DNA of 64,000 bases, taken from Phoronis australis (Eukaryota; Animalia; Phoronida). The DNA is taken from NCBI GenBank assembly GCA_002633005.1, contig NMRA01000013.1, positions 1,957,751-2,021,750 of the forward strand. The letters are read 5' to 3'. Numbering within the stretch: the first letter of the stretch is position 1; each line of letters starts with the position of its first letter. Below, one piece after another: positions 1 through 64,000 of this stretch. The position numbers were made by a program, and so were the translations under genes. The notes beneath the pieces were generated by a model. The model had not been told where the DNA came from and did no database searches. It saw only the letters and a list, made by a program, of their open reading frames with translations.

Positions 1-257
1 ACAAATACTGTTGGGAATGGACTGTTATGAAGCTGAGATATTTTAAGGTGTTTCCTGACAATCAACATGTTGCACTTGTTGGGATACAAGCATTTGTTGG
101 GTATTTTTTCATAGTTGGAAGTAATTCCTTCACTGTAGTGACCTGTGTTCAATACACAGACTGTACAAACAAAAAGTAATAGTGATTCACCCAGCCCCAT
201 AATTGGCTTATATTTCAGTCATGATATCAAGATGTATTTACAAGTTCTTAACTATGC

Positions 258-710
258 TTATGTATAGCAGGAACTCAATGACAATGCTATTTTAACGTAA
301 TCTACGATAAACAAAGTGCAGTAGTATTCATTCAGACAACTTTCAAAAGTGAAAACAAAAAGTTCTGTAAATATGTGACCTTTGCACTAATGACATACCT
401 TGCCGGGTCACATAGCCCCATCTTGCAGTCTTATGCTCCAGCATCACGTTACGATAATTACTGAGCATGGTTCAATGATTCGCAGCAGCTCATTTATCGT
501 TCTTAAAAACATTTGGCAATTTTCATCCTTCCTCGTATTCACATCGTCTCTTATTTTGCCAAGCAATCACAGAGATAAGGAATTAGCCTGCAAGTTCCAC
601 TTTAAACAAAAAAAAGAAGCAAACGTATTCCAACAGAAAGTAAGTAATCTTATGAAATCGACTCCAATTTATTGTGCACCCTTTTCATGCATTTCCATGT
701 GACGTGAAAT
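258..710. repeat. Dispersed repeat copy (second diverged copy at ~47050-47510)
   Basis: ATGTATAGCAGGAACT..GACAATGCTATTTTAA..GTGCAGT and GAGATAA.GAATTAG..TGCAAG.TCCA are shared, in the same order, with 47050-47510. Confidence 0.6.
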
Positions 711-2606
711 TGTCAGACACTAGCATTACTTGCATGGCAAACTTCATGTTTTTTGAATAATTGATGTTGTATGAAGCAGACCTCTGTCTGGCTGATCAGT
801 GCTCTAAGTGATTGACTACCCAACTGTTGGGTGAATGACCGCCATTGATTTCTCATTACTTACCTTGTCTGGCCAATTGTCATCTAAGCTTTCAAGATGG
901 TCAATTATGAAGCAATCTTTCTTGCAGTCTTATAATTCTATTTGACTGTGGCTACCAAAATGCTGGCCATTCAAAAGGCTGTGCAACAGAGCTGTTGTTG
1001 ATCTATGTACTTGATCTTTGTATATTCAGGTACCTTTTTTCACCATGTTTAATGGGCAGAAATCTTTTGTGTGACCATTATGGCTGTGTTGTGTTATAGA
1101 TTCATGGCTGTGTTGTGTTTTAAGTTCATGTTGTGCCTTAGCTAGAGTTTCAGAAAGATGAATTTCTCAACGTGTCTTTCATTTTCTACGCCAAAAATTC
1201 CACTGAGATGATAACTCCCCACATCGATAATTATTAGAAAAAATAGACTGTAAAAAGGAAGTCACAGATTTGTTTAGCCGACTTTATGAGTTAATAAGAA
1301 ATTCTACGACTGCTTAACCGATTCTAATTAGAATTTCTGATTGATGCAATGTACTTTTGTGGAAGACAAATGTGTGGTACCATGCTGCCTGTCCTATTGA
1401 GTAATTACATCTGCTGTGTCTTATCGAGTATATTATTACACGCCTTCAGTCGCAACAATTGGAATAATTATCAAACGCCACTGACATATTGGCTTTGCTC
1501 ACAGTGCCCAATTTCCTGTACTTAGAGTATGTCGCACGTCACTGTCGCCTTGGCGATACGGTTCTGAAGCGAATTTCTTGCACACTAATTGTGTCGTCTC
1601 AGCAAACGCTGCTGCACTTCTGGAGTTGCTGGTCTGCCATCAAAAGACATGTTTCAGCTTTGTAGTTATAGTGAATTGACAGCCCAGAATTGTTGTGTTG
1701 ACTAGCGAAGGATTTTTGTCCTACAGCCTCTTAATAATTTAGTACTTCATGTCTCAAGGTCTTCGGGTCATTGGCAATATGTAGCTGGCAATATGTAGCA
1801 TTTTTCGTACTGTCCCTGAACACTGCTGCTGTTCCAGAACTGCCTATAGTGGTTGTGTGAAGTATTCTGGGTTGTTTCCTTGTCACCTGGTATCACTTGA
1901 CAGTTACCAGCCTGTGTTAGTTGTCAGTTTGACCTAATGTCCTATAGATTGATGTTTAACTTTTTCAATACTGGTTGTTAGGCCAAAGAAAAAGAAGTGG
2001 TTCTGGTCTGTGTACTTATGAAAATTGATACACCATGCCTTTTTTTTAAAGAAAGTCACCCGATTCCATGTTAAATAGGTGGGAAATTCCCAGGGAGTTC
2101 AAGAGATTTCTTTTTTTTTGTAAAACAGTGAGTTCCAGGTGTCAGATGTTCAGCAAAAGTACTTGAGTGATTTCAGATGAGCGATGAACTTTTCCCTTCT
2201 GTTTCAGGTCATAGTGTGTGCATGCTATCTTCTTGAAAATGACGGGAGGACCTGTTGAGTTGGGGGGTGGTGAGGGTGGGGTGGGGAGTGCTCCTTGAGG
2301 TTTGGTATGTCTACAGTCATGTGCGTGACGTTTTCCTTGCCTGGGACATCACCAGCAACATATAACCCAACCACAGGGACCTTCTGGAAATTGGCATCCT
2401 ACCCTGTAGTTGCCAGGCAGAAAATTTAAGCCATACCTTTCCCTCAACTTTTGATTAATTGGCCAAAAAGTGCATAAAATAGCATAGGGTGTTTTGTGAA
2501 AGAAAACAGCAATCCCATTTGATGAGTCTTTCCTGTCTCATTGAGTGAATTTCCTCAGAGCTGTTTGGTACTGATTGATATCTAACCGTGGATCTTGTTT
2601 TTGCAG

Positions 2607-5600
2607 TACAAAATGTAGTGGCCCTTGCCGTACGAAAGGAAGATGGAGAATGGATGGCGTCTCGTGTTGACAACGGTACACAGGTCATGATGAATATCAG
2701 CAAGGAATCGTCTTTCCAGGACAACTTCAACAAGACGTCCGTTCTATTTGTCTCCATTTCCTTTATTGTGCTGATGGTCGTCTCGCTGGCCTGGCTCATA
2801 TTCTACTATGTCCAGCGGTTCCGCTACGTGCACGCCAAAGAGAGGCTCAGTGTAAGTACATACTGCTTGGACAGTACGACTGTAACGGCTCTGTATCAGT
2901 CACTTGACTGAGTGGCCAGTAGTTGTAACAGTGATCGAAAGGAACTGTTTCCGTGGCAATGGTAAATTATCTCCAGTTTAGGTCACAGTATGGCCGGCAA
3001 GTGAACTTTTTATAATTATTTTTTCTGTGAAATATATGTAGCCCCAAATTTAACGATTTTTTCGTGTTTGAGTTTTGCACTACAGATACCACCAAGTAAA
3101 GTGTTCGAAGGCCTTGGAAAATGAAACAAAGGCATTTTTTGGCAATTATTTTTTGTCCGAAATTGGTGATATTTTCCATAGTGACGAGCCTGTCACTGGA
3201 GTTGTTGTAGGTTCTCTTAGGACATCAAGATGCATTTTTGTCTCCAATTGAGGCTTGTTGTTTTCCTTGTTCAAACTCTAACACATAAGATTTTGTCGCT
3301 GTGAACGGCATGTTTTTTCATGAACAATAACAGTTTTAATCTCAAGATGGAATTCTCATTCAACCATTTGCTAGACAAAACATTAACTGCATGAGCAATT
3401 TCAGTATTGCTTTATATAAAAAGCGAGTTCCTTGTCAGGTGTGAATATGAATTGGTAAGCTACTGATGGATTTCAGTTCACAACCTTGCAGTCCTGTGTG
3501 ACAATATGAATTTCATTGCATCTTATAGTGACGTTTTGCTTCTCCTGAAAGCTTCATACCAACTATGGGGCTTTTGCTCTGAAATCAGTCGACATCTGTT
3601 TGCGCTAGTGAATGTTCCTGTTCCAGGCAGATGGAGCTGAATCATTAAGAGTTCCGTGCCTGGATCACGGAAAGAACTTTTAGCATGTTTGACAAGTAAC
3701 TTTGTCACCGTTCTGCACAACGCAAGGATGAGCTCAACTTCCTAAGGATGAAAAAATAGATTTGATGTCCGATTTTTGTTTTTTATTAATTAATGTTATG
3801 TAAGTCCTTATCTACTAGTCTATGTTTATAGCCAAATATCTGCAACACCATAGGTTTTAACTCTGGCTCAGTAAACAAATATGTTTCTGAAATTAGGAAA
3901 CCTAACTGTTTTCTTAATTAGCATTCTATTTACGTTTTATGCAACTTTTGATTTTTTTTCATAAAAATCGTAAAAATTCTAGTTTTTCATAGCCCCCGAT
4001 GCAAAAATGGAGCATTTTAAAAGCAATTTCTTGCAGAGTTTTTGGAGAACAGTGCACAAAGATTGATACCTGAAAGTTTTATATGAATCCGATAAGCCAT
4101 TTTTGAGATTTGATGTTCCAAAGTTAGTCAAATTTCGTTATTTTTCGCGGTTCCTACGTAACCGTAAGCACTGTGGGCTTGAGGCTCAAATGGTGGTTAA
4201 CTGTATGTTTCACTAAAAGCAACTTTAAAACTGGAATATTTAGAAATTTGAAAGAACAGACAGTTTGTGATTGCTTGAGACCAGGCTCCACAAGTTGACT
4301 TTTCAGGTGTGTTGTTTTGTGCACAGAACATGGTTTCAACTGGTTCACCTGCCAGCTGAGTAAGGAACAAGTGGAGGTCAATTTTGTTGTAGGAAGTGGT
4401 CTAAATCAAAAGTTATCCTCCTTGATGCAGCGCAGGGTTGTAGCCACTTTAACATGAACCTCTACTCTGCAATGGCATGTAGTATCGCGCAGCTATCAGG
4501 GTCATCATATTTAGATATCTGACCACTTGCCAGAATTTGTTTCGATGCCAGCATGGTAAATACCGCTACTTTAAGTGCAGTCAGCAGCACTGTCGAACAG
4601 GTGTGATGCGACGCATAATTCTATCATGCCATCGCTATTGTCATTGGGCTGTCGTGAATTAAAACAAGCTCTGTACTGTAAATGGTTAAGCTGGGTTGAT
4701 TATTATGCATGCAGAGTTATTGGGTAATCTCGTGTTCAACACACTGCTGAAACGCATGAGGGCGATCAATCCAAGTATATTTTAATGTGTGGTTAAAGGA
4801 ACATTAAACCTTGATCACAAAAGTAAATAGATATCCACTTAATGAGTGGCTTGCATTACGTCATGAAAATTTTTGATTTAGCGCAATTGTCAGCTGAGCA
4901 CCGTGCTTCTTGAAGATTTCGACCCCGCTCATGATGTCTCCACACGGTGGGTCCGCACCGTGTGGAGAGATCCTGAGCTTTAAGGGACGAAATCTTCAGG
5001 AAGCACGGCGCGCAGCTGATGATTGCAGTTGGCCATGGAGCACAACCATTTATTTTTGTGTGAGTAATTCTTCTTTTACTTACTGTATGAAATTGGCCTC
5101 AAGTCATTCCTTAGTCAAAGTAGATAAGTGAGCTTTGAAAGAGCGGATGGATTGTTATTGCCAGAGACAAGTCTCTGCTGCTTGACTTATCGCGCCGTGA
5201 TATTTGGTTCGCCAAGGAATGACTCGATTAAAGACTAACTATCAATTCGTTTCAAGGTCAAAAATAACTCCTTATCTGATTAAATATCAATTTGAGGCAA
5301 ATTTTGTCACTTTTAATGATCTAAATTAAAAAGTTATTTTTGAGGAATGCAAGTTAATTGTCCCTTTCAATATTTGAAATAACTTGAGGCAGTGTTGGCA
5401 TCAACAATCAAATATTTGAAGCCAGATTTATTTGCGCTTCAAGGTAGCTGATTGGTGACTTTGGGGAAAGAACACCAACTATGAACGACAGGAGTCACTG
5501 TGGGAGAGGCCAACAAGGCCCTTGATGCCCCTTGTTTCAGCCCCCATTCCGCTATCAAAACTATTAAAAAACCATGTAACATTCCCCTCATCAGGTCAAA

Positions 5601-8600
5601 AAATTCCCCTCATGGTCTTAACCTCAGACAATCTAAAAAATATATTCAAATCTTCCAACTTAAGTCATGAGTCCGCCAGATGGAAACGTCACAAACTGCC
5701 ACATACAGGTGTGCTGAAACCAGTTTTGCGTTATTTCGCTCTTGTGTATCGAATGAGCATGTTTAACACTATATTACACTGTTGTGAGAGATTAAAAACA
5801 TTGTTTGAGTATATACTTTTGTCAAAACTTAGGATTGGTCATGAAAGTCCCTGTTTGAATTAATTTCATGTAACATTGTAAAGTTACGACATTGTAGTGA
5901 AACGGAAGAGCTCTGAGCGAGTTAATTTCATATAGCACTAAAGCTGTGTTTGTCTTGTTTAGCTTGCTAAAAATTAAAATTATATTAGACCTTTTAGTTT
6001 AAAAAATTGGTCTTAATATTCCTTACTGTGATAGGATTCTATTTGTGTTGCCTACAAGAACATTGTAGATGACACATATATCGACACTTGAGTTGAGAAC
6101 GGGAATGTAATCCTATCAGGCTAAAGAGTATTATAAGACAAATTTTATGTGAGAGTAAAAAGCGGAATTAGATTTTCATTTTCAGCCAGCTAAACAAGGC
6201 TAAATGCTGAGCTTTTAGTACTATGCCAATTTAACTCACGCAGAGATATTGTTTCACTACAATCTTGTAATTTGAAGACATTAGTTAAAATCAATCGAAA
6301 CGAGGACTTTAATGACCAGTCATAAGTTTTACTGCAATTATATTAATTACTGGTAATTTTTTATCATTTGATGATGAGGATTAAACAAGAAGTTATTAAA
6401 CTAAGTTCCGTATTTACTAAACACGGACAAGACACTTCTTAACTCAAGCCCCATGCTGTGCAATCGGGTCAAGCCAAAAATGACTTTCAAACTTGAAGAA
6501 GGTAAAGTCTGACCAGATTAGGACACAAAATCGCGGGCTGGTGAAATTTTATTTTCTCATTGTTTTCATAAAAGATATTTAGTGTCAAAGTAGTGCTCTG
6601 CCATTTTCCAAGTTGCGTACCACAGCTATCACCGTATGATATTTTGAAAAATTGTGAGCATTCGCGGCAGTGTTAGAAGTCCTTGAAAATGAAAAAAGGA
6701 AATTTTGGAAATTGTTTTTGTCTGAAATGAGTTGGATTTTACCATAAATGAAGTGCTGTGGCAAATGATACCGTTAAAGTGAGCAAGGTATTACATAGAG
6801 TAGATAGTGTTGTCATGGGGAATTATGACCGCTAACTTTTCATATTAAAAAATAAAAAGAAACAAAATAAGGGTTCCACCCCTGAGTGAAAACCGTCAAT
6901 GAAGGTTTTTTAAAGATCGTGCTACACTCAAATGAATATGGATGTGCCTAAACATGCCAAGATTGCCTCTGGCCTTGGGTACAGTCAGTTAAATGAGTTT
7001 ACCCAAATAGGTTAAGATTTGTTACTCATTCCTGGCTTTGGGTATAGCGGAACATGCCGAGATTTACCGCTGGCCTAATGGGTACATTCGAATGAATGTG
7101 GTTAACCCAAATTTTTATTGACTTGAGATTTCTCAATAGTTTAGTTCAATCAAACCAATTTCCTTGTACTCAAGAGTGTATGTCAGTTGGTCTAACTGGA
7201 ATCCTCAGGGGCTCTAAAATAAAAGACCACCGACTTTTTTGTTATATTTTCCTTTTGGTGATTGAAGTATGTTCGAAATAGTAACACGTTTTTAATATGT
7301 TTAATGCACAATGAAAAGACTGTACTCAAGTGATTAGTCAAAAGACCATCTTGAATGTGAATATCCATGGACTTGACATTAACAACTATGACACACTTTG
7401 AAATCCTACCTTTTCCTGACATTTGAATATCGCAATCAACAAACTGTCGTGGGTAATTGAGTTGAAGAACACCTTGTGGTCTGGTGTAATGTAGGCGTAG
7501 TCGGTAATTATGAGCAGAATTTCTTTCCTCTTGCAGAGAGCTGAAGGGGGAAGGTATAACAATAATAATAGTAATAATAAATAACAAGAAAAACTTTATT
7601 TGCATCTCTTTTATGTTACGTACATACAGATAAAAACAGAGTCGGTGTGTCTTTCCCGACACGTTAGAGACCAAACAATTTATATTTAGAAGTACTGGTG
7701 ACGTCGGTACCTTGTAATTTAATGCCATTTATGGGCATTTGTGAGAACAGTCCCAATGTTTGTGTAGATGGCCTGTCCACTTTCATAACAAGTGCATTTA
7801 TTAGCTTACTGTATTAATGCAGACTCAGAATCTCCAAACTCTAGCTTAAGTTTAATTATTAAATCGAAATGAGAGTTTTAGATTTTACCGATTAAGTCGA
7901 TATGGCTTAGGCAGAAAAATGCATTATTAAAGTCACATTTTGATGACCACAACATAAGGTTCAAGTTCATAATTTAAATATCAAGTTTTTTCATAAAAGG
8001 TACGCATCACCAAATATATGCTTCATAATTATCAAGTTTGGCTTTGCCCTTGACAGGGACATTGAATTTGTAACTATAGTGAACGTAGTCTAAGTAGGTT
8101 TCTCGGAACTGCCAGGGACATTGAACCTGTAACTATGACCAACTTGATCTAGGTACATTTGTCGGAACTGTCAGGGACATTGAACCTGTAACTATGGCGA
8201 ACATGATCTAGGCACATTTGTCGGAACTGTCAGGGACATTGAACCGGTAACTATGGAGAACGTGGTTTAAGTACGTTTATTGGAACTGTACATTAATGAA
8301 GTTACAGCAAATGTAACTATGTAGTAAGTTTCTGAAAAGTAAAAATCTGGCTAATTTAATAAATATTTTTGTCTCCCAATTGAAGATTTTTCACGATAAG
8401 TAAGGCACTGAACAGCCGAATTACGTTTGTCTTGAGTCTATATTGAAGATTGGATATTTGGGCAAGTGGTTGATTGGATTAGACAGTTATTTTATTAGAT
8501 GGGACGGCACGTTGAGTAGTATGCTTTAATTCTTTGGGCCCGCATTCGGTGACAGTTACTTGTGACGTGGTTCAAGTGCAGGTATTAATCTGGTGTTGTC

Positions 8601-11600
8601 ATGGTTTCAAAGGATCGTTTATTGCATTGCATTGCAGTGCTTTGTTTCTCTAGAATGCTAATGATCTTTATGTTGTTAACATCAAAACCATAGCATATAG
8701 TGATACCGCATTTTGTTTGTTCGTGAAATTATATTAAGATGATAAAATCTTACGTATTTTGGACAAAAATAATTGCCTTTTATATTTTTCAAGGGCTTCT
8801 AACATAATGTTATAAATACCCAAACTTTTTTTAAAGAAAAATGTCTCTGTTAGTAGTAACTATGGTCCAGAATTTGAGAAGGCATTATTTTGATACTACA
8901 TAATGTTTAATCATGGAAAAATGAGAAAATAGATTTTCACATGTCTGTCATTGTGTTCTAAATTGGTGAGATTACCTTGGTTCATCAAATCGTCTTATAG
9001 TTTCAGGGTTTTGTCTGGTCGTAACATGTAAGGGTAAAATGAAAACAAGGTGATATTGGAAATTATGGTTTCTGCCTGCTGTACAGACATTCATTGACAA
9101 TTCCGATGCTATTCATGACTTGATATTCACCTGACAACTAGTGTATCTGATCAGAACTAACTGCTGATGAATGCTAGTTGGAGGACTGACTTGAAACAGT
9201 AGTAAATGCTACGCTTGTATCCAGTGGTTTGTGTTCTGCTTTCAGAGACGTCTTGCCGGGGCTGCTAAGAAAGCGATTTCAAAGATTCCTCTTCGAACCC
9301 TCAAGTCGGGTGACATGGTGAGTTCATGATTTTTGTGCTTGCAGGAAATGGGCCTGCCATAATGGGCCTTCCATAACGGGCCTGCCATGATCTGCTGATG
9401 GAGTGAAAACAATCTTGATATGCTCCTGGATCACAAATGTCATTTACAGTGTATTAAACTCTCACTTGTCAAAACAATATTTGATTGGAGCCACTTACTG
9501 TCAGTATTATCTTCTGTATACAGATCAGTTTTGTTGTCCAGGCATGAAAATATCTCACAGTTCATTAGCTCTTTTGTTGTGTTGTCTTAATACATTCTGG
9601 TCTCATTTACCAAGCTATAATCCTGGAGAAAGGGTTCCTGTAATGACAACATCTTGTGTTGCTTATTTGGTTCCATTTTTTCACTTTGCCCTGTAGGAGA
9701 CACTGCCAGACGCTCAGCAGTGCGCTGTATGCATCGAGAATTTCACTGCATCCGAGGTGGTACGAGAGTTGCCCTGCAGGTAAGTGCTGGCGGCTTCCGG
9801 CTTGGCCTTACTTTTAAACGTCGCAGACGCATGACCGTTTAGACCTATATGGCTGCATGTGAAGCTACTCCTCTGAGTTTCAAATTGGGTATTTTGTGTA
9901 ATAGTGGTACCGACCTAAGTAAAAGACAAAAGTAATTTGACAAAAACTGTTTTCCCACCGTGACGGCTAATCTTGTTAACAGCAAAAATTGCCGGTAATA
10001 ACTTTTAAGGCATCAAAATTCTAATTACAGACTGGCGTAGCCACCTCACTAACTATTCTCTTTCTTTCTCGATCTGGAGGGAAGTATTGTGATGATGAAT
10101 TTGCCTTCCGCCCAGCCTTCGTGATGTATAATTCTGGATCATTTTGTCTGAATACTTTTGTCTTGTACTCTGTGTGTCCTACGTACGTCTGATGCAATTT
10201 AGTCATTGGGCTGCCACGTCCAATCTGTTTTTATAGGAAGTGAGATGAAAAACACGCAGGCTTAGGTGAAGTTATCTGTTACAGTAGATGGTGACAATGG
10301 TGTACATTGAGACTCTTGACTGCATCTGTGCCAATGCAGCTACATGCAAAACAATTTCAAGACTTTTTAAAACTTGAGGATATTCATTCACTGTGTATTT
10401 AGTAATAGGGCTTAGGTAGGGTATGGTGAAATCTCACCAGTTAAAGACCCAATATGGTGAACAAGAACATTACGCAGTACCAAATGGACGTTTTTCCGTG
10501 TTCAAATTCTGTAGAACAGACAATATTTTGAGAAAAATTATGGGTGTACGGAGCAATGTAAGAAGCCTTCGAAAGTTGAAAAAATGCTAATTTTGGCAAT
10601 TATTTCTGTCCTAAAGTGGCGAGATTCCACCGTAATTCAATCACCTGTCATGGTAGCTGGGTAAAATTTCCAGTTAAAATGCACCTCCACATGCTAGTGA
10701 AATCTTCAGGCGAAAATGTATGAACTGTGCAGTTTGAAATAATCCTGTAAAATGGAAAATGTTCCTAGTCTTGGTCAGCACACCCATGTCTGGGAGTAGT
10801 GCATATGGTTATTGTTGTCTGTGCTCTGTTCAATATATTTTCCCATAGAATATTAAACCTCTCATTAAGCAAGGGGATATTTGTTTCTAATCTAAGCCAG
10901 AATCACTTTACGTCTCCTTGTTTCATTGCTTGTATTGATTAAGCATTTGTCATCCTCTCATAGCCTTTGTATTTAGTATCACGGAAAGCTGAAAGTAAGT
11001 GGAGATTGAAGAGATGCTGATTTTGCTATTTCAAAAATGGAGAAGTCCAGTTTTATTAGCAATCGTAAAATCCCATTTTTTTTAAACTAAAAAAATCGTT
11101 AATTAATATCTCATAAAAGTGACCTGCCTTACCTTTTCTGCTGAGTTATAGCGCAGGTCTGTTTTACAGATGCTGTGTACCATGTCTGATGTTTCTCAAA
11201 ACCCAAACTAAAATAATAGCACTACCTTTAGAAAGACTGGACAAACTACCTAAACATGTCGTATGCTAAATGATTGTTGTTTGGTTGGAGATCAGAATGG
11301 GTTACTGTTATTTGTTTTGGTAATTAAAAAACAAAAGTATTGTCTGCTACTGAAATATACGACTTCCGTTCAAAGTCTCTTAATTCTGTGTAAGAAGTCA
11401 GATTCTACTCGTTTTCTGTTTTCTCAGAAAACCAGGGTCTCTGTGAATGTCTGAAGTAGCTGTCACTTACAATTAATTTATAATGAAAAAATTAAAGTCT
11501 GTCCACTCATTCATTGTTTCGACGACTTTTACTAGTTTATGAACAAATTTGCTATCGATGTCAATTCTAGAAAAAAATATCAGATACGGAATGTAATCTT

Positions 11601-13830
11601 AAAATCTCGAGACCATGTCACATTGGTTGTGCTCTAACCAGTCGGTGAGTTTCTACTGGCTTGACACCATACGCTAACCGTCATTGCACCGTCTTTCAGA
11701 CATCTATTTCACAAATCTTGCGTCGACCCATGGTTGCTGGATCAGAGAAGTTGTCCTATGTGTAAGATGGACATACTGAAGGCGTATGGACTAACTGTGA
11801 GTTTGATTATTGGGCAGTTCTCAGATGATCCTTTGTTTCCCCTCGCTTCCCTCTGACCTGTATGTTGGCAGGTGGGCTTGATATTTTCTTTGTCTATTTT
11901 CATTTTTGGGATGTACGATGCTCCAAAAATATTGATTTCGCTTTTAACAATTGAAAGAAATCTTTTTTCCAGAATGCAAATACTGGCACGAGGGGAAACA
12001 ACGTAATTTTAATTATACCTTGTTGTGCCATTTCCTGTGATTTGTCACCTGAGAAAACAATTATGACTTTTTGATTTCACTAATTAAATATACTTAGGTA
12101 ATAATTGGACACCTGTGCTTGCGTCAGATTTCTGGGCAGAGCTTGGTTATTAACACCTGTGGCCTGTTTTATCAAATGTTGTTATGTCTAGTCTTAGATA
12201 AGACGGTGATTTAAATTTGCACACAATTCATTAACTTTATGCCTTAATAATGAACATTTGTCAGTTGCAATGTTTTACTATAATAGCATGAATATACACT
12301 GTCATATTTATATTAGTGTGTCTACGGCCATCTTGACTGCAATGGGACTGACGACATTTCGTAAAATGGTCCGCTGGTGTATTGAATAGACTGTGTGTAG
12401 TGTTCTTAGTGGAGAATGAGATTGCTGGGCAGTAAAAACGCATAGGTCATTCTCGTGTTGCGTTGACGATGTGAAACTTAATATTATGCTTGTAAATATT
12501 GACTTTTGGCATCATTTTGAAATGAGAAAACGGCAAATCTGGGTTGCATAAGACACCAAAACGTCTGCATCTGATGTTTTTGGTTATGCTGTCATATCAA
12601 TAACATTGCTTAACTTGAATGACATCATTGTGATCTTTCTAGTTAGTATTTAAGTTTATTTGTAACTCTGGAGAATAGTCCAAATTTGGCCTACTTTAGA
12701 AACATCATTTCTCAAAAATCATTGTTTTCCAAAACACTTTTTATGTGCCTACATAAACATAATATCATGTGATCACATATTGTCATCACTTTGTCCAAGG
12801 GTCTGGATGTGTGTGTCTGCTCAATATCTCATAAACCCCAGATCAGATTTTGTCGAAATTCAGCTTAAGAGTGTAGGGCATCATTAGAATGATTCGTTCC
12901 ACTTCTCAATCTGCCCCGTCCGACCAGGGTCAGGGGGAGTGGCTTTTTACGTAATTTTGGGCAAAGGGCATTTCTGGATGATATCGAAAGTACGTTGTTC
13001 TTGTTGAAATTCTTCTTAAAATGTTCCACTTTTGCTTAAGGGCCATAAAAGTTGGACTTAAGTATTTTCATGCCAAGACCATCATAAGTTGCATTTAGTA
13101 GACCCTAATTATTATTATTAGGTGACTGTAATATGGGTTTTGAGATTTAATCTTGCCAAAAGAAATGCCATATGTTTTCGACAAAGTTGTTTGTAATGAA
13201 TCTGCTTTTCTTTAATTTTTCTTAAAATAAATGACTGTGACTTAATTAATATCTGATAGCTAGGTATTGTAGCATTTCTGCTTGAAGAAGTATGAATTAG
13301 TGCTGAGTCAAATTATACAAGTTTTTAGATAATTGGCTAAATGGACAAATTGTGGATTATGTAATAACCTTAATAACGGAACAAGAACAGTTTATGGCTC
13401 CAAAATATGATTTTGTTTGTATGATTTTGCGAAATGTGTTGCTCAAAACAACACTTTTTGGTCACAGGTTCCTGGTGTGCCGGCTAAGACTGCTACGGAT
13501 GACCCTATCGAGATCACATCAACACAAAGTCCTGAGGATTCAGTTGATCCGATCCGTTCCATACACATGGTTCACGTTGAGTCTGGCGTCATATTCCACC
13601 ATCGGCAAGAGAGCCTTGGCTCTCCCAGCAGTAGCTGTAGGGGTGAACAGTTGGACGTGACGCGAAAACGCAACCCGTCCAGTGATAGCAATGCTAGTCA
13701 CTTGAGCATAAAGTCGCATGCATCGGGTTCCGAGTTGGAGTCATTGATTCACGTCAAGAATGCCTCTTTGAACTGCACCGTTGCTGACCAGGACAGCTCG
13801 GTTATAGCGACAACTCACACGGAGATTTGA
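2607..13830 (+). CDS. RNF150: PA-TM-RING-H2 E3 ubiquitin ligase (goliath/RNF130/RNF150 family), 3' five coding exons; 5' exons lie upstream of the window
   Basis: Exons with AG/GT borders and consistent phases: 2607-2851 (end of PA region plus TM helix [38 protein letters not shown]), 9246-9317 ([24 protein letters not shown]), 9697-9779 (CAVCIENF...VVRELPC), 11700-11796 ([30 protein letters not shown]), 13468-13830 (Ser-rich tail, TGA). The RING-H2 C3H2C3 pattern is complete. Exact paralog name is approximate. Confidence 0.93.
5821..6332. mobile_element. Degenerate foldback/MITE-like long inverted repeat in an intron
   Basis: AAAACTTAGGATTGGTCATGAAAGTCC pairs with GGACTTTAATGACCAGTCATAAGTTTT; inner pairs TTGTAGTGAAAC/GTTTCACTACAA, TTGTTTAGCT/AGCTAAACAA, TGATAGGATT/AATCCTATCA. 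Confidence 0.6.
8050..8290. repeat. Minisatellite, ~59 bp unit x4
   Basis: CAGGGACATTGAA..TGTAACTAT..GGAACTG recurs at ~8054, 8113, 8172 and 8231. Confidence 0.85.
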
Positions 13831-15330
13831 TGACTCTGGAGTTCAACCACTGCATTATGCCGATTTGTGCTATGTTATAAGAGGAGTGTGTGTTGTGGGA
13901 CCTGGGAAACGCCAGAACTCAACTGCAGCATATCGGTGAGCCTGCTTGAGAAGATGGAGCATGTACAAGAGTAGACTGCATCAAGTCTAACTTCACTGAT
14001 TGTTGACTTGTGTGACTGTGTAATCAATGCAGCATTGTATAATAAACATCCCCTAATTATCGATTCAAAGGTGGCAATAATATGAATATTATTTCGCTAT
14101 GCATCTGCCTTCTGGTTTTGTTTGTTACTTGTTGAAATCAAAATGGGATTCTCGTTTTTGTGAGCATAATATGGTTCGTTATGACGCGTAGTTTATTGTC
14201 ACGGAGGATATTGAGTGTTTGGAAATGCTCCGTTTTTAAAAGACCATACCATGTATTGAATTATGATTTCTGTCAATTTTTTTTGCTGAAAATAGTCTTG
14301 AATGTAGACAATTTATGCTAGTGTTCAGCTGTGTAGCCATTCTGTGAGCTTCTTCAGTTAGTTTTACCATTGCTTGATGTCAAGTTTCTTAATTTAAACA
14401 CTCTGTGTTTTAAGCCGAACAGATGAGGTAATTACCCCATGGTAGCTTTTGCCAGGAATAGGCGAACTGCACTTTGGTAATGAACTATTGGATGATTGGT
14501 AGTTTTTTATATTGTGTAAGCCATTATCCATGCAAGAACGGGCTCTAAGTGCTATGGTGATGAGTTTGTGTAATGGTTACGTTGGCATGGCAACATCAAA
14601 GTACCACATATGGATAAAAGCTTTCCAAGCATGAGTGAGAGAAGTTAGGTCTGTGTGCACCTGTGATGTGCTCCACAGAACATGTTTTTTGCAAGTTTTG
14701 TGACGTCAAGGAAGAACACACAAAGTCACTAAATGAAAGGTGAACGTTTCACGTATGCTCGCATTCTCACTAGCGACAATTTGGGGAGGTTGAAAGTGAT
14801 GAATTATAGAGGAATATTCACTGTTACAAGGTACCTCGTTGCGAGTGCCTCGACGAGTGACTTGTGTTAGGGATTGTGATTATCGACCAGTACAGACAAT
14901 TTGAATCTTAGTTTGTTGCATTACAACATTACAGTCAAATTGATGATGGTGGCAAATTTTGAACGATTGTGAAAAACGGGGTACAAAACTGTGATTTTGG
15001 AAATTCATGGAGAAGGCAGGTGCAACCTATAACATACTAATGACGATGTAAAGATTATTTTTTCTATGGATATGACTTTTTGTTAGTTGAAGAACCAACA
15101 CATTTCTTGTTTTTGTTACCTGATATACGTAACTCAGTGGCAACCCAACTTCTCAACTCAGACTAAATCAACTGGTTTAATGTTGATTCTTTCATGATCT
15201 TAAAACAGTTTTCTAATTTGTGGATCACACTGGTGCAGCAGAGTGAGTAGTAATTCTCATGTTGTTTTAGTGAAACTTGTCTGCCACAGGTTTTACTCAG
15301 ATATAATTTACAGATTTTGGTTTTAGTAAC

Positions 15331-15415
15331 TACAGAGGTCCCGCATTTTGAGAACCAGTTTTCTCCACTGAAAAAATGGGCATTAAACTGGTTTTCAAAA
15401 CATGGGGCCCCTGTA
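15331..15415. mobile_element. Tiny Tc1/mariner-like MITE (hairpin) in the presumed 3' UTR
   Basis: TACAGAGGTCCC..TTTTGAGAACCAGTTT pairs imperfectly with AAACTGGTTTTCAAAA..GGGGCCCCTGTA; TA-CAG...CTG-TA ends. Confidence 0.5.
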
Positions 15416-17314
15416 CGTGGCTAGATTTTTCCTACTTGCACTTGCTTCAGTTTGGTAGAAAAATAGAGAGAGTTGAGAAATATGAGCTTCTCAACCATGA
15501 AAATACTTCACCACTGTGATGTGTCTTTTCACTTAAGTTTATAAAAGTGCCCTTGGCTGTCAAACTATCAGTCAAAAAGAACTTAGTTGTGATTGATATC
15601 CTTTTTCAATAATTGGACACAAATTGTTCTTTACTTGGGTCAAAAGTTATCCTAGGACACAGGATAAAGTGAGTCATTTCTCCATTCCTGGCTCGGTACA
15701 TAAACTTTGATTTGCAAGGTCAAACCAATACTGAGCCTGATCTCTTGCAAAAACGAACTCTGATATTTCCTAATCAGATACCTAACATTGAAACAAATTT
15801 TATTACAAATTCGAAGTTAATGAAGTAAATTATTTTCATATATGGTAGGGGACTTTATAACCAGGCTTCATCGGTAAATCATTGGTGTTTTGAGACTATA
15901 AGGTGATTTTCCACTCAGTTGTTGATTTAATGTGAACAAGTTTTGTCTTCTCTGGTATTGCTCAGTTTAGTTTCATTTCTTGTTTTTGGTCACCAAGCTT
16001 CAAGTAGATCTTGATGTGTTATGTTTGTGAGTGTTCAAACTGATAGAAGAAATTTGCTTTTTACTCTAAACATTGGTTGTTGCAACAGTTACTATGGGGG
16101 TATTAGTCACGAGGTGTGAAATTGTGACAAATTTGTGTGTGTGTTTACATATCGAGCTATTTTTTGGGTTTATGGTAAACGTTTTTGTTAGGGTCACTAC
16201 AGACAGAAAGCTATGAGCTCAGCTGTCTGGCTCAAGTGAATGATTGCTGAGTTGACAGCAAGTATGACCAGTTCTTTCAGTTGTATTTTCTCACTCTGAC
16301 ACAAGGTGTCAGTTCAGCTATTGTTAACTTTTGGTAGACAGCTTGGCTCATTGCTCCCTGTCTTTGTTTTGGGTGGATTGCACGTCCTCGTTATTGTGCT
16401 CTGGAAAACTCATTTGGAATATGTGTCATCCATGACCATTTTAATATTTCACTTATTGAAGTGCAAGGTCTGTGTTATCAATACGCTATGATAATTGAAT
16501 GTTCATTTCATATTTGGCAGACTTGTAAACCATTTTTCTTTTATGCATATAGTTAGCATTTTCTGAATGCTTTTTTCTAAAGGGTAAATACAGATAGTAC
16601 ATGTATTTTGGAAAGCTTATTGTTAATATTGTCATGATTCTATGTGCACACCATTTAAGGCTGCTGTTGGGTTTGAGTTGTACAAGGTTAGTTCAAATTG
16701 ACGAATAGCGTGCCCCCATCATGTACAATCACATTTATGTGTTGTTTCACAAACTTATAAGTAAAAAACCTGTGTTCCGTTGAAAAAAATAGAAACTTAT
16801 ACCATTTACAACTATAAAATTGGTCTCAACTTCTTTTTATTCAAACGAAAAGTGATTCTTGGTATTACAAAGAACTTACAGTTCGTTACTCCTGAAGACC
16901 ATGCTTGTCACCTAGAATGACACACTGTAACATGTTGTCGTTTAGAGGCTGAGGCTCTAGCTCAGTATCCAGTGAAATCCTTGAATGTTTCGGGCACGTT
17001 TGTTGAAAACCAGCTTCATTTCTGTTCATGGATGGAAATGAAAGAGAACTTGGCAAAACCTTGTTCATTTCAAAAGAAGAGGTATTTTGCCTCTCTGGAA
17101 TTCACATTTTTGATATTCAATTGTAAATATGAATGTTGAAACATTAGTCGTTAGAATTTGAAAAAAAATGGCTTTTTATTTCAAAGTTTTTGATTTTGCT
17201 TCCAAAAATCCCATACTTAATTTCTTCACAAGTGACAGGGCCTGGACTAAAGATAAGGAAGTGTTTTGTTTTTGTGATGTTATTGATAGTCATATGTAAT
17301 GAAATTTATATTGA

Positions 17315-17320
17315 AATAAA
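17315..17320 (+). terminator. Candidate polyadenylation signal of the RING E3 gene (alternative AATAAA at 14041-14046)
   Basis: AATAAA followed by TG/T-rich sequence at the end of a ~3.5 kb T-rich stretch; strand skew flips to A/C-rich shortly afterwards. Confidence 0.4.
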
Positions 17321-17830
17321 TGTGTTGTAAAATTTTAATGCATTGATTATTTCTCAGTGCTTCATGAAGACACTCCATTAGGTAGATTACTGTGATAAAA
17401 AATTAATACTGTAAGTTCTTAAATAATATCACAGAATGTGGAATTACCGGTATAATTGGTCGAACTACAACCATGACTTGTGCAAACCATTTTAATATAG
17501 ACCTAATTTTCCTAAATTTCAGTTTTGTTTAGAAATTTTGCCAAAAAATTCTATTTGCTGTATTACAGTGAAGGTTTTCTACCCGAACCAGTTTGAGTTC
17601 CAGTTCGAGTGCCGTGGGCATTAACCCGTACGAGTACAGCATGTACCTTAATGTTGGACCTATTTGCACCCATCTCTGTATACTGGTTTGTCACTTGGGT
17701 CACTGATTTCTCGAAACATTTTCATTTACCGTCATTCGGCTCAGATTCAGAGAAAAAAGTTCCTTCTAGTACAACAAAAATATCTTCGGTTCAAATTCTG
17801 GCAGTGACTAATGACTGACCAGCATTTGTC

Positions 17831-17876
17831 TCTGACCTGATGATGGTTGAGAAATGCTCAATCGAAACGTGCAGCA
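17831..17876 (+). ncRNA. Degenerate type I hammerhead ribozyme motif, probably from a Penelope-like element remnant
   Basis: CTGATGA (17837-17843), stem II GGTTGAG/CTCAATC, then GAAAC (17864-17868); stems I and III are imperfect. Confidence 0.4.
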
Positions 17877-19329
17877 TATTGTATTGAGGTTTGTGCAAAT
17901 AATAATAATACCAAACTGAATTACATATAAATTTTTAGTGATCATAAACATCTTCTGCACACAACTTATAAAGTAACCCACACACACAATAAACTACCCA
18001 AATTATGCACGGAATGTTTATTTTCCAACATATAAATCAAAAATGACGGAGTACAAAAATAATTAACATCAAATGATGCGTACAATGAAAAGCTGGACTA
18101 ATTCACAAGAAGGAGCTAATGAAACAACAGTAACAACTGTATTAGAGCATAGTTACATGCAAGTGGTCGCCTGCCACCACTGCTGCCCCCTGCTGTTACT
18201 GTGGGTCCTAAATGACTGCACTTGATTGACTTGTATCTCCGGATCACCTGGCTAAGTTATCTGATTGGTTTCCATGACAACTTCTGGCTTACAGACCAAT
18301 AAGATGCTTTATTAAGCTCTTGACCCAGCGGAGCTGACAAAAACGGTTGGTTCTGATCTAAGCATTTTTTGAAAACTGACATGATGGCACAGTAATTTTT
18401 AGGGTTCCTGATTTTCAAAAAGCCAAAATGAGTTGAGATCTCTTTTTACTGGTGCCACCTGATGCCACATAGACCAGGATCCTTTTGAGGTAAAAAAATG
18501 CCAGGTCATTATCCTGGAATACCGAGCAAATTCTTTCACAAAAACTAGCTTAGATACTCAAGTGTAGCTTTTGAAAGAAAAAGATGAGCTTTGCAAAGAG
18601 GACGCTGGCAGGCTTTTTTCGTTAACAGCAGTTTTCAAAGAGTAGAGCACAGACCAGACCAAAAAGAAGCTATTGGCCTCTAGTGCCATCTATTGTAGTA
18701 AATGTGAAGTCGTCCACTGAAATCACTAACATGACACGAAACTGACTGGCTAGCTGTCTCTGAACTCCAAATACTTCAAGTAACAGTAAAATCTCACCAA
18801 TTTCAGAGAAAATAATTACGCTTCTTACGTAATCACATACAACTACAACAACTGAGAACTACTATTTTACTTGTGTAACAATTGTGTCCAAAATTGGTGA
18901 GAATCTACAACCAACAAGTATTCACAAAATAAACAATTATTGTGATTAGACTTAAGAAACAGGCCAATACCTAGAAAATTAGTTTTGACTGAATAAGCCA
19001 ATTCCACAAAAATCATGTACACATAAAATTTCAATCACATAAAATTTCAATCATCCAACAAATTTAAACAAAAAGTGTCCACTGAAATGTACCCCATGAA
19101 ATGTAATAAAATTGACCAATCTTTCCCTGAAAATTCTATGAAATATCGTACTATTAACAAATCTGCAGTGACTGATCATGCTCTTGGTTTTTAGACATGT
19201 AATCAACAGGAATGATGCTCGTCCTGTTGAGTCTCAAAGTTCTAAGATTAACTGGTTGTGGAAAAAGAAACCAAAAGTCACTTTTAGACAAGGCACCACG
19301 TGGGGGGATCCCAGTGGTTAAACTACTCT

Positions 19330-19390
19330 GATTGGTCCTTATAATGAGGATCTTCTCTATATATAGGGTAGAAGACTCTAGTTTATACAA
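19330..19390 (+). promoter_or_regulatory. Viral left promoter P1 (putative)
   Basis: E-box CACGTG at 19297-19302, inverted CCAAT (ATTGG 19331-19335), TATATATA at 19358-19365; splice donor AG|GTAAGA at 19492 downstream. Confidence 0.5.
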
Positions 19391-19483
19391 CGCAACAGAT
19401 AAGTGAGGGCAAGGATTTCAAAATCAACGCGAAGTAAAGATTAAATAAGAATAACCGATACTTGTTGCTATCGCAACCGCGGA

Positions 19484-19518
19484 TATATAAGGTAAGACAT
19501 ATAAAATATTATTCAGTT
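19484..19518 (+). promoter_or_regulatory. Viral promoter P2 for the PLA2 ORF (putative)
   Basis: TATATAA at 19484-19490 with consensus initiator TCAGTT at 19513-19518 (A is 31 nt from the TATA start); ATG at 19523. Confidence 0.55.
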
Positions 19519-19522
19519 GACT

Positions 19523-20113
19523 ATGCCTCACATACCAGGACACAACTATATAGGACCTGGCACTGATTTAAGTAAGCAGTTACCTGCTGTAGATAGAGAC
19601 GACGAGATTGCTAGTACACACGATCATTTGTATAACAGTGCAACAAGTGAGGAGAAGGTGAGAAACGCTGATGTACGAGCGATAGGTGAGTTTACTAGTG
19701 ACTTCTTAAATACTGGAAATGCACACAGTGCTGTTGGAGCATTAGGTATTGGCGCAAAATATATCGTTGAAAGTTTTACAGGAGTGAAATATCCTCAAAT
19801 GTCAAAGAAAAAAGAACGTGATTTTGCTTCAAAAAAACTAGACTGGATTCAACAAGCAAAAGAATATGAAAAAAGAGGACAATATTACGGACTAAGACCA
19901 TCAGGCAATTATTGGCCTAACGGAAATCCAGTAACAAATCCTCAGGAAAGGATTGCAATTCAGACAAGAGCGGAAGAAAATAGACGTCGAGGACGATCTG
20001 GTCAGCCATTATTACCAATGCTTCAACAACCTGGAAAACCAAATTGGGATCCTCAAAATTGTGAAGAAATACTTGGTAAGTATATTTTTTCTATATTTAT
20101 AGATGGAGTCTAA
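19523..20113 (+). CDS. Parvoviral phospholipase A2 (VP1u-type) ORF
   Basis: Ca-binding loop PGHNYIGPG, catalytic helix DDEIASTHDHLY, AD motif, and densovirus-type continuation TGNAHSAVGALGIGAK..E..GVKYP, followed by basic KKKER. Intact; strong donor G|GTAAGT at 20076. Confidence 0.92.
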   Translation: MPHIPGHNYIGPGTDLSKQLPAVDRDDEIASTHDHLYNSATSEEKVRNADVRAIGEFTSDFLNTGNAHSAVGALGIGAKYIVESFTGVKYPQMSKKKERDFASKKLDWIQQAKEYEKRGQYYGLRPSGNYWPNGNPVTNPQERIAIQTRAEENRRRGRSGQPLLPMLQQPGKPNWDPQNCEEILGKYIFSIFIDGV

Positions 20114-20666
20114 AGTAATCGATCTAACTGCTCGTGAGGACAGTGACCAATACTTTGTGGTTCTTTCAAAGGAACACCTGTCTATCCAAAGAGATTTAGA
20201 CGAATTTTATGGAAACAACGGACAAGACCAAGAATGTCCTCAGAAACTGGACATATCAGCGACAGCTGCGAACGACATGGCGGAAACAATACAACTAATG
20301 ATGACGTGGGCATCTTGGCCAAACGTAGTACACGTGACGGAGATCGAAACGGGGATCAGCAGCGTCAATCTGAAAACAATACAAATACACAACAAGATGG
20401 CAGTGCAGGACACCACAATGAGACCAATGATGGAACACTGGCTGGAAATGATTCCGACATCGAAATGGTACAGGCAGCGGAGGCTTTTGACACCGGGAGA
20501 AATATCGAAAACAATGCAAGTCCTAGCCAGGAACGAAAGACTACTGGACAATCGTATATTGAAGAAGACAGATCCGAACAAGAGACGACAAAGTTCTTCT
20601 TCGGTGGAGGACACTCAACGCGACCACAAACGTACCAAACAGAACAATACAACGCAGAACAAGTAG
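20103..20666 (+). CDS. Viral accessory ORF overlapping the NS1 5' end (positionally p15/NS3-like), 187 aa
   Basis: ATG directly follows a pyrimidine-rich acceptor TTTTTTCTATATTTATAG (20102). The ORF is open and sits where chaphamaparvoviruses have p15. No sequence motif recognised. Confidence 0.65.
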   Translation: MESKVIDLTAREDSDQYFVVLSKEHLSIQRDLDEFYGNNGQDQECPQKLDISATAANDMAETIQLMMTWASWPNVVHVTEIETGISSVNLKTIQIHNKMAVQDTTMRPMMEHWLEMIPTSKWYRQRRLLTPGEISKTMQVLARNERLLDNRILKKTDPNKRRQSSSSVEDTQRDHKRTKQNNTTQNK

Positions 20667-22690
20667 AAACTGTAATGCGTACACACTGTATTGATCAATG
20701 GAAATCACTTGTAATTGCATTTGAGGATAAACATGAAAATTGTGACAGAGATATATTAGACGTAGTTAAGGAGATAGGAGCCTTAAAATACAAATCAGTC
20801 GTCGTTAAAGAAATTAGTCAACACGACGTAGTACACTTTCATATTATGATAAATTCATTTCAGCGTATTGACAATTTAAAACGTCAAATATCACAACATG
20901 TTTGGTCGAATGGTTCTCACAACTACATCATGAAATATATCAAAGCAGAATCTGTCAGAAATTTCACCTCATTATTCAAATATATATGCAAAGATATTCA
21001 TCAAATGTATAGTACTAACAACGATTTACTTGACTGTGCAGCCTAGTTTCAAACACCTGAAACAAACAAATTCATGACAAAACCTCAAAAGAAATCACCA
21101 AAAGAAATCATCAAAGATGAAGTCATTGAAAAAATGACCTCAACTGGTGTATATAATTTTGAGGACTTATGTCGTATAGATCAACAGTGGATGAGATATA
21201 GACTGCACATTCATGGTTTTCAAACACTGATTGACAATTGTCGTAGATTTGTACCCACTGTTAAGTCTAGTGAAGACGATCTATTGAGTAGATTTAAACA
21301 TGTTGCACCATCTACAACTTGAGCTGATAATATCCTCAGATATCAAGGTTATGACAAAGCGCAACGAATGCATATTTACAAAAATCTTGCTAAAATTCTA
21401 TCATTTGCAAATGGCAAAGTCAATACAATTTGGTTAAACGGTCCTGCAAACACTGGCAAAAGTTGGTTCGCTAGAGGTATAACAAAATGCTGGGGCTCAG
21501 ATGTAGGTGAAGTATTACCAGAAACTCCTCAATTTATGTGGGGACCATTGGTAGGCAAAAAAGTTGCACTTTTGGAAGAAATATATTTCAACACAGAATC
21601 TACTGAAAGAGCCAAAGTTATCCTAGAAGGTCAACCATGCAAAGTGAATGTAAAAGGAAAACAATGCGAGGACATTAGAGGTATGCCTGTAATTATAACC
21701 AGCAATCATAACCTATGGAGATGGGCAGACGGAGCAGAACAACCAATAATGGCAAGAGTATTCAAAATTATGTTCACTAAACAACATGTTGAAACTTCCA
21801 GACGAAGTAACACCTGTGAGCCATCGGGAAATGTTAGTCCGGGAGACTCCTTCAGCCAGACAACGACTAATTCCACTAACAAGAGGACAAAGACACCAAG
21901 CAGAAGCGGCAGCAACAGCTCGAGATATGGTGATAGAGATAGCACCAAACGTAGGCGATGTGAGGATGGACATGGTAAGAAACGTAGATTCAATGTTGAC
22001 AAGCTCAAGGACTCTCGCAAAGATGTCGGAAATGTTGACATTAGAGGATTCTACTCCATTAGAGGAGAACACTTGTACGGGACAAGTGGGACAAGACACA
22101 CACAGTACAGAATTGGCCCGGACGAATGCGATGAACGATGCTCAAGCGGCACCTCAACCGCAGTTGACGGGACCAGAAACACCGTGGAAAAACACGGATC
22201 CGGCACTACCGTCTCTACAAGAGAAATCATCAGCAACACAACTCAGATGCAACCTGGGCGACCAAGAAATGACACCTCAACAACGTCCGGAACCTTCCGC
22301 CTTACACCTAGCACACAACTTTCACGAACAAATATCCTCAATATCTGGGCTGAACGAGGAAGAGATATTACAATGGATAGAAGATGTACAGATGATGTGA
22401 ACAGCGGAAGGAGGAGATCAAACGGGGGAACCTCCGACAAAGAAACGAAAACAACTACAAGCTCTGCCGCTAGCAGTGGAAGATCTGCTAGTATCTGCAT
22501 CAACAGTAATGCTATTTCACAAGAGTCTGAAAGGAAAAATGACACTTGCGTCGAAGAAGTGCACAAGAGCACAACGTCGAGTACTGGACATGGTTCACGA
22601 TCACGTCGCATCATTGCTAAAGGACGAGAAACACTTGGGAGTGTAGAAAGCTTTCTGAGTGCATTATATCATATACATTCGCGCGAGTAG
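20234..22690 (+). pseudogene. NS1: Parvoviral NS1/Rep (818 codons) interrupted by two in-frame stops
   Basis: ORF-track pieces 20234-21046, 21074-21322 and 21368-22690 are in one frame, with stops TAG 21044-21046 and TGA 21320-21322. HUH motif VHFHIMI, YxxK motif KYICK, Walker A GPANTGKS, Walker B ALLEE, B' KVILEGQPCKVNVKGK, motif C PVIITSN. Confidence 0.93.
21786..22646 (+). pseudogene. NP/NS2-like ORF overlapping the NS1 C-terminus in another frame, with one probable premature stop
   Basis: 204 aa open to TGA 22398-22400. The same frame then stays open for 81 more codons (includes NLS-like PPTKKRK) to TAG 22644-22646. Position matches the chaphamaparvovirus NP ORF. Confidence 0.7.
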
Positions 22691-22705
22691 GAGGACGAAA
22701 CCAAG

Positions 22706-24283
22706 ATGCCGACACAGATATTTAAACATTCAAGATCTGTATATCTGAAAGAACGGGAAAAACCTTATAACAAACAAGCATTCAACGCAGACTGTTACTG
22801 GAGTTATATTCCAAATCAATCACCAGCACTATTCAAAAATTTTGGTGAGCTATTTGCAACAATCAAATCTGCAAGAAGATGGAGAATCCTCAGTATAAAA
22901 GGAACATTGTCTAACATGGTACCACTGCAACAGAAACTAACAATTGGAGGACAAGAAACCATGAACTTGTTCAACAACGCGTACTACTTGATGTGCTATT
23001 CAGATGACCTCAAAGAATGGGTACACTGTAAGTACGATAAAACAAGAGACCTGTACAGCAATGGATGGCAACCTGGTTTTTTCACAGATGGATGCACGTA
23101 CGATCAAAACGGAACAAATGTTAAGAGACTGCTGTTTCCAACAATGCCAAAATATATTCCTCCACCAGGTTTTTTCGAACTAACGAAATACATGAGACCA
23201 GATCCTCTAAGACATCCAGAGAGAATAGGAGAACTAAGACCAGGTAAAAACTCCTATACATTTTCTTTCAAATGGGACCACAGCAAAACACCTGGTGAAG
23301 GATGGGTAGACATGTACTGCAGAGCAAACGTATGGTCAAACAGAGGACAAATAGCAGGAGAAAACATATCGATAACTTACGACGATCCAAATCTATACAG
23401 AATACCAGAATGTTTTGAACCTAAAACTCAGGCGCTATCAGACGACAGAAACTATACAAATGAAACAGATACAAACGAATTGGAATGGCAACAAAGCATG
23501 AAATGGCAATCGAAATCTTTCACCAAACTAGTATTCGGAGCGAACTCAGGCGTTATATGGGCACAAGCAGAAAAACACCAACAACCAAAACAGTTGGCAA
23601 AAGCAAAACAAAATTACGAGTGGCTTAAAGCACGAAAATACGGCGACAGAAATCACCAAGCTGAAGCATTTGCCTATGGAGGAATCGGAAGTTATGAGCC
23701 TCCAGACACATGGATGATATCATTTCCACTACTTCTAGACGGAGACAACGCATCGATCAAATTATCAGCGCAAGCATTCTATCAATCAGAATGCGTAATC
23801 GAATGGGAACCACTGTCACATGACAAACATACAAACTTATATCCAATAAACAGTCAACTCCTATGGTCAGCATTCGAACACAAAATCCGACGATACACCA
23901 ATACAGGAGATGCAGCATTGTTAAACTGCGTCGACTTCATGCCAATGAACAGAAACATACAGATCAACTCAGCGGCTATTCCAGGACACAATCCAGCAAC
24001 ACATGAAGGCGTCAATATAAATTACGAAACACGATACTTAGAAGTACCACAATACGACAGTGTCGGAGGACATATCGGCGTAGCAAACACAACATTAGGT
24101 ACTAGTAAGTGGATACATGATAACAAAGCTAATACAATTTCTTCTAATAAACGAAGACTGTCTACTAAGGACGTATTCACTGAACAGAAACCAGAAGCTA
24201 AAAAATGCAACAACAGCGATTCAGATCACGATGGTTCAGACTGCACGAGCGACGACCAGGGCAGCGAACATGGAGACCACTAG
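22706..24283 (+). CDS. VP: Major capsid protein, chaphamaparvovirus-like, 525 aa, intact
   Basis: Motifs WSYIPN, SNMVPLQQKLTIGGQETMNLFNN.YYLM.YSDDL, DPLRHPERIGELRPGKNSYTFS, P.TWMISFPLLLD match chaphamaparvovirus VP signatures (WHIIPN, NP.P.T.QLAIQG...FTAFNN..Y...Y.D.L, WDPL..P..I.ELRPGKNA..F). No N-terminal PLA2 and no Gly-rich stretch. Confidence 0.9.
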   Translation: MPTQIFKHSRSVYLKEREKPYNKQAFNADCYWSYIPNQSPALFKNFGELFATIKSARRWRILSIKGTLSNMVPLQQKLTIGGQETMNLFNNAYYLMCYSDDLKEWVHCKYDKTRDLYSNGWQPGFFTDGCTYDQNGTNVKRLLFPTMPKYIPPPGFFELTKYMRPDPLRHPERIGELRPGKNSYTFSFKWDHSKTPGEGWVDMYCRANVWSNRGQIAGENISITYDDPNLYRIPECFEPKTQALSDDRNYTNETDTNELEWQQSMKWQSKSFTKLVFGANSGVIWAQAEKHQQPKQLAKAKQNYEWLKARKYGDRNHQAEAFAYGGIGSYEPPDTWMISFPLLLDGDNASIKLSAQAFYQSECVIEWEPLSHDKHTNLYPINSQLLWSAFEHKIRRYTNTGDAALLNCVDFMPMNRNIQINSAAIPGHNPATHEGVNINYETRYLEVPQYDSVGGHIGVANTTLGTSKWIHDNKANTISSNKRRLSTKDVFTEQKPEAKKCNNSDSDHDGSDCTSDDQGSEHGDH

Positions 24284-24957
24284 TACTATTTGACGGAATC
24301 GCCAGAAGTGAACTCAACACTGAGTACCGACGCAAACGATGGAACCAATTAAAAGACTTTGTTAATAACACTATTGTACCTAGATATGGCAATAACGAAG
24401 AATACACTGCCTTCATTGTGCATGATTTTTGGAAAGAACAAAAAAATGCAATTGAGGATATTGTCAACCAAACTTGTAATCCAGATATATATAGACGAGT
24501 ATTGATATACGTATCAGATATGATATACTATGAACACGGTTCAATGTGGAACTATTATATGTTCAACATATTTTATGAGGACATTGAAAATTTCTTACAA
24601 CATGTAACTAAAGAAATTAGACACGATGTAGCTACAATATTTAGAACATTAACAAAGTGTGAAGCTGTATTTATAGATGAAGACTTACCAATACATGTAA
24701 TTGATGAAATGATAGATGATATTATATGGAATAATTCTGTAACTTTACTCAGTAGATTGAAACAGAGATTGAGGAACAAATATAATTACCACTCAAGAAA
24801 CTTTGGGGTGCGAATGATCAAAATCGTACGCAATTGGTCCCTTCGTGACTGTTTCTATCATAGAAGAACAGGACGTCGATTACATGATGATGCTGTAGTA
24901 GATAGATACTTTGAACTAGATGAGGACATTTACAGACATATTAACCGGAGAGTTTAA
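24205..24957 (+). CDS. Orphan viral ORF downstream of the capsid, 250 aa
   Basis: Intact 753-nt ORF overlapping the VP end by 79 nt and ending 44 nt before AATAAA. Viral-like base composition; Arg-rich termini. Confidence 0.7.
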   Translation: MQQQRFRSRWFRLHERRPGQRTWRPLVLFDGIARSELNTEYRRKRWNQLKDFVNNTIVPRYGNNEEYTAFIVHDFWKEQKNAIEDIVNQTCNPDIYRRVLIYVSDMIYYEHGSMWNYYMFNIFYEDIENFLQHVTKEIRHDVATIFRTLTKCEAVFIDEDLPIHVIDEMIDDIIWNNSVTLLSRLKQRLRNKYNYHSRNFGVRMIKIVRNWSLRDCFYHRRTGRRLHDDAVVDRYFELDEDIYRHINRRV

Positions 24958-25001
24958 TAGTTTATCTTTGTAACTGTATGAATTGTACTTGTATGGATTC
25001 T

Positions 25002-25007
25002 AATAAA
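25002..25007 (+). terminator. Viral polyadenylation signal
   Basis: AATAAA after the last viral ORF, preceded by repeated TGTA elements. Confidence 0.7.
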
Positions 25008-25176
25008 AATTGTCCTCACTCTAACTGGCCTTGTATATACATGAGTCTTCCACACTAATTAATTATATGACGTCAAAATGACATCACAAGTCACATGATC
25101 CATGTGTTTCTTTAATCGGGCTCCCGTGGCGCCATCTAGCGGTTCTACGTCATGTATATATTCCGTCTATATTATC

Positions 25177-25231
25177 GGTCAAAGGTCATCTGCTTAAGCG
25201 CGGTTACCGCGCGAGCGGATGACCTTTGACC
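25177..25231. repeat. Parvoviral right-terminal hairpin (telomere remnant)
   Basis: GGTCAAAGGTCATC (25177-25190) is the perfect reverse complement of GATGACCTTTGACC (25218-25231). Inner stems GCT/AGC and GCGCGG-TTA-CCGCGC with an asymmetric TAA/G bubble. Confidence 0.85.
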
Positions 25232-25807
25232 AAAGTAAAAGTTGGCTTGAATGTAGCAGTTCAAAATGCCCACTGCAAATACCCAGAAAGTAAAGGTTCA
25301 CATAGCACATGTAAGCATGCAAATGCATTGTTGAATAATTTGATCTGCATCCGCAGTCACTGAATATTCATTTCATAGAACTGTCAAGCTACCTTACTGG
25401 TTAACACAATGTTTGAGGTTAACCCTGTAGCCAAAACACTGGATTTATTACATAAACAGCCTAATTGTCAACAAAACATAACCATAACATATTTTTGCGA
25501 ATCACATGTCTTGGTGCAGCATTACTAAGCCAAAGCAGACCTTCATGAATCATTTAATCCTAGAAAGCTAGAAAACACAAAGTTTGAGGTGTATAGACAA
25601 TACGAGGGATTGTCAGAAGCTATCCAACAGAATATAGTTGTGCTTTTAATTAAGTTTGTGTTAACGAAGGACTGCTACGTAACTATACTGATTAAAAAGT
25701 CTGCTTAATTTTGATTAGAAATTCATCAAAGGCTAATTTTGTGCTCTCATTACTTCCATGACAAAGAAAGGTGTGGTAACATAACGAATCCTAATGGGAA
25801 ATGAAAG

Positions 25808-26086
25808 GTGGAAAGGCAAGCACCCTCCATGAGGGTAAAGGCAACAACACCAGGTGGACATCGCTGTAAGATGTTCTGCCCTCCACCTAGCTTTGTCTAT
25901 ACGCATCTTGGGAGCAGGACAAAAAAGCAACGACACAGCGGCTTCAAGATGACAACATGTGATTACGTGGAGAAGTTGCTGTTGAAAGCAGACCAAGATA
26001 GTGTGCAATTCAAGGGAGTTGTCAGCGACAGTTATTGGTCAAAGTATTCTGTTGTTGGCAAAATTGATGTGTTGCAGGGCAAATGG
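25808..26086 (+). pseudogene. Transposon SWIM zinc-finger ORF remnant, 5' half (continues at 38911-39020)
   Basis: ..VQFKGVVSDSYWSKYSVVGKIDVLQGKW joins in frame to CKHVGALLF after the second (TG)n. LLEYKESG..IPEDIVWTSQERAWG follows after a frameshift. Confidence 0.6.
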
Positions 26087-26654
26087 TGTGTGTGTGTGTG
26101 TGTGTGTTTGTATTTGCGTCAAAGTCAGGACCTAAACTTGTTCGCACACCAACGACGTGAGGACTTTTTTCAAAGTCAGGACTTGCACTCGAGTCCTCAC
26201 ATCGACATGGCTATTTTCCTATAATTTACGATGCCACTTTTCAAAATTTGTATTTTTGAGAACGTCCCCAGATAGTCGGAAAAAATCTAACCTTGAAACA
26301 CACGTAGCACTGTTTCATCTGCCTTTGTGTTCATGCACACTATTGACTGAAAATTGTGCTTAAAGTTAACCAATAGCAAGACGCCATACAATGGTCATAC
26401 AATGCAGCCAATCAGAGAAGCCGATAGAGATCCCAATGTAAGGTGTCGCTTCAGTCGTTAGCAAATGGTTGCCAGCATGGCATCTCGAGGAAAGATGTTG
26501 GTAAGTTTTGTACTTCTTGGAAAGGATGACTTTTAAGGAATCTCCCGTGAACTATGCAAGTAACTTCAGTTCTAGCAAATCTTCTTATGCATGTCATACT
26601 TAGACATAATCTCGGACTATGAAAGGTCCATTGGTTGGTAATCTCGCTGCTCTC

Positions 26655-27543
26655 CACACCTGCCAACCCATTTTTGTTGAAAAGAGGTAGGTTTGCTAAT
26701 TACTGCGCGTGTGCCGAAGGCACACGCGTATCTAGGGGGGTCCGGGGGCATGCCCCCCGGAAAATTTTAGAAAAAATGAAGCAAAATGGTGCAATCTACT
26801 TCATTTTAAGACCACAATTAAGTGAAGAATTTAATCATATTTTGGAGAGAAAAAAACAAAACTTCACAATGAAACACATCACAACTCTTTTATTTTTGGC
26901 TGTTTCGTTGAGCAGAAAGCCGAAGTGATTTTCGACGTACCCGCGACCGCGCGACTGTTCCCAACGTGCTTGTCCGTTTTTGCATTGCGTGTCGTGCAAC
27001 GTCAAAACTGCCGCCGTGATAGAAAAGTCACAGCGGCAATTGTTGCAATAGGCATGTTCCTCGCCTTTGCGGGATGGCTTGACAAAACTGAACTGGCTTT
27101 CCAAACTTTTTTATACTTGTTCGTCCACCGTTTCTTTTTTCTCTGGTGTTTCCATCATAGACCCTTTGGCACTTGTACCAGACGAGAAAGAAGCGACCAG
27201 ACGAAAAAGTACTTGTTGTTCATTAATTGGTCGAAACTTTGAAGGTAACATGCTGACAACCAATCGCCGACGAGATAAGAAATCAAGACTGTACATCATC
27301 CGGGCCTCCCATATAGTTTTGATATCGTCCGTTTGGCTTCGCTAAAGTTTGTTTTAGAAGTTTTTGCAGGAGCGCAGCGGTGTTACAGTGACAAAAGCGA
27401 GAATAAAGCGGACAAGATAACTTTTTATTTTTCACCAACAGCAATTTTCAAATGCGGTAGGTTTAACTACTAAAAGCGGTAGGCGTTGAAAGTGACCCAA
27501 AAGCGGTAGGCTACCGCGAAAAGCGGTAGGGTTGGCAGGTATG
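26655..27543 (-). mobile_element. Non-autonomous hAT (hAT5-like) element with BED-finger remnant
   Basis: 15-bp TIRs CACACCTGCCAACCC / GGGTTGGCAGGTATG (1 mismatch), 5-bp TSD CTCTC on both sides, subterminal GCGGTAGG repeats, minus-strand FVKPSRKGEEHAYCNNCRCDFSI. Confidence 0.8.
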
Positions 27544-28142
27544 CTCTCGTTCGACGATCGATATTAAAAAAATGGGAAATCAGTAATCACTTGATGCGAT
27601 GGGGGACCTGAGCTACATGTCCGGTGAATAACGACACTTGTCAATACCCCAGCTCTGACGAGTGGCGTAGTTCTACTTCTAATCTGAAATGTGCCACCTC
27701 ATCTTTTGTGGAAAAAGTCGGAACCCAGGCACTTTTTAAACAGTGTTAAATGGTGACATATTCCTATAGTCATAATGTCGAACCAGCAACCACTATTATG
27801 GATTGGCGATTGGATTCCATTTGGGGGTCAGGTTGTCCCAAGCAATGATATCCATATGTCCTTGGCAGACTTGTGTGTGCAGGGGTCCAGTCTTTATATC
27901 AGTTAGCGAGCCCATACTTGCCACTAATAGTCCCACTTCTGGCAGGACAGTCCCATTTTTACAGTTAATATAAGTCAGTATTTGTTAGCTGTGTCCCACC
28001 ATGAGTACAGTTCTCCACAAGGATTACAAAACAAACATGTCTCGCTTTCTGTTTAAAATTTTGTGAAAATGTCCCGCTTATGGTAATTGAATGTCGTAGG
28101 AAAGTTCCTATGTTTTCACATCTGTAATTTAATTTGTTTCAG

Positions 28143-31100
28143 GTCAAAACCAGCCTAGGTAGCAGACCAAAGGTAAGTACACCATGCTACAACTTTTAAT
28201 GGCTATTTGTATTCGGTTCGACTGATTTCAGATTGAGATTTCTCAATATTTTATTCACCAATCATATCTAGACTTCTTTAAAGGCCAAATTTATAATTCT
28301 ACTTTTCACTACTCAGAGATACACAACACTTTATACACTGTTATCTCTTGAATCAGTTGCAGTCCCCGCCGCCCTTGACACAGGGAAAATTCTCCAGTTG
28401 TCATTTTGGAGTGGCAAGAAAACTCCACTCAAATGTTCAAATTTCAGCTGAAGGTGCCATTCAAATTAGCATTCACAAAGACGGAAGCAGTTGGCTCCAC
28501 TAGTGTGTACAAAAAAGTTGACGACCAAAAAAACGCTGTTCGTTCTTGATATTAAAGTAAATTATAAATCGGTTGCGAAGGTCAATTAATTAAATAATTA
28601 TAAATCTGGTCATGCAACCATATTAAGTTTATATAATTTTATAGGAAATAAAGTTCACGTGATGTGACTTAATATGGTTGCATGACCAGATTTTATAATT
28701 ATTTAATTAGTTGTTCGTTCATGTTATTCCATCTGGTGTACTGGTTCCAGTGGTGTGATCGCTAATTTGAGCGACAACCATGCAAGCGTTTTCGCAGCCA
28801 ATTACGCTGTTCGTACTCATTATTCCGCCAGGCGTACTGCTTCCGTTGGTGTGCACGCTAATTTGAACAGCATTCTTTTTAGTCGACTGAGCTTCGAAAC
28901 CCAAGTCGAGTCAGTCAAGTGAGTACAATTTTGGAGTCGAATTCCCAAAATTTGAGACAAATTCTCGAACAAATGGTCGCTTTTTTCGATGGCTGCCCCG
29001 TATTCTGTCTTCACAAATGCGATAAGGGAAGGGACAGATTTGGATAAATCTGATTTTATAAACTGTTGATTAGATTTAAAGTTAGTCTGAAAGAGAACTT
29101 GGAAAATGTTGCCTGTATGTTTCAATTCCCCACTCAATACTTCTGCCTATTATCCTATAGTCTGTATTTGTCCTAGGACTTAGTAGCTTGCTTAAATTTT
29201 TGTTTTCATCTTTTAGAGAATGTCCCCGAAGAATACTGCAATATATTACTGTAAAGCAGGACTAGATCAGGAAGGTTTAGAGCAAAGATATATATCCAAG
29301 AGAAAGGGTAAGCTTTAAACTTGTAATATCATGCACATAGTTGTGATTTAAACGTCAACAAACGTTGGCATTGATTATCCAGTAAACGTACGGCTACATT
29401 ACAGCAAGTAATAAACTGGAATTAAACTGTAATTAACAATTTCTTGAAAACGCGCGGGAAATCTGTCACACGTGACCCGCTACGTAAGCCCAGGTTTCAA
29501 CTGGCTGATGTGACTATCGCATTGTGTGTTGCTCAAATGTAGTCAGTTCGTGATCAGCTTCTATGCCGTGTTCGATCGGGTCTCTGGACTCCTAGTCTTC
29601 CTTCTTGTAGTCTGAATCTTCCGATAACGGTGTGGCTTCATCAATATAGCGATCACATGTTGAGAAATATCTTAGTCGCACTACTTCTGAGTCTAACGCA
29701 ATGTGTTTTAGCCCTGAGCTTGCGTCAAATCTAGGTCACACGGTCAGGTCAATTGGTTGTTTTGTACCTCATTTCCTAAAGATCCGATCATCAGGGGGAA
29801 TAAGTCTAGTTTATTCTCAGCGAGCCGACGTCGTTACCATGAAAGGGGTTATTTTAAAAATATAAAACTACTAATTTTTGGGTTTTTGATGACGGAAATT
29901 CACTTAGTGATGCATTAGTAAGTATATACATTAATTAGACTGCCAGACAGTAAAATGTGTGCAAGTAGGCCTTTCATTAAAATGCTCTAAAGTATTGTAA
30001 CGAACAACTGTTCTTCTGCATTTGAATTAATCTATCAGAATCCCTCCAGGGAGGAGGCAGTCTCATTCTAATTCTCAGGCATTTTTCAGCCTTGTTCCCA
30101 TTATTATGAATTAAAAGTTTTCTTACAAAATGAAACTGACTGACAAGGGTCTAGTTTAGTTGCCAAATTTGTAAAAGTGGAACATATCATATGAACTTTG
30201 CATTGTAAAAACATTGACTATGCATGCTGTCAGTGTGTTCAATGCTTTTGTATAGGGGATGTGGGGGTACTCTCCCTGAAAGTTTTGAAAACGAGGTTTT
30301 GGGGAGCATTTTGTTCCTACAGAATATGCACTAAAGACTTTGGACCCTCTGTCTCTCTTTAAAGTATTTGAAAATGATTAGATAAGTTAATGAGTAGAAA
30401 ACTGCTCAATATTTTGTAATTGGTTTGAAGGAGTTTTTAAAGCAGATTAGATACAGTGGTTTTTTAAGATTAGAAGGAAGGGGGATCACTTTGAGACCGT
30501 AGGGGAAATTTTCAGGTAACCAGGGAATTTGGTCCGATTTTGAAATTTTTTTGATGGGCACCTGCTGCCTCTATGTGGCACATGATTTCCAATTCAACAC
30601 TGTACTAGTAAGGGCCCTGAATTGAGTAAGAAACAATTTACAGTCATATTCCGTGAGGCATTACTTGTTGTCTGTTAATACAACTCTCCCTTTAGGAGTA
30701 ATTTATTAAAAAATCAATCTCGTTAAAATATTCACAACATTTGATGCCCTGACTGCTTTTTGGGTTTCAAGATAGCCATCTTTGATTTTGATAAGAAACT
30801 GAAGAACCTATAAACTGACATGTTTCACATTTTCAGGGTCATCTGTTTGTATTTCATTGCTCATTGTCATTCTCATTCATTATCATTGTATTTATTTATT
30901 TATTGTATTATTTTAATGAGGACCATCGGGTAGATAAGCCTGCGTGCTTACTGATGTATTATGTATTTATGTATGTATTTATTATGTATCCTCAATAAAT
31001 ATTGTTCACACTGACCATATTGAATTATTATATTTTAGGAATTGGTGTTTTTGCCACACAGAATTTTGAAATGGGCGATTTCCTCTTGGAATATGTAGGC

Positions 31101-33286
31101 GTGTTGCAACTGGAAGAAGAAAAAATGGATTTCTCATTTACAAAATCTCCTTATCCAAGATGTTATACATATTACTTTCGCTACAACGAGAAGAGTATGT
31201 GGTGAGTTGCCATCATTCTATATTCATACATTGGGCCTGTTCAAGTTCGTAGTTAGTGTTAGTGTTAGTGTTAAGCTGGTGTTGTGTCTTGGTTGTTAAA
31301 AAGTAAACAAATTCAACTGTCCCCCATTGTTCCATTACAAAAGCTATCATTGTGGTTATCTTTGGTTTCACACAACTCTCAACGTTTCGAGTAATTAAGT
31401 TAAAACTGTTCAACTCCATGCTAACACTAAGACTAACACCGAACTTGAATTGACTCAATGCAGGCCTACCAGACTTTCCCGCTCTCGATCACGCTCGGCC
31501 TTCTCAAAATCAATAGTTACAGCATTGCATGGTCCTGTACTGTAAACTGTTACTAGTATGGGGACAGTTATAGCACACAGACGTTAGAGACATTTAACCT
31601 TATTAGAACTTACCTGGGTGTATTTTGAAGTATAGCACAATTGTCTTGATGTGATGTGTTGTTCTCTTTTGCCCTATACATGTGCCATCTGATTTTATGA
31701 GAACTTCTTTGTGTATTCATTGCAAAACTTTGTGAGTGCATCATTGTGAGGACTTTTTTTGAACACACTTATTTGGTCACCGGTTTGATATGTGAGGACT
31801 TTAAGGTAATTGACTACCAAGTCGTTGATGAGGCTTCACCATACCAGCATGCGTGAAAGCCCTGCCATAATGGACCTTGTCATGATGCTGCTGTGCATTT
31901 CTGTTTAGTTTATATTGTTTGATTTTTTACAGCCTTGATGCCAGTAGAACTGTAGGACGGCTTGGGCGTTTAGTAAATGATGCAAGAGAAGGAACAGAAG
32001 AGTGTAACTGTAAAATGAAAATTTTGGTAGTTGGCTCACCACGTCTAGTTTTATTTGCCACCACGGATATTAAAGCTGGAGAAGAACTGCAATATGATTA
32101 CGGTGAAGATGATGTTTGGTGGAGACAGAGGGTAAATTTTGATTTAGTAAACTAAAGAATATTACAAATTGAGCTAATATCTCATTTAATGTTGTGTGAT
32201 CTTTTGGGTTTAGAAAGTAACAATTGCACCTTATGAGCATATGGGCAACAGTTTCAGACAACTGATAGTCGAAAGCAAAATTTGTGTGCAGAGTTGCACC
32301 AGTGAGAAAGCAAGAAAGACCTAACTTTTTGGTTGCACTAACTTTGTCTGACTCTTAATACTGTTTTTCTACTTTACAGCGAAACAAAGTCTATAGATTT
32401 TACTAGCGGTTAATTCATAACAACTAACTGTAGTTGATTTTTAAGTCCCTTGTTTTATGCGTTTGTTGGTTACTTTTATAAACTGCAGATTCGGATTTTA
32501 TTTCTCAATGCTTGCTGTTTTTCACCAGGGTGTGGTGGTGGTATGACTGTTAAATACAAGAATTTCAGCAAACGCGTCTGACAACTTAAAATGTATAATG
32601 TAACTTTTCATCATTGAGTCATCTTGTGTTACTTTACTTTTGAATGTATAAAATTTTGTCAATAATGCCATTGCCCACATGTCATCAAAAATGAAAATCT
32701 AATGTCAAAGGTGAATTTATGAGTTATAATTTGTTTGCTGAAATCATCAACTGTTCTTTCAGATGGAGCCAAATCAAAGTGACATTGAAGATAATGACCC
32801 TTTTGATATATACAATAAATCTGAAGACAATATTGTTACAAATAGTGGTGATGACGGAGAAAACGCTGTCTGTGATGTTGGGGGTGATGGGGGTGATGAT
32901 GCTGATGATGGTCAGGCTGATGGTGATGGTGGAGGTTATGTTGAGGGTTTTGTTGGTGATATATGTGTTGGCAATGGAAAGGAATGTCATGATGATATTA
33001 TCAGTAAGGCAGATGATGGGGATAGTGTTAGTGATGATGGTGACTCTAACAGCAGTGACACACCTAAGGTTCTTAAAAATAATCATGGCTTTGACTATGA
33101 TGACTGTGACAGTCCAGTTGATACTAAGAATGTGGAAAGTTCTGAAGGCTTTAGCAGCAGGAGCAGTGATGTCGATTGTGATGATGAAGACATGGATGAA
33201 GATTTTGTGCCTTCTGATGGTGGAGGTTCTGCATCTTCTGATATTGGTTCTGTTTGTGGTGATGCCAATTCTGACCTTGTATGCTG
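28143..33286 (+). CDS. Spliced SET-domain (PR-Set7/KMT5A-like) protein with acidic tail, transposon cargo; truncated at an assembly N
   Basis: Phase-compatible exons 28143-28172, 29217-29307, 31039-31201, 31933-32131 and 32763-~33286. Motifs GIGVFAT..F..GDFLLEYVG, CLDAS...RLGRLVND, NCKMK, RLVLFATTDIKAGEELQYDYG; Asp/Gly-rich exon follows. Confidence 0.8.
28583..28713. repeat. Near-perfect hairpin/MITE
   Basis: AATTAAATAATTATAAATCTGGTCATGCAACCATATTAAGT pairs with ACTTAATATGGTTGCATGACCAGATTTTATAATTATTTAATT. Confidence 0.75.
31229..31460. mobile_element. MITE in a SET-gene intron
   Basis: CATTGGGCCTGTTCAAGTTCG plus TTAGTG repeats versus CTAACA repeats plus CGAACTTGAATTGACTCAATG. Confidence 0.55.
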
Positions 33287-33351
33287 NGAACTCGTATTCC
33301 ACTTTTTGAACTCGTATTTACGAGTACATACTCGTCTATTTCGAGCCCTGG

Positions 33352-33680
33352 AGGACATGGCTATATGTGCTGTATAACATTGTGAGGACTTAGTTTTAAC
33401 ACACTGCGTGTGTTAGCTACAATATGAGGACATCATGGCTATATGTGCTGTATAACATTGTGAGGACTTAGTTTTAACACACTGCATGTGTTGGCTACAG
33501 TATGAGGACATCATGGCTATATGTGCTGTATAACATTGTGAGGACCTAGTTTTAACACACTGTGTGTGTTAGCTGAAATATGAGGGCATCATGGCTATAT
33601 GTGCTGTATAACATTGTGAGGACTTAGTTTTAACACACTGCATGTGTTATCAGCAATATGAGTAACATTATGAGGACTTC
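33352..33680. repeat. Minisatellite, ~78 bp unit x4
   Basis: ATGGCTATATGTGCTGTATAACATTGTGAGGACTTAGTTTTAACACACTG repeated four times; each unit carries the GTGAGGAC motif of the host element ends. Confidence 0.9.
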
Positions 33681-34290
33681 GTTTCAGGGTACCCAGCGTT
33701 CTTTTCTCTTTAATGCAATTAACGAGTCTAGTTCTTTTCTCATCAACCGTAATACCATTCTTGCTAGCTCAGTTTTTTTCTCATCAACCGTAATTCTGTT
33801 CTTACTAACTCGGTTCTTTTCTAGATACCTCTGGCCTGTTGCATGAAAAAGTCCCAATAGGAACGTCCCTAACTTCCTAAACCTTCTGCACATTTTTAAG
33901 CTTTGTTTACTCAGTGTTATGTTTTAATATTGCTTTATCCTTATTATGAGCTCCTCTTTGGTTATGAAATTTTCTAAGAATATACCTGAAAACTGAGCCC
34001 AAATTTCGATAAAAGTAAATAGGGACTGAGTCCGTAAATTAGGGGCGTTGTATGAAAAGGTCCCTATTTATTTTCAATAATATTAAGAATTCAATGTACA
34101 GTTTACTTTCGGTATAGTTTTGTCCTGTTTTTAACAAACAGCGCCTCAAATTCCTAGATGGACCTATTACTTATCTAGCTCAGCTATTACAAGCTAACAG
34201 ATGGAAAGATCTATCCAACTTCCTGGAAGCTACAGGCAGGATAGAGGACTTCACTCGTAAAAATACTAATGCAAATTAGACTTCATGGGG

Positions 34291-34620
34291 TTATGTTCTT
34301 GGGTTGCAACTATATTGGAATCTTTGCTGGTGGCCTTCTGCATCCTGTATGGTTCTATGGAGGCTGTGTGGCTCTACTGTGACTTGGCTTGGGTTCTTCA
34401 CTCTGCAAATGGGCACATCTAGTTGCTGGGCTGCAAGTTGTGTTGGCTTGGCGGGTCTTGGTCGGGCTGGATTATTCTGCATGAACAATTAATTGGTCTG
34501 TGTAAGAATGATCCTTGGTTTGACTGTCCTGCTGCTATACATGACTGTGGCCTAGTGACAATGGCTTATTCTGTGGACTTGATCCTGCAGGTCTTGTCCC
34601 TGGTGGTGTTGCGCAGTTTC
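34291..34620 (-). mobile_element. Highly degenerate CR1/L2-like LINE 3' fragment
   Basis: Minus-strand peptides IVTRPQ.., MQNNPAR and FQYSCNPRT resemble the LVRPQLEY, VQRRAAR and YSFFPRT motifs near RT ends. Confidence 0.25.
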
Positions 34621-35197
34621 ATGGGATCCTTACAGGTATAGTAGAATGCTGCTGGCTTAGAAACTAACCATTGTTGTAAGTAAAAGAACTCAATCAGATG
34701 CTGTGTAATGGGCCCGGCCTTGTGGCTTCTGCACGCTTGATACACCACTGAAGGTATCGAGCCATCTGCCATTTTTTTACTTTCGGTATTTATCAAAGCG
34801 AAAACATGACATAGCAATGAAGATAAAATAGCAGAAGGACGGATAATCAGTGTTTGCGCTAAGTCAACAAATGCACTTAGAATTTAGGGACTGTTTCATG
34901 CAACTGGCCACTGAACTCTTTGTCAACAAATAAAGTTCTGTGACCCTCATCATCCCAGGACAGTTGATGAAGTTTTTTGTTTACCGTGTAAACTGGAGAT
35001 TTTCAAAACGCAAGTGACCTAAAAAGTCTACCCTGGTTACAACGAACTATCGTAACGAACAAATTTTGAAGGTCCCTTAATGTACACTGTAACCAGGTTC
35101 GACAGTAGCTGAATTACATATGATCGCATTGAAAGTGTGGTTTGTGTGCAAAGATTTGTCTGGTACCTGAAGCTCACAAGTATTTCTTATCTTTTAG

Positions 35198-35454
35198 GTT
35201 CAACTGAGAAACAAATGCCACAAGGTGGGAAAAGCAAAGGAAAAACTCAAACTCAAGTAAGACGGCCATGGACCCAGACTGAACGGGATGCTGTTCAGAA
35301 ATACTTGGGCGGCTATTTCACACAAATCAAGTTGCCTGGAAAGCTTGCGATCGAAGCTGCCAAACTGAAAGCTGGAACAGTCTTGATGCGGAGAACATGG
35401 CAACAAATAAAATTTTTCATAAAAAACCATAAAAAAGTCTTAATGACGACATAA
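35198..35454 (+). CDS. Terminal exon with SANT/Myb-like motif of the same element
   Basis: Acceptor CTTTTAG at 35197; RRPWTQTERDAVQKYL....KLPGK.....L.RRTWQQIKFFIKN. Confidence 0.6.
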
Positions 35455-36291
35455 GTGTGGGTGCATATTATTACAAAAATCAGAATGCTCATCAGATTTT
35501 GATGACATTTTTGTTAAAATGTTTATTGTGGGAGACGCTGGCACCAGTGAATTTTTGTGACAGTTGTTTTGCCGTGGCTACGCTAATGGCGCGCATGTTT
35601 ACTGTAGTACTTACTTACTATATTTGATAACACCATATCCATGTCAAAGCATGTGATTAAAGCTTGTCAGAAAATCTACTTCTGCGATACAAACGATTCA
35701 GAGTCACCTCAGTGTGGCCACATTGTTATTTTATCATCTGTAAAAGACTTTATTTTGCATCTTTTTAGTTCCATTTATTTTTATTTAATTATTATATGCC
35801 CTTATAAAATGTGTCAGAACTATTATTGTGAGTGCCCACAAAGTTCTGATCTCAAGTTGGAGATTGGTTGTGACACCTGTGGAGTTCTCTAAGATTCAGT
35901 GTGTGCATTATGTTATAGTTAGTAGTGCAACGGTATAACGTGGGACGGTATACCGTGGTACAAGAGCCAATGTGCGGTTCACGGTACGCTAGTTACATAT
36001 ATTACGGTTCACAGGCTTGATTTTCCTATCCCAATTTTTAAAATTCCATTCTTTAAAAGAAGTCTTTTTTTTCATTTTCAACAAACATTTCAAAAGCAAG
36101 TTATTTTGTTCTGTTCAATTTTATCGAGTACATGTACATTTTATGGTTAAGCATGCATTTTAGATTTTAATTTAGATTTGTCAGTTATTCATTTTGTTTT
36201 GGATTAGAATTTTGTAGTGTAACTAAGGATTAAATAAGAAATGAGTGTGTCAAGTTGCTTGAAATAGAAAATCTCCCCCGAGCTGTCGACG

Positions 36292-36381
36292 GTTATGAAT
36301 TTTTCTTGGCCAAGAAATGCAGAGCGGTAGAAACCGAGCTTTTCACCGCTCTGCATTTCGAGGTCAAGAAAAATTCATAAC
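36292..36381. repeat. ~90 bp palindrome inside a dispersed repeat
   Basis: GTTATGAATTTTTCTTGGCC.AGAAATGCAGAGCGGT pairs with ACCGCTCTGCATTTCG.GGTCAAGAAAAATTCATAAC. Confidence 0.75.
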
Positions 36382-37381
36382 TTGATACAGCGATTATTTT
36401 TTTGCATTGACAAAGGTTAATTAAACCGAAATATTTGCTCTAATTTTCTGTCTTTTCTTTTTCTATTTGATTTCGACACTCTAGCAATCTCTGGGAGTAG
36501 TTAATTCAGTTTCATAGGTTATGAAAAATTATCCCTCGGTGATTAATCCCCGAGAAAGCATCAGTTATGGGAGAAATTACATTTCCTCAAATGGTAACTG
36601 AAAGATGCTGTACCACATTAATTAGGCGTTTGTTTACAAATTTAGAGGTTACTAATGTTGTCTTGTTGATGGAACTTCATTTATAATACAGAATAAGTTA
36701 TTTAAGCACTTGCGCTTTTTATTGGTCTTGCCTTTTCACAAGTCACCTCAGTCCCAGAAGCAATAAGTTGCCAGAATTATTTACACACTGTATCTGACTT
36801 CTTAAAATAAGTGAAACACAATTTTGTTCACAGCAATGTTTTTACTCATACTTTTGTCTGTGTGGAAAAACATACTGTTTTAAAAATGAAAGTAAAAAAC
36901 TCGTACACTTGTACACAAGATTTCATTTTTTTTAGAAAGAACTGTTTCAGTGTGACAAGAAAATATCTTCCATCTCCTTGTTATTCATCTCTGATTGAAA
37001 ATTACCATAACATATCCAGTGGTGAAAATTACTGTAACGACGTACTTCTCCAGTGGTGGTGACCCATAACTATACCTATACTATAGTGTCATTTCACTTA
37101 TCAATAAGCATTGCATTTGTAACCAAAGACAACTGAAATACTGGTGGCACAAATCTTAACTGGTATGAAGCAAATTTTCTTTGACATTTAAATTACGGCA
37201 ACAATACAACCTTTGTAAACCTTTGACGGGTGTCTACATTTTGTTGAAACCATTTTCGCTTCAAAATTGCCTTGTTCATGAAAATGTCCTGGAAATAGTA
37301 CAAAAATCTCTGCAGCATCATTTTAAAATTGAATTTACCTAAAAAATATTGAATTTAGGATTCATATTCCTTAAACACTGA

Positions 37382-38786
37382 CGGCTGATTTCACGAAGGA
37401 GGTTTAACAAAACCAGGTTTAAGACTTAAACCTGGTTTTGCTAAAACTGGTTTAACTTTAGACCTAACATGTATTTCACGAACGTGGTTTAAAAATTTTA
37501 AACCAGGTTTAACTAAACCAGGTCTAAAGATTCCAAAACTCCCTGCATTGTGTACCCGCATTTGGTTAACAAAGAAACTATTGAAGAAGTGTATCAATCG
37601 GTCTGGGAGCAAATGAATAGATGGAACACAAAAGCATTAAAGCAAGCTGAGTTTTTCACTAAGCAAATTTGGTGCAGTTATTTAGTAGTTGCTCTGTGTG
37701 TTCCTGGAAAAACGAACTGAGAAGATGAAAACCTTTTCGGTTGAAGAAAAAGTGCTTTTTCATGCAACGAATAAAAATGCACAAAAAACGTTGAAAACGA
37801 ACTCTGTTTCTATTGGCATCTTGTATAAGAAACCTGTTTCTGTTGAAACTAAAACTGAAATAATTCTTGTTTCACTCTGTTGTCGGCGATGCACTCTGCG
37901 GCCAACTGCGTCCCGCCGACACGACTATCAAGCCAGTCTGTCCATTGCTATTGCAAGTACTTTATGATGATCGCTGTTATTGTTAATCAATAATAGTAAC
38001 AAGAAAAATACTAATGATAGTCATTATTATTGTCGTAACGTTTATTTAAATTAGTATAATAATAAAAATTCTGATAATAATCGTAATTATTATTATTATT
38101 ACTAATACTATTATTATCTTGGTTATTATTACTTTTATTATTACTATCATTAATAATGTTGCTATTAATATCATTAGTAATATTATTATTAATATCATTA
38201 ATAATATTGATGTTATTATTTTTATTATTATTTTCATCATTATTATTATTATTATTATTACTATTATTATTATTATGTTTTGGTTATGATTGATACTAAA
38301 GGCAAATCAATTACATAGCACTCAAAACTTGGCTCTTTACGATACAGTATAAGAAATTAAGAAAAACACAGTCAAAGTGTACAGTTCAAAATAAATAAAT
38401 AAATAACTTGCGAATTTATGTAATTTATTAAAGATGAAAAAAAAACTTTCGATGAAATATGTCTTGAGGCTGAAGTTGAAGCTGGAAAGTGCATTTCAAA
38501 TGAAAAGTTTAGCAAAAGCATCAGTGTTAAACCTGGGTCTGAGCAGGTTTAAAGTTAGACCTGGTTTAAGAGCGTAATACAGGTTTAAGGAATTTAAACC
38601 TCGGTCGTGAAACGAACACTGACTTAAACCAGGTTTAAACTGGAGGTAAACCAGGTTTAACTAGACCACTGGTCTAAAAGTTAAACCACTTTCGTGAAAT
38701 ACAGACGAAGGTGGTTTAAAGTTAAACCTGGTTTAAGTCCAAGTTAAACCAGGTTTAACTTTAAACCACCTTCGTGAAATCGGCCG
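37382..38786. mobile_element. PIF/Harbinger-type non-autonomous element
   Basis: 26-bp TIRs CGGCTGATTTCACGAAGGAGGTTTAA / TTAAACCACCTTCGTGAAATCGGCCG, 3-bp TSD TGA, many subterminal AAACCWGGTTT palindromes, internal (ATT)n tract at ~38020-38277. Confidence 0.85.
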
Positions 38787-39452
38787 TGAGTGTTTGCATT
38801 TCCGTCCTCACTTTGTTGGTTAAGTCAGGCTACGATGTGAGGACTTAACACTGGGTCCTCACAAGTCCGTCCTCACTTTGTTGGTAAACTNGTGTGTGTG
38901 TGTGTGTGTGTGTAAGCATGTTGGTGCCCTTTTATTTAGGCTCCTTGAATACAAGGAAAGTGGATCGGCAAACATCCCAGAGGACATTGTATGGACGTCC
39001 CAAGAACGGGCATGGGGATTGAGGAAGAATTGAGTTAAAGTACCTGAGAAATTTTCAGACTTGATATTTATGAACTATGTTTGTAAGATATTTACTGTTT
39101 GACTAATTGATGTTAGCTCAGGGAGCCTCATGCTCACGTGTCTCTCTTTAGCTATTTGTGGGATGTGTTTTGTATGCCACATGAAATAACTGTCATATAA
39201 GGATTAGTTTACCCGTTTTGGAACAACTACGAACTCAATGAAAGCAGAGGTGTTTCCACAAATTTCATTGGACGACGAGTATTCATAAGCAGTAACGTCG
39301 TTCCCACGCTTTCTCATTGGCTCATTTAGATCACGTGACATACTTGGCCATTTTCGTGCTTAGCTACAAGCATAGCAACACACGCCATATTGTGAGTTTT
39401 CATTGAGGTTGTGGCATATTTCTGATTATTCGGTGTTTTTCGTTATTTATAC

Positions 39453-39790
39453 AATGCCAAAAAAGGCCTGGAACAAAATTTAGAACTGTACATGCCTTCG
39501 AAAGGAAAAAGCGTAAAGTAAATAGGAAATCAAGCGGATCTGTGTACCTGAAAACAATGCCGCTCTCTGATCCATCACCGACTTCGGCAACGAGTTCCAC
39601 AGCGACGAATGAGTCTCGGCCTTCAACATCCAAAAGAAAGCTGAATTACTCTGAGAATGACGTGCCTGTGTACAAATCTACCTTACTGGAACAATCAGTG
39701 AAGAAATTGACCAATGTAGTTGCGAATCTTGAGTGTCTCAGCGAAACAGTGAAGAGAGCATCGTGTCCAGAATGCAACACCACAAACACG
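39453..39790 (+). pseudogene. Kolobok/Mutator-like transposase N-terminal remnant
   Basis: Basic N-terminus, STSKRKL, VVANLECLSETVKRASCPEC, then donor GTAAGT; frameshifted. Confidence 0.4.
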
Positions 39791-40371
39791 GTAAGTTCTT
39801 GTTTGTTTACACACAAGATAGCAGCAGTAGTAGTACTAGTAGTAGTAAAAGAAACTCTGAAAAACACTTCGGTCATTGGGACTAACACTGTATAGCAAAT
39901 TTCCAAGCAACATGAGAAACTCAATAAATGATACCTATCAGCAAGTCCCATCAATCCTCTTGTAGTTGATGCTGTATTTCCATTATATTACAACTCTATT
40001 TAATATTACCTGAGGTGAAGCAGACTTACAAACTGTTCATGCATGGAAGTCTGTTATTTTTTGAAAATGTTATTCGTGGCTGAATTCAGATTTTTAAAAA
40101 TTTTTAAAAATTCTCTAAATTGCTAACAAAGTTCACCTCAAATGATACATCTATTTTATTTAAATGCCCCAAAACACCATTTTTCTGTGAAAAAACACCA
40201 CCCGCAGCCAATCACTTGTTTGTTTGAAACACTTATGAAAGGGCACAACCAGTTGCAGCACAGGTAATTGAGAATGAGTTTACAAGTAAAATCATACAGT
40301 TGCCACTTGTTTTCGTTGTGATAAATGAAGTAAGTAAAGAATGGTGAATTGTTTGTTCTTTCCTTTTTACA

Positions 40372-40681
40372 GAAAGCGAAGCGACGTCTGAAAGTGCTGG
40401 ACACAAAAAGTCATTGGCCGGCAGCGAAGCGTGCACAGATAAAACAATTACTATCTGTGAAATTCACCTCCTCTGATGAGGAGGGAGAGACTGGTTTTAT
40501 TAGTCACCCGCCCTCATGGGAGAGCGAAAAATTCAATAAAGTGAAGGCATCCCTGAACAAAGCCTTCTTAGAGTCTTGCTCTACAAAGTCTCGCAGACTG
40601 TTACAGAAGCGAACAATTGGAGCAGTATCTGAGGCGGCCTGCCCTGAGACGCCTGAATGTCTTAACTGGGCAAAGAAATAA
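40372..40681 (+). pseudogene. Terminal exon of a transposon accessory gene (C14orf93/DUF4616-like)
   Basis: Acceptor TTTTTACAG; FTSSDEE....HPPSWES......L.........P..LNWA pattern; AATAAA follows the stop. Confidence 0.4.
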
Positions 40682-41685
40682 GTACATATGAAAATAAAGA
40701 TTTCCAATATTTTTTATTTCTATCGAAATAAACACAGTATAGTTTCAATTTTGTGTCCAAGCAAAAAATTTAGTCTTTATGTTGCTTAGTCAAACCTATT
40801 CCGAATAAAATTAATTTTTCATAAAACTGAAACAAAACCCTTTGAAGAAAATCTGGGGCAGTTTTTCATTTCATTACACAGATGTAATTTAAACACGTTT
40901 TTGGCTTGGTATGTCAATTCTCCATTGAAAATTCGTGTTCCAAAGATATTTTGTGTTTTTTGGGATGGGAATTACCAATAATTTTTATGTCTTTCGTATT
41001 CCCCTCTTTCTGCACATTCTAAAAGTATAAACGTTTTATACAATTTTAAGTACTTATTAAGAATTGGATCCAGTTTCCAAAGAAGGCCCAGCGTAACCTT
41101 AAAGAGTTTATTACCGTAATTTGATCTGAATAGTTAATCATAATTCAATATGAATTTGCTTTTGTATACTTTATTATAATGTGTGCTCCCAGCCTTTAAT
41201 ATGGGGGCTTCAATTCCTGACGTTGTGGACCTTTTTCGGACTAAAGAAAAAACAAAATTTGCCTGCTTGTGCTATTTAGTGGACTTTTGTCCCATTTTCT
41301 CGGACTTTGTCTCTCGGGGGCGAACCATTTTTTGCGCCCCCCCCACCCTGGGTGTGTGCATGATTATTTAGGCTGCAAATGTATGTAATGTGTATTTGTA
41401 CAGCATTGGGGATAAGGCTGTCAGAATGTCAAAACTCCATATGCAATGCGAACAAGAGCAACGCAGAGCGTTGAAATGCGCCCACAATTGCACCGTATAC
41501 GGTATCCTTCTAGGGTTGTTTATTGGTACCATAAAGTGGCCAGTAGATGGCATATATGTAGTATGTTGTACTTTGCAAAATGGAAAGGCATGGCCATTGT
41601 CTCCTCAATAGGCTAGGTTTCAAAATGTGAGTGATCTTCATAATACAAGCACATCCTAAGCATCAGTTGCTTAAAGCACCACAGA

Positions 41686-43397
41686 AACTAGAATTAAAAA
41701 CAAATTTACCAACATACGAGATTAGCACAGCATTAGAATGCCAGAAACAAATTTCTACTTGGAACTTTTCCTTCATAGTCACGAAGTAACACAAAGTATA
41801 CACCTGAAGACCTATGAAAATACAGAGGTCAATGTGAAATATTTAAATTGCCACTAGAGGCATACCGGTAGTCAGAATCATCCTAAAGTCGTCATCGTCC
41901 GTTGTCAACATCACATAAATACACTTGTTAAATTTAGTAAAGATCCTGCAAACGGTTTGGGAGATACAGCCATGGGCGCAAAAAAAAACTGCCACTAGGA
42001 GGCTCCACAGTAATCAAAGTCATGGGAAATTCAGCGTCAACCGTCCTCTTCATAGTAAGAACATACATGCCAATTTTCACAATCATACTTTGAGCGGTTT
42101 GGTTGATAGAGGGGTGGACGCCAAAAAACAGACTCAAAAACAGTAAAAATGGCCACTGGGTGTCACAAACTAGGTCGAATCCATCCGAAAACGGGAGAAT
42201 AGCGTCATCGCACTAATAGGTGCCTACATACCAAATTTCATGAAAATCCGTTAAGGACTTGTGAAGATACAGAGGTAAACGTAAAAAAATAAAATTGCCA
42301 CTAGGGGGCACACTGGTAGGCGGATCCGTCCAAAAGTCGTCATCGTCTGTTGTTAACATCATATAATTACACTTATTAAATTTCGTAAAGATCCTGCGAA
42401 CGGTTTAGGAGATACAGCCATAGGCGCAAAAAAAAAAAAACTGCCACTAGGAGGCGCCACAGTAATCCAAATCGTCTGAAAATCATTGTCAGCTGTCTTC
42501 TTTATAGTAAGCACATACATGCCAATTTTCACAACCATCCTTTGAGCGGTTTGGTTGATAGAGGGGTGGACGCAAAAATACAGACTCGAAAACAGTAAAA
42601 ATGGCCACTAGGTGGCGCAAACTATGTCGAATCCATCTGAAAACGGGAGGATAGCGTCATCTCACTAATAGGTGCCTACATACCAAATTTCATGAAAATC
42701 CGTTCAGGACTTTTGAAGATACAAAGGTAAGCGTAAAAAAACTAAAATTGCCACTAGGGGGCACACCGGTAGTCAAATCCGTCCGAAAGTCGTCATGTTC
42801 CGTTGTTAACATCATATAAATATACTTACACAATTTCATAAAAATCCTGCGAACGGTTTAGGAAATACAGCCATAGGCGAAAAACAACAACAAAACTGCC
42901 ACCAGGAGGCGCCACAGTAGTCGAAATCGTCGGAAAATCATTGTCAACCGTCCTCTACATAGTAAACATATACATGCCAATTTTCACAATCATCCTTTGA
43001 GCGGTTTGGTGGATAGAGGGGTTGACGCACAAAAACACACTCGAAAACACTAAAAACGGCCACTAGGTGGCGCAAACTATGTCGAATCCATCTAAAAACG
43101 GAAGGATAGCGTCATCTCACTAATAAGTGCCTACACACCAAATTTCATGAAAATCCATTTAGGACTTTTGAAGATACAAAGGTAAGCGTAAAAAACTAAA
43201 ATTGCCACTAGGGGACACACCGGTAGTCGGATCCGTCCGAAAGTTCGCACATGCCGTCCCATTCATGAATGGAACATATGTGCAAAATTTCATGAACATA
43301 TGTCAAAGGGTTTTGGAGATAGAGCAGCGGACGCCGGACGGACGCCGCCCATACGGAGATGACGGCGTCCACATATAAATATGTGGGCGCATAAAAA
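41686..43397 (+). mobile_element. HINE/Helentron-like non-autonomous element with internal ~450 bp tandem array (3 x ~150 bp subunits)
   Basis: Unit starts (CCACTA) at 41851, 42298, 42751 and 43205; GGAC-type microsatellite at 43329-43345; 3' palindrome GCGTCCACATAT-AA-ATATGTGGGCGC (43365-43390) followed by an A-run. Confidence 0.7.
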
Positions 43398-44299
43398 GTG
43401 TAGACATGGAAAAGCTTTTTGTTCATACATGTATCTTATTAATTTATGTTGTGTATTAGGACCACTCGTGTTAACTCAAGTTTCAATTCTTTCTAACAAA
43501 TTCGGTGAGTGTCCTGCACAGCGAACTGACGTTGACCAGTCAACCAATCAGTCACAAATGTAAATTACTGATCATACGGCTTGTTAACTTGTTAATGATG
43601 TGTACAAAAAATAAACTTATGAATTGCAAAAATGATGTTTTTAATTTACGTTTAAAGTTTATAAAAGCCGCCTTCGGTAGCGGACAAAAGGATTAGGGTT
43701 GATATTTCATCACCTTTTAAGGACAAGCGAACTTTCAAGTGAAAACCAGTTGAAAAAGTTGGCATTTTATCACCTTTTTCTTAAAATGAAAATGAACAGT
43801 TCACTTCAGAAAAGCTGAAAAAGGTGAAATTTCGTTGCATATTTTGTTTTAAAAAGGTCAACTTTTGAATGTGAAAGATTGCAAAAGGTCATATTTTTTA
43901 CTACAAAACATTACAAAAGGGATAGATTAAATTACGCTGCATTAAATTTTATAATTTAAATTTAAAATTGAAGTAAAAATCAAATCTTTTAAATTATTAG
44001 CACTTTGAATTTAATCATACAAACAATTCTCATCAATCCTCAACATGGCAGTTGATGAGGGTTTTCTTTAACAGCAACATGTCTGATGACTTTCCATTAC
44101 ATTTTGGGATTAGTGAGATTGCGCTCTTTGCCTTCTCAATCATTGATACAACATGACAACATGATTTCGCTCCAGTTTGTAGCCTTTATAATCGCCTCGG
44201 AATAGGATGCCTCTTCAGCTAGACTGGTACATGGTTCATTGAACTATTGCACTGTGAAGTGCCTGAACCGTGAATCCGCTATCGCCTGAAGAAGAGCAA

Positions 44300-44600
44300 G
44301 CGCTAAGTTATGTGGCAGGTGCAATGTGCAGTAGGCTGTTGAAACGTGTGTCAAAGTTGAAGTCCAGGAAACACTCGACATAAGTAGAATGCATCCAAAG
44401 TCTCAGAGGAGAAAGTATCAGGGAGGACTCTTGGACTACATTGGTGAATCGTGGTGGACTGTTCTTAATTTCTCATGAATTGTATCTCTTTGCCAAAGAA
44501 CTAGAGAAAGTTGTACGTCATGAAGTGTTCAGTGACAGTACTATTTTAAACTATCACGGGGGAGATATACGGATGGGTTTGATGGATTCCCTTCACAGTC
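44300..44600 (+). pseudogene. DNA transposon protein remnant (P-element/THAP9 C-terminus-like)
   Basis: LSYVAGAMCSRLLKR and LVNRGGLFLISHELYLFAKELE motifs, with stops/frameshifts. Confidence 0.4.
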
Positions 44601-45304
44601 GTCCAACCCTTCTCATATTGGTTCCTAGCCTGTACGTAACTATAAATTTTCAGGCCCAAATGTTTGTAGTTGAAGACGATGAAAGCAGTCATGAGGTATG
44701 TGACTGTTAAACAGTACCAGTTTCAGAAAATTGTATTTAGTCATTCTTAGACAATAAGTTCTTCTTGTCTAAGCTTTATATCTAACGTAGAGTTCCTAGC
44801 TGATAAACACTTTTTATAGCTACACTTTTGGTTCAATTACAAAAAAATGTAGTGCTTGATTAGACATTTGATTACTGTTTACAAAAGCAGGAAGGATTGC
44901 ACTATCCTAATCAAGATAAACAAATCTCCAAATGACAAAAAATTATATTTTTGTTAACAATAGATAAATTCAATTATTTCATAATAACTTCTGTTTGCTC
45001 TTCAGCTTTCAACTGTGCACGCTGCCGTTGTTGAGTATAATAAAAGCAGTATTTTCCAGGGATTATGGGTGGAGCCAGATTCCCTAACCCATTGGCATCA
45101 TTGAAAATGAGCTATTTACAAAAAGGAAGGTTGTCTGGTCAACCACTCTCAACCATCGTGACAGCTGTGAAATTGACACCTCTAACATAATTCACAGGTA
45201 CAAGGCTTGAAAAGTGGGAGACATAATTTCTAAACCAGATAACCTTGACAATGTTGTTATGAAATATTGTAGTTTTATATTTGATACTTGATTTACACAA
45301 TTTC

Positions 45305-45945
45305 AAATATTCTACTGTTCTTGGTGATGGCGACGCTGAAACCTATGCTGCCAATCAGCAAGCGGATATATACCCAGTGGAAAAAGCAGATTGCACCAAT
45401 CGTGTGTAAAAAAATTGGCACAACGCTAAGAAACTTGGTGGAGAAGAAGGCCCGTGGTGTGTCTATTAGCGCTCGTGGCAAAACTGACCGAGACCATCAA
45501 GAAGTTAAACTAATATGGGAAAGTGATAAAAGACAATCCAGATGATCTGGAAAATTGGAGCAGGCTGTTTGGGCTTCCTTCTTCCATACAAATCAACAGA
45601 CAACGACCCTCACCATGCCAGATGTCCAAGCTTTGAAGATTCCTGGTGCTTTTACAACAGAGCACAGGCTATGAATGAAGTTTTGCGACCCTACTCCGGA
45701 ACCTTGCCACGTGAGATAGGGCTAGAGCTTGTACCAATATACCAACAACTAGGAGATCGGCAGCTGCTTAAGAGGTATCTAAGTGTAAAGACCTCAAATG
45801 CCAATGAGGCATTTCATTCAACAGTATGGCGAGTTTGCCCAAAGGAGTGCTGGTCATCTTGCAAATCCATTGACACCGCCCTTGCCATCTACATTCAACG
45901 ATTCAAAAAGGGGTCATCAGCCACGATTGATGTACTTAATGAGCT
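45305..45945 (+). pseudogene. Kolobok-type (Mutator-like domain) DDE transposase pseudogene
   Basis: YSTVLGDGDAETY, VEKADCTNRV.KKIGTTLRNL, AVWASFF, STDNDPHHARCP..EDSWCFY, KTSNANEAFHSTVWRVCPK across several frameshifts. Confidence 0.75.
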
Positions 45946-46799
45946 AGTGTGGTTGAAAATTATACAATCAGATATAGTGAAGCCAGCAATGTTGCTCGCG
46001 ACTCAAAATCATATCGGAGTTTGTCTTATACTGGTAGCTTTTACCGGTCTGTTATTAAATTTTGGTGTCTTTATTTCAGAGTGTGGCTTTAACAATCGTT
46101 GGATAAGGACAGCTACCCAGACAACACAACTTATGCAGTTATGAACAGTAGCTCATGAACCTATGAATTCTGTTATCTGATCTCAGAAATGTGCGTTTGT
46201 AGTCACAAACATGGATTATTTGCCTGTGAAGCTAAGCGAGCCGATGCATCTTAAGAAGATTAAGTGGCTTGTGGTGTATCATAGATATGTGTATGTCGTT
46301 CAGTAGCTTTAAATTAAAGGAAAATGAATAACTTAGTAATCAAATGTCTAAGTTTTCTAATTTCCACCTCGTATAACCAGGTTGTACTTAGGGTTACTTT
46401 TACTGAAACTTGTTCGCACCACGGGGTGTATCGGATTTACTGTTACTATGATTGTCAACAAAATGAAACTGCCTTTTAAATTGATATTTTGAATGTTTGA
46501 AAACCATGATAGGCAATTCTAGGCACTATTTCTAGCCAAAGGATTGAGGTAAAATCTATCAGTAATTCCCAAAATCACATCTGTGACCATTACAGATGAA
46601 CCAGTTACATTTTATTTCGTGCCCTTGTCTCTGTCAGAGGATATTCTTGGATTTTGCATGTTAAGTGATTTGTTATTCCTGGTGTATTTGCTGTACTGTT
46701 AGTAGAAAAAGTTTGTGCTGATGAAGCATAGACTGTTGTTGTAGTCCTTCAAGCTGTAATCACCAGGCAGTGATGATGCTGCTGTGCACTAGAAAGCAA

Positions 46800-48010
46800 A
46801 TGGATTACGATTTCTTAAAAACTATAACGAAAAAGGTCACAACTACTCCGGACTTGATTGCAAAAAGAAATTCCGGAGCATGAGAAATAGGTAAAACATA
46901 TTCGTCTGTCTTTTTCTTCTCAATGTTCAAAATCCGTTGAACCTGGCAGTCTAGGAAAACTTAGTGTCATCAAAAGTTTACACTCTTATTGCATATTTTA
47001 CGTCGTATGATGTTGTTAAAGATATATTTGCAGGCTCCTAAATATGGTAATGTATAGCAGGAACTAAACGACAATGCTATTTTAATATCATCTATGCCAA
47101 ACAATGTGCAGTTGTGTTCACTGACATGTTGTGTTTATGTGATAACAAAAAATCTGCAATAATGACGTACAATGGGAGCTCATACAGCCTGCATCATGCA
47201 GCGCTATTCCCCAACATTACGTCATGATACTTACTGGACACAGTGATTTACCTCAGAGCGTTTTCGACACAAAACTTGTTCTTAAACATCTAGCAGTTTT
47301 TAACGTACTTCATATTCACATTTTCGCTATATGTTGTTTCTAACTTATTTGACCTAGCAATGAACGAGATAACGAATTAGGGTGCAAGATCCAGTTAAAA
47401 TGTTTATTCGGGATATCTGGGCCTGTTTCGTTTAATTTTGTAAATTTTGCAAGTCTTCATATTGACTCCATCGAAAATAGCAATAAAATAAATATTTACT
47501 GTGAATGTGAAACTCGTGTGTCCTTTTTGATGTTTTGTATTAGTCACTAAACTGGTTTCTTTTCTCGCAACTACAGGAAAAAGGTGTAAAGCTCACGAGT
47601 ACACAGTTATATGCATCATTACTTTCCATTACTATTTTGTAACAGATTTAAGATAATAAAAGACAAGAACAGTCAGACTGGTCAGAGTCGTAACACATGG
47701 ACATATTACAACATCATGGAAGAGATGTTTGGAAGTGACCCAGCTGTGGTTACAGTGGCTTTCGTGTCTTCTCTGGTAAACACAGTAGAACCAGAGGCTT
47801 CTTTAAATGACACCATCGTGTCTGAGTACTCTGGCACGCCCCAAAAAGCGAAAGAGAAATGAGGGGCCACAGTGGGTTTCATCTTACAAGGCAGAACTGA
47901 GTGTGATGCATAAAGAACGCTTGCAGGTGGAAAAGAGACGCGCTGATATTGAGGAGCGACGCGTGGTAGCACTGGAGAGTCTGGTTGACTAGATCAAAAC
48001 CCAAAAGTGA
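46800..48010 (+). pseudogene. Myb/SANT-like trihelix protein remnant (Harbinger ORF2 type), two exons
   Basis: CKKKFRSMRNR|FKIIKDKNSQTGQSRNTWTYYNIMEEMFG with donor ~46891 and acceptor 47645; frameshifted coiled-coil tail. Confidence 0.6.
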
Positions 48011-48849
48011 AATGTTGTGCAAAGATACTCCATTGACTCATTGTCAATGAAAGGGTTTGGCCCCCCCTTCTTTGAGGACACTTGTGTTTTTATCGTTTAT
48101 TGTGTTATACTGAAGTGGTGGTTTATGTGCTTATTAAACACACAGGAACAGTGTAGATATTGTATATTGATATTGATATTGATATATTACATTTACAGTA
48201 GTTGTTGAGATTACTTTATTCTTAATTTAAAACCGAGATGGTATTTAAAACTTGATGCTGAATGAAAATAAACGGGTAAGAACATAGTTTAATATCAGTA
48301 TACTCCTGGCATATAGTGCATATCGATTTTGATGGTGATACGTTTTGATGGTCGGGAACCCTCTTTGTGCTTTAAAAACGCAACTCCAGCTTTTTTATTG
48401 GGAAACCACATTCAAAAAATGCTTATCGGGGCACTCTGTGCGTTGACAATGCAAACTTGACATTTTTTATTGAGAAAATGCATGTAAGCGGTTAGAAGAT
48501 GACTTAAAGTCAACATTGTGGAGCCTTCTTGTGGAGCCTTCTTTACATGCCACTCAGCAAGGTGCCAGGCATAGTTAACCAGTTGATGCACACTTATGCT
48601 AATCAAGAGAAGCCGCCCAAGTGGGTAAAGATTTGGAACATCAATGACAATTCACTCTCAGTGGTCTCCAACTTTAGACCTGTAGTGAAGGGTTTGTTTA
48701 TATTCTATAAACGAAAATCAGTCCCAGAAATGATTTCTTGGGTCCTAATGAACTCCCCCCGACTTGGAGATCCCCAGACTACCCCCCCCCTCCCAGCGTA
48801 GCAAGTATGATCAGTTGGCCACAGACAAGCTAACAAAAAAGGTCCGCAC

Positions 48850-48990
48850 TACGCCAGCTATGCAGTATGGCATTGATCATGAGGCTGTGGCTGCTAAATA
48901 ATAATCTGAAACTTTTGGAGTGGATATACACAACGTTGGCTTCATCATTAACCAGTTGGGTTGTCACTGAGGGTGCAGCCCGATAGAGTC
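48850..48990 (+). pseudogene. YqaJ/lambda-exonuclease-like transposon ORF remnant
   Basis: AMQYGIDHEAVAAK**SETFGVDIHNVGFIINQ..H*GCSP matches the AM.YG...E..A / GF.I / LGASPD pattern. Confidence 0.55.
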
Positions 48991-50269
48991 AGTCATTGCT
49001 TAACTCAAGAACGAGTCTAATCGAACGCCAAATGACTTCTGCAAACGATTCCAAGACTCAGACTTGTCGAGTCATTGGATGTTTATTGCAAGAAGTGAAA
49101 AAGGTGAGATTTAAAAAGTCTCCAGTTCATTTTGTTATCTCATGGATATGGTATTTGTTACAAAATGATCCGTCAAAGATGTGATTTTCGTCAGAGTTAC
49201 TGTTGGCTGGGACAGGGAATGTGATTTACATTAAATTAGCTACAATTACAATCTCAGGGAAATAATGAATGACACAACTAAGGAGGATCTTTTGCAATTC
49301 AACAGACAATATGGCAAACAAGAAATAATTTTAACTAGCCAAATTACTTAACTAAAGTTAAGAAAATTTTACTTCACAAAAAAATTTCTTCAATTGCTCA
49401 GTTGTCACCAAACTAGTGCCAAAATTTTGACCCCCTGTAATAGTGTACTAAGCTTTCAAGAATGGAAGAGTTATTTTTTTGGCAATCGTTGCCTGAAACT
49501 GGACACAATTTTACCATGAAACCTCTAAAATTAGACAAAATACACACTGCATATAACCCAGCTCTAGGATGTAAAGATGCATTTCAGTATAAACTTGTCA
49601 GTGATGAGTTAATAAAATGGTGAACACTTGCAAAGAACTTAGTTACTATAGTCTAGGGTAAATTGTGATGTGTTATGAAATGTACTGCTTCAAATTGCAA
49701 AGGGAAAAGGATTTTTTCAGCATCCAATGATGTAGCAGCTGACCATAAAGGAAGCTTTGCTGACATTGTTCAGTTGATACGTAGTGTGAAAGAAATGGCT
49801 GGAAATAGTGGAAAGACCAGTGTGCCAAGGCTCTAAATGTCAATGTGAGTCCTTATCATCCACACATACATACCTCAGGAGCGACCATTCTATAAAGTAC
49901 ACAACTGCTGCATGGACTTAATGTGAACAAATAAATTTTTCCACATCCCAGAAAAGCTGTGGTAAACAAAATTTTGATACGCAATTAATTTTATTCCCTC
50001 CAGAATTCTCCAGAGTACTACCAAGTATAAGCAATTGACCGGAGCTTCTACAATACACTGGCGCTGATGCCGCCCTGGGTGCTGTTCCATGCGCCACCAC
50101 ACCCGCACATGGGCGGTTTTTCATTACTGGCCTCAACCTGTACCAATGGACGACTACTCGAACTTTCATTCGTTGTCAGATTCCGACGATGAGACTGTTT
50201 GGGAATCTACCTCGCTGGGACTGCAACTTTCTACTGCACAACCCTGAGCCCCCGTTTGTCAGTTTGCTG

Positions 50270-50650
50270 GACTCACATCGAGCGGATCAAACGGAAGAGC
50301 AAGCACTGCCGATGTACGAGGCTGTTGGCTTTCTGGTGAATTCCCTGAGAGAACAGGGTAGGTCTTTTGACATCAAACAAGCTCATGAAAAGTACCCTGA
50401 ATCCGACAATGTAAAGTCTATCGGACAGAACTAAGTGAAGAGGTTGTGCACGTTGTTGCAACACAAGGCTGTAAAGTTTAAGGAAGGGCAGTTGAAGTCG
50501 GCACAATCGGCCATCGCCAGGGCAGCCGTTCCCCTGAAAAAACTGGTGGACACTTTCGTGAATACTGCCACAAAGCGCCTCAATGCCAAGGATTTGATTG
50601 ACAATACCGTAGATGCTCTGGGTCTACTCTGCTACGCCAATGCTAATATC
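50270..50650 (+). pseudogene. DIRS-like retroelement gag remnant
   Basis: EKYPESDN...QLKSAQSAIARAAVPL..LVD...TVDALGLLCYAN resembles DIRS ORF1; broken frame. Confidence 0.45.
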
Positions 50651-52119
50651 ATCCTGTATAATTTTTTAGCATTACAGTACTCATGACTATCAACTCAATT
50701 TTGTATTTTGCTTCTAGAAAAGGGCTTTTGCTAACATCTTTCGAAATCATGTAAAAGTTGCGTCATTCATGGGGAATATGTGGGAAGAGATTGGGTGACT
50801 GTTCAAGAAGTGGGAAAGGCAGGAAATCCGTGGCCAACAGAGGATAAGATCACCTGACACGATGCTGTTAAAACGCCTTCGTGAGGATAACTTGGAAGAT
50901 CTGGTGGCGCTTAATGATGGGGAAATCAACTACAGCCAGTTTAAAAAGAGACACTTAACCAGTACAATCAGGTAAGCTTTGCTTCATAGCATATGATTGT
51001 TAATGATGAATTTACCATAACTGTTTGCAAAATCTTGGACTGTATCAAAATTGTAAGTTACACATAACCTAGCTACTTAGGTATTATGTCAAAGATTGTT
51101 TACAACCCTAAAAGTATTTCACAATGTAAGTGAAAATGATATCTGTGTTGCTGAGAACAGGAAGTGAAACCCCCCCTATTACCCAATGGTCTTGAGTTTA
51201 GTGAACCCATGCCTAAGGTCTCTACAGAGGGTACAAGTATTTTCAAATGTTTCAGGTCTTCAAACCTGGGCTCAGCTGACTCTCAGACAGGAAGAGACAA
51301 GGTAGAGAATCTACATTTCAGATAGGTACTTCATGAAACGGATTTGAACCCAAATGAGACTAGTCGAAAATTAAAACCCAAAAATTTGTTCATCCACACC
51401 AATTTATTTAATTTTTTTGTTTCACTTTTAATTGTCGGGTCTCTACAGCTGAACGGCACTGAACTTTACTTGTCATGTTTTGTAACCTATAAACATCAAC
51501 TCAAGCCATCCAAATATCCTGAGTGTTTATCACAAAAATGAACCAAAATGATTTGCCCGTTACTTCATAACAAGTGGAAGTTGGATGACATTTGATATCC
51601 CCTATTTAATTAGAAAAGTTTTACGTACAGACCAGCATAGAGTTCAGAAGAGATAAAGAAATTGCTGAGCAGAAACTCCTTGAGGCACAGTACAGGATCA
51701 CTACATTGGAAACCCTTTTGGCTGCTTATGCCCACATACCCAATTCTTTAATAGGAATTTCGATGCAACATATTCCATGTTTTGGACTAGGAGGGTGGGT
51801 GTCATTAATGGCAATCCCTTGGTATTACGATGCTAATCATTTTCTGATGACTTGACTGACATGCCTGGGCCTTTCTTTGGTTTCTGATTGACCTTAATAT
51901 AACTTAACACGGAGTGTGTACAGGGTACCTAAAGCAACACAGTGGCTCAAAAAGTGGAATTGTACAATCAAAATGGAAATATTATAATCTTTGGAAAATA
52001 TACACAGTTTTCCCCCGTAAACGCGATTACCCAGAATGCAATAGTCGCTCACCATCTTCAAAGGCAAGCTCTCGTTGTTTTCACGGTAAGCCTACTGTGC
52101 CTATATATTCTCCATTGCA

Positions 52120-52684
52120 TAATGTCAATTTTGAAAGAGAAACAGAACATAGTAAGGAAAAGTATAGAGATACATTGGACAATGTAACTAGAGCACGGTA
52201 CCTGGACAAGATATGGGAAATAGGCAATATTGATCTGTACGAGATCGCGTCAGCGAAGTGGTCTGCAGTAACGGAGGCCAGTGACTTACCGAGTATTTTG
52301 TAGCCAGACATTGTAAACTATCTGGTGAACAGAGTGCGTATACAATGGCAGCACTTAAAAGCTTATAAGTCTTTAGAAGCTTACAGCTATGTTGTGTCTG
52401 GGTTTGTTCTCAAGTTAAAGAGTAGCAAGGCTCCTAACTCCAGCGTAGTGCTTATGGCCAAAGTGAAGCATTCACAAAGAATGAACGATGGGTCGCTCAA
52501 ACCTTGGGTTATAGCTGATATAGATGGCACAGTTGTAGCAGGACAGTACACCTGTATGGCTGGGATTGGGGAGGACTGCTCTCATGTTGGGGCTTTGACA
52601 TTTGTTGTTGTTGCTGTGGTAAAGATCAAAGTAGCACGACAATTACTCAAGAAAAATCGGTTGCCTTCATCTGCTTCGAGGTAA
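52120..52684 (+). pseudogene. SWIM zinc-finger ORF of an ISL2EU/KolobokP-like transposon, degenerate
   Basis: RARYLDKI..IG.ID.Y, LPSI.*PDIVNYLV, LKAYKSLEAYSYVVSGFV, AKVKHSQRMN...KPWVI...GTV....TCMAGIGEDCSHVGAL. Confidence 0.75.
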
Positions 52685-54249
52685 ATGTTTTACTTCTGTT
52701 TATAACCTAGCAGGGCTCGACATAAGCTAGTGCTTGACAACGAGTGTGATCCCCAGGCCCATTCCATCACCTTGACCATCTTCCTCAAAGTCTATGTGAA
52801 CTGTAAAACTGACAGACATTTCATCTGCTAACTGTACTCATCACAAGAAGACATTAAATGCGTTAAGTAAACATGCCAGGCCAATTAAAGTTCAGGCTGG
52901 GGCATGAGGTGAGCTTGCATTGAATTGCAGCATCGAACTTTCACAGTGCTTGCCATTTTATCTTGAGAACCTTTACCTTATTAGTGTCATAAATACTGCA
53001 TGTCTTTGCAGTCCTTTGAAGGATCTTTCTGAAATTAGGAGGTGAATAGATCTCACTATGACTTACAGTTCACGGATTATTTAAGATTTGATAACTGTTC
53101 TTTTCTTGACCCATTCCTTGTAGTGCTTTTGTTGCTTAACCATCTATTGCGCAACGCTAGGTTTCCTAAGCATTATAAAGATAAATCAATGTACTCCACT
53201 CAATTTGTAGTATGGTCACGTGAACTATAGACAGCACTGAGCACGGTTTCACAGAAATAAAGTGGAGAACTATTTTAAGGTAAGCATTTTCAAGAAGTGA
53301 ACCCCGAACGTCTGGATGGAGATGGCAGCAATATGCACCCAACTGTGGATACATGTGGACACATAAAATACAAAGCATTGCATACCATAAAGTAATCTAA
53401 CATTAGGGCACATTTCAGTGTTCATCCTTTGCAAACCCCTAATACAGAAATCGTTCATGTAAATGTGCTAAACTTTACATTCCATAGAAAAGGCTGAAAA
53501 TGACTGGTAATTCCACTACTCCAATGGTAAATACCATACAAGTTCAGTCATGACGGGAATTCCCGTGTCTTTTTATAAGCTTACTTCGCAATGTACTCTA
53601 ATTTGCCATAAAATAGAATTATGCCACTAGCACCCACCATCTATCAAAGCATTCATTCTCAAGTAACATGATCAAAAAAAATTTGACTGCATTCCGCCTG
53701 TTGCTATGACTATACACAGCTTTTGTTTACTCAACACTGATCTGTTGCTTGACCCTCCTCAATTCCCTTGCTTTTCCACCAAACCTTCACACTGTGGACA
53801 CTGATAGTACAGGCTGTATTCTTGCCACTTTAGGACCAATGTGTCCAGTGTTATAGTCTGTGTCCTAGTCTAACAGTCTGAAAGCAAGTCATTATTGCAA
53901 ATCAAAGGTTATGCAAAAGTTAAAACCGCAACTTACAAGGCACCCAAAATATATTAAAAAATTGTTACAAACTAGAAATCAAATTGTCATCATTATGTAC
54001 CACAGGTACAATGCACAACAGGCGAGTGTCTCAATATGATTAATTTTCGCAACCACATGTACGGATATACATAGAATGATAGACAAAAAACAATTACCTG
54101 TGCATACAATAGAGGGAAAATAACAGAATAAAATAGATTTACCAAACTTCAAACCTATTCTAATAAGCAGTTTCTGTTCAAACCAATGTTCATTATTTTG
54201 CATGAGACAAACAGACAAGGTGAATAAAAAAGAAGACGATGAACCAATG

Positions 54250-57200
54250 TTATACCTTACGGAGGGCTTCTGTGAGCGATGACATCATCTCAGCGCTGAC
54301 ATGGCTAAGGTCACTCAGTTGGCATGGATGGCCAAGATTCGTTGGCCGAAGACGCAGCCTCTGTTTGATCAACGCAGCAGACTTCAACAACGGCTTTTCT
54401 TGGTAATCCATGCCAGAAGTGAAGATCATTTCTGAAGGTTGCAACTCCAATGTAGAAACAACCAGTTTGCTACCTAATGTACTTTGGACAGATTTCACAG
54501 GATTTGCTTTGGAGGAGTTTCTTACACCTGGTTTTTCACGTGAAGACGGCAATGTCGAAAATGTCTGATTTTGTACCATTTGTTCTTCATCCAACTCAGT
54601 GTGCCAGGCATTTTTTCGTAAGAAACTTCCCCCAGACACCTTGCTTAAGTTATTTTGGCAAGTTGGTGGCACATTAAAAGCTTGTGCCCAATCATTTTCA
54701 TCACTTGGCAACTTCGTAGATTCAAGGTCTGTGGGTATCAAATCAGCTGCTGTGACAATCTGTTTATCATGTTTCCTGCTAGTAACATCATTCACCACGT
54801 GACCACCGGCAAAGGGCATTCTGTTGCCATTACTGTCTGTGTACAACGCTGATGCACAAGGCGAACGCTCCATGGCATAAGTTAATGGCGGTACTCCACC
54901 TAGCTCAGAATAAATCATCCTTGATGCTTGGCTTAAGTCATTGCGATCACTCTCTCCAACATCTTCTAACTTCTGATCACGTGACCATCCTTGGATTGTT
55001 GACCGAGGTGGTGACACCGACCGACGTTCACTGTCCAGCCTTTGGTTAACTAGGTCAATGATCTTGCGGGCCGACTGGATGTCATCCATAGCTTCCTGTG
55101 GTATGCCAGCAGCAGAGAATAGTCTCTGCCATGATGAGGGAAATGAGAGATTATCCAGACTTGACCTTATATCCTATCAAAAACAGAAGATTAGCTACTA
55201 GCATGCACCATTAACATCACAGAGACGTTCAATAAAACTGATGGTTTCATCCAAATTATGGCAAAAATGCAGAAGACAAGAAGACGAAAAACAAAATTCT
55301 ATTATTTGAAAATAACCATGAAAGTCTCGTTTCTAAATTTTGCCTGTTATTTATGACAAAAACTTCCCTCAAAACTCCTCAAGTCTACAGTCAACATTGG
55401 CTAATGTTTTCCTCTCAAACACAGACTTCTAATGATCAGTCCCTCAGCTGAAGCAAACATTGACAGCTACAACGCTCTCAATGGAACATGCCACTTTATA
55501 ATGATTCACAAATAATCAAGCCAAGGCTCAATGCCAAAATAAATTAATTTATCCCTATTTAACAACACAGCAGTATTAAACCTTGACACTGAAGGAAAAT
55601 TTATCTAAATCAAAAAATAACCTTCAACACTACACCTTGTTTTCAAAAAATTCATGAATGACACCAAAATTTAACTGGCTTTGTCAAAAACCGTGAAGCA
55701 AATAAAGGTAAAATATAGTTCAATTCACTACGAGAATTGACCAAAATAATTTGTTCAGACTTTTTAATGCAATATTCTTCATTTTTTGGAGAAAAAGTCT
55801 GGAGTTCTGATAAAAATGTCCATGTTCTGCACTAACTACTCATTCCTTACAGAAAAGACACAATCCGTCAAAATTGAAAACTATCAACTCATCTTTTCAA
55901 CGAGAATGCAATAACGCATTAAAAGTTTGCCTTGCTTACCTGAAACTGTGGCCTGCAGGCTGGGTTGGCGTTCCAGCACCTCTGAATGAGATTTCCCAAT
56001 CCATCTGGGCATGACCTCGGGATGACAGGTCTCACGTTGTTCCGCGTTTGCTCCAAAACCTTCAAAGGTCATAAAACTACAAGTCAACATAATGTTTTCA
56101 TGGTAATTTCAGTCATGTAGTGACAGGTTCATTTTTGAATTATCGGCAGCGATAAGAGAAGCAGACGCTATGCATTTTAAGGTACTGAAATGTTGTTTTA
56201 AACATACCCAGTTTGCTAAGTTGCATTACTAGTCCGACTGTCTCTGAGCATTTCCCTAATCCACACAATTTTGACAAGTTATCCATACAAAGATCACCGG
56301 AACGGAACATTTTCAAAATCTTCAAGTTCCTTTGAAGTCATGCCAAAAGGCAACAAGGAAGTCAGAGAGAAATTTTCTCTCATTACCAATCACTACAAAA
56401 TCACACTTTTAAGAACTCCCCCCTAAAATATCGGCCAACACATTACATGTGTATGCTTTAAAGGCCTTCTGCGCCGAGATCGAAACATGAACCAATTCGA
56501 GTGTGTGTATTGGTCCCGATTCTAAAGTACACTCAACACTTCAACCAATGACAACAGCTGTCTAACCTGATAGATGGAACAGTCCTTGTAGGGCAGCTCT
56601 CTCGTCAACATCTCCCAGAGAATAATTCCAAAGCTGTAGACATCTGCCTTATTTGTCATCTCAGCACCATCCAGTAGTTCTGGCGCCACCCAAGTGGGGG
56701 CGATGCCAACCATCGATGTTGTCTTGGACTGCTTTTCCTGAGCTTCATGTCTGACAGGATAAGTTAAAGGTGAACGTCACCTTTTTGACTAATTCCTCTT
56801 TTTGGCTTATTTTTCTTACTCTGGGATGCATTTGTGCCTTTTATTAGTCGATTTTAGTAAAATCAAAATTAACAGTGGTCCAAACTGAAAGTGCGATGCT
56901 GCGAGTTGCATAATACAAACAGCATTAGTCTGAGCTGTTGACTCATAGCTATATTCAGTTCTATCATCACTTTAATTCTGGCAAATGTACTAGGGTTGGT
57001 ATAGAAAGTTGGCAAGTGGCTCGGTCATTAAGCTCACTAATCAGAATGGAAATACAACAAATGACAGCTTACTCAGACAAGATGGCATTCAGGGTCACAC
57101 GGTTCGAGCAATTACCATTTTTATTAATTTCATTTTTGAGGAAATAGACTAAAAACAATCCAAATAACCACCACGGTACGTGAAATATGGATAGTAATTG

Positions 57201-60200
57201 ACCAGAAATTTCTTCCAAAAGACACAATGTTCGCTGTAGTACCTACAAACGAGGCAACCTCAACATAAAAGGCACACTGTTCACTGGACCAAAATTTGCA
57301 GAATTCAGGACATACCTGACCTGTTGATGAATCTCCTATTTTAATATCTTAATTCCCTTACATTTACAGTTATAATCGTTCTGTCTTAATGGACAAATCT
57401 GACTAAGGGCTGTTCCAGCAAAATCTGTGTGGGAGGGAGGGGAAGGCACTTTTATTTCGTACCCACCGCCCATATTTTTCATTTATTTCTCCAACCCATG
57501 ACCCATAATTTTTTAATTATTTTTAATAGGTTAAAATTTAAAATCCAACACTTGCAAACAAATTGTCTCCAGGAGGACCTGTTAAGAACTTAGATAATTG
57601 ACAGAAAAGAACTAGTTGTCTTGTCCAATATTGTCAAAAACTAAAAGTAGCCTGTGAGCAATACTTTTGGCAGCCACCAGGTGTCTCTGTTCACCATGTG
57701 TCTATAATTTCAATGAACATTTTTTCAATTATAAGGATCTATGAATCTCAAACTGTCTACACGAACTCTTTTATACTTCTATGTCAAGCGAATATTGGAA
57801 CTTGTTTATCTTACTCCTTATTATTTTTATTTAAAAATCATCAATTTTCTTATATGTGTTAACACCAGTTTAGTGTTGCATAACTTTTCAATTCAATAGG
57901 ACTGCAGACAAACAATTGGCTTAAATCAAGTTGTCCATGACTTGATTAATGGCTCATTGAACATATTGCACTCTGTTCACTGGCAATATGGGCTTTTTTT
58001 GCATTGGGTTAAGTTAGGATATTAGTCAATTGCATTTTTTTGAGTTTTGATTTCTTTGGAGATGTGTTCTGTGTTCCGCTGAAGTAACCAACCTGTCAAC
58101 AATAACAGGTCAAAAAATACCACCCATTTTTAATGGATCACTTCTTACAGGAATGACCACCCATAATTTGAGTTTTTTTCTGAAGACCACCACCCATGAA
58201 TTTTTATTTCTACTGCCGTCCCCCCCTCCCACACGGATTTTACTGGAACAGCCCTAAGCTTGAGTAAAGTATTCCTATACTGAATTTTGCATGCATCTTC
58301 TACCTGAACAATGATTGCTAGGAAGTGAGTAAAGCTAGGCAATTTCAAAGATATGCCTACGTTATTTCGGTGATGTGCCTGACACTTACCTAAGCTTAGA
58401 GAATCCAAAGCCTGTAACCTTTGCCCTACCCTGACTGTCCAGCAGTATGCATCTCGTGGTAAGATCCAGGTGTAACACAGGTGGACTGTGAGAGTGGAGG
58501 TGATTCATGCCCAGTGCTGCATCACGTGATATTTGGTAGTAGGTCACATGATCCAGATCAGGCCTAGGTAGAGGGATGTGGTTACGTTAGAAAGTTGCAC
58601 GTGACAGCTATCGGTTTTTAGAAAGGTCCACGACCACACATAGAGCTTCTAACGCCAGGACATATAAAACAAGGCTGAGGGATGGCTCTGGACAGGTGAG
58701 CTACCCCTGCCTGTTCTCTAGAGGGCCAGTTAGTGAGAGTGTCTCAGCTGCATAATATATTCTTAACCCTTATCCTGCTGAACCTCTATTCAGACTACTT
58801 TCCCTGTGTGCTGAGCTAAGTAGGTCACCCCTACTGCTGTACACTAAGCTGTTATGAAGGTCACCCAGACTAATGACCTAACAAGTTTAAATTGGAAATT
58901 TGAAGAGGAAATGTTAAGTTCACAGAAAAGAAGCCAACACAAAAGTTGTCCATAAGTTAATGGAGATTTTTACCATATGTAAATCTTCATCTTAGCCTTA
59001 GTGAAACTGATCCACTGTCATCTTCTCAGGTCTGGCTCCAGCCACGTAATGAAACTGTGTCGCCTGCCAATATCTCCCAAACTACTAATCACAGCCATAT
59101 GGTTTAACCCTTATCCTGCTGAGCCTCAATATTCAGACAACTTTACCCCTGTGCTGAGCTAAGTAGGTCACCACAACTACTGTACACTAAGCTGTTATGA
59201 AGGTCACCCAAACGAATGACCTAACAAGTTTAAATTGGAAATTTGAAGGGGAAATGTTAATTTCACAGAAAAGAAGCCAACACAAAAATTGTCAAGAATT
59301 TAATGGAGGTTTTAACCCTATGTAAATCTTCATCATAACCTTAGTGAAAGTAAACTGATCCACTGTCATCCACTCACGTCTGGCTCCAGCCATATAATAG
59401 CGGAGTTGCAACGCCGCCATATTGGAAATGGGTCAGAATGTTGCATTGTGGTTAAGCTGGTAAACAAGTACGTCGGCAAGCGTGGGGGCGAACAGGCCAC
59501 AGGGAGGTTATACGTGTTGTGTGCGTGGCTGCTATAATACCAGTCAGCTAGATAAAGAATTTAGTTACTACCTGTTTCCCAAGGATCAAGAACTGCGTTA
59601 AACATGGGTAAGACACATCGGTACAGCTAGTAGCAAAGGTCGACTTAGTGAATTCGGCCGACTTCGTAGCATAAAGTATGCAGCGCTCATTTTGAGGGCG
59701 GCAAAAAAACGCATCTTGGAAACTGCCCAACAATATTTCTCTTGAAAGAAACAGTAACAAGTACTCCATGGCGGATGGTAGTGACCAGAACCAAGCCAAC
59801 ATGAGCTATTTTGAGGATAATGCCTCTGCACAATCACCTGTTCTGGGTCGACTAACTTAACGTACACACAACACTATATGCATTAACGCGCTAAGATAAA
59901 GCGTGCAGAATATTATTTACTTTCTACAAAATTGTGGTACATTACTATCAAAATTCGTTGTTAAATTACTATCATTTTTTCAGAAAATTGTGCTGAAATC
60001 CCAGGGCGAAATCTCGCCGACAAATGCGTAGCTGCCGGTCTCGCAATCATCGATAGAGCTTGAATTCTTGAATAAGAATACAGCTTTGACTCAACAAATT
60101 ACCTGAAATCCTCCTCAAGTTTTCCAAATAGCATCTCTACGATTTTAAGTTATTGTGGAGTCTGGATTAACTGCAGATTAAGTCCAAATCTGTGCTAGAT

Positions 60201-62658
60201 TGTAGCCCGCAACACAAGAAAATGCGATGTAATGATCTAGGTGTGCATTGTACCCAAAGAAATTAACTCAAGCAGTCAAGCAGAGCGTGTTTTAATATTT
60301 AGCTTAGCACTTGCTTGCATCATCTGTTAAAAAACGTTCGAGAATTGTTTGGGTAAAACCGATATGTCACTCGTTGGAGTCGCCGGGTGAGTGGATGCGT
60401 GACCATAGTGTAACAGCTATTTTCTGGAAGATTCGGGGTGTAAGGGTGCGAATGTGTTCACTATCAGTGGGTCATTTTGACTTTAAAAACACCAATTATG
60501 ATTAGTTAAATAATTTCTCTTAAAAATAATGCATAAGTTTTTTACGGTATTAGAAACTTTCGGAAATTAGTGCCAATATTTATTTCTTGCCGATGATATG
60601 TTACCCGTTTCATGAATAGATAGGTCCCAACTAAATATCTTTGATGACAGCCGGTACACTATGCAGCGCGATTTCTTGGCCGCGTACTATCACTGGTTGA
60701 GTTTTTTTATTAGTCTTTGATTCACGGTTTTCACCTGTACAAAGAAGTTTGGATTCCTGTTGAGGCCGGAGAAGATCTGTACCGCGGGAAAGAAATAATG
60801 CAATCCCGCTGACAAGTACGCTGCGTCTGTTTTCAAAGTCCGGACCCGCGTAGTGGGGCACAGCCCTCGCAAGAGCAGCAAAACCTTTGTGTTCTTTTTG
60901 AATCGCGGCATAAGTTTGAAGTGTATACGGACATAACGGTGAGGCTCGTGGTCTACAAATTCAGGACTGTCGGATCTTTCAATCGATGAATTGGAGACGT
61001 TAGAACTGTAGGTAAGGCATTTTTCGCATGTAGTTCATGGGCGCTTAATTTAGCGAAGTCTGAAAACGTGTTGGGGCACTTATTGGGGCATGGGGGCTTA
61101 TTAGGGTGAATAGCGGCAGAATTACATACAGTAGCATAGTTTAATGCACACAAATCACACGTCGTGCAAACCAATCGGCCATTCCACATACCTTAATCAA
61201 TACCAATAGCCTTTGCGCACCCTAATTTCCGGACATGCGCAATCGTTAAATCGATTCGGTTGCAACTCCGCTATTAACTATGGGTCTACGCTTACATAAA
61301 CCAGCCAATATCTACCAAACTAGTAATCAGAGCCATATGCTTTAAATCAGAGAAATGTAGAGGAAATTATGAACTATAGAATGCGCATGCTCACATACCT
61401 TAACAACATTCTAGGTCTCTTACAATTTCTGAATGAAAATCACAAGTGTCCTGGGGTGAGTGCACTCTCCTAGCGCAGCCCAGCTGTAACTTATTATAGT
61501 CGATTGAGTACACCCAACACATTGTAACAGGATAATTGGCATGTCATCTGACCTCGCCTAGTGCAGGATAAGGGTAAAAGAATACGCAGAAACAACACTG
61601 TGCTTAGAAGCAACAGATTTACCTTGAAAAATCATGAAGCAGAGAGTACAGACTACCCTGGGCCATGTACTCAAACACCAATAGAGGGTGTGACGGAGCG
61701 GTGCAGACACCAAGGAGCCGGACAACGCGCGGGTGTTGTAGTTCATGAAGGAGACTGACCTGTAACAAGCCACAGAGGGCACTGACACAACAACAACAAA
61801 CAGTACCTAGTGATCTGCTCATGTAAACAGTACCTAGTGATCTGGTCGTGTAAACAGTACCTAGTGATCTGGTCGTGTAAACAGTACCTAGTGATCTGCT
61901 CGTGTAAACAGTACCTAGTGATCTGCTCATGTAAACAGTACCTAGTGATCTGCTCATGTAAACAGTACCTAGTGATCTGGTCATGTAAACAGTACCTATT
62001 GATCTGGTCATGTAAACAGAACCCTATTGGCAAAAAAAATCTCCCCATGCCCAGAACTTCGAGGCATTATTCAAACGAGAGTCCAATCCGAGCATTAATG
62101 ATTGTATTCAGATAGTCACATGGGACCCACTAACACCTCCATGCAGGTAAACTACTTTCAGTTATCAAAGTATCACAACCCGAGTTATGAGAGGACTCAC
62201 TCATCAGCACCAACAGGTCAATATCGAAGACTCCCATTGCTGTGTGAACTATAGCCAAGTCTATATGGAAGGCTGGCTTCTAATTTAAGCGTTGTCAGAG
62301 TTAACTAAATTGAAGGAGGACTGGTTCATTATACAATAACTTACAAATAATTCTAGGCAATATGCTGCAACCTATTTCCAGTAACGAAATAACACACAAT
62401 ATCATGATGAAAACAAAAATTCTACCTACCATTTCAACCAATTATTTTTTAAAATGTCCTCAGCTGCATTACGTCAAATTAATTTTCAAGCTTAATGTTT
62501 GCACAGTGACCGTTTACATGGCGGTATCAAGCTTACTTCTGCTGCAAAGTAGTTAATGTCTTGGGCCGCCAATGGTAGTTTGAGCTTTTTCACAGCAACC
62601 TCCAAGCTATTGAACACTCCTCTGAATATACAACTGAAGGCACCCTGGCCCAGTTTGT
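54250..62658 (-). CDS. TKL-group protein kinase-like (probable pseudokinase) with WASP-like tail motifs; 5' end not identified
   Basis: Phase-compatible exons 62658-62537 (LGQGAFS, VAVKK), 61759-61623 ([20 protein letters not shown]), 58563-58390 ([13 protein letters not shown]), 56750-56567 ([17 protein letters not shown]), 56059-55940 (RP..P..CP..L..LI..CW...P..RP.F) and 55173-54250/54256. Confidence 0.9.
57407..58254. mobile_element. PIF/Harbinger MITE
   Basis: TIRs GGGCTGTTCCAGCAAAATCTGTGTGGGAGGG / CCCTCCCACACGGATTTTACTGGAACAGCCC with TAA TSD on both sides. Confidence 0.85.
58762..59394. repeat. Tandem duplication of a ~340 bp intronic unit; second copy interrupted and resuming at ~61300-61346
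   Basis: TTAACCCTTATCCTGCTGA..GTGCTGAGCTAAGTAGGTCACC..TCTGGCTCCAGCCA at ~58763 and ~59104; tail GCCAATATCT.CCAAACTA.TAATCA.AGCCATATG at 59066 and 61304. Confidence 0.85.
59395..61276. mobile_element. Non-autonomous TIR DNA transposon (possibly ISL2EU-like)
   Basis: Perfect 18-bp inverted ends TAATAGCGGAGTTGCAAC / GTTGCAACTCCGCTATTA; CpG-rich interior; no intact ORF. Confidence 0.75.
61798..62018. repeat. Minisatellite, 27 bp unit x8, next to a kinase splice acceptor
   Basis: AAACAGTACCTAGTGATCTG(C/G)TC(A/G)TGT repeated eight times. Confidence 0.95.
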
Positions 62659-64000
62659 CTGAAAGTCAGATGCTATGGGAATTAAACATGAATTATAATC
62701 TAAAATATGCAATTTCCACTAAACACCATAAGCTAGAAATTTGTTGAAAACACAGCAGAGCTGCTGTGATCGGTAAGTTCACATGATAGCTTTTGGTTTG
62801 GTTTATTTTCTCGTTTTTATTTAGCTCTGGGTAAATGGGCCCTTCTTGTCAGCTAGTCTAAGTTCATTCTGATCAGCAAGCTGTACTACCGTTAAGTATA
62901 ATCATAGACTACAGTACATGGACCGCCAACTCCATATACTTTCAATGGACGAAATCTGTGCTTTCGCACAACGTTACGTCATTATTCAATAACGACACCT
63001 GACCAAATTATGTGGTATTATTTCCGCCAAGTATGTCGTCTGCTGATCTTGGTCGGCTGTTGTGTGGTCGGGTGGTAGTAGCATTGCTAAAAGTACTCAC
63101 AATACCAACAGTTCTACTATTTTCAGATTTTGAACGATGTTTCAAAGCCGAAATTATTATTTTGTTTGCGTTGTACTGGACAGTAAAATAGATGCGAGAA
63201 TTTCCTGTCACAATACACTAAACGGAAAATGAACCAGATAATTTAGGAGAGTGGCGCCGCCTTGGAAGAAAATGTCGGAGTTGCGAATCTGTTGTCAATA
63301 ATCTATGGTATAATCAACTGTGACCATTAATGCAACAGAGCCAAAGATGACAAGAGCAATGCTAATAAGCATCGAGAATTTTAGATGTCAAAATACATTG
63401 GAACCCAATTATTTAATACGCTTCAACTATCTTCAATACTGAATATCGAGCACTTAGACACATGTGGCCACAAGCAGAACTGTGTCCATATCTAATCAGT
63501 ACCTGCACCTTTGTACAATTAAGGCAAGGGTAAGCTAAGATTTACTTCCCTAACAAAACAGTCAGCAGAAATTTAAGACAAGCACGTGTACAAGAAACAG
63601 TCATCTGCACCCAGGAATAAAGATCAGGCACACGTTCCAATGTGCGAAACACTTGAGAGCATAATTTCTTGAATGAACATATTGTTCAAGATGTAGACAC
63701 GAGTCTGCAACTGTTCATAATCTAATGTAATGTGCAATCTATTATTTGTCTATTCGGTGAGCACACCAGCCAAACGTATCCGGAACACCTTCGTAGCCCC
63801 AAATTGTGCCTCGGAGGTGTTTCATATTAGCGCATATGTGAATAGACCGGCAGCCCAGAGCACTTAGCATAGATGAACGAGGTACCAACATCTGACCACG
63901 GGAGCATTTAAAGTCCACCTCAGTATGTACAGAAATGGACGTCTGCCGTTGTCTGCACTCTGGGTGTGACCCCTGGGGGCCTTACAAAGACCCCAAAAAA

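Follow-up and report, generated by a model that had tools for sequence, protein, structure and literature searches.

A 5.9-kb stretch of the Phoronis australis contig NMRA01000013.1 (positions 19290..25231 of the window, that is, of the whole 64-kb stretch of DNA that was analysed) is an endogenous copy of a member of the Parvoviridae, with an NS1 carrying HUH and SF3 domains, a single jelly-roll capsid protein and integration into host DNA. The best explanation, to which we give a probability of roughly three in four, is that a large monosense parvovirus, possessing an NP gene and a capsid of hamavirus type, left an inherited, broken and likely recent copy of itself here, and that its separate 5' PLA2 gene, likely a capture from a densovirus, encoded a protein that likely served outside the capsid; its match in layout, end-of-ORF splice donor and VP size to the published description of the megaparvoviruses was counted in favor of this reading. 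The six co-oriented ORFs of the initial annotation are borne out by their coordinates (Table 1), as are its three internal stops, two in NS1 and one in the NP frame, while the statement that there are no frameshifts holds for the assembled allele but not for the NS1 allele of another sample, which carries a 1-nt insertion. The lengths of the PLA2 ORF and of the non-overlapping part of ORF6 exceed chance, being reached in 0 of 1000 mononucleotide shuffles, and the CpG o/e, which is 0.87 within the element, is 0.56 and 0.62 on its two sides. No second parvoviral piece lies within the 64-kb window, and no Rfam match was found.

Table 1. Positions of the viral features and of the RNA-covered stretch in the window.
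Feature	Position	Strand	Remarks
Left end, candidate promoter region	19290..19522	+	CACGTG 19297; TATA-like 19358 and 19484; donor-like GTAAGA 19492
Left arm of degenerate inverted similarity with 25057-24981	19364..19442		58/81 columns alike
Six ORFs	19523-24957	all +	order PLA2, ORF2, NS1, NP, VP, ORF6
Stand-alone PLA2 ORF	19523..20113	+	196 aa; PF08398 E 1.3e-6
ORF2	20103..20666	+	187 aa; overlaps NS1 N-terminus; basic C-terminal patch
NS1	20234..22690	+	818 codons; in-frame stops 21044-46, 21320-22
NP homologue	21786..22646	+	overlaps NS1 C-terminus; broken by stop 22398-22400; unbroken ORF 21786-22400
VP	22706..24283	+	525 aa; hamavirus-type jelly roll from Met1, no PLA2
ORF6	24205..24957	+	250 aa; overlaps VP end by 79 nt; inboard of polyA signal and right hairpin
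AATAAA, candidate polyadenylation signal	25002..25007	+	motif match
Inward-facing TATAAT and TGACGTCA palindrome, outer end of right arm	25057..25075	-	candidate mirrored promoter; motif positions
Right terminal hairpin	25177..25231		55 nt; z = -6.25, 0/200 shuffles as good
RNA-covered stretch	18168..25515	one strand	host reads, unspliced, ~1 kb into left flank

The element is inherited host DNA and not a chimera, since both of its junctions are spanned by public DNA contigs and its sequence is also present in RNA of another study. Contigs of X1, X3 and X4 run from the right hairpin on into host DNA, and record 18 of X4 (19148-21241) crosses the left junction; as the assembly may itself derive from sample S1, X1 and X3 are not counted as independent support. 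The bridging contigs come from two samples, and allele differences amount to 0-0.24% in the element versus 0.34% in the left flank. Overall, no fewer than two DNA samples and three RNA samples contain the element; in run X5 (another study, 32 Mb) the flanks are covered and the element is not, which is not read as an empty site. An assembly chimera joining a free virus to host DNA, which the initial annotation had proposed to recognize by reads failing to span the junctions, is extremely improbable: the few lesions, the repeats in both flanks and the ending of the X1 and X3 contigs at 19177-19240, near the left junction, would suit it, but independent short-read contigs span both junctions, the alleles share their stops and differ at the SNP level, the depth of the element is similar to that of the flank (a weak measure), and RNA runs from virus into flank on one strand. 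The near-complete parvoviral fossil first described is thus real and integrated. Its left junction is located no finer than ~19220-19295, host repeat reads stopping at 19191 and CpG o/e climbing at 19250, and there is no clear target-site duplication, 5-6-mers being the only candidates. The three stops correspond to a divergence of 0.9-1.0% (0.2-3.0%) if the element evolved neutrally and if the ORF ends are not premature stops themselves; the insertion is likely young and recent.

At the termini, the two candidate promoters, the polyadenylation signal and the terminal hairpin noted initially were all found again, the promoters as TATA-like hexamers that are motif matches only and the hairpin as a strong structure at the right end. 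The left end has a weak 24-nt stem alone (z = -1.94, 6/200 shuffles as good), which means that the telomere on this side has been lost or is of another kind. The two ends mirror each other in a local alignment with a score of 55, which 0 of 1000 shuffles reach (shuffle maximum 38), and the same pair is the longest inverted repeat found; their outer portions are unlike each other, and the left end may be truncated.

NS1 carries the HUH motif HFH at residue 201 and an SF3 helicase with the Walker A motif GPANTGKS, and matches PF01057 (E 5e-24) and PF23343 (E 1.5e-4, under the PF23343 cut-off); its tail of 300 aa is S/T/R/G-rich, of low complexity and overprinted on NP. Compared with eight hamavirus NS1 proteins it shows 22-29% identity, the helicases being 32-42% alike. 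In a helicase tree built without L014-L016 and four papillomavirus rows, in which the subfamily labels of unnamed loci were assigned from layout and clustering, the element sits at the tip of a long branch, apart from all members of Hamavirinae, Densovirinae and Parvovirinae that were sampled; it falls outside the 8 sampled Hamavirinae rows (96/94) and 15 densovirus rows (98/93), and a sister grouping with the former is not rejected (p-AU 0.37). The assignment to a Hamaparvovirinae lineage is supported as regards its divergence and its VP type and weakened as regards the helicase. A word-indexed protein search for the helicase (159 candidates, longer proteins only) yielded nothing, and no close relative appeared in the scanned viral contigs or in 33 of 64 parts of the metagenome contigs. 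The ORF overprinted on NS1 is genuinely homologous to NP, as the NS1/NP annotation had implied: an HMM of five fetched hamavirus NPs finds it with E 1.9e-5 as the best among 697 window segments, at 19.0 bits versus at most 8.5 in 1000 shuffles. ORF2, in contrast, had been called p15-like, a likeness that comes down to position; it has no family in Pfam or PHROG, no match among the ORFs of 57 fetched loci, and none to p15 profiles from 3 or 4 fetched genomes, which are small profiles that leave distant homology possible.

The claim of a chaphama-type VP was confirmed as hamavirus-type by sequence, HMMER and Foldseek. VP matches SsChPV 9NEK with E 3e-13 by sequence and with E 1.4e-14 as the top Foldseek match, and its AlphaFold2 model (pLDDT 59.9) has a strand at residues 3-15 and a long, low-confidence C-terminus. 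HMMER retrieved 46 matches in 1.84 billion proteins. In the VP tree, from which six short or off-family matches (P0016, 17, 27, 30, 37, 45) were left out, five of the six also from the alignment, VP pairs only with P0002 (from a Logan contig of 5592 nt; 100/99), outside 39 others, a pairing that long-branch attraction may explain. Nothing was found in the word-indexed protein search (2699 candidates), and there was no close relative in the scanned metagenome contigs; matches in the Atlas were set aside as generic ssDNA capsids only.

The 5'-most gene encodes a PLA2 with intact YIGPG loop and HD...D residues. Its best matches are nine densovirus-like proteins (E <= 1e-19), while no Parvovirinae-like one does better than E 1e-6; the GxNPY insert of Parvovirinae is absent from it, and in a tree it clusters with 16 densovirus rows (support 80/82, not starred). 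By comparison with densovirus- and Parvovirinae-like proteins, it classifies as a Densovirinae-type PLA2, Polinton PLA2X having been considered as another possible origin. With the nine densovirus-like VP1-unique regions it shares 45-51% identity over ~90 aa, including the C-terminal GIGAK helix, and as in these the domain opens a terminal ORF. The nearest database protein, P0001 (167 aa, from a Logan contig of 3937 nt), is 57% identical over 45% of the query; no close relative occurs in the scanned viral contigs, and no co-oriented PLA2 ORF lies upstream of NS1 in any of the 57 fetched loci. In Densovirinae, however, the PLA2 belongs to the capsid protein or is joined to it by splicing, and in the Phoronis element the NS1 helicase and VP are not of densoviral type, only the PLA2 being densovirus-like. 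A precedent is the vpORF3 that Acheta domesticus segmented densovirus (AdSDV) carries, a densovirus-derived, non-structural PLA2 absent from capsids and encoded as a separate ORF in a lineage otherwise without PLA2, although this virus is a bipartite brevihamaparvovirus with the PLA2 downstream of VP and another capsid family (PMC10267136). It is quite unlikely that the Phoronis PLA2 was instead a structural VP1-unique domain joined to VP across a long intron, as in split-VP ambidensoviruses. A strong donor-like site (TTG|GTAAGT at 20076) lies close to the end of the PLA2 ORF, AdDV has a split cap1/cap2 (PMC10267136), and the authors of the megaparvovirus study leave splicing open (PMC13426907), but the 20076 donor is in phase 1 while all AGs between 22690 and the start of VP are in phase 0 (determined by hand), a phase-0 donor at 19658 would cut the domain before its second catalytic Asp, and the first core strand already stands at the start of VP, hamavirus VPs having no N-terminal extension.

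The order of PLA2, an ORF of unknown function, NS1 and hamavirus-type VP has already been published for the megaparvoviruses, a clade of SwaBA-MePV-1, 10 related viruses and complete EVEs in eight beetles that is unclassified and lies near Hamavirinae (PMC13426907, 2026). Of the gene order initially described as unusual, the 5' part is therefore not new; since the clade is not a classified genus, the question raised by the initial annotation, whether a described genus has this order, is answered with yes in part only. With core layout and complete EVEs in the literature, the element is less surprising than was first held (PMC13426907). The likeness, drawn from the published description of the megaparvoviruses, comprises a large monosense genome whose 5'-most ORF is a stand-alone PLA2 with a splice donor at its end; a second ORF of unknown function, which agrees in position and was compared by description only; a VP of hamavirus type that measures 504-577 aa, lacks a PLA2, opens with the first core strand and has a long C-terminus; an uncertain helicase placement; and near-complete EVEs (PMC13426907). 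Differences concern NS1 (818 codons versus 561-611 aa in megaparvoviruses), the ends (a ~80-nt degenerate mirrored end versus homotelomeric ITRs), the size of 5.9 kb and, as far as the available text of that paper goes, the NP homologue, the word NP appearing nowhere in it, and the 250-aa ORF after VP, VP1 being the last ORF in SwaBA-MePV-1 (PMC13426907). With Hamavirinae (formerly Hamaparvovirinae; Chaphamavirus, and Ichthamavirus including SsChPV) the element shares the VP family (ELRPGKN, FNN..Y), the monosense layout, an NP overlapping the NS1 C-terminus and a small ORF overlapping the NS1 N-terminus, and arthropod chaphamavirus EVEs are known (PMC6631224). Hamavirinae differ in having ~4-4.5 kb, no PLA2, a p15 unmatched in the Phoronis element and no large ORF after VP, save a 17-kDa one in turkey parvovirus (PMC6631224).

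The element may instead represent a deep lineage of its own. There is a serious possibility, though short of an even chance, that it lies outside the megaparvoviruses and made its own capture of a densoviral PLA2, the third beside AdSDV and the megaparvoviruses. It kept an NP, which the accessible megaparvovirus text does not name and which is reported lost in beetle EVEs; its NS1 length is ichthamavirus-like (820 codons in the frame of L001); no named megaparvovirus VP is among the 20 of 46 VP matches looked up; VP groups with P0002 alone; and the helicase has a long branch of its own. The position of PLA2, the end-of-ORF donor, the second ORF and the VP size are, however, explained more simply by shared descent, a long branch is expected where the NS1s of different megaparvoviruses share no more than 18-50% (PMC13426907), the attraction of long branches may join the query to P0002, and the megaparvovirus paper mentions smaller ORFs (PMC13426907).

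In the favored reading of an inherited copy of a large hamavirus-capsid virus with a captured PLA2, the source virus would have replicated by rolling hairpins with its NS1, and the left promoter would have driven PLA2 and also ORF2, NS1 and NP, these three by way of splicing or leaky scanning. The PLA2 was likely made as a non-capsid protein, as proposed for megaparvoviruses (PMC13426907), and would have acted as a soluble factor of entry or egress, because VP opens at once with its jelly roll and no acceptor ahead of the VP start is in frame with the PLA2 donor. A whole linear genome would then have joined a germline chromosome with loss of the left telomere and drifted by ~1% since; with NS1 and NP broken, the element would be incapable of replicating itself.

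The locus is probably transcribed antisense, library strandedness being unspecified: in three runs of one study the element has a depth of ~1-9 with 98-100% of reads in one mate orientation, and no splice joints, viral-sense ones included, were seen in the reads over it. Its present state would accordingly be read-through as one long unspliced RNA. Co-option by the host, with antisense RNA feeding antiviral small RNAs or with the intact PLA2, ORF2, VP and ORF6 under selection, is unlikely. One-strand RNA across the whole element in all three runs, four of six ORFs intact with every stop in NS1 or NP, and the recurrence of the element across samples speak for it, as does a psyllid densoviral EVE that gives piRNAs; the RNA depth is low, however (~3-4 in 1.6-1.8 Gb), selection cannot be demonstrated from as few as three stops, the RNA is accounted for by read-through out of adjoining host DNA, and the psyllid piRNAs were reportedly not needed for targeting the virus (PMC7527727).

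ORF6, which with PLA2 supports the earlier claim of extra genes at both ends, has a viral-like third-position composition and may be a viral accessory gene. None of Pfam, PHROGs, Atlas, PDB, BFVD and IMG/VR provided a match of use, those in PHROGs covering 48-59 aa at E 4e-4 and 4e-3, and the scanned viral contigs contain no close relative; a fold search returned no match at E 0.001, and with a model pLDDT of 40.8 it carries no meaning. Atlas matches to MULEs, at 0.82, were under the lead threshold and were discarded. Provisionally, ORF6 is regarded as an orphan, for which the 17 kDa ORF overlapping the VP end of turkey parvovirus is a small precedent (PMC6631224).

More speculatively, and on balance doubtful, the element could give a first, nearly full genome for a distinct lineage of subfamily rank, with P0002 as sole known sister, that kept the ancestral hamavirus NP, captured a densoviral PLA2 module together with its terminal promoter in an event distinct from that in the beetle megaparvoviruses (the mirrored ends being its trace), gained a new gene class after VP, and now yields host antisense RNA as an inherited antiviral. 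The authors of the megaparvovirus study seek intermediate viruses to place PLA2-bearing viruses with hamavirus capsids (PMC13426907), and the mix of a hamavirus NP with a megaparvovirus-like 5' PLA2 would either root that clade, NP having been lost in it, or indicate repeated capture of a free PLA2. As an EVE, the element links its lineage to a definite host, its low divergence suggests living relatives, and its intact PLA2, VP and ORF6 are open to study one by one. The host DNA itself comes from an animal, and its kinase genes (exons at 56-62 kb) and RING genes are spliced.

The endogenous parvovirus at 19290-25231 works like the megaparvoviruses, an unclassified parvovirus clade, as judged by their published description (PMC13426907, July 2026), and is a variant of this recently described layout. 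The initial annotation, which saw in it an unusual gene order (PLA2, p15-like, NS1/NP, chaphama-type VP and an orphan ORF) of a possibly undescribed lineage, is partly supported. The accessible portion of that paper describes genomes of ~6.4 kb with PLA2 as the 5'-most ORF and a donor at the ORF end, followed by a second ORF of unknown function, an NS1 of 561-611 aa and a hamavirus-type VP of 504-577 aa, ITRs being likely; placement beside Hamavirinae is called uncertain, and complete endogenous viral elements are reported in eight beetles. The element differs in NS1 length, in VP as last ORF and in the ITRs, and it has an NP, which the accessible text does not mention while allowing smaller ORFs. 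The core of the order is published; the full six-ORF order was not found in the literature searched, outside which most subscription journals lie; within the same literature the word 'megaparvovirus' occurs in PMC13426907 alone. Chaphamavirus is ruled out by size, by the presence of PLA2 and by p15 profiles of 3 or 4 sequences, which gave no match to ORF2, 'p15-like' by position only.

Features of the element (window coordinates)
Feature	Position	Strand	Remark
TATA-like words	19358 and 19484		motif matches
PLA2 ORF	19523-20113	+	
ORF2	20103-20666	+	
NS1	20234-22690	+	two in-frame stops
Overprinted ORF (NP)	from 21786	+	one stop, then frame open on to 22646
VP	22706-24283	+	
ORF6	24205-24957	+	
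AATAAA	25002		motif match

The co-orientation of all six ORFs (19523-24957), the three stops, and the two candidate promoters and polyA signal, as motifs, were borne out. The window allele is free of frameshifts as annotated, but another allele carries a 1-nt insertion in NS1. In a length test the PLA2 ORF and the non-overlapped part of ORF6 each beat every ORF in 1000 shuffles. ORF6 is taken as viral from its viral-like codon composition and its position inside the polyA signal and hairpin; it had no homologue in Pfam, PHROGs, Atlas, PDB, BFVD or IMG/VR. A TATAAA at 24016, ~190 nt ahead of where ORF6 starts, is a candidate internal promoter.

The PLA2 ORF encodes a PF08398 domain with calcium loop and catalytic residues, as annotated for the 5' end. 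Among 41 loci with a PLA2 motif, the nine best matches are all densovirus-like (45-51% over ~90 aa) and Parvovirinae-like matches reach no better than E 1e-6; in the tree it falls within the densovirus rows, moderately supported (80/82). The closest PLA2, P0001, is a 167-aa Logan protein on a 3937-nt contig.

The chaphama-type VP was confirmed by its match to the SsChPV capsid in sequence (E 3e-13) and in fold, where this capsid is the top match of the VP model (E 1.4e-14); the model has a strand at residues 3-15 and low certainty from 399 on. A HMMER search of 1.84 billion proteins yielded 46 VP matches, none under 1e-30, and virus names were found on six of the 20 matches looked up, all chaphama- or ichthama-type. 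The best match, the Logan protein P0002 (506 aa, from a contig of 5592 nt and 26% alike over 401 aa), has the RxYGDRN and YExP motifs in common with the element VP and pairs with it (100/99) outside the 39 other rows of the VP tree, both on long branches. The best match among fetched loci was that of a 4.1-kb metagenome hamavirus (L012:1204-3991, E 1e-16), which groups with the SsChPV-like L001. A helicase phylogeny, one of the checks initially proposed, places the element on a long branch that joins none of the hamavirus (8), densovirus (15) or Parvovirinae-like (24) rows, in a tree built without three invertebrate subfamilies and without megaparvoviruses; a sister position to the hamaviruses is not rejected (p-AU 0.37). 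That the element is a separate deep lineage is a fair possibility, though less likely than not.

On sequence grounds, true homology to NP, as annotated, holds for the overprinted ORF: a profile of five NPs matches it at E 1.9e-5, first among 697 window segments, with 19.0 bits, whereas 1000 shuffles did not exceed 8.5. Since this ORF has viral third-position composition, it is the NS1 tail that represents the overprinted frame. A metagenome contig (L015:3606-4647), possibly another endogenous viral element, has a hamavirus-like helicase in fragments along with an NP match (E 2.5e-12).

The annotated terminal hairpin holds at the right end (55-nt fold, z -6.25, 0/200 shuffles as good), while the left end has no comparable fold (6/200 as good). 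The ends also share a degenerate inverted similarity absent from the initial annotation (19364-19442 versus 25057-24981, 58/81 columns, 0/1000 shuffles); immediately outside its right arm lie a TATAAT that faces inward and TGACGTCA.

From parvovirus biology and this layout, the source virus would have had a linear monosense genome replicated by NS1 from hairpin ends, with a left promoter driving PLA2 and spliced or leaky-scanned RNAs yielding ORF2, NS1, NP and VP. Since the donor at 20076 is in phase 1 whereas all AG dinucleotides between 22690 and the VP start are in phase 0 (by hand), and since VP begins with the core strand, PLA2 was most likely a free protein, comparable to that of Acheta domesticus segmented densovirus, shown to be absent from capsids (PMC10267136). 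A pyrimidine-rich acceptor at 22311, without read support, would join the PLA2 end donor in frame to the C-terminal part of NP (by hand). The densoviral PLA2 type, its terminal position, the end-of-ORF donor and the mirrored ends would all be explained if the source virus had captured an ambisense densovirus's capsid-side end. Because NS1 and NP are broken, the present copy is unable to replicate itself.

Five of eight public runs contain words of the window, and four contig runs were compared with it; X1 and X3 are one sample (S1), possibly the assembly's own source, and X4 is another. Contigs of X1, X3 and X4 cover the element and bridge its right junction (3/3), and one X4 contig (19148-21241) bridges the left, against the chimeric assembly initially considered. 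They differ from the window by 0-0.24% inside the element and 0.34% in the left flank, and lesions vary between alleles. RNA from three runs of another study (2026) also matches the element, its CpG o/e is 0.87 versus 0.56 and 0.62 in the flanks, and the three stops give a divergence of 0.9-1.0% (0.2-3.0%), assuming neutrality. The element is therefore an inherited, young insertion.

RNA reads fall in all 17 bins of the element in 3/3 runs (mean depth 3-4) without a splice joint at this depth, and 98-100% are in one mate orientation. The library type is unspecified; under the usual stranded protocol this orientation denotes minus-strand RNA, so that it is probably antisense to the viral genes. 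Cover is higher leftward and extends ~1 kb into the left flank, ending near 18.2 kb; cover of ~1 persists right of the hairpin. On the minus strand, AATAAA occurs at 18313 and 18022. On either strand, the RNA is long read-through RNA and not a spliced viral mRNA set.

The flanks hold spliced kinase and RING genes of an animal, with a RING-H2 finger exon left of the element (11665-11853, +) and Ser/Thr/Tyr kinase exons (PF07714) in a gene at 53979-62680 (-), whose last exon of 307 codons had no Pfam match and presumably resembles the GBD tail plus WH2 of WASP-family proteins. From 26122 to 30000 and beyond, on a 9.86-kb contig, X1 and X3 show ~7x flank depth, which probably reflects a duplication or a mobile element in many copies; SET-domain pieces at 30999-32152 (+) may be part of it. 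Short high-copy host repeats occur in both flanks (15337-15400, 18781-18817, 19148-19191, 25630-25680), and tandem arrays lie at 61771-62067 (27-nt unit), 41835-43347 (~450-nt), 33278-33662 (78-nt) and 8051-8286 (59-nt).

What the first reader, a model, noticed from the sequence alone, without database searches (positions are those of the whole stretch)
19358..21802. Nested promoter and splice design that would skip PLA2 or fuse it in frame to the NP-like ORF
Seen: donor AG|GTAAGA at 19492 overlaps the second TATA region, and acceptor TTTATAG at 20102 is immediately followed by ATG. A P1 transcript spliced 19492-20102 would drop the PLA2 ORF and start at the p15-like/NS1 ORFs. The second donor G|GTAAGT at 20076 is only 27 nt from that acceptor, too short for a normal intron. 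It is phase 1 and matches a phase-1 acceptor CACTAAAC...CTTCCAG|AC at 21801 in the NP frame, rebuilding GAC. The AGs just before VP (22690, 22693, 22705) are phase 0 and would not fuse. Inference: a PLA2-NP chimera of ~465 aa once the 22398 stop is repaired, rather than a classical VP1.
Basis: inference. Interest (0 to 1): 0.78.

Follow-up and report, generated by a model that had tools for sequence, protein, structure and literature searches.

The report
Fossil parvovirus splicing phospholipase onto NP
A broken, integrated copy of a chapparvovirus-like virus in an animal genome carries its membrane-cutting phospholipase gene in front of the replication genes, and its splice signals likely joined that enzyme to the non-structural NP protein instead of the capsid, although host RNA covers this copy almost only in antisense and shows no such junction.

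Summary
They lie in a 5.9-kb integrated parvovirus (19290-25231) with a hamavirus-type capsid (PDB 9NEK, E 3e-13), an intact densovirus-type PLA2 ORF 5' of NS, and stops in NS1 and NP. The splice plan has the same layout as the mapped plan of mouse kidney parvovirus: D1>A1 onto an abutting ATG, a second donor about 30 nt before A1, and that donor joined to NP. A distant relative (P0001, 46% identical) keeps the donor's G-K-Y signature and a pyrimidine-rich tail, and loses two competing donors. The NP acceptor is the weak link: it scores as middling, and no junction read exists. Three stranded RNA runs cover the element almost only antisense, so they cannot test it. A PLA2-first ORF ending in a donor is already in print for 'megaparvoviruses' (PMC13426907), with its partner unassigned. 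Verdict: new variant of a known design; PLA2-NP fusion about 0.5, stand-alone PLA2 about 0.3. As the DNA stands the fusion frame is 383 codons; 465 counts through the stop at 22398.

The parts
19290..25231 (+). Integrated parvovirus-like element, 5942 bp
   Evidence: A contig of run X8 joins 19289 to 25232 (39 letters on the short side, 'between: not known'); X1 DNA contigs bridge both junctions at depth 7.2-8.5, like host flanks
19328..19337 (+). Reverse CCAAT box (NF-Y consensus, recalled) upstream of P1
   Evidence: 6 matches in the window against 1.64 expected
19358..19366 (+). P1 TATA box; no clear initiator; no ATG from 19370 to 19491
19484..19518 (+). P2: TATATAA plus initiator TCAGTT (A at 19515, 31 nt from the TATA), 8 nt before the PLA2 ATG
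   Evidence: 2 such pairs in 64 kb, 0.58 expected (11 of 100 shuffles reach 2); this one sits directly before the first viral ORF
19492..19497 (+). Donor D1 (5' UTR, overlaps P2)
   Evidence: joint top score among 251 GTs
19523..20113 (+). PLA2 ORF, 196 aa, intact calcium-loop and HD motifs; PLA2 domain about residues 1-92
   Evidence: PF08398 29.3 bits over cutoff 23.9; model pLDDT 74.5 matches densovirus VP1u models; P0001 46% identical over 182 columns
20076..20081 (+). Donor D2, phase 1, read as G-K-Y in the PLA2 frame, in a low-confidence tail (residues 167-196)
   Evidence: G-K-Y aligned in P0001
20081..20102 (+). Pyrimidine tract and acceptor A1, abutting the ORF2 ATG
   Evidence: rank 1 of 404 AGs
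20103..20666 (+). ORF2, 187 aa, in the position of chapparvovirus p15; no family match
20234..22690 (+). NS1 frame (818 codons counted from ATG to final stop), broken by stops at 21044 and 21320
   Evidence: PF01057 85.2 bits; stops; length
21750..22646 (+). NP-like overlapping frame, 216 codons, stop at 22398, then 81 further open codons; own ATG at 21786
   Evidence: no Pfam match for the first piece and only weak sub-cutoff hits for the second; no Atlas hit above 0.80 for the first piece
21780..21801 (+). Candidate acceptor A2 (phase 1 in NP frame); alternative phase-1 AG at 21756
22669..22705 (+). Candidate acceptors A3 before VP (22690, 22693, 22705; all phase 0)
22706..24283 (+). VP, 525 aa, hamavirus-type, no PLA2
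   Evidence: PDB 9nek_A E 3e-13, query 32-194 on chain 34-181; 9NEK occurs in the SsChPV capsid paper; Atlas capsid clusters 0.95
24202..24957 (+). ORF6, 251 codons, no family match; AATAAA at 25002 follows
25177..25231 (.). Right terminal hairpin, ending exactly at the junction
   Evidence: z -10.0, 0 of 200 shuffles

Best explanation
This is a broken, integrated copy of a hamavirus-like parvovirus whose ancestor likely used the chapparvovirus splice plan with a captured densovirus-type PLA2 ORF as first exon of the NP (NS2) protein. Shown: integration, ORF order, intact PLA2 ORF, hamavirus-type VP, motifs and phases, antisense-only RNA over this copy. Inferred for the ancestral virus: (1) P1 transcripts splice D1 19492 to A1 20102, skip PLA2 and give ORF2 and NS1 by leaky scanning; the join puts an A at -3 of the ORF2 ATG. 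(2) P1 transcripts spliced D1 to A3 likely give VP, since there is no TATA near VP. (3) P2 transcripts start 3' of D1, read the PLA2 ATG first and use D2 20076. D2 is too close to A1, so it would join the NP acceptor in frame, giving a non-structural PLA2-NP protein. (4) Unspliced or D2>A3 P2 transcripts would give a near stand-alone PLA2 as a side product. The host now transcribes the copy as part of an unspliced minus-strand RNA, so none of these products is shown to be made today.
For: MKPV, mapped by RNA-seq and RT-PCR: donors 433 and 487, acceptor 520 abutting the p15 ATG; the second donor lies 33 nt before that acceptor (27 here) and joins NP as NS2 in 18-22% of counted reads. The TATA-Inr of P2 starts 3' of D1. 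P0001 keeps G-K-Y at the aligned place while the residues just before it differ. GK[YC] occurs 20 times in 59,385 residues of the 150 hits. P0001's last 8 residues rank 1 of 187 windows for expected pyrimidine content. The competing donors 19658 and 19686 fall on residues that cannot carry GT in P0001 (V>I, G>Y). Of 333 AGs 3' of D2, 19 pass a loose acceptor filter and leave 100 or more open codons; only 21801 lies at the start of a reading frame. VP Met aligns within a few residues of the start of the SsChPV chain, whose authors exclude N-terminal domains in this lineage. Megaparvovirus PLA2 ORFs also end in donors.
Against: No junction read at 19491/20103 or 20075/21802 in four runs (one search lists all 3 joints found; one search hides 10 weaker joints). 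The reads are antisense, so this neither supports nor refutes. X4 contigs run unspliced across D1, D2 and A1 (19148-21241) and across A2 (21256-26078). A2 is a mediocre motif (8 of 16 pyrimidines, rank 73 of 404 with 71 ties), and NP has its own ATG in a good context. P0001 is a single protein; its DNA and its NP were not seen. In MKPV the same donor goes more often to the VP acceptor (38-49%), and one paper says MKPV's upstream exons are in frame with VP. G-K-Y-like tails also end 7 of 85 short PLA2 hits (one search listed 8; P0078's match lies in the PLA2 core), which suggests a general first-exon donor and does not name the partner. NP homology to chapparvovirus NP and NS1 placement were not testable.
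Confidence: 0.5

Rival explanations
1. The PLA2 is a stand-alone non-structural protein, as proposed for AdSDV vpORF3: made unspliced from P2 (196 aa), or by D2>A3 with only a few extra residues. NP is made separately from its own ATG or by D1>A2.
For: The ORF is complete with its own promoter and P0001 has the same length. After a D2 join at the A3 AGs only 5-10 codons stay open. NP has an ATG at 21786. AdSDV's PLA2 was absent from capsids.
Against: No AATAAA or ATTAAA lies between 19440 and 23845, so an unspliced PLA2 mRNA would carry several kb of 3' sequence. A phase-1 donor kept in P0001 fits an in-frame join better. The tail after D2 is explained as the A1 tract.
Confidence: 0.3
2. The PLA2 ORF is a distant VP1-unique exon spliced to VP (classical VP1, as in split-VP densoviruses): through donor 19658 (phase 0), through AG 22790, or because the phase before VP changed after integration.
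For: 19658 scores 8 of 9 and is in phase with the A3 AGs. The nearest PLA2 relatives are densovirus VP1 N-termini. The copy is decayed, and X4 shows a 1-base insertion behind 20712. MKPV's D2 mostly joins A3.
Against: A cut at codon 46 removes D50, F57 and K79, invariant in 30 aligned sequences, and that donor is not kept in P0001. 22790 lies 28 codons inside VP and would drop its first strand (inference). Hamavirus and megaparvovirus capsids are described as lacking N-terminal extensions.
Confidence: 0.12
3. D2 and A2 are chance motifs, or D2 joins another frame (ORF6, or inside NS1 or VP).
For: D2 scores 7 of 9 with 10 other GTs; 18 other loose acceptors leave long open frames, two of them in ORF6.
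Against: G-K-Y and the pyrimidine-rich tail are kept at 46% protein identity; the spacing matches MKPV; the other acceptors lie deep inside their ORFs.
Confidence: 0.08

Closest known systems
Mouse kidney parvovirus and other chaphamaparvoviruses (PMC6999912, PMC6631224)
   Same: Two upstream donors and three acceptors; first acceptor abuts the ATG of a small ORF that overlaps NS1; second donor about 30 nt before that acceptor; NP overlapping the NS1 C-terminus and made as a two-exon NS2; acceptor just before VP. My hand translation of the 21-nt MKPV A2 site reads P-F-I-C-R across the AG, the same spacing as P-I-M-A-R at AG 21756 here.
   Different: Here the first exon is a 184-codon PLA2 protein; there are two TATA promoters (MKPV is TATA-less); the element is 5.9 kb against about 4 kb; there is an extra ORF6; the host is probably an invertebrate (recalled resemblance, untested).
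SwaBA-MePV-1-like 'megaparvoviruses' and their beetle EVEs (PMC13426907, 2026)
   Same: 5'-most PLA2 ORF with a donor at its end, second ORF of unknown function, NS1, hamavirus-like VP of 504-577 aa without PLA2 (525 here).
   Different: The sections read describe no NP overlap and name no splice partner; their NS1 is 561-611 aa (818 codons here); they are likely homotelomeric, while the two ends here share at most 8 nt; ORF6 here lies 3' of VP. Their Fig. 5 and sequences were not seen.
Syngnathus scovelli chapparvovirus (genus Ichthamaparvovirus; PDB 9NEK, PMC12115719)
   Same: The only solved structure that matches VP by sequence (E 3e-13); Met in near register.
   Different: 364-residue chain against 525 aa; hamaviruses are described as lacking PLA2.
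Acheta domesticus segmented densovirus vpORF3 (PMC10267136)
   Same: Densovirus-derived PLA2 ORF outside the capsid gene, under its own promoter, non-structural.
   Different: Bipartite genome; the PLA2 ORF lies 3' of VP and is spliced to a small upstream ORF, not to NP.

Membership tests
Hamavirinae (formerly Hamaparvovirinae) / chapparvoviruses | NS1 with SF3 helicase | tested here: met
   PF01057 85.2 bits, cutoff 20; PDB Rep/NS1 E 1e-11 to 1e-12
Hamavirinae (formerly Hamaparvovirinae) / chapparvoviruses | Capsid homologous to hamavirus VP, starting at the jelly-roll without a VP1u | tested here: met
   9nek_A E 3e-13, query 32 on chain 34
Hamavirinae (formerly Hamaparvovirinae) / chapparvoviruses | NP frame overlapping the NS1 C-terminus | tested here: met
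   1 stop in 298 codons against 18 expected; met by position only, homology not shown
Hamavirinae (formerly Hamaparvovirinae) / chapparvoviruses | p15/ORF1 homologue | not testable with these tools
   ORF2 has the position and a basic C-terminus; no p15 sequence was available to compare; no Pfam hit
Hamavirinae (formerly Hamaparvovirinae) / chapparvoviruses | No PLA2 domain; genome about 4-4.5 kb | tested here: not met
   PF08398 passes cutoff; element 5942 bp
Hamavirinae (formerly Hamaparvovirinae) / chapparvoviruses | Monophyly and identity threshold in NS1 | not testable with these tools
   No hamavirus NS1 was retrieved (searches found nothing)
SwaBA-MePV-1-like megaparvoviruses | 5'-most PLA2 ORF with a splice donor at its end | tested here: met
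SwaBA-MePV-1-like megaparvoviruses | Second ORF homologous to their conserved unknown protein | not testable with these tools
   ORF2 is in that position; their sequences were not retrieved
SwaBA-MePV-1-like megaparvoviruses | Hamavirus-like VP of 504-577 aa without PLA2 | tested here: met
   525 aa
SwaBA-MePV-1-like megaparvoviruses | NS1 of 561-611 aa | tested here: not met
   818 codons counted from 20234 to 22687, across two stops
SwaBA-MePV-1-like megaparvoviruses | Homotelomeric inverted terminal repeats | tested here: inconclusive
   Longest shared word between the ends is 8 nt, but the left end folds weakly (z -1.9) and may be truncated
SwaBA-MePV-1-like megaparvoviruses | Member of their NS1 clade | not testable with these tools
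   No reference sequences on hand

The most novel reading that the evidence does not exclude
A lineage of invertebrate hamavirus-like parvoviruses captured a densovirus VP1-unique exon, with its donor, and plugged it into the first-exon slot of NS2. That makes a PLA2-NP fusion under its own promoter: a third place for the parvoviral phospholipase, neither on the capsid nor free. The same may hold for the megaparvoviruses, whose PLA2 donor has no assigned partner, and it would tie NP/NS2, whose function is unknown, to membranes (entry in trans, egress or nuclear-envelope passage).
Probability: 0.45. Interest if true: 0.7.

Novelty: new variant of a known kind. Interest (0 to 1): 0.5.

Why it matters
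Hamaviruses are described as lacking PLA2, and how they leave the endosome is open; NP/NS2 has no known function. A 2026 paper found PLA2-first genomes with a donor but no partner. This element predicts the partner by site and phase, and the prediction can be checked on existing genomes of relatives. The element is also a near-full-length, apparently young insertion with a candidate empty allele and antisense transcription in three samples, which is useful for work on endogenous viral elements. The splice plan itself is known.

Tried and rejected
No RNA holder was listed among indexed runs. The genome search: no genome held. The search for homologous proteins found nothing for VP or the NS1 C-terminal piece, and only P0001 for the two-sequence C-half profile among 862 longer candidates. 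Four scans of viral contigs (NS1 helicase, VP, PLA2, P0001) found no relative. The one metagenome scan gave L001, which is bacterial pur-gene DNA and was dropped. Single-sequence fold of VP failed (pLDDT 30.9). PLA2 model: no PDB match at E 0.001. PLA2 tree of 71 rows (window plus 70 best hits; the other 80 left out), quick method only, was unresolved and did not group the window with P0001; not used. Atlas gave no lead for NP. None of the 9 element frames or the C-half query matched any of the 150 hits except PLA2 C-half with P0001. Four look-ups of earlier findings were empty. Seven paper searches listed no title or abstract start describing a PLA2-NP/NS2 fusion; only the eight papers named in the full report were opened. 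The zander parvovirus paper (parts 1-2 of 3) was not relevant. Rejected: episomal contamination (both junctions bridged in DNA); expression of the viral genes from this copy at a level these runs would show (strand is opposite).
Full report
What is there. The finding lies at the left end of a 5942-bp parvovirus-like element. One contig of run X8 joins 19289 to 25232, the right end is a 55-nt hairpin that stops exactly at 25231 (0 of 200 shuffles), and DNA contigs of X1 bridge both junctions at the depth of the host flanks, so the element is integrated. On the plus strand it carries a PLA2 ORF (19523-20113, PF08398 above cutoff), ORF2 (20103-20666), an NS1 frame with an SF3 helicase (PF01057) broken at 21044 and 21320, an overlapping NP-like frame broken or ending at 22398, VP (22706-24283) and ORF6. 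VP matches one solved structure, 9NEK, at E 3e-13; that code occurs in the paper on the pipefish chapparvovirus capsid. The PLA2 domain is densovirus-type: its best long relatives carry Denso_VP4 and its model matches densovirus VP1 models.

The observation. On a crude count against recalled consensus motifs, acceptor 20102 is the best of 404 AGs, donor 19492 ties for best of 251 GTs, donor 20076 is in a group of 11 one step lower, and acceptor 21801 is ordinary (rank 73, 71 ties). The fusion frame is 383 codons as the DNA stands; 465 counts through the stop. Chapparvovirus NP is about 220 aa, close to the 216 codons before the stop, so the stop may be native; the 81 open codons after it argue for a lesion.

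Promoters. P2 is TATATAA at 19484 with an initiator TCAGTT whose A lies 31 nt downstream (2 such pairs in the window, 0.58 expected, 11 of 100 shuffles reach 2, so the support comes from its position just before the first ORF). It starts 3' of donor 19492 and 8 nt before the PLA2 ATG, so P2 RNA cannot skip PLA2. P1 has a TATA at 19358 and a CCAAT box at 19328 and no ATG before the donor, so P1 RNA spliced at 19492 skips PLA2 cleanly. These promoter readings are inference from motifs.

RNA. Three 2026 RNA runs (18-19% of each read) cover the element at mean depth 0.1-9 per bin with the first mate on plus, against 0-1.0 on minus. The host's plus-strand spliced gene has its junction reads all with the first mate on minus (14-49 reads per joint), so the element's RNA is antisense to the viral genes. 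The small sense signal is largest over 19806-20106 in X5 (depth 1.0). One search lists all three joints found in 18000-27000, none at the proposed sites; one search hides 10 weaker joints. X4, which behaves as RNA, holds the element as unspliced contigs. With next to no sense RNA, these runs cannot test the model. hide 51 and 66 difference rows, so I cannot say that all three stops are shared by all samples.

Comparative test 1: MKPV. In PMC6999912 (outline, sections 6, 8, 9, 14, first part of 16, and Table S4 read) donors lie at 433 and 487 and acceptors at 520, 2108 and 2775. The p15 ATG abuts acceptor 520. Donor 487 lies 33 nt before it and joins 2108 to make two-exon NP (NS2; 18-22% of counted reads) and 2775 to make VP RNA (38-49%). 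The element has the same layout with 27 nt, and the PLA2 ORF occupies the place of NS2's first exon. NS2 peptides were not detected even in MKPV.

Comparative test 2: P0001. Among the best 150 of 559 hits, P0001 is a 194-aa protein from a 5,592-nt contig, 46% identical and the only one that matches the C-terminal half. Both proteins end in G-K-Y and a short tail. In the window G-K-Y is the donor itself, and the tail is the pyrimidine tract of A1. P0001's tail ranks first of 187 windows for expected pyrimidine content. The two competing donors fall on residues that differ in P0001, and a cut at 19658 would remove three residues invariant in 30 aligned PLA2 ORFs. D2 lies in the low-confidence tail of the model. 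This supports D2 and A1 as selected sites. It is one protein, its DNA was not seen, and it does not name D2's partner.

Which partner. Of 333 AGs 3' of D2, 133 leave 100 or more open codons and 19 of these pass a loose filter; only 21801 sits at the start of a frame. Joins at the pre-VP AGs close after 5-10 codons. Against a classical VP1, VP's Met is in near register with the SsChPV chain, whose authors exclude N-terminal domains across the lineage (PMC12115719, passages). For it, PMC6631224 (passages, sections 9 and 10) says MKPV's upstream exons are in frame with VP, and this copy is decayed.

Prior art. PMC13426907 (passages, sections 17, 18, 22, supplement search and Table S5; Fig. 5 not seen) describes 'megaparvoviruses' and beetle EVEs with a 5'-most PLA2 ORF ending in a donor, a second unknown ORF, NS1 and a hamavirus-like VP without PLA2; the sections read name no splice partner. 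PMC10267136 (passages) describes a non-structural PLA2 in AdSDV. PMC9896142 and PMC11357303 (passages) state that hamaviruses lack PLA2. PMC8964545 (parts 1-2 of 3) was not relevant. Seven searches listed nothing on a PLA2-NP fusion; subscription papers, figures and preprint supplements were not seen and could hold it. The element works like a chapparvovirus in its splice plan and resembles a megaparvovirus in gene order; I file it in neither, because each has a tested feature not met and NS1 placement could not be tested.

Verdict. Real feature, known design, new combination. My estimates: D1>A1 about 0.85, D2 a used donor about 0.8, NP as its in-frame partner about 0.5 overall. Interest 0.5; 0.7 if the PLA2-NP fusion is shown in an intact relative.

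Noticed in passing
window 17700-25200, minus strand: [quoted passage not shown]
   Followed up: partly
window 19289/25232: Candidate empty site in one 169-nt contig of X8; both junctions carry GAC next to the break and no target duplication is visible. It may be an empty allele or a paralogous repeat.
   Followed up: partly
window 20712: X4's contig has one base put in here, inside NS1: a second allele with a further break. X4 is labelled DNA but holds spliced host joints, so it is probably RNA.
   Followed up: no
window 24202-24957 (+): ORF6, 251 codons, intact, no Pfam match, overlaps the VP end; how it is expressed is unexplained.
   Followed up: partly
window 22401-22646 (+): The NP frame after the 22398 stop holds a basic, NLS-like stretch (label recalled), which favours a lesion over a native end; P about 0.007 for 81 open codons at the stop rate.
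   Followed up: partly
window 2594-17500 (+): Host transmembrane RING-finger gene (goliath/RNF130-150 type, name recalled, not from a call); spliced joints 9316>9696, 9776>11697, 11796>13468. Its wording looks invertebrate, possibly mollusc-like (recalled, untested).
   Followed up: partly
window 31933-32132 (+): SET-domain exon, PF00856.
   Followed up: no
window 56525-56776 and 61622-62023 (-): Protein kinase exons, PF07714; a 27-nt tandem repeat lies at 61771-62067.
   Followed up: no
window 38705-38775: Perfect 32-nt inverted repeat within a cluster of palindromic repeats, with further arms at 37373-37407; possibly a transposon end.
   Followed up: no
window 24022-24024: Three adjacent letters differ in most RNA reads of X5-X7, on both mates' strands; allele or mis-laid reads, not resolved.
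   Followed up: no

Follow-up and report, generated by a model that had tools for sequence, protein, structure and literature searches.

An endogenous chapparvovirus-like element of Phoronis australis with a Densovirinae-type phospholipase frame and its predicted splice to NS2

The window analysed here, a 64,000-nt stretch of the Phoronis australis genome (contig NMRA01000013.1), contains a parvoviral element with frames for a phospholipase (PLA2), NS1, an NS2/NP accessory protein and a capsid protein (VP), together with further ORFs, predicted splice signals and a terminal hairpin (Table 1). An ambisense genome is ruled out, as VP and NS lie on the same strand. To the left of the element, plus-strand exons at 2579-2911 and 13411-13830 are taken by us to belong to a host gene resembling a Goliath/RNF130-type RING ligase. 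To the right, a multi-copy repeat begins at 26122, 0.9 kb beyond the element, with contigs of ~9.86 kb at 6-7x the single-copy depth. Two tandem arrays were seen, at 41845-43244 (3.1 copies of ~455 nt) and at 61798-62023 (8.4 copies of 27 nt); the minus-strand exon beside the second is presumably kinase-like. Ten host ORFs searched against Pfam gave no clear gene name.

Table 1. Features of the endogenous element, in window coordinates.
Feature	Position	Strand	Remarks
Endogenous parvoviral element	19290..25231	+	Single insertion of 5,942 nt; both junctions have 3 letters in common
TATA-like box, predicted left promoter	19358..19364	+	Consensus match only; first ATG downstream is the PLA2 ATG
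Predicted donor D1	19492..19493	+	8/9 consensus; upstream of PLA2 ATG
PLA2 ORF	19523..20113	+	196 aa, first ATG at 19523 (translation); codons 1-184 are predicted exon 1
Densovirinae-type PLA2 domain	19523..19798	+	Residues 1-92; calcium loop, H33-D34, Y37, D50; predicted activity only
PLA2-ORF tail from M93	19799..20075	+	92 codons; resembles chapparvovirus NS2 exon 1; kept in P0019
Predicted phase-1 donor D2, pyrimidine tract, acceptor abutting ATG 20103	20076..20102	+	
p15/ORF1-slot ORF	20103..20666	+	187 aa; overlaps NS1; ATG abuts predicted acceptor; assigned by position
NS1 frame	20234..22690	+	818 codons; HUH-type motif, SF3 helicase; in-frame stops 21044, 21320
NP/NS2 frame	21750..22400	+	216 codons; overlaps NS1 C-terminal part; predicted acceptor 21802
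Capsid VP	22706..24283	+	525 aa, chapparvovirus type, no PLA2; AG 15 nt upstream of ATG
ORF6-like ORF	24205..24957	+	250 aa, intact; overlaps VP end; place and size as SsChPV ORF6
Right terminal hairpin	25177..25231	.	Arms 25177-25194 and 25214-25231, 18 nt, 94%; z -5.8

PLA2, NS1 and VP are parts of one insertion in the animal genome. An empty-site contig from run X5, which comes from another sample and another study, joins 19289 to 25232 without any cover within the element; this is one contig with a depth of 7.6 and 39 letters on the shorter side of the joint. Since PLA2, NS1 and VP are all missing from the empty site, the three arrived jointly and the insertion is polymorphic. In another sample, single contigs from two of four runs (X2 and X3) span 19239-26078 with a depth close to that of the unique flank on the left (9.5 vs 8-9 and 46 vs 48). 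The 19289-25232 joint was rejected as an intron, its ends being non-canonical in every register of the 3-letter overlap, and a free virus contaminating the assembly was ruled out by the junction contigs and the single-copy depth.

The insertion and the 3' arm of the right hairpin share their final base. The left end has no comparable hairpin (z -2.2), and a left terminal hairpin was probably lost at integration. Inside both ends lies an imperfect 80-nt inverted repeat (19364-19442 and ~24981-25057; score 55, against 40 for the best of 500 shuffles), each arm of which is preceded by an AT-rich TATA-like stretch. It may be what is left of matching termini, or else an inward right-end promoter.

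Compared with the window, the runs of the sample behind X2 and X3 show 13 differing positions in 19290-20111 and only 1 in 20112-25231. In one allele a 1-nt deletion near codon 95 of the PLA2 ORF breaks the frame. Allelic differences in this one sample are dense over 16000-20111 and nearly absent over 20112-26078, with contigs crossing 20111; we read this position, where the PLA2 ORF ends, as a haplotype boundary, although this cannot be proved. The same 13-to-1 imbalance would speak for an assembly chimera, or for the PLA2 ORF having inserted separately from its neighbours, the latter being an outcome that the earlier note had itself named as fatal to its reading. We hold both to be exceedingly improbable: single contigs cross 20111 in three runs, the empty site lacks all three genes at once, the tail of the ORF and its donor belong to the chapparvovirus scheme, and a full-length ortholog is found in a separate sequencing run, on a 5,592-nt contig. 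The element is a near-complete, still polymorphic, decaying fossil.

The element in 19290-25231 is almost certainly chapparvovirus-like. NS1 matched PF01057 (E 9.9e-23) and, weakly, the Rep family PF23343 (E 1.5e-4), with HFH at residues 201-203; its N-terminal piece found no match in the PDB. VP had no Pfam match at E<=0.1, and so no PLA2 domain, and its sole PDB match among 177,635 sequences at E<=10 was 9NEK, the capsid of Syngnathus scovelli chapparvovirus (SsChPV; E 3e-13, residues 32-194). Chapparvovirus motifs were drawn from the S5 Fig alignments of PMC6999912. In the six frames of the window, the NS1 helicase-end, VP and NS2-core motifs each occurred once, in the expected ORF, and in 0 of 100 shuffles, the NS2 core motif lying at 22158 with identical spacing. 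The NS1 C-terminal motif fits yet is non-specific (5 matches, 1.4 expected).

The 187-aa ORF in the p15 slot had no Pfam match, and its weak likeness to chapparvovirus p15 was seen by eye only. An open frame such as the 250-aa ORF after the capsid arose in 0 of 5000 shuffles; this ORF is rich in aromatic and acidic residues, gave no match in Pfam or NCBIfam and only chance-level Atlas leads (<=0.82), and its structure model reached a pLDDT of 41. A word-based protein search, which covers near lengths and shared words only, returned no relative of VP or of the helicase, and no related locus was found in the viral and metagenome contigs scanned. The element is filed as working like a chapparvovirus, and is not placed in any named Hamavirinae genus, because it measures 5,942 nt and has a PLA2 ORF, whereas chapparvoviruses measure 4-4.5 kb and have no PLA2.

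In the textbook account, parvoviruses escape from the endosome by means of a PLA2 borne on the capsid; chapparvoviruses lack one. The earlier note had placed a PLA2 ORF at 19484..20113; the ORF is real but begins at 19523, two in-frame stops preceding this ATG within that range. The intact motifs it described were confirmed as YIGPG at residues 9-13 (Y9-G13) and H33-D34-x-x-Y37, with D50 also present, and the ORF matched PF08398 (Phospholip_A2_4) with 29.1 bits for a cut-off of 23.9 (E 1.3e-6). Residues 1-94 matched 582 library proteins at E<=0.001, the best of them with 61% identity and E 1.6e-27, and D34, Y37 and D50 were invariant in 86 of 86 alignment rows. The match to parvoviral PLA2 is far above chance expectation. 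The predicted structure has a pLDDT of 85-96 over residues 1-90 and, over ~90 residues, superposes to within 1.2-1.3 A on PLA2 domains from the VP1 proteins of named densoviruses; in a fold search against solved structures it found no clear match (best Z 7.8, generic helical bundles). As the earlier note had also observed, the ORF precedes by some 2.6 kb a capsid gene without PLA2, its stop at 20113 being 2,592 nt from the VP ATG at 22706.

The relatives of the enzyme point to Densovirinae. Denso_VP4 is carried by 38 of the best 150 PLA2 matches (582 in total), including 5 of the best 10, and a Parvovirinae capsid family by none of these 150. The best matches are capsids of 540-730 aa with the PLA2 at residues 1-92; the resemblance to an ambisense VP1u proposed earlier is not supported as put, the nearest sequences being compact capsids with the enzyme at the extreme N-terminus. 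The element's own VP matched none of 151 PLA2-bearing proteins at E<=1, namely the best 150 and P0001, the only PLA2 relative returned by the word-based search limited to near lengths and shared words. In a PLA2 tree built by a quick method (152 rows x 98 columns, no rows dropped), 10 of 149 branches were starred; the element's domain fell in no starred clade, and P0019 was not its supported sister. Such a tree can neither identify the donor nor decide whether the capture was independent. Nevertheless, the pairing of a Hamavirinae-type backbone with an enzyme of Densovirinae type supports a capture, and the PLA2 was very probably acquired from Densovirinae by recombination. The incongruence between subfamilies that had been anticipated is thus borne out by homology, with NS1 and VP of chapparvovirus (Hamavirinae) type.

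Two further observations were made among the PLA2 relatives. P0053, P0082, P0120 and P0123 form a starred clade (99) of proteins of 245-262 aa that have a parvoviral PLA2 at the N-terminus but lack a capsid domain, and two of the four are annotations in true-bug genomes; they are possibly domesticated or endogenous PLA2 genes. In P0024 a parvoviral PLA2 is fused to a mitochondrial carrier domain, and this may be a gene-calling chimera.

The PLA2 ORF is an open frame by itself, yet it terminates in a conserved predicted splice donor. The donor D2, at 20076, is in phase 1 and lies 27 nt before the AG|ATG at 20103 and 1726 nt before the in-frame acceptor at 21802. In all 12 chapparvoviruses tabulated in PMC6999912 the NS2/VP donor splits its codon after the first base, and in Mouse kidney parvovirus (MKPV) and two bat viruses 21-34 nt separate it from the downstream AG|ATG of p15; the geometry of D2 and p15 in the element is that drawn in S5B of the same paper. 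Chapparvovirus NS2 introns, which lead from NS2 exon 1 into the NP frame, measure 1612-1685 nt (PMC6999912), and the predicted intron of 1726 nt exceeds those of all the viruses tabulated. The acceptor at 21802 is 16 NS1 codons past the helicase end, where MKPV has 19, and the Arg codon setting is the same in both. It is pyrimidine-poor (8/15), and 15 further in-frame AGs are present in 21751-21999. From D1, a predicted splice to 20103 would take out all of the PLA2 ORF within a 611-nt intron.

The part of the ORF that follows the enzyme resembles NS2 exon 1. Its length of 92 codons compares with ~89 for the MKPV exon (PMC6999912), and its opening is like that of NS2 exon 1 by eye and by a short motif. 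This motif, defined post hoc with both sides in view and expected 0.14 times per window, follows the PLA2 in 1 of 128 testable PLA2 matches, P0019. The latter is a protein of 194 aa, open to its stop, encoded on a 5,592-nt Logan contig from a separate sequencing run. It is 44% identical to the PLA2 ORF over the full length, and the tails share 47% identity over 66 aa (E 1e-14). The likeness halts at G-K-Y, where the donor at 20076 leaves its footprint; beyond it, the ends of both proteins read as translated pyrimidine tracts, and in one allele of the element a 1-nt insertion falls in this stretch.

The capsid frame offers no comparable partner. There is no in-frame acceptor that keeps the whole VP start, the first in-frame one entering at about VP codon 16, and the AG at 22691 joined to the PLA2 donor leads to a stop after 10 codons. 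A PLA2 spliced to the whole VP was excluded on this ground. Judging from these signals, the PLA2 ORF is probably spliced to NS2. Since the donor and acceptor geometry, the tail and P0019 agree, and no acceptor leads to the whole VP, the most likely product is a predicted PLA2-NS2 protein of 184 + 198-199 codons (~383 aa) outside the capsid. The ORF that the earlier note called standalone would most likely be exon 1 of this spliced protein. A PLA2 fused to a chapparvovirus NS2 was not found in a full-text literature search, which misses most subscription papers.

The enzyme could also be made as a free, unspliced 196-aa protein, or D2 could be used with an AAG acceptor at 20172 that has 12/17 pyrimidines, is in frame with NS1 and would yield a PLA2-NS1 protein; the product would be non-structural in both cases. 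The frame is indeed open to the stop both in the window (196 aa) and in P0019 (194 aa), and 7-13% of MKPV transcript is unspliced (PMC6999912). Against this, the similarity to P0019 ends where the donor begins, leaving two ends that look like translated pyrimidine tracts, one of them with the 1-nt allelic insertion, and an AAG acceptor such as 20172 has no counterpart in the chapparvovirus scheme as given in PMC6999912. We regard these products as unlikely and retain the predicted splice to NS2.

RNA was examined in three stranded runs of the same species from one study, of which ~18-19% each was read. The element was covered at a depth of 0.7-8 antisense and at most 0.6 sense. First mates fell on the plus strand over the element and on the minus strand for the host transcript at 13436-17359; since these strands are opposite, the element is read antisense, and in the samples examined it is read only so. 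No splice joint within the element was present among the 15 of 21 joints listed for the three runs. In all three runs a minus-strand host transcript of low level covers 17800-26050, extending across the element and into the flanks on either side; near 17300 it converges on the 3' end of the plus-strand host transcript. Antiviral small RNA could possibly arise from it.

On balance we favour the view that the locus is a chapparvovirus-like endogenous element in which a captured densovirus PLA2, fused to NS2 exon 1, forms part of a spliced non-structural protein with a likely role in egress. On this view, recombination would have brought in a densovirus PLA2 and set it in frame ahead of NS2 exon 1, as one fused reading frame. 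Three RNAs can be proposed, the scheme being inferred from that mapped in chapparvoviruses (PMC6999912). An RNA that skips D1 (19492) would start translation at the PLA2 ATG and, through D2 (20076) and the acceptor at 21802, reach the NP frame. An RNA spliced from D1 to 20103 would drop the PLA2 and make the p15-slot protein and NS1, and one spliced to 22691 would yield the capsid from its own ATG. By analogy with vpORF3 in AdSDV (Acheta domesticus segmented densovirus), PLA2-NS2 may damage host membranes late in infection and so aid virus exit. MKPV NS2 went undetected by mass spectrometry (PMC6999912).

On the same analogy, action at egress seems rather more plausible than action at entry. 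The PLA2 protein, whether spliced to NS2 or not, might be carried in or on virions and serve endosome escape, as the earlier note supposed in calling it an escape module. Its nearest relatives are capsid-borne entry enzymes, its catalytic motifs are intact, hamavirus capsids have no PLA2 of their own (PMC12115719, PMC6631224), and in scindoambidensoviruses the capsid gains its PLA2 by splicing from a separate ORF (PMC10267136). In the element, however, no phase-1 acceptor preserves the VP start, AG 22691 included, and no splice keeps the whole capsid N-terminus in frame, so that a capsid-borne enzyme is unlikely. The ChPV capsid starts at Met1 in the core, that of SsChPV has no disordered N-terminus, and MKPV transcripts gave no N-terminal capsid extension (both PMC12115719, as far as available); AdSDV virions are without PLA2 activity (PMC10267136). 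We consider an entry role quite improbable, and egress remains the preferred assignment for the predicted PLA2-NS2.

Two papers, PMC13426907 and PMC10267136, report a detached PLA2, and in the available portions neither shows its splice partner or its action. The element makes two questions testable, namely how a non-capsid parvoviral PLA2 acts and what NS2 does. It is also a chapparvovirus-like genome grown to 5.9 kb, and a near-complete fossil, still polymorphic, that the host reads antisense. We suggest only tentatively that an unnamed invertebrate chapparvovirus-like lineage made its own capture of a densovirus PLA2, a third beside those of AdSDV and the megaparvoviruses, and turned the conserved NS2 into a phospholipase. 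If this is true, NS2 would be marked as a membrane-going or virion protein and the target of the megaparvovirus donor would be explained.

The closest arrangement is that of the Swazi bat-associated megaparvovirus 1 lineage (PMC13426907, 2026), described from 11 viruses and 8 beetle endogenous elements that have a 5'-most PLA2 ORF ending in a donor, then NS1 and a PLA2-less VP. That paper proposes a horizontal capture of PLA2; the splice partner is unnamed, and neither NS2 nor NP is mentioned in the portion available. AdSDV, taken earlier as the only exception to a capsid-borne PLA2, is therefore not the sole precedent. The element could be a divergent member of this lineage, both descending from one ancient capture: it shares the first ORF with its terminal donor, the existence of endogenous copies and a hamavirus-like, PLA2-less VP after NS1, whose 525 aa lie within the 504-577 aa reported. 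It differs in that PLA2 and NS1 are not separated by a second large ORF, its NS1 frame has 818 codons vs 561-611 aa and an additional ORF follows VP, where nothing is named in the megaparvoviruses, whose genomes measure ~6.4 kb. Their termini are likely identical; in the element the only candidate for such palindromic termini is the imperfect 80-nt subterminal inverted repeat. Its p15, NS2/NP and ORF6-like slots, which set it apart from the megaparvoviruses as described there, point to NS2 as the splice partner and bring its organisation closer to SsChPV. A shared capture strikes us as doubtful, and we lean slightly towards a capture independent of the megaparvoviruses, with which the element is not filed. 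The shared-capture reading concerns origin and is compatible with the PLA2-NS2 mechanism.

SsChPV (Ichthamavirus; 9NEK; PMC6631224, PMC12115719) has a homologous capsid, an NP and an ORF in the ORF1 slot. Its NS of 807 aa and its VP-end ORF of 239 aa compare with 818 codons and 250 aa in the element, but it has no PLA2, a VP of 367 vs 525 aa, a genome of ~4 kb vs 5.9 kb and a fish host (PMC6631224). The long NS and the VP-end ORF hence fit Ichthamavirus by size and place, and the short VP (367 aa) of that genus is not found here. Mouse kidney parvovirus and other Chaphamavirus (PMC6999912) share with the layout predicted for the element two 5' donors, a phase-1 donor before the AG|ATG of p15, a two-exon NS2, an acceptor just before the VP ATG and the NS1, NS2 and VP motifs; their NS2 exon 1 begins at its own Met with no enzyme ahead, in a 4.4-kb genome. 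In AdSDV, vpORF3 is likewise a Densovirinae-derived PLA2 off the capsid; it is non-structural, the capsids have no PLA2 activity and a help in egress has been proposed, which the present reading borrows by analogy (PMC10267136). AdSDV differs by its Brevidensovirus-type, bipartite backbone and by a PLA2 located downstream of VP under its own promoter (PMC10267136). Densovirinae VP1 proteins (PF08398 + PF02336) contain a domain 54-61% identical to that of the element over ~92 aa and with the same start position, but there the PLA2 is the N-terminal extension of the capsid protein. For the megaparvovirus lineage, a hamavirus-like backbone preceded by a 5'-most PLA2 ORF and its donor has already been published; what is new is the predicted splice to the NS2 accessory protein.
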